From NCBI GenBank assembly GCA_003516025.1, contig CP023991.1, positions 270,001 to 302,000 on the forward strand: a stretch of 32,000 bases of DNA, written 5' to 3'. The position numbers were made by a program, and so were the translations under genes. Positions 1-32,000 of the stretch are shown here, piece by piece; within the stretch, counting starts at the first letter, position 1, and each line of letters opens with the position of its first letter. Below the pieces are notes generated by a model. It did no database searches. It was not told the DNA's origin and worked only from the letters and a program-made list of their open reading frames with translations. This DNA is from Candidatus Saccharimonadota bacterium (GTDB lineage: Bacteria > Patescibacteriota > Saccharimonadia > Saccharimonadales > UBA4665).

Positions 1-128
1 ACTTGCTGTATGTAGCTGCTCACCGAGAACTGCATGGTTTCTAGGATCTGCGGCTAGCAATACGGACAAGTCATTGATGAGAAACTATACAAAAACATAA
101 GTATGTTAAATTCTACAACTACTTTTTG

Positions 129-157
129 TTGCAAAACGCTAGATGTAGGGTTATGCT
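129..157 (+). promoter_or_regulatory. Candidate sigma70-type promoter: TTGCAA, 17-nt spacer, TATGCT
   Basis: TTGCAA at 129-134, a 17-nt spacer, then TATGCT at 152-157. It lies about 150 nt upstream of the hairpin/terminator pair at 255-335. Confidence 0.3.
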
Positions 158-254
158 TTAATCACAAGACTCCATTGGGGGGTTCGGACGCAGCAAAAAA
201 GCTTGGTCGCTTGATGTTAAAGTTGTGTTAATAATTTCAGTCCTGTTTCAAGCG

Positions 255-285
255 TTGGTATGGGTCATCAAAGACCATATGCCAA
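255..285 (+). promoter_or_regulatory. Hairpin A; its arms are near-copies of the arms of the downstream terminator
   Basis: TTGGTATGGGTC (255-266) pairs with GACCATATGCCAA (273-285) with a 2-nt bulge. The 5' arm TTGGTATGGG is identical to the 3' arm of the terminator at 318-327. Confidence 0.4.
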
Positions 286-304
286 TCGGCGTAATAAACA
301 CACG

Positions 305-335
305 CCCATGCCAACGCTTGGTATGGGACTTTTTT
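305..335 (+). terminator. Rho-independent terminator
   Basis: CCCATGCCAA (305-314), loop CGC, TTGGTATGGG (318-327) form a 10-bp stem with one G:U pair. AC and T6 (330-335) follow. Confidence 0.6.
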
Positions 336-463
336 GTTGGAAATAATCCGCGGTGCTGACAGACCGAGTTAGCTCAAATCCTAAGTGAAATAAAAACAAA
401 AAATAGCTTACCACGGAAGCGCGGCAAAAGCCGCCTCGTAATTTAACAACTTGGAGCAAAACA

Positions 464-628
464 GTGGAAAATAACTACTGTCGCTGCCCAGTTACCTTTA
501 GTGCAAAACGCACTCTACCGAATGGCAAAGTATTATATGCTAAGCAGTTCGGTAAGCGTTGTTGGCCGTTTGTTGTTCATAACAAAAACTGCCATCACCA
601 AAGGCAACAGCAGTTAGAGCTAGAATAG
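464..628 (+). CDS. Small Cys/His-containing protein of 54 aa with a GTG start; not in the ORF track
   Basis: GGAG at 453-456 lies 7 nt upstream of GTG 464. Translation is VENNYCRCPVTFSAKRTLPNGKVLYAKQFGKRCWPFVVHNKNCHHQRQQQLELE. A terminator follows at 645-677. No family was recognised. Confidence 0.35.
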   Translation: MENNYCRCPVTFSAKRTLPNGKVLYAKQFGKRCWPFVVHNKNCHHQRQQQLELE

Positions 629-644
629 ATCCTCTCACAGATCT

Positions 645-677
645 AAGAGTCGCATTACTCGGTAAAGCGGCTCTTTT
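645..677 (+). terminator. Rho-independent terminator
   Basis: AGAGTCGC (645-652) and GCGGCTCT (666-673) form a stem with one G:U pair, followed by a T-run to 677. Confidence 0.5.
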
Positions 678-931
678 TAATTTCCCACATTGAGAAACTA
701 AAAATAGCAGCTTTTATTACAGACGTCAATAGACGTCATGCCTCTTACAAATAGAATGTGAGCGAGATGAAGTCATATTACCCCTAAATTACGACTTGTT
801 ACTAACAAATTATAGCCATACGTACGCTATGTGTAAAGCTATTTAACGTAAGCGTAATGGTTTTTAATTACCGTTATAATTTACCTTATGCGTTGTATCA
901 TCTGAATAAAGTAAACAGGAGCTTAGCTAGT

Positions 932-1120
932 ATGAATGAAACAGTCGGTAAACCAATAGTATTTATGTACGTTATCCTGGCATTGTTTGGTGGTGCTATC
1001 ATCGGTATGATTGTGGCTAAAACAGTGTTACGAGAGGATATCGCAACATCTTATATGGTAGATACGTGCATCCGTTCACAAGATGATGATAGTAAGTACT
1101 ACAGATGCGACTATTTTTAG
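932..1120 (+). CDS. Small single-TM protein of 62 aa if started at ATG 932; the ORF track starts at 857
   Basis: AGGAG at 917-921 lies 10 nt upstream of ATG 932. There is one hydrophobic segment, IVFMYVILALFGGAIIGMIVA. No family was recognised. Confidence 0.35.
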   Translation: MNETVGKPIVFMYVILALFGGAIIGMIVAKTVLREDIATSYMVDTCIRSQDDDSKYYRCDYF

Positions 1121-1512
1121 TCGAGTACGCTTTGAATATTCAACTGAACAGCAACCAGGCTTTGAGTCTTAAACATCTGGTGATGCTTCATCATCATATC
1201 AATTGCTTTTAATTTATTCTGTGTTGTTTCAGCAGGATCGTTAATGATGCTTGTTAATTTGAGGAGCAGTAGCTCTGGCTCGAGTGACTGCATCTGTCCG
1301 AGTTTTTCCGATAGCCATTTAGGCCGATTGTGCATTAAGTTGCGGGCCGTTTCGATTGTATATCCTGACTCTACGGCAGACCGATAGCAGTTCCCGAAAC
1401 TAGGGCTGTCAGGACTAAAATAAAGGCTGATGAATTTATCTTGGCGCGGGTCTAAAGCCACTGGCTGATTTTGGGAGTACCCACCCCCGATCTGTAGTCC
1501 ATTGCTACTCAT
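1117..1512 (-). CDS. Phage terminase small subunit-like HTH protein (Terminase_2/P27-like pattern)
   Basis: LDPRQDKFISLYF...FGNCYRSAVESGYTIETARNLMHNRPKW fits the terminase-small-subunit N-terminal HTH pattern (L-x-x-x-Q-x-x-F ... GN ... A ... GYS ... A). No terminase large subunit or other phage structural gene is adjacent. Confidence 0.6.
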   Translation of the reverse strand: MSSNGLQIGGGYSQNQPVALDPRQDKFISLYFSPDSPSFGNCYRSAVESGYTIETARNLMHNRPKWLSEKLGQMQSLEPELLLLKLTSIINDPAETTQNKLKAIDMMMKHHQMFKTQSLVAVQLNIQSVLD

Positions 1513-1624
1513 ATCGTAGTTCCTATTACCCCTGGAATGCGTTTAACAGGTGTTGTATGCCGTAATACCTGGTACCAGTCACCTATGTCTGACAGGATAT
1601 CGTTCCAATTCGATTGCAAGTGGT

Positions 1625-1672
1625 TCACCAGTTTTCGTTATACACAAAAAGTCTCCGTAAGGAGGCTTTTTT
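1625..1672 (+). repeat. Copy 1 of a ~48-bp terminator-like repeat
   Basis: TCACCAGTTTTCGTTATACACAAAAAGTCTCCGTAAGGAGGCTTTTTT. The stem GTCTCC/GGAGGC is flanked by an A-tract and a T-tract. It is about 88% identical to 2627-2672. Confidence 0.7.
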
Positions 1673-1744
1673 GTTTCATGTGTAACTGGGTAACGGTATT
1701 TTAGTTTCTCGTTCGAAGATTTGCACATCTGTTATGATAACAGC

Positions 1745-2311
1745 ATGAAAAGAGCAGTCTTCATTCATGGTTGGTACGGGCACCCTACGGATGGGTGGTG
1801 GCCATGGCTGAAAACAAGTTTAGAAGAACGGGGCTTCAATGTTTTATCACCTCAATTACCACATGAAGATAAACCCCAAGCTAAAGAATGGGTTGAGGCA
1901 ATACGTCGTATAGTCGGCACACCTGATAATGAACTTTTATTAATTGGACATAGTTTAGGCTGTATCACAATTTTGAAGTATCTTAGCACTCTGAAGGATG
2001 GTGAGCAAATCAAAGGGTCAGTTCTTGTTGCGGGCTTTACGGAAGACTTGAATTTTGACGGATATGATGGCTCTCTAGCAAATTTCTTCGAAGAACCGAT
2101 TGACTGGAATAAGGTATGTAGGCATTGCCCTTCCTCTTGGGTAATCAGTTCCGATAATGACCCTACTGTATCGAAAGAAAATCATGACCGTTTACTCAAA
2201 TTACTTGGCGCTCAAGGTATCTGGGAACATGGTAAGCTACACATGACAGGTGATGATGGTATATTTGAGTTGCCAAGTACCCTTGAGGTGGTGAATAGCT
2301 TAGAAAGATAG
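1745..2311 (+). CDS. Alpha/beta serine hydrolase, YdeN/RBBP9-like (Ser_hydrolase family pattern)
   Basis: The N-terminus MKRAVFIHGWYGHP, the nucleophile elbow GHSLG and a size of ~188 aa are typical of this family. ATG 1745 is preferred over the track's TTG 1721. Confidence 0.7.
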   Translation: MKRAVFIHGWYGHPTDGWWPWLKTSLEERGFNVLSPQLPHEDKPQAKEWVEAIRRIVGTPDNELLLIGHSLGCITILKYLSTLKDGEQIKGSVLVAGFTEDLNFDGYDGSLANFFEEPIDWNKVCRHCPSSWVISSDNDPTVSKENHDRLLKLLGAQGIWEHGKLHMTGDDGIFELPSTLEVVNSLER

Positions 2312-2319
2312 TGCGTTCC

Positions 2320-2356
2320 TTGGCGAATATTTATTAAGGGGTGTCATATTCGCCAA
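2320..2356 (+). terminator. Strong hairpin just after the hydrolase stop codon, with no T-run
   Basis: A perfect 11-bp inverted repeat, TTGGCGAATAT (2320-2330) and ATATTCGCCAA (2346-2356), with a 15-nt loop. Confidence 0.45.
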
Positions 2357-2493
2357 CTAAAGTAGTCACAACACTAACACTCGATTAAAGTCATCATTCG
2401 AATAAAAATTTGTGTGAAAAATGGCTAGATAACTGATTCCATCTCACAATTTCACCCACGACAATTTTATAAATCGAGTGGTGTAGGGCCACC

Positions 2494-2531
2494 AATGAAA
2501 GAAGCTCACCATTCGGTGGGCTTCTTTCATT
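2494..2531. other. 17-bp stem-loop of unknown role
   Basis: AATGAAAGAAGCTCACC (2494-2510), loop ATTC, GGTGGGCTTCTTTCATT (2515-2531), with one G:U pair. No flanking U-tract on either strand. Confidence 0.6.
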
Positions 2532-2626
2532 GCTCATGGTGAGTTGGACTTTGATTGCCGAACTGCGGAACGCGGTGGCAATTGGCCGTTCCTATGGCTT
2601 CAGTCATATTCTCCGTGAGATCACCA

Positions 2627-2672
2627 TCACCATTTTCGTTATACATAAAAAGCCTCTATAAGGAGGTTTTTT
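2627..2672 (+). repeat. Copy 2 of the ~48-bp terminator-like repeat
   Basis: TCACCATTTTCGTTATACATAAAAAGCCTCTATAAGGAGGTTTTTT. See copy 1 at 1625-1672. Confidence 0.7.
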
Positions 2673-2721
2673 ATCTGTTAATAGTACGATTCTCATTGTT
2701 ACTGTTTGATATAGTTGTTTC

Positions 2722-3228
2722 ATGGGTAGTAATCAGAAGCAGAAAAAAAGATCACGGGATCTAGTCAGATTATTTCTTCATCTGCCGCGATTTTATCAGA
2801 AACGTCTTACGCATAAGCGACTTGATAAAATTAAACCCGTACGTGACATATACTATTCAACTGTTTTCGCTATAGGTAGCGCGGCATTAGGCTTCTTTTC
2901 TCAATTCATAGGTGACAAAAATAAAGCGGGTTGGTTATTAGCTGTTTGCGCCATATTCATAACCCTAGCCTTAATGATGATCATATCTATTTATTATCTT
3001 CGGGTAATTCATGCTATATCATGGGACCACGTAATAGAAGAAACTAAACACATAGAAAAAATTTCAGAACTTGACACATCAAAATTACCTAGTGATGTTT
3101 TGGAATCAATCAAGTATTCATCAGATTTGATGGTATATGTGGCATATCTCGACATATTGATATTTATTACTTTGAACCTGTCACTATGCCTATATTCTTT
3201 TTTTGTAATTATCAACTTGCTCTCATAA
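2722..3228 (+). CDS. Hypothetical multi-pass membrane protein
   Basis: A 168-aa ORF with a basic N-terminus (KQKKRSRD) and about three hydrophobic segments. It is AT-rich and has no clear SD. No family was recognised. Confidence 0.4.
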   Translation: MGSNQKQKKRSRDLVRLFLHLPRFYQKRLTHKRLDKIKPVRDIYYSTVFAIGSAALGFFSQFIGDKNKAGWLLAVCAIFITLALMMIISIYYLRVIHAISWDHVIEETKHIEKISELDTSKLPSDVLESIKYSSDLMVYVAYLDILIFITLNLSLCLYSFFVIINLLS

Positions 3229-3239
3229 AAGCTTAATAG

Positions 3240-3407
3240 CTTTCAGGTGACATCGGTTACGCGAAACCGGAAGCCCGGGCCTGCCAGATTACTGCCGACA
3301 GACTAGGTGTGCGAGTGGGTAAATGCGTCTTTATTGACGACAGAGAAGAGTATTGCCAAGGCACTTTAAGGTTAGGAACGAAAGCGATCCTATATTGTGC
3401 AGATTAA
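3240..3407 (+). pseudogene. C-terminal remnant of a HAD-superfamily hydrolase, with no start codon or N-terminal motifs
   Basis: The in-frame translation LQGDIGYAKPEARACQITADRLGVRVGKCVFIDDREEYCQGTLRLGTKAILYCAD* carries HAD motif III (K-P) and motif IV (FIDD). The frame is closed by TAG at 3237-3239, and the DxD nucleophile region is absent. Confidence 0.55.
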
Positions 3408-3450
3408 CAGCTATACTGGGAGCTTAGCGCTATATTAGGCGAATATACAG

Positions 3451-3705
3451 CTAATCAATAATCTTCGACTGCTCAGTTATCCGGTAGCTGTCAAAATCGG
3501 TAATGTCAGAAATCTTGACGCGAAGGGCTTTGGCCAACTTGTCCAAGGTTTTAAGCGAGGGGTTGCGCGTGCCGTTTTCGACTCCGGAAATGTAGGTCTG
3601 GCTTAAGCCGGTAGCAATACTAAGCCTTTCCTGGGTTAGACCAGCTTCCGAGCGGAGTAATTTGAGTCGTTTGCCAAGTTTTTGAGCGGCTGATGTACGG
3701 ACCAT
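3451..3705 (-). CDS. XRE-family helix-turn-helix transcriptional regulator
   Basis: LKLLRSEAGLTQERLSIATGLSQTYISGVENGTRNPSLKTLDKLAKAL is a canonical HTH_3 (Cro/C1) pattern. Confidence 0.85.
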   Translation of the reverse strand: MVRTSAAQKLGKRLKLLRSEAGLTQERLSIATGLSQTYISGVENGTRNPSLKTLDKLAKALRVKISDITDFDSYRITEQSKIID

Positions 3706-3771
3706 TGCTTTTACGATGTCAATAAATGAACAAAAAGTCTATTAACTAAAAGTAATATTATGCTTGCTATA

Positions 3772-3829
3772 TATCCGTACTTTTGATAATAATTAAAATT
3801 ATACTTATGTATATAATTTAATACGGATA
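3772..3829. promoter_or_regulatory. AT-rich divergent control region with an 8-bp inverted repeat
   Basis: TATCCGTA (3772-3779) and TACGGATA (3822-3829) lie between the XRE gene (-) and the tailspike-like gene (+). TATAAT is at 3812-3817. On the minus strand, TATTGACAT (complement of 3716-3724) is a -35-like box for the XRE gene. Confidence 0.35.
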
Positions 3830-3842
3830 AGGCTACAAGAAT

Positions 3843-5306
3843 ATGACAACGCGACGCTTACCAATACCTGGACAAGATGACGGTACCTGGGGTGATATAC
3901 TCAACGACTTCCTGTCGGTTGAGCATAATGCCGATGGCACACTGAAAGCCTCAGGCTCGTTAGTCACAAAAATAGATGCCGGTATATTGGCTGCTGTCGC
4001 GACGAGCGGCAGCTACCATGACCTTACTGATAAACCTGCTTACGCGCCGATACGTATGATGGATGTGAAACTGTTCGGCGCGCGGGGTGATGGCGTAAGC
4101 GACGACACATCAGCTATAAACGCCGCGATTGCGGCGGCCAGTACTGGCGGCACCGTTTTCTTTCCGAACGGAACTTACGTTATTAGCGGTTCATTAATAA
4201 TTAATACCGATAATATTCGGCTTTTGGGTGTCGGTTATGGCAGCCTTATCAAAGCTGCGCCGGCGTTCCCCGCTACGGGTATACCGATGATATGGGTTAA
4301 AGGCTCCGGCGGGTCAAACTATCGGTACGGACCCGTAGTGGAGCAGTTATATATTGATGGCGGCGGCGTAGCCGGTGTCATGGGGATTCAGCTGGACTCG
4401 ACATATCATGCCCAAATCCAGCATTGCTGGATCCGCTACTGTACCGGTATTGGGCTTTACCTGAATGGTACTTCAAACGCTTACGGAGCTTATACCAATG
4501 TTACGTCGACGCAAATAACAGATGGAGGGTCAGGCAAGGGTATTACTACTAATAACCATGAACACTGCATTTTTACGGGCTGCGTTTTCGCCTGGTATAA
4601 CCTGCCCGGAGGTATTGGGGCGCAGTCAAACAGTTCTAATATGGTATTTCAAGCCTGTAAATTTGATGTCAACGATATCTCGCTTGATCTCGAATTCTGT
4701 ACGGCGAACGTCGTACAGGGATGCGATTTCGACCGCGGACGAACGAACCACTTAGTACTTAACGGCGCGCAGCAGACCCGTGTGATGGGTTGCCAGTTTT
4801 CATCCCGTGATGGTGGCGCCGCCGGCGCTGACATGGTAGCCGTCAATGGTGGCGGTTCCAGTCTCTCGAACCTTTTTGTAGGCAACGTGGCCGCTCCCGG
4901 TACAGAGTGGAACCGATTTATTCACGAGTTCGGTGGCATTGGTCCCGGTAACCAGTACATCGGTAACGATCCGGCAGATCTGGCGATAGATTTGAAAAGT
5001 CCCTGGATTGGCGCCAGCCCGCAGAGTGCTTCAGCATCGGCGACGGCCAGCGGCGGCGCGATTACGACGGCTGGCTTAGATGTCGCGCGGGTATCCCCGA
5101 CGGTCACGATCACGGGCGTTACCCTCCAACCTGGAATATACGGCGGACAAAAAGTGACGGTCGTTAATGAATCGGCGAACAGCATAACGTTCGCTGCCGC
5201 TTCTGTCTCGCATGTGGCTGATGGGACGTCCGATGTGATTGCTGCCAGCAGCGCCCGCCGGTTCGTCTGGAATTCCGGTCTGAATTTCTGGTTCCGCGAA
5301 AGCTGA
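3843..5306 (+). CDS. Tail-fibre/tailspike-like protein with a pectate-lyase-superfamily right-handed beta-helix
   Basis: The N-terminus is RLPIPGQDDGTWGDILNDFL..HNADGTLK. VATSGSYHDLTDKP is a motif common in phage tail fibres. FGARGDGVSDDTSAINAAIAAASTGGTVFFPNGTY is a Pectate_lyase_3-type start of a beta-helix, followed by Gly/Cys-rich repetitive turns. There is no signal peptide. Confidence 0.7.
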   Translation: MTTRRLPIPGQDDGTWGDILNDFLSVEHNADGTLKASGSLVTKIDAGILAAVATSGSYHDLTDKPAYAPIRMMDVKLFGARGDGVSDDTSAINAAIAAASTGGTVFFPNGTYVISGSLIINTDNIRLLGVGYGSLIKAAPAFPATGIPMIWVKGSGGSNYRYGPVVEQLYIDGGGVAGVMGIQLDSTYHAQIQHCWIRYCTGIGLYLNGTSNAYGAYTNVTSTQITDGGSGKGITTNNHEHCIFTGCVFAWYNLPGGIGAQSNSSNMVFQACKFDVNDISLDLEFCTANVVQGCDFDRGRTNHLVLNGAQQTRVMGCQFSSRDGGAAGADMVAVNGGGSSLSNLFVGNVAAPGTEWNRFIHEFGGIGPGNQYIGNDPADLAIDLKSPWIGASPQSASASATASGGAITTAGLDVARVSPTVTITGVTLQPGIYGGQKVTVVNESANSITFAAASVSHVADGTSDVIAASSARRFVWNSGLNFWFRES

Positions 5307-5372
5307 ATGGCAGCGCCCGGCAGTATGCTCGAAAACTGGTCGTCACGGCCATAAGCGGTTAGAATAGTATGT

Positions 5373-5954
5373 ATGTCGTTCCATAAGATCAACAACCTGC
5401 TTCTGGCGTTGATCATCCTCGTTAATGTGTATGTCATCGCCGCGCCTCTGGCGCCGCAAGCGATATATTGGTGGCAAAGCAACCACAGCGCTAAAAGACA
5501 AGAGCTGACCGAGAAAGTGCGGTCCAAAACAGCCGAGCCGCAAAAAACCATGGCGAATGGCATTATCATCCCATCTATGCTGCTTAACAGGCCAATTCTG
5601 GAAGGGTCCATTGCGGACACCTACAAAATCCTTGATCAGGGTATCTGGCGCTGGCCGGGTGGCAGCACGCCGGACAAGGGTGGTAATACTGTGCTCGTCG
5701 GCCACCGGTTTACCTATACTCAGCCACAGGGCGTGTTCTATTTTCTTAATAAAGTGCGGTTAGGCGACCAAATTGGGCTTTGGTGGGATAACAAAAAATA
5801 CGTGTATACGGTAAATGAAATAAAAGAAGTGCCGCCAACGGAAGTCAGCATCCAGGCGCCAACGGAAGACGCCCGCCTGACGATATATACCTGTACGCCG
5901 TTGTGGATGCCGAAGAACCGACTGGTAGTTATCGCGGAATTGGAGGCTTCATGA
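5373..5954 (+). CDS. Sortase family transpeptidase
   Basis: An N-terminal TM anchor, catalytic His in LVGHR, Cys in LTIYTCTP (TLxTC-type) and Arg in NRLVVIA. Confidence 0.85.
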   Translation: MSFHKINNLLLALIILVNVYVIAAPLAPQAIYWWQSNHSAKRQELTEKVRSKTAEPQKTMANGIIIPSMLLNRPILEGSIADTYKILDQGIWRWPGGSTPDKGGNTVLVGHRFTYTQPQGVFYFLNKVRLGDQIGLWWDNKKYVYTVNEIKEVPPTEVSIQAPTEDARLTIYTCTPLWMPKNRLVVIAELEAS

Positions 5955-6061
5955 GTGAAAAGGTACGATTCGTAGTGCTGCTCGCGATACTGGCCCTCAG
6001 TATCGGCTTAGCGGTATTTATTAATTCGTCAGCTGGCCACGTACTGATAACCAACGGCTAA
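5951..6061 (+). CDS. 36-aa single-TM peptide translationally coupled to the sortase; not in the ORF track
   Basis: Its ATG overlaps the sortase TGA (ATGA at 5951-5954). Translation is MSEKVRFVVLLAILALSIGLAVFINSSAGHVLITNG. The terminator at 6065-6099 follows directly. Confidence 0.4.
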   Translation: MSEKVRFVVLLAILALSIGLAVFINSSAGHVLITNG

Positions 6062-6064
6062 ATT

Positions 6065-6099
6065 AAAAAAACCGGCTGTACGAAACAACCGGTTTTTTT
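6065..6099. terminator. Bidirectional rho-independent terminator
   Basis: AAAAAAACCGGCTGT...ACAACCGGTTTTTTT. The stem has an A-tract on its 5' side and a T-tract on its 3' side. It lies between convergent genes. Confidence 0.75.
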
Positions 6100-6114
6100 A
6101 GTAGTCCAGGCCGT

Positions 6115-6375
6115 TTAGTTGGTGCTGGCCTTCTTGCGCCGGCCGAAGCGAGTAGCTACAGCAACGGCAATAAGTAAGCAGGCAAAGCTTGCGCCGGCCA
6201 GCAAATCAACACCGGTATTCGTCAGGATATTACCGTTGGTGGCTGTTGCGCCGCCGTCAGCAACTGTTCCGGTGCCGGTTGGTGCCGCGGTTGTCGTGCC
6301 ATTTTGGTACGTACTGGTATTGTATGTACCCTCGCCGTAAGCTGCTGAAAAATGGTAATACTGTGAATAAGTCAT
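6115..6375 (-). CDS. 86-aa Thr/Gly-rich protein with an LPXTG-like C-terminal sorting signal
   Basis: The C-terminus is NILTNTG, VDLLAGASFACLLIAVAVATRF, GRRKKASTN, that is, motif plus hydrophobic span plus basic tail. It sits convergent to the sortase. The N-terminus MTYSQYYHFSAAYGEG has no signal peptide. Confidence 0.55.
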   Translation of the reverse strand: MTYSQYYHFSAAYGEGTYNTSTYQNGTTTAAPTGTGTVADGGATATNGNILTNTGVDLLAGASFACLLIAVAVATRFGRRKKASTN

Positions 6376-6458
6376 ATTTGCAATTTTTCCTTTACTAATA
6401 GTATAGCGGTTATGCTATGATAGTAAAGACCTAAATGTAAACGAGGGGAACAAGTATA

Positions 6459-6662
6459 ATGTTTAGTCAATTCGCAATTCTGGATCTGGGAACTCCACAG
6501 TTGCTGCTTATTTTAGCAATCGCCCTATTATTGTTTGGTGGAAAGAAACTTCCAGAGCTCTCTCGCAGCCTTGGTGAATCTATGAAAGAGATTCGCAAGG
6601 GTATGAGCGACAATGATCATTCGGTGGCTAAAAGTGAAGAACGCAAGAGCGAAAACGCTTAA
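6459..6662 (+). CDS. tatA: Twin-arginine translocase subunit TatA/E
   Basis: LLLILAIALLLFGGKKLPELSRSLGESMKEIRKG is the canonical TatA TM plus amphipathic helix. Confidence 0.85.
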   Translation: MFSQFAILDLGTPQLLLILAIALLLFGGKKLPELSRSLGESMKEIRKGMSDNDHSVAKSEERKSENA

Positions 6663-7734
6663 CCGTCCAACTACTCAAGCAGCACCATTCCTGGCTCACT
6701 TAAACGAACTAAAGCGGCGGCTATTCTATATAGTCGCCTCTGTATTTGTGGGCGGCGGCGTGGCTTACGCGTTCGAGCATCACATTGTTGATGTTCTGTT
6801 AAAGCCAGCGGGTGACCAGCAGTTTATCTATACCTCCGTCGGTGGCGGCATGGACTTTCTGTTCAAGGTGGCAATTTATGCCGGCGTGATCGCCAGTATT
6901 CCGGTGATTGTCTATCAGGTGCTCAAATTTATAGAACCGGTAGTGGCCGTTGATTCGAACCGCTTTATCGCCAAAATTACGGTTATTTCGGCATTATTGG
7001 CCTTCGCGGGCATCCTGTTTGGCTACTTTATGGGTTTGCCGAATGCCTTGCATTTTCTACTGCATCAGTTCACGACAGTACAGATTAAGCCGCTGGTGAC
7101 TATCCAGGCCTACATGTCGTTCGTAATGATGTATATGGTTGGATCGGCCCTGTTGCTGCAAGCGCCGCTACTCCTGATATTTATTAACCGCATTAAACCC
7201 CTTAAACCTCAAAAATTAATGGCGGCCAACCGGTGGGTTATCCTGATTGCTTTTATCGGTGCCTTTATTATGAACCCCACACCGAATCTTATTGCCCAGT
7301 GTTTTGTAGCAGTACCAATTATCCTGGCCTGGTTTGTTGGCGTAGGATTGGTCTGGTTTATAAATAAGAAGAGCCTGCGGCCTTCGCACGTCATGGAACT
7401 TATCGAAAAGGATCTGGCAACGCAACAGGAGCGGCTACGGAAATTGGAGCAGGCGATTTCTCTTACAACTATCGCCCAACCGGAACTGGTGCCGGCTTTT
7501 GAACCGTACAGCGCGGCATTTGAAAAACCATCCACTACGCAGATACAAGCTAAGGCCGCGCGGCCTAAAGTTGTTACTGAAGCTCAAGTTCAACCTGACG
7601 TGTCGCGGCAGGCACTGCGGACCGCCGTCGCGGATGTGGCTCCGGCGGTCGTGCAAGGGCAGGGGACGAACGCGGTGCGCCAGGCATATGCTATAGCTGG
7701 CGGCCGGCAAATCCGACGGCGCGTAATTTCCTGA
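6613..7734 (+). CDS. tatC: Twin-arginine translocase subunit TatC with a ~110-aa C-terminal extension
   Basis: The N-terminal motif is HLNELKRRLFY, with about six TM segments. The start is uncertain: ATG 6613 overlaps tatA, and GTG 6634 is an alternative. The tail after ~aa 255 is hydrophilic and Ala/Gln/Pro-rich. Confidence 0.8.
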   Translation: MIIRWLKVKNARAKTLNRPTTQAAPFLAHLNELKRRLFYIVASVFVGGGVAYAFEHHIVDVLLKPAGDQQFIYTSVGGGMDFLFKVAIYAGVIASIPVIVYQVLKFIEPVVAVDSNRFIAKITVISALLAFAGILFGYFMGLPNALHFLLHQFTTVQIKPLVTIQAYMSFVMMYMVGSALLLQAPLLLIFINRIKPLKPQKLMAANRWVILIAFIGAFIMNPTPNLIAQCFVAVPIILAWFVGVGLVWFINKKSLRPSHVMELIEKDLATQQERLRKLEQAISLTTIAQPELVPAFEPYSAAFEKPSTTQIQAKAARPKVVTEAQVQPDVSRQALRTAVADVAPAVVQGQGTNAVRQAYAIAGGRQIRRRVIS

Positions 7735-7739
7735 ATTTG

Positions 7740-7768
7740 TTGACAAGCGTAAGCGTCATGGCTACAAT
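7740..7768 (+). promoter_or_regulatory. Consensus sigma70-type promoter: TTGACA, 17-nt spacer, TACAAT
   Basis: TTGACA at 7740-7745, a 17-nt spacer, then TACAAT at 7763-7768. Confidence 0.6.
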
Positions 7769-7799
7769 ACAGTCATAAACGTAAGCGAAAAAACAAAAA

Positions 7800-7991
7800 A
7801 TGACAAAACCAATCCACACACTCATGCAAAAAGACATGACCCGCAAAGAATTCTTAACGGCTATGGGCTTCGGCGTTGCCTCGATTTTCGGCTTCTCGAC
7901 CCTGATTCACCTCCTCACCGGTAAGTCGTTTGGTCCGATCCAGCACCAGCAGTCCGGCATGGGCTACGGCGCCAGCAAATACGGCCGCTAA
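7800..7991 (+). CDS. 63-aa protein with a Tat-signal-like N-terminus (TRKEFL)
   Basis: MTRKEFLTAMGFGVASIFGFSTLIHLL resembles S/T-R-R-x-F-L plus an h-region, but has RK instead of RR. The gene has its own consensus promoter and terminator and sits immediately downstream of tatAC. Confidence 0.5.
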   Translation: MTKPIHTLMQKDMTRKEFLTAMGFGVASIFGFSTLIHLLTGKSFGPIQHQQSGMGYGASKYGR

Positions 7992-8005
7992 ATTGGTATT
8001 CAACT

Positions 8006-8031
8006 AAAAAGCCCCTTTGTTGGGGCTTTTT
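8006..8031 (+). terminator. Rho-independent terminator
   Basis: AAAAAGCCCC, tttgtt, GGGGCTTTTT. Confidence 0.8.
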
Positions 8032-8098
8032 AGTTTGGCATACATTTTCAGAGGTTTATACTACTAAATAACCGATAATTCTAATAAAGCAGGTACCA

Positions 8099-9538
8099 AT
8101 GAAATTAACAGAGTCAGTTCCCTCTATTGCTATTACTAATTACAAGCGTACGAAGATTATCGCGACCGTCGGACCATCTTGTGACAGCTACGAGCAAGTA
8201 CGAGATATTATTACAAGCGGCGCTAACGGACTACGCCTTAACTTCAGTCACGGCGACCATGAAGAGCATGGCCAGCGTATCAAGTGGATCCGTAAAGCTT
8301 CTAAGGAACTCGGTAAGCCAGTCGCGATTATCCAGGACCTGCAAGGGCCGAAAGTCCGTCTAGGCGACTTCGAGGGTGTCATTAATGTGACTACCGGCCA
8401 GCCGTTGCAGTTCAAATACAAGGGTGAATATGAAGTCGGTGGTCCAATTCCTACTCAGTACGACTTGAGTAAAAAAGTTAAGCGTGGCGAGCGGCTCTAT
8501 TTATATGATGGCAAAGTCCGCACTACTATTACGAGCGTGGACAAAGAGCGGGGTATCGTCCACACCCGCGCCGAAAACGACGGTATTCTCATTAAGCGTA
8601 AAGGTATGAACCTGCCGGATACCGACTTCGCCGGTGATATTATCACCGAAAAAGATATTCGTGACTTGGTCTATGGCTCAACACAGGACATCGACTATGT
8701 GGCCCTTAGCTTCGTCCAGACCGCTCAGGACATCACTGACCTGCATGTCCGCCTCAAAAATCTCAACAGCAGCGCCCGGATTATCGCTAAAATCGAGACT
8801 AAAGCCGCTGTTGATAACATCGAAGAAATCGTCGAAGCAACCGATGCCGTTATGGTTGCCCGCGGTGACCTGGCGGTCGAGACGCCACCGGAAAGCGTGC
8901 CAATTGTACAGCGCCGGATTATCGCCCTCGGTATGCGCTACAGCAAGCCGACCATCGTGGCTACCCAAATGCTGGCCAGCATGACCGATATGCCCGAACC
9001 GACCCGCGCCGAAGTATCCGATGTGGCTACGGCCGTACTGCTTGGCACTGACTGCGTGATGCTTTCCGATGAGACTGCCAGCGGCAAGTATCCGGTTGAA
9101 GCCGTAGCATTCATGAAGCGCATCATTAAATATACGCAGGACAATCAACCACTGAACGTCATCTATCCGGATGTTGAAGACCATGGCCGCCAGGGTTCGA
9201 TTTCCCGGGCTATCATTAGTCTTGCGGATAGTATCTATGCGACTGCCATCGTTGCTGAAACTCTGTCAGGGGCGACTGCCTTGCAGATTTCCAGCCGCCG
9301 CACTAAAGTGCCGGTCATTGCTGTTACCAGCGATGTCCGTACCTTGCAGCAACTGGCAATTGTTTACAACGTCAAAAGTTACTTGCGCCCTGTGAGCGCT
9401 AACGCAGCCGAAAAGCTGACCGCCTGGCTGCGCGATAACAAAGTCCTCAACAAGGGCGACATTATCGTGACTGTTTCTGGACAATATCCGGGAGTCGTCG
9501 GCACTACTGACACCATTAAGGTTCGCGCTTTAGATTAA
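8099..9538 (+). CDS. pyk: Pyruvate kinase
   Basis: Motifs seen: IIATVGPS, LNFSHG, IAKIETKAA, MVARGDLAVE and MLSDETA. Confidence 0.95.
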   Translation: MKLTESVPSIAITNYKRTKIIATVGPSCDSYEQVRDIITSGANGLRLNFSHGDHEEHGQRIKWIRKASKELGKPVAIIQDLQGPKVRLGDFEGVINVTTGQPLQFKYKGEYEVGGPIPTQYDLSKKVKRGERLYLYDGKVRTTITSVDKERGIVHTRAENDGILIKRKGMNLPDTDFAGDIITEKDIRDLVYGSTQDIDYVALSFVQTAQDITDLHVRLKNLNSSARIIAKIETKAAVDNIEEIVEATDAVMVARGDLAVETPPESVPIVQRRIIALGMRYSKPTIVATQMLASMTDMPEPTRAEVSDVATAVLLGTDCVMLSDETASGKYPVEAVAFMKRIIKYTQDNQPLNVIYPDVEDHGRQGSISRAIISLADSIYATAIVAETLSGATALQISSRRTKVPVIAVTSDVRTLQQLAIVYNVKSYLRPVSANAAEKLTAWLRDNKVLNKGDIIVTVSGQYPGVVGTTDTIKVRALD

Positions 9539-9554
9539 GCTTTCTGTTTCTCTT

Positions 9555-9592
9555 AATGCCCTCGTGAGCTTAATGCAGCGAGGGCATTTTTT
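9555..9592 (+). terminator. Rho-independent terminator
   Basis: AATGCCCTCG (9555-9564) and CGAGGGCATT (9579-9588), followed by a T-run. Confidence 0.8.
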
Positions 9593-9597
9593 ATGCC

Positions 9598-9674
9598 TAT
9601 TGACAAGCTGGCTATTACACGGTTCAATCCGACCGTCAATACCCCTTGTGCTTACTGGCAAATGAGCCTAAAAT
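9598..9674 (+). promoter_or_regulatory. pgk upstream region with tandem promoter-like boxes and a conserved 21-nt motif
   Basis: TATTGACA (-35, 9598-9605), 17 nt, TTCAAT (9623-9628). Then CGTCAATACCCCTTGTGCTTA (9634-9654), which contains TTGTGC, 17 nt, TAAAAT (9669-9674). A near-identical motif occurs at 12354-12374. Confidence 0.45.
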
Positions 9675-9710
9675 AAGGCCTAAATAAGCAATAGTAAGGT
9701 GGGACACAAC

Positions 9711-11012
9711 TTGTTTACCAAACAGACAATCCGCGACATTAACGTAAAAGACAAGACGGTGCTGCTGCGCGCTGATTACAATGTGCCGCTCACAAAGACC
9801 GATGGCAAGATAGCTGATGATTACCGCATCCAGCAGTCGCTGCCAACGGTGAAGTACTTATTGGATCAGGGGGCTAAAGTAGTCATCTGCTCGCACCTTG
9901 GCCGCCCGGCAGGCCCTGGCGATAGCGCTAACAGCCTGGTACCCGTTGCGCAACGATTGTCTAACTTGCTGCACGCCGAAGTGCTGTTCGCGCCTGACTG
10001 TGTCGGCGAGCAGGCCCAGCAAACTGTAGCTCAGCTTAAGCAGGGGCAGGTGGCTTTGCTGGAAAATCTCCGTTTTCACCCCGAAGAAGAAAAGAATGAC
10101 CCTGAGTTCGCCAGGCAGCTGGCCAGCCTGGCAGACGTCTTTGTACAGGATGGCTTTGGCGTGGTTCACCGGGCACATGCCAGCACGGAAGGCGTCACTC
10201 ACTACCTGCCCAGCGTAGCTGGTTTCCTGCTGGAAAAAGAAGTCGACACTATCACCGGTGTTATGGAAGACCCGAAGCGGCCGCTGATGACTGTGGTCGG
10301 CGGCGCTAAAATCGCCGATAAGATTGAAATACTGCACCGCTTTATCAAGATAGCCGACTTTGTAGCTATCGGCGGGGCAATGGCCAATACGTTCCTGAAG
10401 GCCCATGGCCTTGATGTGGCCGCCAGCTTGTACGACAAAGAAGAACTGGGCGTGGCCAGCGACATTATGCACGAAGCCGAGCAGGAAGCCAAAAAGCGCA
10501 AGTTCGTATTTTACATTCCTCAGGACGGTGTTGTAGCCACCAAAGTTGATAAAACTGCGCCAACCCGCATTGTTGACTGGAGCGCCCACGTTATCGCTGA
10601 TATTGAAAGTTATCCGAAGCGGGCGGCACACAGTACGGCGCAGGTGGAAGCGCATGAAATGATCCTGGATATCGGACCATTTACCGGTGCCTTCATCGCC
10701 GGCGCCATCCAAAACATGCAAACGGTAGTATGGAACGGTACTATGGGCGTGGCTGAAGTCGATGGCCTGCAGGGGCCGGTCGGACCATTCGCGCATGGCA
10801 CGGACCTTGTGATGGAAGCGATGCTTGGACAGTTCGGAAACAAGCCGTTTAGCGTAGTTGGCGGTGGTGACACGACGGCCTACGTACAGAGCCGCAAGCT
10901 GACCACGGCATTCGACCATGTATCGACCGGCGGTGGTGCCAGCCTGGAACTGATGGGCGGCCGCAAACTGCCCGGCGTCGAAGCCTTAGTAGATAAAGGA
11001 AGTACTAAATGA
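9711..11012 (+). CDS. pgk: Phosphoglycerate kinase
   Basis: Motifs seen: RADYNVPL, CSHLGRP, GGAKIADKI and VGGGDT. TTG 9711 is preferred because the SD AAGGTGGG (9696-9703) lies 7 nt upstream and the N-terminal length is then typical. The track's GTG 9699 overlaps that SD. The stop overlaps the tpiA ATG (ATGA). Confidence 0.93.
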   Translation: MFTKQTIRDINVKDKTVLLRADYNVPLTKTDGKIADDYRIQQSLPTVKYLLDQGAKVVICSHLGRPAGPGDSANSLVPVAQRLSNLLHAEVLFAPDCVGEQAQQTVAQLKQGQVALLENLRFHPEEEKNDPEFARQLASLADVFVQDGFGVVHRAHASTEGVTHYLPSVAGFLLEKEVDTITGVMEDPKRPLMTVVGGAKIADKIEILHRFIKIADFVAIGGAMANTFLKAHGLDVAASLYDKEELGVASDIMHEAEQEAKKRKFVFYIPQDGVVATKVDKTAPTRIVDWSAHVIADIESYPKRAAHSTAQVEAHEMILDIGPFTGAFIAGAIQNMQTVVWNGTMGVAEVDGLQGPVGPFAHGTDLVMEAMLGQFGNKPFSVVGGGDTTAYVQSRKLTTAFDHVSTGGGASLELMGGRKLPGVEALVDKGSTK

Positions 11013-11794
11013 AAAAGACACTTATCGTTGGCAACTGGAAAATGCATCTTAATACTCACCAGGCCAGCCTGCTGGCGCACCGGCTGCATCAGCATGTTGC
11101 CGCTCATCACGACGTGGAAGTGGTCATTGCTCCCAGTAACCTCAGCCTGCAGCCGCTGAGCGTCGAGCTTGACCGCCGCAAATTCCGCTTAGCCGCCCAG
11201 GACGCTTATCCGAAAGACGAGGGTGCTTTTACCGGCGAAGTGTCGTTCGCCATGCTGCGCGACCTAGTACACTACGCGATTGTCGGCCACTCGGCCCGCC
11301 GCATTTATTTTAACGAAAGCCTGGAATTGATCCGCGATAAGGTCGAGTCGGCCGTTCGCAACGATATTTCACCGATCCTGTGTATTGGCGAGACTAAGCA
11401 GGACCGTGATAACGGCGAAACCAAGCAGGTAATCCACGATCAGCTGACCACGGCCCTTAGTAACATTACTTCGGACGATATTACGAAGGTAGTCATCGCT
11501 TACGAGCCGGTATGGGCTATTTCAACCTTCGACGGCGAGAAGGCTAAGCCTGACGACATGCAGCGGGCTATTGACTATATCCGCTTTCAAATCAAAGAAT
11601 TATACGGCGAACGGGCCGCCTTGGCTGTGCGTGTGCTGTACGGCGGCAGCGTAACCGATCATGATGCCGGGGCGTACCTGCGTCTCAAGGGTTGTAATGG
11701 TGTGCTTGTAGGCGCAGCCAGCCTTAATTTCCATCAGTTTGCCGGGATTGTTGAAAGCGCCCATCGCCTGCAGCATGAACGTGGCGTAGCGTAG
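11009..11794 (+). CDS. tpiA: Triose-phosphate isomerase
   Basis: Motifs seen: VGNWKMH, VGHSARR, AYEPVWAI and YGGSV. Confidence 0.95.
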   Translation: MKKTLIVGNWKMHLNTHQASLLAHRLHQHVAAHHDVEVVIAPSNLSLQPLSVELDRRKFRLAAQDAYPKDEGAFTGEVSFAMLRDLVHYAIVGHSARRIYFNESLELIRDKVESAVRNDISPILCIGETKQDRDNGETKQVIHDQLTTALSNITSDDITKVVIAYEPVWAISTFDGEKAKPDDMQRAIDYIRFQIKELYGERAALAVRVLYGGSVTDHDAGAYLRLKGCNGVLVGAASLNFHQFAGIVESAHRLQHERGVA

Positions 11795-11801
11795 TTGGAC
11801 T

Positions 11802-12299
11802 ATGGTCGAAAAAATAACGAAAGCTGCCGCTAAAAAACCGCTGCCGGATACTCTTAAAGACGAGGGTGAATCTATTGTAGTTACGCGCCGGGCGATTATT
11901 GGGTCGCCCAGCGAAACTGACGTTATAAACGCCGCGCCAAAGGTGAAGCTCATGCCACTGAACCAAGACACCAAAGTGGATGCCGATAGCGAAGCCGGCG
12001 AGCAGCCTACTGAAGATAGCCCTGACGACAGCCTGGCGCCTAACCTTGATGCCGAAAGCAGCGAATTGGCGGCCGCCAAGGCCGATCTCAAAACCCAGGA
12101 GCAGGTCGATGCCCTTATAGAGAGCCGGGCCTACGTATTGCCGATTGATGCCGCCGGCAAGCGGGAATCCCGCCTGATAGCCGTTATGGGCACGGCCCTC
12201 ATTCTCGCGTTGACCATCCTGCTGCTGGACCTCATGCTGGACGCGGGATTTATTCGTATTCCGGGCGTCAGTCCGGTAACGCATTTCTTTAGTGTATGA
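11802..12299 (+). CDS. Hypothetical acidic protein with a single C-terminal TM segment
   Basis: A 165-aa ORF 7 nt after tpiA, with an Asp/Glu/Ala-rich N-terminal part and the TM LIAVMGTALILALTILLLDLML. It is not SecG-like. No family was recognised. Confidence 0.5.
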   Translation: MVEKITKAAAKKPLPDTLKDEGESIVVTRRAIIGSPSETDVINAAPKVKLMPLNQDTKVDADSEAGEQPTEDSPDDSLAPNLDAESSELAAAKADLKTQEQVDALIESRAYVLPIDAAGKRESRLIAVMGTALILALTILLLDLMLDAGFIRIPGVSPVTHFFSV

Positions 12300-12306
12300 C
12301 TGTGCG

Positions 12307-12395
12307 TATTGACAAATTATAACGTTTATGTTAATTACCATAATCGTCCAGCACGTCAATACCTCTTGTGCTTAACCCCTCTGGTGGTCTATAAT
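12307..12395 (+). promoter_or_regulatory. Upstream region of the tail-fibre-like operon, with the same box architecture as the pgk upstream region
   Basis: TATTGACA (12307-12314). Then CGTCAATACCTCTTGTGCTTA (12354-12374), which contains TTGTGC, 18 nt, TATAAT (12390-12395). Confidence 0.45.
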
Positions 12396-12425
12396 TGGGC
12401 TAACTAATGAGGATAACGTACTAAC

Positions 12426-13517
12426 ATGGCATCACGATTACCAACCCCCGGCTCTGATGACGGCACCTGGGGCAATATACTCAATGACTTTTTGAATCAG
12501 GCACATAACACCGACGGATCACTGAAACCGCTCAGTCAAGCTCAGATTACTAACCTGACTGCTGATTTGGCGGCCAAAGTAGGCAATACGGATCTCGATG
12601 CTAAAACGGCGGCACTGGTTAGCAATGGGGCTTCGACCACTAATGATGCTCTTAAGGCGGCCGCTGTCGCCGCCGTGGAACAGGCTAGTGAAGTTACTCC
12701 GGCCGGGGTGTGGGACTTTGCCGTTGCTCCAACGGTGAGCGGCTCAGCTCTTACCGGCAATGAGGGCCCTCAGGGCCCTCCGGGACTTGTGTGGCGTGCG
12801 GCGTGGAATACTAACGCTTCTTACGCGGCTGATGACGCCATCAACTATAATGGACGTGCTTTTATCGCGCTACAGGCATCTACTGGAATTACACCTCCTG
12901 CTACTGCCGTAAGTACGGCGTACTGGGGTTTGTTGGCTGACAGGGGTGAACAGGGTCCGGCGGGTACGGGTGCTGCTGGAGTTATCTCACCGAGTGACCT
13001 GGCCCTCAAGGCGTGGGTTTGTGATCCGGTGCTGCTTAATGCCGGTACTCGAACTACTTTTGTCGCTGGGCAATTGAATGGGACACTTATCAACCTCCCA
13101 GCCGATACTATTACTGGCGCGAGCTTCTTTATTGGAGTCGCCGGCGTTGCTCTTACTAACTGTTACTTGGCTGTACTCGACGCCGCAACAGGGAACCGAC
13201 TCGCAGTGACGGCAGATATTTCCAGCACGCTCACGTCAACCGGGGTGAAGCGTGTAGCTTTTAGTGCTCCGTTCGCTGCTATGGGTGGACCCGCCTACGT
13301 CGTAATGCTGATTGGCGGTGGAACTACTATGCCGCAGGCAGTCCGACTGCCTAACACCGACAGCGGTCTCAGCAATGTACGTGGACCCGGCCAGCCGGCA
13401 GGCCGTATTCGTACCGGGCAAATCACTACAAATACCGGCCTCACTGCAGTCCCTGTCACGAACGACATGTCTGGTAACACCGCACAGGCATCGGGCCTGT
13501 GGGTGGGCCTCGATTAA
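12426..13517 (+). CDS. Tail-fibre-like protein with collagen-like triplets
   Basis: The N-terminus RLPTPGSDDGTWGNILNDFLNQAHNTDGSLK is ~70% identical to that of the 3843 gene. LSQAQITNLTADLAAKV is tail-fibre-like. There are short G-x-y runs (GPQGPPG, GEQGPAGTGAAG). There is no signal peptide. Confidence 0.6.
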   Translation: MASRLPTPGSDDGTWGNILNDFLNQAHNTDGSLKPLSQAQITNLTADLAAKVGNTDLDAKTAALVSNGASTTNDALKAAAVAAVEQASEVTPAGVWDFAVAPTVSGSALTGNEGPQGPPGLVWRAAWNTNASYAADDAINYNGRAFIALQASTGITPPATAVSTAYWGLLADRGEQGPAGTGAAGVISPSDLALKAWVCDPVLLNAGTRTTFVAGQLNGTLINLPADTITGASFFIGVAGVALTNCYLAVLDAATGNRLAVTADISSTLTSTGVKRVAFSAPFAAMGGPAYVVMLIGGGTTMPQAVRLPNTDSGLSNVRGPGQPAGRIRTGQITTNTGLTAVPVTNDMSGNTAQASGLWVGLD

Positions 13518-14680
13518 TGGCTACTTTTTATGTTATGAACGCGAATACGCTGGCGGCGAAACAGGCTGTTGCCAGTGCCGGACTTGGCGGTGTTTACATC
13601 GCTGCGAATTGGGCGTCGCTTCAACCGAATGGAGCCGGATCGGCGTTGAATTCATCAGCTATAGCCGCCTTAAACCAGGAAATCGCGGATGCGCGCAGCC
13701 TTGGACTCGGTATCTGTTTTTCGCATTCTCCACAGTATTCCCCTAACTGGGTAAAATCTAGTGTTGAGCCATTCAAGGACCAAAATGGTGATGAATATCT
13801 GTCCACCGATTCGGGCAAACAGGTCCGTAACTGGTTCTGGACAGCCAACGGGCGGCAGTATATCGCTGATTTTTATACCAAAGTCTGGCAAGGGCTTACC
13901 CCGGAAAACCGAATGGCGGTGACCTACCTGAAATTTGGCGGTGGTTATTACGGTGAAATTCAATATCCTCCTGAAGTAGGGTCCTCTCCTGACTGGCTTT
14001 ACCGTGGATTCGGTAATTCTATGCAAACCGGAGTTGGCCTGGCACCGGGACTAACGGCCTGTCCTGAGCCGGGCTATGTTCCGTTTACCGGTTCGGATAG
14101 CCAGGATGTGGCGTGGATCAACTGGTTTCTGGGAGGAATCGAAGATTTTGTACGCTGGCAGATTGATTTGTTGAAGAGTCTCGGCTGGACATGCCCTTTA
14201 TTCGCTATGCATCCTGGTTACTCGGTGCGCAACAATACCGGCCGATCAAATAGTGGGTGGCGACAGAACTTTGCCATAGGAGTAGACTTCACCCGCATGA
14301 TGGGTATTTATAAAAATGACCCGCAAGTATGGCCATGGTCGACCTGGCTTGGCGGCTACGATGGCTGGACCCCTAACACGTTTGATTCTGACCAAGCTGC
14401 CTGGAAGAAACTGTACGCGACAGCCGCCGCCCACGGTAAGCATTATAATATTGGCGGAGAAAATACGGGTGGAGAAACAAATAGTGATCTCGATGCGATT
14501 CTTGATTCTGCTTTGGGAGCTACTCCGCCATCAACGACTGGTCCTATTTATAGTGACGGCAGACCTCAGACCGCTTGGTCGGGCTATAAACATATAATGT
14601 GGCTTGATTATGCCAGCCTTACCGCAGGCGGGTCGAACGCTACGCTTGCCCATTATGGTCAGAAGGCAGCCGCGGTCTAA
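13517..14680 (+). CDS. TIM-barrel glycoside-hydrolase-like protein (GH14/GH42-like pattern; family not resolved)
   Basis: The start ATG overlaps the upstream TAA (TAATG). WASLQPNG...LNQEIADARSLGLGICFSHSPQYSPNWV and GRQYIADFYTKVW...YLKFGGGYYGEIQYPP resemble beta-amylase/GH42-type barrel motifs. This is pattern matching by eye only. Confidence 0.45.
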   Translation: MATFYVMNANTLAAKQAVASAGLGGVYIAANWASLQPNGAGSALNSSAIAALNQEIADARSLGLGICFSHSPQYSPNWVKSSVEPFKDQNGDEYLSTDSGKQVRNWFWTANGRQYIADFYTKVWQGLTPENRMAVTYLKFGGGYYGEIQYPPEVGSSPDWLYRGFGNSMQTGVGLAPGLTACPEPGYVPFTGSDSQDVAWINWFLGGIEDFVRWQIDLLKSLGWTCPLFAMHPGYSVRNNTGRSNSGWRQNFAIGVDFTRMMGIYKNDPQVWPWSTWLGGYDGWTPNTFDSDQAAWKKLYATAAAHGKHYNIGGENTGGETNSDLDAILDSALGATPPSTTGPIYSDGRPQTAWSGYKHIMWLDYASLTAGGSNATLAHYGQKAAAV

Positions 14681-14732
14681 ACTTGCAATTAAATACAACG
14701 CTCCGCGCAATAATTCTTGCTAAAATATAAGG

Positions 14733-17009
14733 ATGCAAGAGGGCCAAGCTACAGATTTATTAACCGGACTCAATCCCGAGCAGGCCCGCGCGGTCGAAAC
14801 CACCGAAGGCCCGTTACTTATCCAGGCGGGTGCTGGATCCGGTAAGACCAAAACACTCACGCACCGCATCGCGTATCTGATCGCGACCCGGCGGGCCACT
14901 CCATACAACATTCTGGCCGTAACCTTCACTAACAAAGCGGCCCGTGAAATGCGCCAGCGCGTTGCCGAATTAACCGGCCAAAATGCCGATAATCGCGGCT
15001 TCATGCCTTACATGGGCACTTTTCACGGTATTTGCGTACGGTTACTCCGCCAGGATGGGGAGTACATCGGTGTACCGCGTTCTTTCGTGATTTTTGATGA
15101 GTCCGACCGCCAGGCAGCCGTCAAGCAGGCCAGCAAACAGCTGATGATCGATGAAAAGGCTTTTCCAGCCCGCCAGATTTCCAGCCTGATCAGTAATGCC
15201 AAGAACGAAGTTTTATCACCCGAAGAGTACCGCGGCATGGCCAATAGTCCAGGCCAGCAGGCGGCCGCTCAGGTGTATCCGGTGTACCAGCAGATTCTGA
15301 AGGACGCCGCGGCGCTTGATTTTGACGATCTCATCAACCGCACAGTGGCCATGCTAGAAAGCCACGTGGAGGTCCGCCAGAAGTGGCAGCAGCAGTTCAA
15401 GTACATCATGATTGATGAGTACCAGGATACCAATGCCGCCCAATACCGCCTGGTTAAACTGCTGACGAATCAACACAATAATGTGGCAGTCGTCGGCGAT
15501 GACTGGCAGTCAATTTATTCCTGGCGTGGCGCCGACTTCCGCAATATTCTTAATTTTGAACGTGATTACCCGGATTGCGCAGTTATTAAACTCGAGCAAA
15601 ATTACCGCAGTACAAAACATATATTAGACGCTGCCCATTCGGTTATCAGTAAGAATTTGCAGCGATCCGACAAAGAACTGTGGACTGATGCCGGCAACGG
15701 TTTACCGGTACAGATTTTGCAGGTCCAGAATGAGCGGGCTGAAGGCGAGTCGATTGTCATGCGGGTACGCCGTGGCATCGATGGCGGTACCCGTAGCTAC
15801 CGGGACCATGCCGTATTGTACCGTACCAACGCCCAGAGCCGTTCCATCGAAGAAGCTCTCATTCACTACGGCATACCGTATCGCATTGTCGGTGGCCAGC
15901 GTTTCTACGATCGCAAGGAAATCAAGGATATCTTGGCCTACCTGCGCCTGATTTACCAGCCGGAAGACCGTATGAGCTTTGAACGCATTGTTAATGTGCC
16001 GACCCGCGGTGTTGGTGCCAAGTCACTGGAAAACTTTTTCGGCTGGAAGTACGTAAACCAGTTTACGCTGCTGGACGCGCTGACACGGGCGCAGGAGTGT
16101 GACAGTATTACGCCCAAGGCCCGTAAGGCCATGAGCGAACTGGGCGACATCCTGTCTGGTTTACGTAACATTGTCGAGGAAACGCCGGTAACCACGCTGC
16201 TCGACAGCCTACTGAAGCGCATCGACTACTTACACTACCTGGACGACGGTACGCCACAGGGCGAATCACGCAAGGAAAACGTTAAGGAACTGCTGAGCGT
16301 GACGCAGGAATATCAGGAGCTCGGACTGGACGGCTTTTTGGAAGAAGTCAGCCTGGTGAGCGACCTTGATAGCGCCGACATGTCCAGCGACGCCGTGACG
16401 CTTATGACGCTGCACGCCGCCAAGGGCCTGGAGTTCCCGGTGGTCTTTATGGCTGGCCTGGAAGAGACTATTTTCCCGCATTCCCGCGCGTTGTACGACC
16501 AGAACGAGATGGAAGAAGAACGCCGCCTGATGTATGTCGGCATGACCCGCGCCCGCGAAGAACTGTACCTGTTATGCGCGACCAGCCGTATGTTATTCGG
16601 TGGGGTACAGCACAATCCGCCGAGCCGGTTCTTAAGTGAAATTGACGCTAACTTTCAGGAAGACAGCGGCAGCTTCGGTTTCAACCAGGGTGGCCGTGGA
16701 GTATACGGCCAGTCCGGTGGCCATGGCAGCGGCGCTTCCGGTGGAATGGCGGGCGGCATGTTCGGTGGTTTCGAATCGTACAGTATGCAAAATACGCCCG
16801 AACCCGGTATTTTAGGCGTGCCAGCAAAAGAAGAGTTCGATGACGGTCCGCGCTACGTACCGGATCTCAATGAAGGCGACGCCGTTAAGCACCAGGTTTT
16901 TGGACAGGGAACTATTGTTGAAATGGACGGTGATGTAGCTACTATCTATTTCAAGGGTAAGGGCGCTAAGAAACTAAACATATCTTTCGCGCCGCTCGAA
17001 AAGCTGTAG
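14733..17009 (+). CDS. pcrA: ATP-dependent DNA helicase PcrA/UvrD
   Basis: Walker A AGAGSGKT, plus DEYQDTN, NYRST and TLHAAKGLEF. A Gly-rich linker precedes the C-terminal small domain. Confidence 0.93.
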   Translation: MQEGQATDLLTGLNPEQARAVETTEGPLLIQAGAGSGKTKTLTHRIAYLIATRRATPYNILAVTFTNKAAREMRQRVAELTGQNADNRGFMPYMGTFHGICVRLLRQDGEYIGVPRSFVIFDESDRQAAVKQASKQLMIDEKAFPARQISSLISNAKNEVLSPEEYRGMANSPGQQAAAQVYPVYQQILKDAAALDFDDLINRTVAMLESHVEVRQKWQQQFKYIMIDEYQDTNAAQYRLVKLLTNQHNNVAVVGDDWQSIYSWRGADFRNILNFERDYPDCAVIKLEQNYRSTKHILDAAHSVISKNLQRSDKELWTDAGNGLPVQILQVQNERAEGESIVMRVRRGIDGGTRSYRDHAVLYRTNAQSRSIEEALIHYGIPYRIVGGQRFYDRKEIKDILAYLRLIYQPEDRMSFERIVNVPTRGVGAKSLENFFGWKYVNQFTLLDALTRAQECDSITPKARKAMSELGDILSGLRNIVEETPVTTLLDSLLKRIDYLHYLDDGTPQGESRKENVKELLSVTQEYQELGLDGFLEEVSLVSDLDSADMSSDAVTLMTLHAAKGLEFPVVFMAGLEETIFPHSRALYDQNEMEEERRLMYVGMTRAREELYLLCATSRMLFGGVQHNPPSRFLSEIDANFQEDSGSFGFNQGGRGVYGQSGGHGSGASGGMAGGMFGGFESYSMQNTPEPGILGVPAKEEFDDGPRYVPDLNEGDAVKHQVFGQGTIVEMDGDVATIYFKGKGAKKLNISFAPLEKL

Positions 17010-17066
17010 CGGCATCGCGGCGCTTATTTTGGCAGCAAGGTAGTTAAAAATACATATTAAAGGATT

Positions 17067-17099
17067 TTGTACGCTACTTTGTACGTTCCAGCGTACAAA
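17067..17099. promoter_or_regulatory. Candidate operator with three TTTGTACG half-sites
   Basis: TTTGTACG at 17067-17074 and at 17078-17085 (direct), and CGTACAAA at 17092-17099 (inverted). TTGTACGCT/AGCGTACAA form a 9-bp inverted repeat. The site lies ~75 nt upstream of an extended -10, TGTTACAAT (17172-17180). Confidence 0.4.
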
Positions 17100-17213
17100 T
17101 CAAGATTAGTGCCGTTTTTAACGTAGTGGCAGATGTGGTCAAAAGGTCGGCTATCGGGGAGCTGGCGCATTTGTTACAATAGTAGTCATACCCCAGTGGT
17201 GTTTACTTCATTT

Positions 17214-18509
17214 ATGTCAAAGCTGCAGCGTTATCAAGCGCATTATTACAAGTCTAAAAACCATGGTGTCCGGCGCATTCGGTCAATTCATACCGCCGCC
17301 CGGCATCCGTTCGCGGTGCCCGTTTTTACTATCGTAGGGCTTCTGTTGGTGACGGCCGGTATTTTCGCTTTTGTGCGCACCCGCCAGCCCGAGAGTATCG
17401 ACCCTAATATCGTGGTGATTTCACATGATAATCAGAAGCAGATCGTTTCCAGTAAGGAACCGACCGTTAAGGCGCTGCTCGCCAAACTAGACCTGAAGGT
17501 GAGCGAAGGTGATGTCGTCGAACCCGCCCTTGACACGCCCATCCGCCAGGATGACTTCCGCATCAATATTTACCGGGCATTACCGATTGAGATCATTGAT
17601 GGCGGCCAGAAAATTTTTGCTTTAAGCGCCGGTACGACGGAGCGGACCATGGCCAGCACGGCTGGCGTTACATTGTATCCCGAAGACAAACTGACGCAGG
17701 CGCCAATTACCGACTTTGTGTCTAATGCCGCCATCGGCGAGCAGGTAGTGATCGAGCGGGCGACGCCAGTAAATGTAAATCTGTACGGCGCTCCGGTAGT
17801 CATGCGCACCCATGCCACCACTGTAGGCGGGTTGTTGCGTGAGCGTAATATCCAGTTGAAGCCACAGGATCAAGTGAAGCCGGACTTAAGTACGCCGCTG
17901 GCGAACGCCAGTCAAGTGGCTATTATTCGTAATGGTCTGTCGACCGTGACTGTTCAGGAAGACATCGCCATGCCGGTGGAGTCAGTCCCGGATAATACAT
18001 TGGCATATGGCACGTCTGCTGTACGCCAGGCGGGATCTCCAGGCAAAAAAGCGGTTACATATGAGATCAACACCCAGAACGGCGTGGAAGTCGGCCGCCG
18101 GGCCGTACAGGAAACAATCGTGCAACAGCCGGTCAAGCAGATTACCGTCACGGGCACCAACCTGAGTGGTATTAAGGGAGATATGGCGCTGGCGGGCATC
18201 GCGCCGTCAGATTACCAGTACGCGGATTATATAATCAGCCATGAGTCAGGCTGGTGCCCGACTAAGTGGCAAGGTGAGTATGGCGGTTGCCCGGCCTATC
18301 ATGGCACACCGACGTCCGCCGGTATCGGTTATGGCTTATGCCAGGCGACGCCAGGTTATAAAATGGCCAGCGCTGGTGCTGATTGGGGTTCTAACCCGGT
18401 AACACAGCTGCGCTGGTGTGATGGCTACGCCAAAGCCCGGACGTTCGGCTCTTACGGCAAGGGCTGGTATGCCGCTTATCAGTACTGGCTAGTTAATAAA
18501 CACTGGTAA
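17214..18509 (+). CDS. YabE-like cell-wall protein with DUF348 repeats, a G5 domain and a C-terminal lysozyme-like (Apf/IsaA-type) domain
   Basis: An N-terminal TM, about three DUF348-like repeats, a G5-like block (AYGTSAVRQAGSPGKKAVTYEI...ITVTGT), and a C-terminus of IISHESGW...GYGLCQATPG...YQYWLVNKHW. Its position upstream of rsmA matches the yabE...ksgA arrangement in Bacillus subtilis. ATG 17214 is preferred over 17133 because the -10 box lies at 17175-17180. Confidence 0.75.
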   Translation: MSKLQRYQAHYYKSKNHGVRRIRSIHTAARHPFAVPVFTIVGLLLVTAGIFAFVRTRQPESIDPNIVVISHDNQKQIVSSKEPTVKALLAKLDLKVSEGDVVEPALDTPIRQDDFRINIYRALPIEIIDGGQKIFALSAGTTERTMASTAGVTLYPEDKLTQAPITDFVSNAAIGEQVVIERATPVNVNLYGAPVVMRTHATTVGGLLRERNIQLKPQDQVKPDLSTPLANASQVAIIRNGLSTVTVQEDIAMPVESVPDNTLAYGTSAVRQAGSPGKKAVTYEINTQNGVEVGRRAVQETIVQQPVKQITVTGTNLSGIKGDMALAGIAPSDYQYADYIISHESGWCPTKWQGEYGGCPAYHGTPTSAGIGYGLCQATPGYKMASAGADWGSNPVTQLRWCDGYAKARTFGSYGKGWYAAYQYWLVNKHW

Positions 18510-18516
18510 TGAATAT

Positions 18517-19308
18517 ATGAGTAAAGAACCTATTCCTAAAAAATCACTTGGCCAGCACTGGCTGGAAGATGAAACCAGCCTGTGGGCAATGATTGACTAT
18601 TCCGGCGTAACCGGTGATGATACCGTTCTGGAAGTTGGCCCTGGCCTCGGCCCGCTTACGAAACTGCTAGTTGATGAAGCGGAGCAGGTGATAGCCGTAG
18701 AATTTGACCAGGAACTGGCCGCTGGCCTGGCTAAACGGGTTCCAGCCAGTAACTTGCTGGTCGTGCAAAAAGATATTTTGCAGTTTGACCTGACCAGTCT
18801 GCCTCCCGGCTACAAAGTAGTGGCTAATATCCCGTATTATCTTACAAGCAAGCTGGTCCGCGTGTTGTCCGAGTCGCCAAATCCGCCAGCCATTGCCACA
18901 TTGCTGATCCAAAAGGAAGTTGCCGAGCGCCTGGCGGCCAAGCCGGGCCAGCTGTCTATCCTGGGCGTGACATCGCAGTTCTACTGGGAAGTTAGCCTCG
19001 GGCCGGTGGTTGGCGCCGAACTGTTTACGCCACCACCGAAAGTCGATTCACAGATCGCAATCCTGACCCGCCGCTCCCAGCCACTATTTCCGGATGTCGA
19101 TGTCCGTGACTTCTTCCGGCTGGTTAAGGCTGGCTTCGGTGAAAAACGAAAAACCCTGCTGAACGCCTTGAGTGCTGGACTGCATATGGATAAGCCAGAA
19201 GTTACTGAATGGTTGCATGCCGCAGGCATCAATCCGCAACTGCGTGCCCAGGCCTTGTCGCTTGAGGACTGGCATAAGTTATACCTGTCCCGGCCAGCTA
19301 AACCGTAA
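18517..19308 (+). CDS. rsmA: 16S rRNA (adenine1518/1519-N6)-dimethyltransferase RsmA/KsgA
   Basis: Motifs seen: KSLGQHWL, the SAM-binding motif VLEVGPGLGPLT, and ANIPYYLTS. Confidence 0.93.
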   Translation: MSKEPIPKKSLGQHWLEDETSLWAMIDYSGVTGDDTVLEVGPGLGPLTKLLVDEAEQVIAVEFDQELAAGLAKRVPASNLLVVQKDILQFDLTSLPPGYKVVANIPYYLTSKLVRVLSESPNPPAIATLLIQKEVAERLAAKPGQLSILGVTSQFYWEVSLGPVVGAELFTPPPKVDSQIAILTRRSQPLFPDVDVRDFFRLVKAGFGEKRKTLLNALSAGLHMDKPEVTEWLHAAGINPQLRAQALSLEDWHKLYLSRPAKP

Positions 19309-19313
19309 GCGTA

Positions 19314-19342
19314 TTGCATTATTGGCCGGAATTTGCTATAAT
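19314..19342 (+). promoter_or_regulatory. Candidate promoter: TTGCAT, 17-nt spacer, TATAAT
   Basis: TTGCAT at 19314-19319, a 17-nt spacer, then TATAAT at 19337-19342. It lies ~75 nt upstream of the tmRNA 5' end. Confidence 0.45.
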
Positions 19343-19417
19343 AGGCTGAGCTACCGGTATAAAACGCTGGCAGCTTAATTCGGCGTGATACAACACGTTA
19401 GATGAAAATATGATTAT

Positions 19418-19822
19418 GGGGCTGAATTTTAAGCTCGACGTTGGACTTTATCGGTTATATTTGCAGGTCGCTTGCCAGCGCGGATTTTTCCCAATAGGCA
19501 AACCATTTTAGATGCAAAATCTAAAGTTAGCGACATGGTTGCAAGCATCGATAACATCCTTGCTCAGCGCCAGTTCGCACTAGCAGCCTAATTATTTAGA
19601 CTGCCGTGCTCGACGAGACATCAGATATCAGAAAAGCGCGCCAAATTCATCTGGTTGCCCGGGGCTCCTATCCATAGTGCCCGTTAAGATTTAGGATTGC
19701 TGCCACGGAATGTTTGTCATTTTAAATAGCCGTGGTTTAAGATCAAAAAACTGACTACACCTGTAGACGATATGCCAAAGATAAACCGGCGGACGCGGGG
19801 GCGGTACCCGCCAGCTCCACCA
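19418..19822 (+). ncRNA. ssrA: tmRNA (SsrA)
   Basis: The 5' end GGGGCTGAATTTTAAGCTCGACG pairs with the 3' end CAGCTCCACCA, giving an acceptor stem with a G3:U pair and terminal ACCA. There is a T-arm-like GCGGG/CCCGC. An internal open frame ends ...DNILAQRQFALAA-TAA. Confidence 0.85.
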
Positions 19823-19832
19823 TATGACTATG

Positions 19833-19856
19833 AAAGACCTTTCGGGGTCTTTTTTA
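19833..19856 (+). terminator. Rho-independent terminator after the tmRNA
   Basis: AAAGACC, tttcg, GGGTCTTTTTT. Confidence 0.7.
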
Positions 19857-19890
19857 TTTAGTGCGGCATAGATGGTGGTATACTTGCCGG

Positions 19891-20445
19891 ATGAAGCCGA
19901 GATTTGTTTTTGTGCATGGTATTGGTGCGACTACCTGGGAAAACCCTTGGGCCTCTTGGCTTAAGCAAAAGTTGGATACGGCCGGCTATGATACTCATTT
20001 TCAGACAATGCCCGACCCACAGCAAGCCCGCAAGCATATTTGGTTACCATATCTTGAAAACGAGGTTAAAGTCGGCTCAAGCGACGTTATCATTGGCTAC
20101 TCATCCGGTGCCGTAGCGGCCATGCGATATGCGGAAAACCATAAGATATTGGGATCGGTCCTAATTTCTCCAAGCTACACAGATCTCGGCGACGCCGACG
20201 AACAGGCGAGCGGCTACTTCGATGAGCTGTGGAACTGGAAGGCAATTAAGTCCAATCAGAAAAAGATTGCCTTGGTGTTTGGAGACGATGATCCGTATAT
20301 TCCACAGCAGGATTTTGCCTACATAGCAGTGCATATCGGCCCTGAAAAGCTGAAAATACCGGGCGGCGGCCACTTTAATGAGCGGCAGGACTTTCACGAA
20401 GTACTCAGCTATATCGAACGAACGTATCCGCTCTTACGGGCGTAG
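19891..20445 (+). CDS. Alpha/beta serine hydrolase, RBBP9/YdeN-like; second family member in the window
   Basis: MKPRFVFVHG, the nucleophile elbow GYSSG, DDDPYIP, and the late His in GGGHF. Size is ~184 aa. ATG 19891 is preferred over the track start at 19861. Confidence 0.65.
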   Translation: MKPRFVFVHGIGATTWENPWASWLKQKLDTAGYDTHFQTMPDPQQARKHIWLPYLENEVKVGSSDVIIGYSSGAVAAMRYAENHKILGSVLISPSYTDLGDADEQASGYFDELWNWKAIKSNQKKIALVFGDDDPYIPQQDFAYIAVHIGPEKLKIPGGGHFNERQDFHEVLSYIERTYPLLRA

Positions 20446-20501
20446 TGTATTGCTATTTCGCTTATGTCTAACTATGATGAGGGCATAAACAGGAATATGC
20501 T

Positions 20502-21224
20502 ATGAAATATGTCCCCAAGGCGCAAGGATTTCACACTGTGGCGGCAGCAATGGTGCTGCTAGTGGTTGGCGCAGCGGGTTTGGCGGGATGGAAAGTAGCA
20601 CAGAATCAGCGGGCCGAGACTGCGGCATCAAGTAATGAAACTGCTCAAGAAAAGCCTCGGCCGGCTGCCCCGACGCTTCCCGATGGCTGGAGGTTGTACG
20701 CCGATGAAAAAGTCGGCATACAGTTCGGTTATCCGGCGTCGTTCGGTAGCTTCACCGTTTCACCAAAAGATGATTTACAGTATTCACCACAGTTAGAGTC
20801 GGGCATGCGGAGCGACATCGCGGCGGCCCCATATATTCCGGGGCTTTCCGGGCGTTTTTCTGTGGAAACCCATAAAAAGGGAAACTTTGAATCTGCCAGT
20901 ACCAAATATGGCCCAACTATAAAACTTACAGGTGATACATGGATAGTATCGAAGTTAAACGGCAGTAACCCCACGACTTATAAAGTTGGGGATGAGTATA
21001 CCGACATACAACGCCGTAACAGTGCCGGCACTAATGTGTACGCTATAGAGTCAGGTGACGAGGGAGTGTACCGGTATAGTATCTATTTCGTAACCAATGG
21101 CCGTTTACATGAACTCCATCTGCCTTCGTTCGATACCGGTGCTTACAGTGGCGATACCTTTAATGACAAATCAATGTATGATGATTTTTACCAGCAGCTG
21201 CTGGAGACTGTCACGCCGTATTAA
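20502..21224 (+). CDS. Hypothetical membrane-anchored or secreted protein
   Basis: An N-terminal TM (VAAAMVLLVVGAAGLAGW), a Pro/Ala linker, and a ~170-aa domain beginning GWRLYADEKVGIQFGYPASF. No family was recognised. Confidence 0.55.
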   Translation: MKYVPKAQGFHTVAAAMVLLVVGAAGLAGWKVAQNQRAETAASSNETAQEKPRPAAPTLPDGWRLYADEKVGIQFGYPASFGSFTVSPKDDLQYSPQLESGMRSDIAAAPYIPGLSGRFSVETHKKGNFESASTKYGPTIKLTGDTWIVSKLNGSNPTTYKVGDEYTDIQRRNSAGTNVYAIESGDEGVYRYSIYFVTNGRLHELHLPSFDTGAYSGDTFNDKSMYDDFYQQLLETVTPY

Positions 21225-22228
21225 CCACGCCGTTTGTTGGCGGCGAGTAATCCGAGACCGATAAGTCCTATGGTTGCGGCTAAGACACCGCCCGTTATCA
21301 TGTTAAAACGGTCGGCCCGCAGGCGTTTTTCGCGCCAACCTCCGCGCATGCCGCGGTTTTCGTCAAGCGTGTCGTATAAGTTGCCAGAGGTAGGCGCGGC
21401 ATCTTCATCGGCCAACAAGTCAGCATCGGTAAACTTGCCAACCTGTTTTTCGTACATTCCCGGCAAATGCGTACGCTGCAATGCCATGAGTGTTCCAATG
21501 GGTCCGACGTACTTCTCGCGCCGGGGTTTTTCCGCGACGGCGTATATATGCTTGGCAACGTAGGCCGGATCGTAGACCGGTTCGATCGCCTGAATCTTAT
21601 GTCCGCTATAGTTGGCGCCGTTTTGGAACAGGTTGGTGTCTATGCCGGCTGGCATAATGGTACAGACATTGATTTTGCCGAGCAGACCTTCCAGGCGCAG
21701 TTCCATGCGGATTGACTCGTCGAGCGCCCGGACGGCGGCTTTACTGGCACTGTAAGCCGAAACATAGGGCTGAGGAGCGGCGGCATTAACGCTGCTGACA
21801 TTTATGAGCGTTCCATAGTCCTGCTCGCGAAACTGAGCTAAGGCAGCGTGGCTGCCATGCACGTAGCCAAAAAAGTTGACGTCCATGAGGCGCCGCATAT
21901 CTTTGAGGGGTAAATCATCGAATTTTCCAACCAGGTAGACGCCGGCGTTGTTAATCCAGATGTCAATATGGCCAAACGCCTCGACGGCGCGGCCGCAGAG
22001 GTCGTGCACCTGCTCGTCATCGCTCACGTCTGTCATGACGGCTAAGGTTTCAATCCCCATCTCTTCGCAGCGGCGGGCCACTTCTTTGAGTTCGTCCATC
22101 CGGCGGGCAGCCAACACGATATTGTAGCCGTTTTCAGCGAACTGCAGGGCAGTGGCCATGCCGATACCACTCGAAGCCCCGGTAATTACGGCAACTTTAC
22201 GTTCAGTAGGGCCTTCTTTTGCTGTCAT
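21221..22228 (-). CDS. Short-chain dehydrogenase/reductase with a C-terminal TM tail
   Basis: Motifs seen: TGASSGIG, NNAG and YSASKAA (YxxxK). The C-terminus is ITGGVLAATIGLIGLGLLAANKRRG. ATG 22228 has AAGGAG 6 nt upstream and is preferred over the track's TTG 22249. Confidence 0.85.
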   Translation of the reverse strand: MTAKEGPTERKVAVITGASSGIGMATALQFAENGYNIVLAARRMDELKEVARRCEEMGIETLAVMTDVSDDEQVHDLCGRAVEAFGHIDIWINNAGVYLVGKFDDLPLKDMRRLMDVNFFGYVHGSHAALAQFREQDYGTLINVSSVNAAAPQPYVSAYSASKAAVRALDESIRMELRLEGLLGKINVCTIMPAGIDTNLFQNGANYSGHKIQAIEPVYDPAYVAKHIYAVAEKPRREKYVGPIGTLMALQRTHLPGMYEKQVGKFTDADLLADEDAAPTSGNLYDTLDENRGMRGGWREKRLRADRFNMITGGVLAATIGLIGLGLLAANKRRG

Positions 22229-22275
22229 GACTGTCTCCTTGTCCTTCAATGTAAATACTGTATATATTCAGTTAA

Positions 22276-22316
22276 AACCTGTTATCGTCATATATCAGTC
22301 AGAAAACTAACAGGTT
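22276..22316. promoter_or_regulatory. 9-bp perfect inverted repeat in a divergent intergenic region
   Basis: AACCTGTTA (22276-22284) and TAACAGGTT (22308-22316), 23 nt apart, between the SDR gene (-) and the GH6 gene (+). Confidence 0.35.
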
Positions 22317-22365
22317 AGAGCCGCGGATTGGCCTTTTAGCACGATTAGCCTACTATAAAGGTACG

Positions 22366-23544
22366 ATGAGTGGATTCCGTGATTTTCGCCATAAGCGTCA
22401 GCGGCCAGTTGCCGAGACTGTCCAGCAGTACTATCAGCCGCCGGGCAGGCGGACGGTTTGGCTGCGGCGCTACGGGCTGATTGTTGCCGGTGTCCTGGCA
22501 GTTGGCTTAGCCGCGGCATTTTTATGGTGGCATGCGAACAGTACGGCTACTACCGGCGCAGATAAAAAAGATCAGATTACCGAAACAAATCCGCTGGCCA
22601 ACAGGAATTTATACGTTGATCCGAATTCCAACGCGGCTACCCAGGCCCGGCTATGGAGCAATATAGATCCGGCGAACGCTACTTTGATGTATAAGCTGGC
22701 AGATCAACCCAGCTCGCATTGGTTCAGTAACGCGGTAAGCTACGACGAAGTCCATAGTTACGTACAGGCGGCAAATGACGTCGAACAGTTGCCGGTAACA
22801 GTGGCCTACTTCATTCCTTACCGTGACTGTATGCAATATTCCTCGGGCGGCGCTGCGGACCAGGGAGCCTATTATGACTACATTAACACCTATGCCAGCG
22901 CGATCGGGCATTTGAATGCGGTGGTTATCCTAGAGCCGGACGCGCTGGTACATATGCACGCCCAGTCTCATACCGGCAAGACATGCTTAGGTGACAGCGA
23001 ACGCCGCATGTACACGACACTGCTCAATTACGCGGTTGACCGTTTCAAATCCCTGCCCAATACCACGGTGTATATCGATGCCGGTAACAGTGGCTGGTCG
23101 ACTGACGCGGATACTATTTCAGCACTCTTGCGGGATGTAAATGTGGCACGGGCCGACGGTTTCAGCCTGAACGTTTCCAACTTCCGTATGACGGATGAAA
23201 CTGTGCAGCTTGGCAATCGCATCTCGGATAAACTGGCAGGTAAGCATTATGTAATCGATACCTCGCGTAATGGCTTAGGACCCTACGACAACCGCGCCAA
23301 TCCGGCATATAACTGGTGTAATCCCCCGGGTCGGGCACTGGGGCATTATCCAACGATCACCACCGGTGTTAAAAATGTCGACGCGTACTTGTACATCAAA
23401 AATATCGGTGAGTCTGATGGCACCGACCCGGACGCTGCCAAATGCTTTGGTGGACCGGCTGCCGGCACCTGGTGGCCGGAGTACGCCGCCGGCTTAGTGG
23501 CTCGCTGGCCGCAGAATCTTCAGTTTGATGGCAGGAGCCGGTAA
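22366..23544 (+). CDS. Glycoside hydrolase family 6 (endoglucanase/cellobiohydrolase-type), membrane-anchored
   Basis: GH6 motifs seen: YFIPYRDC, ILEPDAL, YIDAGNSGW, LNVSNF, VIDTSRNG, WCNPPGRALG and DAYLYIKNIGESDG. N-terminal TM is GLIVAGVLAVGLAAAFLWW. Confidence 0.8.
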   Translation: MSGFRDFRHKRQRPVAETVQQYYQPPGRRTVWLRRYGLIVAGVLAVGLAAAFLWWHANSTATTGADKKDQITETNPLANRNLYVDPNSNAATQARLWSNIDPANATLMYKLADQPSSHWFSNAVSYDEVHSYVQAANDVEQLPVTVAYFIPYRDCMQYSSGGAADQGAYYDYINTYASAIGHLNAVVILEPDALVHMHAQSHTGKTCLGDSERRMYTTLLNYAVDRFKSLPNTTVYIDAGNSGWSTDADTISALLRDVNVARADGFSLNVSNFRMTDETVQLGNRISDKLAGKHYVIDTSRNGLGPYDNRANPAYNWCNPPGRALGHYPTITTGVKNVDAYLYIKNIGESDGTDPDAAKCFGGPAAGTWWPEYAAGLVARWPQNLQFDGRSR

Positions 23545-23546
23545 CA

Positions 23547-23963
23547 GTGAGACCTGACCGCAAAAAGGCTGTACTCGTAGCTGTGGATCTCCTGGTCGTT
23601 CTGGCGCTAGCCGGTACAGTAACGCATGTGGTGCTATCGCGCCGACAGACAACTAAGGATGCGACCACATGTGCTGGAACGGCACGAACCCACAAGTTGC
23701 AATTGGAAAACGGCCAGTTTTCGCAGCCGCAGCTTACAGTGGCGCGCTGCGATACGGTTACTATTATGAATTCAGACAAGCAGGCCTATCTCCTTAACTT
23801 TGGCGATTATGACAGGCACCAGGATTATCCGGGCTTTACGCCGCAGGTACAGGTCCAGCATGAAGCGGTCGCCTTTACGGCTTTGCAAAAAGGGAAATAC
23901 GAGCTGCACGACCACATTGGCAATAACGCGCATCTTGCATTAACCGTAGAGTCAAAACGCTAG
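23547..23963 (+). CDS. Membrane-anchored cupredoxin-like protein lacking the canonical Cys/Met ligand pattern
   Basis: GTG 23547 has AGGAG 8 nt upstream and lies 2 nt after the GH6 stop. There is an N-terminal TM. F-x-x-P-x-L-T-V-x-x-x-D-T-V-T-I-x-N and the late G-K-Y-E-L-H-D-H fit the cupredoxin_1 topology by eye, but H/C/H/M ligands are not evident. Confidence 0.4.
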   Translation: MRPDRKKAVLVAVDLLVVLALAGTVTHVVLSRRQTTKDATTCAGTARTHKLQLENGQFSQPQLTVARCDTVTIMNSDKQAYLLNFGDYDRHQDYPGFTPQVQVQHEAVAFTALQKGKYELHDHIGNNAHLALTVESKR

Positions 23964-23965
23964 GC

Positions 23966-25528
23966 CTAGTCGTTAATGTGTACCCAGTAGGCTTCTGAAG
24001 GCACGTTTTTGGTATTAGTCACGAATGCCATATACCAACCAGCTGGCACGATGCCAGCGTTATCAGGTACGGTGATGCTGACGCCGTCAGCTGTTTTCGT
24101 TATGGCCAGGTCAATGGAACGTTGTTCGACGTCGGTGACATGAGTAACCGCGCTCGGGCGGAGCAGCTTAGCGGTCTTTATGTCGGCGGGGTTGGAAGTT
24201 TTTAGACTGCTAGTACCGCCGCGGTTCAGCTCAGTAGAGCCACCGTGTATAACGGGGCGGCTGCCGTAAAACAGGTAGGCCGGCGAGTAGATTTCAATCC
24301 TCATTTCGAACGAGTTATCGATTGGGTTGGAACCGAAGGTCGCGACCCGCCCGTCAGGGAGCAAAATGGCCTCGGAATGATAGTCGCGTCCAACGGTCGG
24401 GCTGGCGGCCTTGGTAAAGGTGTTCGTGTCAGGATGGTAAATGCTGGCTTGCAGGACGTCTTTATCACGGTAGTCGGCTGAGCCGCCAGTTTGTAAAACA
24501 GTGTCATCCGGCAGTACGACGACGCCCGGATAGCGCAGGCCTTGCTGGAGGTCCGGCCCGTCCTGGTAGGTTGGATTGGCTTGTTTGAGGTCAACAATAG
24601 CGGTACGGCGGGTGGTTACAGATGAGTCGCCGACGCCGCCCCCGCCTAACAGCATAACTTTCTGACTTTGGACCGGAGGCAGCAGTACGCTGGAACTTGT
24701 CTCGACGACGTCAGGATCACGCAGGCCGTATACGTTCTGAAAACTATTGTCAGCCAGGTTCCATAAACCGGGCTGGCGGCCAAGTTCAGGCGAACCGTAA
24801 CCATCAGTGGAACCGCTATAGAATAAACGGCCGTCACCGGTCAGGAACAGCGCCGGATAGGTTGGCAGGTAGCGGTTAAGATCTGGACGGTCCGTCCATT
24901 GCTTGGTTGTTGGGTCGTATATTTCTGTCTGTCCATTCAGCAGCTTTCCTTTTTCATCAAGACCGGATGAGGCAAGGATTTTGCCATCAGTCAGGCCGAC
25001 CAGTGTCGGATACCAGCGGGCGTAATTAAGTGGATCGACCTTTTCGTAGCGCTCCGTATCGGGATTGAATTCATACGAATCCTTGAGCCCGTAATAATCT
25101 TTTTTGGGTGAGGCAGTTAAATCTTCGTATGCCGCGGTACCGCCGGCGACCAGCAGGTTGCCATTAGCGAGGAAGGCATGGCCGGCGCAGAAAACATCCC
25201 AGGGAGTTGGTACTTCGGTGAAATCGTTAGTTTTCGGATCCCAAATGACCGTACGGAACGTGCCGCCATCAAATGACTTCTGGTCATTGCCAGAACCGGC
25301 AATCAGTAAAACTTTGCCGGTTTTGAGCAGGGCGGCATGAATCGAACGAACCGGGTTCTTACTGCTAAGGACGTCCCACTGGCCGTACTGGGCGGCCACT
25401 TCGGGGCGGTGCGTATAGTAATGCTGTAATTTAGCGTTCACTGGTTCGGCTAAAGCATTGCCGTTGATGACCAGTATGGCTAGAGTTGCCAGTGTATAGT
25501 TTAACCGCCGGTTGCGTAGTAATTTCAT
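23966..25528 (-). CDS. Galactose oxidase/glyoxal oxidase-like (GlxA-like) Kelch beta-propeller protein with a DUF1929-type C-terminal domain
   Basis: Signal/anchor MKLLRNRRLNYTLATLAILVINGNALA, the FCAGHAF motif (Cys in the position of the radical-forming Cys of this family), and repeated propeller blades. The C-terminus has RPSAVTHVTDVEQRSIDL and VPAGWYMAFV. The ATG overlaps the upstream GT2 stop (ATGA). Confidence 0.8.
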   Translation of the reverse strand: MKLLRNRRLNYTLATLAILVINGNALAEPVNAKLQHYYTHRPEVAAQYGQWDVLSSKNPVRSIHAALLKTGKVLLIAGSGNDQKSFDGGTFRTVIWDPKTNDFTEVPTPWDVFCAGHAFLANGNLLVAGGTAAYEDLTASPKKDYYGLKDSYEFNPDTERYEKVDPLNYARWYPTLVGLTDGKILASSGLDEKGKLLNGQTEIYDPTTKQWTDRPDLNRYLPTYPALFLTGDGRLFYSGSTDGYGSPELGRQPGLWNLADNSFQNVYGLRDPDVVETSSSVLLPPVQSQKVMLLGGGGVGDSSVTTRRTAIVDLKQANPTYQDGPDLQQGLRYPGVVVLPDDTVLQTGGSADYRDKDVLQASIYHPDTNTFTKAASPTVGRDYHSEAILLPDGRVATFGSNPIDNSFEMRIEIYSPAYLFYGSRPVIHGGSTELNRGGTSSLKTSNPADIKTAKLLRPSAVTHVTDVEQRSIDLAITKTADGVSITVPDNAGIVPAGWYMAFVTNTKNVPSEAYWVHIND

Positions 25529-27270
25529 ATGACCTCCTTAACCTCTGCTAAGTGTCTGGACGTGAATATATGTAAAAGCCGTTGCCTTGCCTGTTTCAGG
25601 TGTCCGGACTGCCATACGAGCAGCGGTGACAGGCAGAGCAGCAGATTAACAACCGACCATACAATGATTACCGGGTAGGCGTGGCCGCTCAGGAGACTGT
25701 AGGCAAAGAAAACGACGATAAGCGAGGACCACATGAGATGTTTACGAAAAGTGAGCAGCCGGTCGGCTGAAGTCGAATCGCCCTTGGCTGTAACGACGAA
25801 CTTCGGGGAGCGGCGCAACAGGGTCGAGATAAAAGCCGTAACATATATCGGCGCTGCGATCATGCTAAAGAACATTCCGGCGGCGCCTATGGTGCCGGCT
25901 TTTTCGTGGGGACTAACGTTAAAGCGCCGCAGCCATCCGTATAGCAGGATCTGCGCTATGGTAGCGTCCACGTACAGGGCAAGCCAGATGTCGCCAGTTA
26001 TTTGTAAACCAGTCTGGCCGAGCAACAGGTATACCATGCTGGCAAACATGCCGAAAATCCAGCTGATCGCGACCGACGGGTAGAAAAAGATGAGTGAAAT
26101 GTAGTGTAATTTTGATGCCAGCGGCAGGCGGCGCAAGATAGGAAAAAAGCGTGTAACCAGCACTTCGTTAGCGCCTCGTGACCAGCGTAACTGCTGTGAG
26201 AAAAAGTCTGTCCAGGAAGACGGGCCTTCTCCGACCGCTACGACATCGGGCGTGTATACGGAGCGCCAGTTATTTCCAGTTTCAGGATTGCGGTTGGCAT
26301 GCAGAGCCATGCCGGTTAACATATCTTCGGTGATTGAATCCTGGAAACCGCCAACCGCTTTCCAGGCGCTCACCCGATACGCATGATTGGTGCCGACGAA
26401 CATAGCGCTCCGGTAAGCGTTGCCGCCGCGCTGAATAGTTGCCTGAAAAGGGTACGCCTGAGACTCGGCACCCTTGGTAACCGGATTATTGAAATTACCG
26501 TACACCTGCGGGCCGACGACAAATGCGACATCCGGATCCTGGAAGTATCCTAAGAAACGCTCGGCGAAGTTAGCGTGCGGTACATGGTCGGTATCTACTG
26601 ATAAAACATAGTCATAATTGTCACCATGAGCGTCGATCCAGGCATTATGGTTACCGTGCTTAGTACGGGCTTTGAAGGTACCGGATATAGTGTTCCAGTA
26701 TGAAAAACCTTTTCGGCTGAAGTGTTTAACGCCCATCTGTTGGCAGGCTGCTTTAATTTCCGGGTCGTTGCCTTCGTCCAGCAGCCAGACGTCAATGGGA
26801 CCGGCGTAATTAATATCGAGCGCATGCCGCAGGGTTTTCTCGGCCAATTCCCATGGTTCCTTGCCGGGTACTATAGTGGTCGTAAAAGCAACGCGCATGC
26901 CAGGCTCCGGCTGTACAGGGCGCGGATCTTTAGCAAGTAACGTCGACAGGCACAGGCTGGCGACGTTAAACAGGCGGAGACCCTCAATGACGGCAATGCC
27001 GCACAGAATAAAAATAACGCCTGCTTTGGCTGGTCCGCTTAAGTAGGTGAAATTAATATGTGACGGTAAAAACAGCCAAATAAGGAATGAAATTTGAAAG
27101 GCAAGGTTAGCCGCAATAAGTACAAGGGCCGTACAGACGTTTCTGCCGCGCAGCACAGATTTGTATTGAACACGGTAACCTGGCTGCGGCCGGCTTAATA
27201 TGCTGCCGGATAACTGGCTAAAGCGTGGGTAGTCGTATGGTGTGGTGGTCGGTGGCGGCGTGGCGGGCAT
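25525..27270 (-). CDS. Processive family-2 glycosyltransferase, cellulose-synthase-like (CslA-like)
   Basis: Motifs seen: LLDEGND, SVDTDH (DxD), ITEDMLTG (TED) and QQLRWSRG (QxxRW). Two N-terminal and about five C-terminal TM segments. No PilZ-like C-terminus was noticed. Confidence 0.85.
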   Translation of the reverse strand: MPATPPPTTTPYDYPRFSQLSGSILSRPQPGYRVQYKSVLRGRNVCTALVLIAANLAFQISFLIWLFLPSHINFTYLSGPAKAGVIFILCGIAVIEGLRLFNVASLCLSTLLAKDPRPVQPEPGMRVAFTTTIVPGKEPWELAEKTLRHALDINYAGPIDVWLLDEGNDPEIKAACQQMGVKHFSRKGFSYWNTISGTFKARTKHGNHNAWIDAHGDNYDYVLSVDTDHVPHANFAERFLGYFQDPDVAFVVGPQVYGNFNNPVTKGAESQAYPFQATIQRGGNAYRSAMFVGTNHAYRVSAWKAVGGFQDSITEDMLTGMALHANRNPETGNNWRSVYTPDVVAVGEGPSSWTDFFSQQLRWSRGANEVLVTRFFPILRRLPLASKLHYISLIFFYPSVAISWIFGMFASMVYLLLGQTGLQITGDIWLALYVDATIAQILLYGWLRRFNVSPHEKAGTIGAAGMFFSMIAAPIYVTAFISTLLRRSPKFVVTAKGDSTSADRLLTFRKHLMWSSLIVVFFAYSLLSGHAYPVIIVWSVVNLLLCLSPLLVWQSGHLKQARQRLLHIFTSRHLAEVKEVI

Positions 27271-27348
27271 GTGGCTGAATTCTTATCGTGATTATGTTAC
27301 TAACGGGCCCACCCTGGAATATGAACAGTATACATTCCAGCTTGCCGT

Positions 27349-28341
27349 TTACCTGTTGTAACTAAGTAAAACGGACTGCGCTATGGCCTGCTGGCCGGCA
27401 GCGGTAGGGTGTAGTGGCTGGGAATCCTGTATGCCCTGGATCCAGGAGTCGGTCGAGCACACATCATGGCCGGTAAAGTCCACGGGGGCAAAACGTACGA
27501 ACGGGTAATAGCTTGCGACTTGCTGGATAGTGCTGTTGAGCGAATTAACCTCACCGGTTATCCAAGCCACTTCGGCACTGGTTATGCGTCCGCCGAGTGT
27601 CTGGGTGCAACTGGAGGAGGCGGGGTTGTAGTAGCCGGTATATATCATCGTCGGTGGCGTACCGCCAGAGCGTAACTGAATGCTGGTAAATAGTGCGAAC
27701 AGTTTACCCTGAAGAGCCAGTAAATATCCTTCGGCGAGCTTCTTTGCCGGAACGGTCGCACAGTCACGGTAGTAACAATTCAGAATTAGTTCTTGCCAGT
27801 GCGCGTCATTAGCACCGGCGGTAATAGTAATAAGCTGCGGGGTGCCGCTGGCGTATGCTCTGCCTAACTGAGCAGAAGGATTAGGGCCGTCGACGCGCTG
27901 CTGGGTGATAAGGTCGCCGGCTGTCGCGCCGCTGCAAGCCAGATGAATGAGGGGTAACTGAATGGCCGCTGCAACGGCGTACGGGTAAGCTTCCTGAGTA
28001 CGGCCACATCGTGTCTCCTCTGACGGTACGGTGGAAACTGTAGGTAAACCGATTCCGGCCGCTACAGAATCACCGAGGGCAACGTAAGAGCCGGCTGTGG
28101 TTATTGGTGCGGGTTGAGGTGTGGCCGCCGGTGTCTGAGGCTGCTCCTGCGCCCGGGAAGAGCTGGAAAAGGGGTTGCTGAAATTAAAATTAACTCCGGA
28201 CCACAAGCCTGACCATATCAGGTCGGAAACCGTGGGGTCGGTATTCGCCGCGGAAGTTTGTGCGGCGGCATGCTGTGCAGGAACCATACCGGTGAGTGCT
28301 AAAACAGCCGCCGATACCAATGCAATCCCAAGCTTTCTCAT
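27349..28341 (-). CDS. Secreted SGNH/GDSL-family hydrolase (esterase)
   Basis: Signal peptide MRKLGIALVSAAVLALTGMVPAQHAAA, block I YVALGDSVAAG, block III ITAGANDA, and block V D-S-Q-P-L-H-P. ATG 28341 is preferred over the track's TTG 28353. Confidence 0.8.
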   Translation of the reverse strand: MRKLGIALVSAAVLALTGMVPAQHAAAQTSAANTDPTVSDLIWSGLWSGVNFNFSNPFSSSSRAQEQPQTPAATPQPAPITTAGSYVALGDSVAAGIGLPTVSTVPSEETRCGRTQEAYPYAVAAAIQLPLIHLACSGATAGDLITQQRVDGPNPSAQLGRAYASGTPQLITITAGANDAHWQELILNCYYRDCATVPAKKLAEGYLLALQGKLFALFTSIQLRSGGTPPTMIYTGYYNPASSSCTQTLGGRITSAEVAWITGEVNSLNSTIQQVASYYPFVRFAPVDFTGHDVCSTDSWIQGIQDSQPLHPTAAGQQAIAQSVLLSYNR

Positions 28342-28451
28342 ACATGCCCCCAATCGTGTCTTGCTGTAAGCATAACCCCGAGTCGTGGTAGCGGATAGTG
28401 AGATATTTCACATCGCACGGTGAGTTAATAGATTTGGTACTATATGTTGTA

Positions 28452-28619
28452 ATGGATATAGATGACGCTCCAATTCTGCCATGTGCCGATAAGCTGGCTT
28501 TTGATACCCCGCGGCAAGCGAAGGCCGCCGCCACGGTGGCTGCCTATCAGCATGGCAGCAAACTCAAGATTTACCAGTGCCGCCACTGTAGTTTGTGGCA
28601 TTTGTCGAGTGCTTACTAA
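28452..28619 (+). CDS. 55-aa small protein with a C...CxxC pattern (zinc-ribbon-like)
   Basis: MDIDDAPILPCADKLAFDTPRQAKAAATVAAYQHGSKLKIYQCRHCSLWHLSSAY. The ending Y-x-C-x-x-C-x-x-W-H-L-S/T resembles small proteins I recall from actinobacterial and phage genomes, but the family name is not known to me. Confidence 0.4.
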   Translation: MDIDDAPILPCADKLAFDTPRQAKAAATVAAYQHGSKLKIYQCRHCSLWHLSSAY

Positions 28620-28683
28620 ACATAGCCAGTTTCTACCGGCAATAAGTCGGCTATAATTGCTTCACGATGAAAGTAGAAGTTAC

Positions 28684-29733
28684 ATGAGCTGGTTTCGCCG
28701 CCGCCCGGCGATAATTGTGAAACCTGAAACCATCCGCGGGGTGAACCTTGGCGGTTGGCTGGTGCTTGAAAAGTGGATGACCCCGGAAATCTTCCGCGGT
28801 TTGGCTACAGACGAGTATTCATTATGTGAGCGGGCCGACGAATCGGTGCGCGCTAAACTTACTACACACCGCGACACATTTATAACGAAAGATGACTTTA
28901 TCTGGCTGGCTGACCACGGCGTAAGCGCCGTTCGTCTGCCAATCGGCTACTGGGTATTTGGTGACGCCGATCCATATCTGCCGACGATAGAATACGTCGA
29001 CAAAGCGTTTGACTGGGCTGACGCTACGGGTATTAAAATTCTGCTTGATATGCATGGTGCCCCCGCTTCGCAAAATGGCAAGGATCACAGCGGTCAGATT
29101 GGAACAGCCGGCTGGCATACCAGCGACGTTCACGTCATTAAGACCTTAGGGGTACTACTCGAACTAACCCGCCGCTACAAGAAACGGGACAGTTTCCTTG
29201 GTATGGAACTCATGAACGAGCCTGCCAGCAACCGGTCGACCCGCCGGGTACTGCGCCGTTATTATAAGGCGGCCTATCGAATGATTCGAGCCGAATGCGG
29301 CAACAGCCCCTGGGTAGTTATTAATGATGGCTACGACGCCAAACACTGGCGCCGCAAACTGCGCGGCCGGCGATATACCAATGTATATATTGATACTCAC
29401 CAATATCAGTTGTTTAGTGACAAAGACAAACAGCTAAACATTGATGGTCATATCGCAAAAACGACCAAGGAGATTCCTAAAGAACTGGCTACATTACGTA
29501 AACACCATCCGGTGATTGTTGGCGAGTGGAGCCTTGCTCTGGACCCCGGTTCACTTCAGGATCTGGATGCCGCCGGTCTTGACGCTGCTAAACGGGCTTA
29601 TGCTGCCGCACAGCTACTGGCCTATCAAAAAACCGCTGCCTGGTTTTACTGGTCATATAAAACCGGCAAACAGAACGACTGGAATTTCCGCTACTGCGTG
29701 GAACAGGGTTGGCTACCTTCAGAAATAAAATAA
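28684..29733 (+). CDS. Glycoside hydrolase family 5 (exo-beta-1,3-glucanase/cellulase-type)
   Basis: IRGVNLGGWLVLEKWMTPEIF, the acid/base motif MELMNEP and the nucleophile motif VGEWS. There is no signal peptide. ATG 28684 is preferred over the track's TTG 28657. Confidence 0.85.
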   Translation: MSWFRRRPAIIVKPETIRGVNLGGWLVLEKWMTPEIFRGLATDEYSLCERADESVRAKLTTHRDTFITKDDFIWLADHGVSAVRLPIGYWVFGDADPYLPTIEYVDKAFDWADATGIKILLDMHGAPASQNGKDHSGQIGTAGWHTSDVHVIKTLGVLLELTRRYKKRDSFLGMELMNEPASNRSTRRVLRRYYKAAYRMIRAECGNSPWVVINDGYDAKHWRRKLRGRRYTNVYIDTHQYQLFSDKDKQLNIDGHIAKTTKEIPKELATLRKHHPVIVGEWSLALDPGSLQDLDAAGLDAAKRAYAAAQLLAYQKTAAWFYWSYKTGKQNDWNFRYCVEQGWLPSEIK

Positions 29734-29759
29734 CCCGGACAATATTTTGCCCGGGTTAT
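29730..29759 (-). terminator. Hairpin terminator between convergent genes, with a T-run on the minus strand
   Basis: ATAACCCGG (29730-29738) and CCGGGTTAT (29751-29759). The minus strand continues TTTTATTTCT. Confidence 0.55.
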
Positions 29760-29777
29760 CTGTTATCAGTAGTGTTA

Positions 29778-30164
29778 TTAGGCAGCTACTGGAGTGTGGC
29801 GTTCTTCAGCTGGGAAGATGAAGCCAAAGTACAGGAACGCTAAGGTAAGCGCAACGTGCAAGATGTTGTCGGCCAAGTCAACGTGGAAGAGGCCAAGAAC
29901 ACTGCCGTCGGTACCGACGATGAAACCGATAACAGTTACCAAAGCGTATACGACCGCCATGATTTGGAATGCCAGCTTAGAATAGCGGACAGTTTGTGAT
30001 GCAGCCAGGAATGCTAAACCAGATACAATGTGTACCAAGTTATGAACTCCGTCGACCCGGAAAATACCGAGAAGCTGACTTTCGTTAGTGAGGCCAGGAA
30101 TAAATCCTGCGATACCGATAATCAGGAATACAATTCCTGTAGCGAGCGCTGCTTTTTTTAACAT
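29778..30164 (-). CDS. DUF4383-like small membrane protein
   Basis: Four TM segments with a duplicated F-x-V-D-x-x-x-N-x-x-H pattern (FRVDGVHNLVH and FHVDLADNILH), as in the DUF4383 family. Confidence 0.7.
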   Translation of the reverse strand: MLKKAALATGIVFLIIGIAGFIPGLTNESQLLGIFRVDGVHNLVHIVSGLAFLAASQTVRYSKLAFQIMAVVYALVTVIGFIVGTDGSVLGLFHVDLADNILHVALTLAFLYFGFIFPAEERHTPVAA

Positions 30165-30208
30165 AGCAATCTCCTTAATTTATATATTCAAGCCGTGCTT
30201 GATAATGC

Positions 30209-30247
30209 TAAGTATAAACTTAAATCTTTTATAGTTAAGTGACTTAA
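30209..30247. promoter_or_regulatory. Two palindromes sharing the TAAGT/ACTTA half-site; candidate MarR operators
   Basis: TAAGTATAAACTTA (30209-30222) and TTAAGTGACTTAA (30235-30247) lie in the divergent intergenic region between the DUF4383 gene and the MarR gene. Confidence 0.4.
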
Positions 30248-30353
30248 TTAACAGCAAACACTTATTTTTGTCTTGTATACTTGGTGGGCGACAGCATTTT
30301 TCCTACATCGACTGAATTTCCATATATAAAATTAAGGATAAGGGGGTAATATA

Positions 30354-30797
30354 ATGGCTACTCAAAAAGCCGAAAAAGAACCGACAACGACGTACGCAAC
30401 CGCCGCGTTGCAAGTGATAACCTACAAAAAGCTTCAGAATAAAATTAACGGCGTTTTGAAACAATATGGCCTGAATGTGACCCAGTGGATTATTATGGGC
30501 CGCCTGCGTGAGAAGAAGTCCGGCCTGCGCACCACTGATTTGGCTAAATTCATCAACGTTGAAGTGCCATTGATAACTATGGTTTCGCAGCCGCTGTTAG
30601 GCCGCGGTTTGTTGGACAGCACCAAATCATCGACCGACAAACGGGCGAAGCTGCTCCAGCTTACGGACCGCGCCAATGAACTGATGGACACCGTAGAACT
30701 GCGCATGCAACAACAGCTACAAGGTCTGATGAAAGATATTCCCCGCCAGGAACTGAATACGTATTTCAAAGTTTTACAAACAATGCAAAGCGCCTAA
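30354..30797 (+). CDS. MarR-family transcriptional regulator
   Basis: A winged-HTH pattern: LNVTQWIIMGRL...TTDLAKFINVEVPLITMVSQPLLGRGLL...DKRAKLLQLT. Confidence 0.85.
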   Translation: MATQKAEKEPTTTYATAALQVITYKKLQNKINGVLKQYGLNVTQWIIMGRLREKKSGLRTTDLAKFINVEVPLITMVSQPLLGRGLLDSTKSSTDKRAKLLQLTDRANELMDTVELRMQQQLQGLMKDIPRQELNTYFKVLQTMQSA

Positions 30798-30800
30798 CCC

Positions 30801-31433
30801 TTAATAGGGGTAGGTGGATGGTAAAAGCGCCGGCTTATCGATTGGCAGGATACAGCCGGCTGCTTTCGTGGTCTCGATTGTTTTGTCAAAAATTGACTGT
30901 ACTGCCTTGTTGTAATCGCTGACGTACCGGCTGGTGATCATTGACCCAATAGCAAAAAGTGGTGACAAGACGCTGCTATCAAGCAGCGACCGTTGCTGGC
31001 CGACCAGTTTATTGTAGTTATTAGTTTGCTGTTTGATAAACATCGCACAGTTATTCGTCATGGTCGGCATCGCTGTTGGTGATGGAGTCTGCTGGTTGGT
31101 CGGAGAAGTCGGGGACTGATTGGCGCTGGATGACGTACTGGTACCGTCTGCCGGTTCACCGGTTTCGGAGTTGGCTACCGCCTCAGATTCATCATTGGTA
31201 GTCGGACTGAGGTTCTCCGGCTTATCCTGTAACTGTTGAGAAGTGGCAACTGCCTGAGCGTTGGGAACGGTTACGCTGGCCACTGATGAACTACGTAATT
31301 TCGGGATAGTTATAATAGCAGCTACTGCCAGAATGGCGGCTATTGCTACAAACGAAGCCACATATGCTTTGGTCCCTCGTATACCCTTGTCCTTACGTAA
31401 TTTCCGCACTACCTCATTGTAAAATGTATCCAT
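30801..31433 (-). CDS. Hypothetical membrane-anchored protein with a Ser/Thr/Pro-rich linker
   Basis: TM FVAIAAILAVAAIITI, a low-complexity linker (TSTSSSANQSPTSPTNQQTPSPT), and a ~90-aa C-terminal domain. ATG 31433 is preferred over 31481. Confidence 0.5.
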   Translation of the reverse strand: MDTFYNEVVRKLRKDKGIRGTKAYVASFVAIAAILAVAAIITIPKLRSSSVASVTVPNAQAVATSQQLQDKPENLSPTTNDESEAVANSETGEPADGTSTSSSANQSPTSPTNQQTPSPTAMPTMTNNCAMFIKQQTNNYNKLVGQQRSLLDSSVLSPLFAIGSMITSRYVSDYNKAVQSIFDKTIETTKAAGCILPIDKPALLPSTYPY

Positions 31434-31509
31434 TAATAAGCAAGCTAGTTGTCCACAGAGTGGATCTTTTCCTTGACGCATGCCGCGTAATTAGCCTAGT
31501 CTTAGGTGT

Positions 31510-32000
31510 ATGTTAGATAAAGCAAAAAGCGCGTTAGTCACTGGGGCAAATAAGGGCAAGGACATTGCTTCCATTGCCACTAAAGGCTCGAGCAAAGTTA
31601 AGGGCAAATTATTGTCATTCCGCCAGGACAGCGACCTGACACCTGAAGATGTGTTGATCGCGCGGGATTATATTAAAGCCTACTGGCCGAAGCTCGAGCG
31701 ATACCACCCCAAGGATGATGAAAGCCTCATTGGCCTACCAAAGCCGTTCTTGGTGCCGTCATACGCTGAAGGCCACGAGTTTGATTACGATGAAATGTTT
31801 TATTGGGACAGTTACTTCATGGTACAGGGCATGATGGATGAGCAGCATAAAGAGCTGGTTATGGGTATTCTTGAAGACCTGGTCTACCTGTTTAAGCGCT
31901 TTAAAGTAATTCCCAATGCCTCACGGCTCTACATGACGGCCCGTTCGCAACCACCGCTGCTCACGAGCTTTATCTTCGATGTCTACCAGGCCTATGATCC
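31510..32000 (+). CDS. Trehalase (GH37), N-terminal part; continues beyond the window
   Basis: The frame is open from ATG 31510 to the window edge. LPKPFLVPS, MFYWDSYF, IPNASRLYMTARSQPPLL match the trehalase signature region. Confidence 0.8.
   Translation, partial: MLDKAKSALVTGANKGKDIASIATKGSSKVKGKLLSFRQDSDLTPEDVLIARDYIKAYWPKLERYHPKDDESLIGLPKPFLVPSYAEGHEFDYDEMFYWDSYFMVQGMMDEQHKELVMGILEDLVYLFKRFKVIPNASRLYMTARSQPPLLTSFIFDVYQAYD

Follow-up and report, generated by a model that had tools for sequence, protein, structure and literature searches.

A CslA-GlxA-CslZ-like gene cassette with a linked cupredoxin-fold gene in a Saccharimonadales genome, probably for an extracellular glucan

We analysed a window of 32,000 nucleotides from a Candidatus Saccharimonadota genome and found a four-gene cassette that probably serves to make an extracellular beta-1,4-glucan (cellulose-like). 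The cassette is homologous to and syntenic with the cslA-glxA-cslZ genes of Streptomyces and Frankia, with a lineage-specific subunit that is likely to handle copper. A sequence-only reading of this DNA had pointed to the coupled cslA-glxA operon of Streptomyces, with a GH6 gene, cslZ, beside it and a GlxA that needs dedicated copper delivery, and had proposed an analogous module for glycan synthesis, oxidation and trimming here. The published accounts (PMC9040799, PMC4736821) agree with this picture of the Streptomyces locus and show cslZ in the opposite orientation. The CslA-, GlxA- and CslZ-like genes that we observe, with conserved residues and synteny, support that proposal. All five ORFs discussed (GH6, cupredoxin-like, oxidase, GT2 and SGNH) are present at the following coordinates, and the observation is not due to chance because domain E-values reach 1e-60 and 1e-157.

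22366..23544, plus strand: CslZ-like GH6 beta-1,4-glucanase, 392 aa, with an N-terminal TM anchor (Pfam Glyco_hydro_6, E 5e-60).
23533..23549, plus strand: coupling junction from the GH6 gene to the cupredoxin-like gene (from sequence).
23547..23963, plus strand: membrane-anchored cupredoxin-fold protein, 138 aa, GTG start (AF2/Foldseek fold and locus conservation).
23961..23968, both strands: convergent stops 2 nt apart, TAG of the cupredoxin-like gene on plus and TAG of glxA on minus, read as CTA on plus (from sequence).
23966..25528, minus strand: GlxA-like radical copper oxidase, short form, 520 aa (4UNM match; GO-like_E_set, E 2e-21).
25525..25528, minus strand: ATGA stop/start overlap of cslA and glxA, 4 nt (from sequence).
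25525..27270, minus strand: CslA-like processive GT2 beta-glycan synthase, 581 aa, multi-TM (Pfam Glyco_trans_2_3 and Cellulose_synt).
27349..28353, minus strand: secreted SGNH hydrolase directly upstream of cslA (Pfam Lipase_GDSL_2, E 1e-15).

The genes of the cassette are tightly packed. The 4-nt ATGA overlap of the synthase and oxidase genes, noticed in the sequence-only reading, can be read directly on the minus strand as AAGGAGGTCATATGA, with an AAGGAGG Shine-Dalgarno ahead of it at 25533-25539. The same overlap is present by ORF coordinates in four of five related Saccharimonadales loci (L002, L003, L004 and L028) and in a Frankia locus (L027); it was not seen in the maximal-ORF coordinates of L012. 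The cupredoxin-like gene is coupled to the GH6 gene as closely as had been described, with AGGAG at 23533-23537, the GH6 stop TAA at 23542-23544 and the GTG start at 23547-23549, 2 nt after the stop. A terminator scan returned no site at the convergent junction, and its sites were not in excess of those in shuffled sequence; the spacing of the convergent stops is equally tight in relatives (0-30 nt). The neighbourhood is conserved: exactly four genes, cslA, glxA, GH6 and the cupredoxin-like gene, are common to six Saccharimonadales loci, and the order cslA then glxA with an opposite-strand GH6 converging on glxA is common to seven Streptomyces-type loci.

The processive D, DxD, TED and QxxRW motifs attributed to the multi-TM GT2 on the minus strand were all located (D165, D226-x-D228 with H229, T314-E-D316 and Q359-x-x-R-W363), together with an FxVTxK motif (F491-x-V-T-x-K496). 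Across residues 99-546 the protein aligns with BcsA (4HG6/5EJ1), and the listed motifs are conserved. Identity to actinobacterial CslA is 48-54% over the full length, with 48-49% to the Streptomyces gene upstream of glxA and 50-54% to the closest relatives outside Saccharimonadales, which are found in Frankia, Pseudonocardia, Actinoplanes and Streptomyces. Scores fall far under the NCBIfam model cutoffs for BcsA (TIGR03030, 110 vs 699 bits), PgaC (33 vs 422 bits) and NodC (21 vs 550 bits). These comparisons support a grouping with actinobacterial CslA and not with BcsA, PgaC or NodC, in line with the original CslA-type assignment.

The oxidase has an N-terminal TM helix, a seven-bladed Kelch propeller and a C-terminal E-set domain, consistent with its description as a Kelch/galactose-oxidase-like protein with FCAGH (residues 113-117) and a DUF1929-type C-terminus, now GO-like_E_set. 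It matches S. lividans GlxA (PDB 4UNM) with an E-value of 3.7e-157 in two stretches, between which chain residues ~134-222 (~90 residues) are left unaligned, and its AF2 model (pLDDT 90.4, helix at 2-39) matches the same structure in Foldseek with a TMq of 0.88. Residues C114, W172, Y173, Y383, H384 and H463 align to GlxA C121 and to what we take to be W288, Y289, Y501, H502 and H589 in GlxA numbering. C121 is the cross-link residue of GlxA (PMC4736821), and all six active-site residues (cross-link Cys and Tyr, axial Tyr, two His and stacking Trp) are invariant in 35 short-form homologues. Domain 2 of GlxA (PF21110 beta-barrel; residues 143-260 in S. lividans) is missing from the oxidase in the 4UNM alignment, and no PF21110 was found on short-form GlxA clusters. 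Because domain 2 is absent, the oxidase falls under the cutoff of the NCBIfam GlxA equivalog NF052501 (706 vs 800 bits). The label of GlxA-type oxidase therefore holds for the copper site and fails for the full three-domain form. Truncation of Streptomyces GlxA for much of its extracellular part lowered CslA activity (PMC11022532), and therefore a complex without domain 2 may act differently here. Domain 2 appears to be dispensable in three lineages, Saccharimonadia, Frankia and Acidimicrobiia, and the short form would offer a natural minimal GlxA for studying why a glycosyltransferase needs a copper oxidase.

The GH6 protein, which is membrane-anchored as had been proposed, has M. tuberculosis Cel6 (1UOZ) as its top PDB match (E 1e-59), and its catalytic-acid motif PYRD154C aligns with PHRDC. 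It lies on the opposite strand to glxA, with only the cupredoxin-like gene in between, and is 41-44% identical to the glxA-convergent GH6 of Streptomyces loci. In Streptomyces, CslZ aids glycan deposition and acts promiscuously on cellulose, chitin and peptidoglycan (PMC9040799), a breadth of substrates because of which the GH6 gene leaves the identity of the polymer unfixed.

The fourth gene encodes a small protein with a TM helix (4-36) and an 8-strand sandwich in its AF2 model (pLDDT 90.1). Foldseek matched amicyanin, pseudoazurin and other cupredoxins with a probability of 1.0 and TMt up to 0.75, and FtrB, EfeO and 4HCF were also matched. By sequence, no solved structure, including any cupredoxin, was detectably related, and Pfam Cupredoxin_1 was hit below its gathering cutoff (E 5e-4, 20.4 bits vs 27). 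Two alignments show C42, C68, H91, H121 and H123 to be invariant and D122 nearly so, and the three His and two Cys remain invariant among members down to 20-25% identity. The type-1 Cys and Met ligands are missing: the C-terminal ligand region has neither residue and holds H121-D122-H123 and an invariant A128. A type-1 (blue) cupredoxin was therefore rejected as an identity, since the fold fits and the His/Cys/His/Met ligand set does not. Copper sites with Asp replacing Cys are known in cupredoxin folds, in FtrB and in azurin C112D (PMC11966278).

All 10 loci of the Saccharimonadia GlxA clade carry this gene, in three arrangements, and a profile search found it in none of ~95 actinobacterial-type loci. 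It stays by glxA when its strand is flipped (L036) and when GH6 is absent (L041/L043). The family comprises 968 clusters at E<=1e-3; gene callers sometimes skip its members. In two divergent genomes, distant members immediately precede operons for heme-copper quinol oxidases of the cyoA type, and an Nramp gene is two genes away in another context (L031), while four of the seven non-GlxA contexts have no metal-related neighbour (L030, L032, L033 and L034, the last being 906 bp only). The glxA and cyo-operon neighbours mirror the service of Sco to GlxA and cytochrome oxidase. Taken together, the conserved residues and gene neighbours make this protein a candidate copper-handling partner of the oxidase, and by analogy it may be a functional counterpart of Sco. 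It is not a Sco homologue, because it lacks both the thioredoxin fold and the CxxxC motif of Sco; its fold is that of a cupredoxin and the likeness is one of genomic context alone.

What we observed for the cassette are its homologies, folds, catalytic and ligand residues, shared gene order and lineage distribution; the nature of the polymer, a complex between CslA and GlxA, the binding and transfer of copper by the cupredoxin-like protein and any part in host-cell attachment are inferred. In the proposed working model, the CslA-like GT2 would polymerise a UDP-sugar, most likely UDP-glucose, and thread the chain across the membrane by a channel of its own. The GlxA-like oxidase, anchored in the membrane and translationally coupled to the GT2, would be the partner that the GT2 requires outside the cytoplasm, as in S. 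lividans; CslA and GlxA make cellulose in vitro, and CslA activity requires GlxA (PMC11022532). The membrane-anchored GH6 may trim the glycan and/or open the wall to let the polymer out to the surface. In the Saccharimonadia version only, the cupredoxin-like protein would bind copper via His91, His121 (Asp122) and His123 and either pass it to GlxA or hold GlxA copper in the right redox state, a job done in Streptomyces by Sco and DtpA (PMC4736821).

The composition and origin of this unit could be read in other ways. The closest named relatives outside the clade are Actinomycetota for all three main genes, as would be expected if an assembly or binning error had placed actinobacterial DNA in a Saccharibacteria genome. 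However, identical cassette proteins occur on an independent JGI contig as well as on contigs of 1,005,782 and 1,005,352 bp, GC content is even across the cassette and its flanks, and the UvrD, G5 and KsgA genes downstream of GH6 are syntenic with a Saccharimonadales MAG (L002) at 44-66% identity. Additionally, neighbour-joining trees (no support values; root chosen or midpoint) place the cassette genes in their own clade of ~45 clusters, apart from all named Actinomycetota, and the linked cupredoxin-like family is found elsewhere only in Saccharibacteria-type contexts. Contamination is effectively refuted by these results. The genomic backbone is that of Saccharimonadales (Patescibacteria/TM7) and not of an actinobacterium, and the ~1.0 Mb contig with its syntenic housekeeping flanks confirms the guess of a small-genome, non-Streptomyces host. 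A larger unit of five or six genes, to which the SGNH esterase (and GH5) would belong and which might for instance serve an acylated glycan, is very improbable. The secreted SGNH gene does lie where it had been reported, on the synthase strand and 78 nt upstream of cslA, and a divergent GH5 gene adjoins it. In relatives whose flanks were searched, however, neither gene was found within 5-8 kb of the cassette, and the upstream neighbours vary by locus (a histidine kinase in L028). The SGNH protein (motifs GDS96 and H315) has as its nearest solved relatives Streptomyces phospholipase A1 (4HYQ, E 3e-21) and S. rimosus lipase (5MAL). We therefore rejected it as a carbohydrate esterase partner, given this likeness and the unconserved linkage; it is probably a mere neighbour outside the module. 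Of the five genes grouped in the sequence-only reading, synteny holds for four and not for the esterase.

Within the four-gene unit, both the polymer and the role of the small subunit can be questioned. We see a rather small chance that the GT2 makes another beta-linked polymer (chitin-like, mixed or a modified glucan) and that the module serves envelope building or protection, not adhesion. Identity to Streptomyces CslA is just ~48%, and even in Streptomyces, where CslZ degrades chitin and peptidoglycan as well as cellulose, the in vivo product is unsettled (PMC11022532, PMC9040799). Against this, the BcsA glucan-binding and gating motifs are all conserved, the PgaC and NodC scores are negligible, and cellulose is what the nearest characterised homologue produces in vitro when given UDP-glucose (PMC11022532). 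It is also conceivable, though unlikely, that the cassette is as described and that the cupredoxin-like protein is no chaperone but a redox partner (one-electron carrier) or a metal-free structural subunit or glycan guide. An electron carrier would (re)activate or take electrons from the Cu-radical oxidase and from the quinol oxidase; its fold is typical of such carriers, its gene adjoins two redox enzymes, GlxA and cyo, and Streptomyces GlxA maturation requires the redox helper DtpA besides Sco (PMC4736821). Several family members also occur in contexts without a metal link, which would suit either non-chaperone role. However, the Cys and Met ligands of fast electron transfer are replaced by the H-D-H motif and the invariant Ala. 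The electron source of a bo3-type quinol oxidase is quinol, not a soluble carrier, which again speaks against a carrier. It would be unusual for a sandwich with a structural role only to keep three His and two Cys invariant. We continue to favour a copper-handling subunit in a cassette for a cellulose-like glucan.

Environmental Saccharibacteria live attached to Actinomycetota. A bolder proposal, which we regard as possible but doubtful, is that they inherited or captured an actinobacterial CslA-GlxA system whose polymer serves host attachment or self-protection, and that a new membrane-tethered, cupredoxin-fold His3 chaperone metallates both GlxA and the CuB of the quinol oxidase, replacing Sco and Cox11. 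If true, an unrecognised chaperone class would let a ~1 Mb genome run a copper enzyme. The attachment biology of ultra-small episymbionts is poorly understood, and a conserved, streamlined CslA-GlxA in one of their clades is a concrete surface-polymer candidate. The small copper-protein-like gene, always beside the copper oxidase in the Saccharimonadia loci examined, was previously undescribed, and its family of ~970 clusters of unannotated small membrane proteins is a possible new copper-handling factor tied to two copper enzymes. Accounts of CslA-GlxA treat it as a cellulose synthase special to streptomycetes and some few further filamentous actinobacteria, and in the searchable literature we found no paper tying the system to Saccharibacteria.

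Several known systems resemble parts of this cassette. Like BcsA-BcsB-BcsZ, it combines a processive GT2 that has the same catalytic and gating motifs with a non-catalytic membrane-anchored partner and a dedicated glucanase (PMC11022532). However, the GT2 is only remotely similar to BcsA (E 1e-24), Pfam found no PilZ domain in it, and the protein stops at residue 581, shortly past the last TM helix. The partner is a copper oxidase and not BcsB, which was not found among the window ORFs in Pfam scans, and the glucanase is GH6 and not GH8. A BcsA-type cellulose synthase was rejected on the missing PilZ and BcsB and the TIGR03030 score. The cupredoxin-like protein resembles Sco (SCO1/SenC) as a small protein tethered outside the membrane, with its gene beside those of GlxA and heme-copper oxidase (PMC4736821), and differs from it in fold and motif. 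It resembles FtrB in its cupredoxin fold with His/Asp in place of Cys/Met ligands (PMC11966278), its own metal site being putative.

GlxA maturation requires the copper chaperone Sco, and Frankia sco adjoins the cluster (PMC4736821); we observed sco beside cslA-glxA in three loci (L027, L037 and L085). In the Frankia/Protofrankia loci, as in the window, GlxA is of the short form that lacks domain 2 (~530 aa, 53-56% identical), cslA and glxA overlap by 4 nt, GH6 genes follow downstream and a copper-handling gene, putative in the window, ends the cluster. Unlike in the window, their GH6 genes are duplicated and on the same strand, their CslA has a long N-terminal extension (766 aa) and their copper gene encodes a thioredoxin-fold SCO1/SenC, not a cupredoxin-fold protein. 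The lpmP, stlP and SCO2835-type neighbours were not found by Pfam scans of the window ORFs. The Streptomyces cslA-glxA-cslZ genes (S. lividans SLI_3187-3189, S. coelicolor SCO2836-2838) have the same order, orientation and coupling, with a convergent GH6, and identities are 48-49% for CslA, 52-57% for GlxA and 41-44% for GH6. All GT2 motifs, all GlxA copper-site residues and the GlxA membrane anchor are kept in the window, whereas the host belongs to the Patescibacteria with a ~1 Mb genome, the oxidase lacks domain 2 and falls under the equivalog cutoff, the GH6 is anchored by a TM helix and not a lipobox, and the locus carries an additional cupredoxin-like gene between glxA and GH6.

The window encodes a four-gene cassette in which a cslA-like GT2 gene and a glxA-like oxidase gene on the minus strand face a GH6 gene and a cupredoxin-like gene on the plus strand. 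An earlier sequence-only reading had proposed these four genes and an SGNH esterase as a single module, and an ORF listing of the window recovered all five, here listed together with the neighboring GH5 gene.

Genes of the cassette and its flank (window coordinates, strand, Pfam match)
22366-23544, plus strand: GH6 (Glyco_hydro_6, E 5e-60)
23547-23963, plus strand: cupredoxin-like gene (Cupredoxin_1, E 5e-4, sub-threshold)
23966-25528, minus strand: glxA-like oxidase (Kelch, Glyoxal_oxid_N, GO-like_E_set)
25525-27270, minus strand: cslA-like GT2 (GT2 families including Cellulose_synt)
27349-28353, minus strand: SGNH hydrolase (Lipase_GDSL_2)
28657-29733, plus strand: GH5 ("Cellulase")

The genes of the cassette are tightly packed. 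On the minus strand the cslA/glxA junction reads AAGGAGGTCATATGA, such that the stop codon of cslA and the start codon of glxA share 4 nt, as the earlier reading had claimed, and the overlap is preceded by a Shine-Dalgarno sequence. The GH6 stop TAA (23542-23544) is separated by 2 nt from the GTG start of the cupredoxin-like gene, ahead of which lies AGGAG (23533-23537). The stops of glxA and the cupredoxin-like gene are convergent with a gap of 2 nt; a terminator scan of the window found no terminator at this junction, and terminator-like sites in the window are no more common than in shuffles.

The oxidase matches the sequence of S. lividans GlxA (structure 4UNM) at E 3.7e-157, while fungal galactose oxidases are much weaker matches (~1e-28). 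Counted along the alignment, C114, W172, Y173, Y383, H384, and H463 lie opposite GlxA C121, W288, Y289, Y501, H502, and H589, and all six active-site residues are invariant among 35 aligned homologues. The AlphaFold model (pLDDT 90.4) consists of an N-terminal helix (2-39), a propeller, and a C-terminal sandwich, and fits 4UNM with a TMq of 0.88. The match to 4UNM falls in two stretches that skip ~90 GlxA residues between them; domain 2 of GlxA spans residues 143-260 (PMC11022532), and the skipped residues are, as judged from the alignment, this domain. The corresponding family, PF21110, is missing from homologues of ~520-535 aa and present in the ~640-aa Streptomyces and Kitasatospora proteins. 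Since the oxidase scores 706 bits against the NCBI curated GlxA equivalog model, whose cutoff is 800, we consider it a GlxA homologue of shorter architecture and not a canonical GlxA. Tat export of the oxidase was also considered, but comparison locus L036 does not keep the N-terminal RR and the idea was abandoned.

The GT2 aligns to BcsA across both the catalytic and the membrane regions and keeps D165, D226xD228-H229, T314-E-D316, Q359xxRW363, and the gating loop F491xVTxK496. It scores far under the curated BcsA, PgaC, and NodC cutoffs, and no PilZ domain was found in it. The GH6 is closest to M. tuberculosis Cel6 (E 1e-59), with the catalytic-acid motif kept.

The cupredoxin-like gene encodes a 138-aa product predicted to form an N-terminal TM helix (residues 4-36) followed by a sandwich of eight strands (pLDDT 90). 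Foldseek matched the model to amicyanin, pseudoazurin, CuA domains, FtrB, the EfeO N-domain, and the copper-bound Cupredoxin_1 protein 4HCF, all with probability 1.0, and no sequence-level relative of the family was found among solved structures. An exhaustive profile search at E<=1e-3 yielded 968 clusters, all of 125-165 aa except for one fusion, in which the sole named member is from Candidatus Saccharibacteria. Down to 20-25% identity, C42, C68, N75, G86, H91, H121, and H123 are invariant, and D69, Y94, G96, G116, and D122 are nearly so. In the model H91 follows strand 4, and H121-D122-H123 lie at the end of strand 7, where the loop toward strand 8 begins, placements that would correspond topologically to the blue-copper His and Cys...His ligands. 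The blue-copper Cys and Met ligands themselves are absent; Asp stands in for Cys in the copper sites of FtrB and azurin C112D (PMC11966278). That the gene is a spurious GTG ORF was rejected on the basis of 27-61% protein identity, the invariant residues, the Shine-Dalgarno sequence, and the AF2 pLDDT of 90. The JGI gene call on the identical contig, L001, skipped the gene (L001 11566-11982, equal to window 23547-23963) and called a 53-aa opposite-strand ORF in its place, and because of this omission the family is probably under-annotated.

The arrangement of the cassette is conserved among relatives. In a tblastn comparison of 25 genome loci, cslA and glxA followed by opposite-strand cupredoxin-like and GH6 genes were observed in 4/4 Saccharimonadales relatives, which bears out the synteny that the sequence-only reading had proposed to test in related genomes, with the SGNH gene outside the shared set. 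Comparing ORFs all-against-all, we found exactly four real genes common to six Saccharimonadales loci, with flanks that otherwise differ; the SGNH esterase, which that reading had counted as a component, is not among them, nor is the GH5. Seven Streptomyces-type loci have cslA (48-49% identity), glxA (52-57%), and a convergent GH6 (41-44%), and the cupredoxin-like gene is absent from all seven by tblastn. A metagenome scan by GlxA alignment added 80 further loci. Using the family profile, the cupredoxin-like gene was detected in 10/10 loci with a GlxA sharing at least 58% identity with the window protein and in none of ~95 actinobacterial-type loci.

The cupredoxin-like gene adjoins glxA in three different layouts. 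In the window it is convergent on glxA and coupled to GH6; in L036 it directly follows glxA on the same strand, yielding a cslA-glxA-cupredoxin operon (3166-8057); and in L041 and L043 it is kept with no GH6 following (L041 3193-7842). The GH6 of L036 has a lipobox-like LSAC, and glxA of L041 and L043 is apparently split into two ORFs, which may reflect a frameshift or sequencing error.

In neighbor-joining trees, the Saccharimonadia GlxA proteins (~47 clusters, 55-80% identical to that of the window) form one clade that is sister to the Frankia short forms, which have no domain 2, plus the Streptomycetales long forms, which have it, under arbitrary rooting. CslA proteins of the known Saccharimonadales loci likewise form a clade without any named actinobacterium. 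As both trees have no support values and arbitrary rooting, we take from them no more than that the cassette has one coherent, old lineage in Saccharimonadia. Short GlxA-like oxidases of Acidimicrobiia (L010, L011, L014-L022, L087, L093, L094, and others) are 39-50% identical and served only as an outgroup; neither a GT2/CslA partner nor a GH6 was found beside their genes at the loci checked.

The cassette appears to belong to its host genome. GlxA-like, CslA-like, and GH6 proteins identical to those of the window are recorded on a contig of 1,005,782 bp and on an independent JGI contig, both of which also carry a cupredoxin-like protein from the 90%-identity cluster of the window protein. For all four cassette genes the nearest relatives are from Candidatus Saccharimonadales or Saccharimonadia MAGs. 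Housekeeping genes just past GH6 recur in the same neighborhood of the Saccharimonadales MAG L002 (UvrD/PcrA 46-66%, DUF348-G5 protein 44%, and KsgA 57% identity), and the cassette has a GC content of 0.52-0.55 against 0.49-0.56 in its surroundings. The backbone is thus Saccharimonadales, in line with the earlier impression of a backbone unlike Streptomyces, and the cassette does not stand out from it in composition. Contamination or mis-binning was rejected given the ~1-Mb contig, the uniform GC, the syntenic backbone, and the cassette genes forming their own clade.

Two readings of the cupredoxin-like protein were weighed, a copper-delivery or copper-redox role and, as a rival, an electron carrier or structural protein. 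In Streptomyces the chaperone Sco is required for GlxA maturation and serves cytochrome oxidase as well; in Frankia sco lies beside the cslA-glxA cluster (PMC4736821). We observed Sco at most 3.3 kb downstream in the Frankia locus L027, and also in L037 and L085. In Saccharibacteria, close members of the cupredoxin-like family adjoin glxA, and distant members immediately precede a cyoA-cyoB-cyoC-cyoD-heme O synthase operon on two divergent Saccharibacteria-type contigs (L029 6001-11227; L035 189-1546). These two cyo-linked members are 26% identical to each other, and the CyoA proteins of the same genomes only 50%. The family in Saccharibacteria shows a double association like that of Sco, here with GlxA and quinol oxidase; another member lies near an Nramp transporter, and others are in uninformative contexts. 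This genomic context favors the copper-delivery or copper-redox role over the rival, at a likelihood that we would place near, or just short of, an even chance.

A DUF4383 domain is fused N-terminally to a cupredoxin-like domain in another organism (P0218; L032 5001-5729), a DUF4383-like gene is the divergent neighbor of a family member in L030 (4190-5073), and in the window itself a DUF4383 membrane protein is encoded 6 kb from the cassette (29778-30164, minus strand); the two families may be functionally linked. A PF06821 serine hydrolase is the immediate neighbor of the L030 family member, and the window contains two paralogs (1721-2311 and 19861-20445, both plus strand).

The SGNH and GH5 genes were rejected as module members because they are not conserved beside the cassette in relatives. 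The nearest solved relatives of the secreted SGNH hydrolase are Streptomyces phospholipase A1 (4HYQ) and an S. rimosus lipase. In an organism presumed to depend on lipids of its host, the enzyme could act in lipid scavenging rather than glycan chemistry. The GH5, upstream of the SGNH gene, is divergent and has no obvious signal peptide. A trehalase and a polysaccharide lyase lie on the same contig just past the window end (L001 833-4019), and the Saccharimonadales relative L003 also has a trehalase upstream of its cassette.

Elsewhere in the window, a tmRNA gene (19418-19822, plus strand; a full-length match to Rfam RF00023, 61 bits) is flanked by ksgA and a serine-hydrolase gene. Positions 1-4000 have a GC of ~0.40, compared with ~0.52 elsewhere, and contain two ORFs without a Pfam match and a PF06821 serine hydrolase. 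Positions 3843-7734 encode a beta-helix pectate-lyase or phage-depolymerase-like protein, a sortase, and TatC. A 363-aa protein (12426-13517, plus strand), whose sole Pfam match is a weak CBM_5_12 (E 4e-4), is followed by a 393-aa ORF without a Pfam match.

The proposed mechanism is modeled on the homologous S. lividans complex, which makes cellulose in vitro (PMC11022532). The GT2 would polymerize and export a beta-1,4-glucan, with the membrane-anchored GlxA-like oxidase as its required partner outside the membrane in a putative CslA-GlxA complex. The GH6 would trim the chain or open the wall, like CslZ (PMC9040799), and the cupredoxin-like protein, if it binds copper, would supply or condition it; any role in adhesion would be putative.

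The cassette, solidly supported as such by homology, residues, folds, and linkage, is clearly homologous to the actinobacterial CslA-GlxA-CslZ system and would work alike. It differs in host phylum, in a GlxA that either lost domain 2 or never had it, in the type of GH6 membrane anchor, and in the added cupredoxin-like gene. The window has no LpmP, StlP, or SCO2835 neighbors, and full-text literature searches found no paper linking Saccharibacteria with glxA or cellulose synthase. Saccharibacteria live on Actinomycetota, which makes the presence of an actinobacterial-like cassette biologically suggestive, and the cassette exposes an unannotated candidate copper-handling family.
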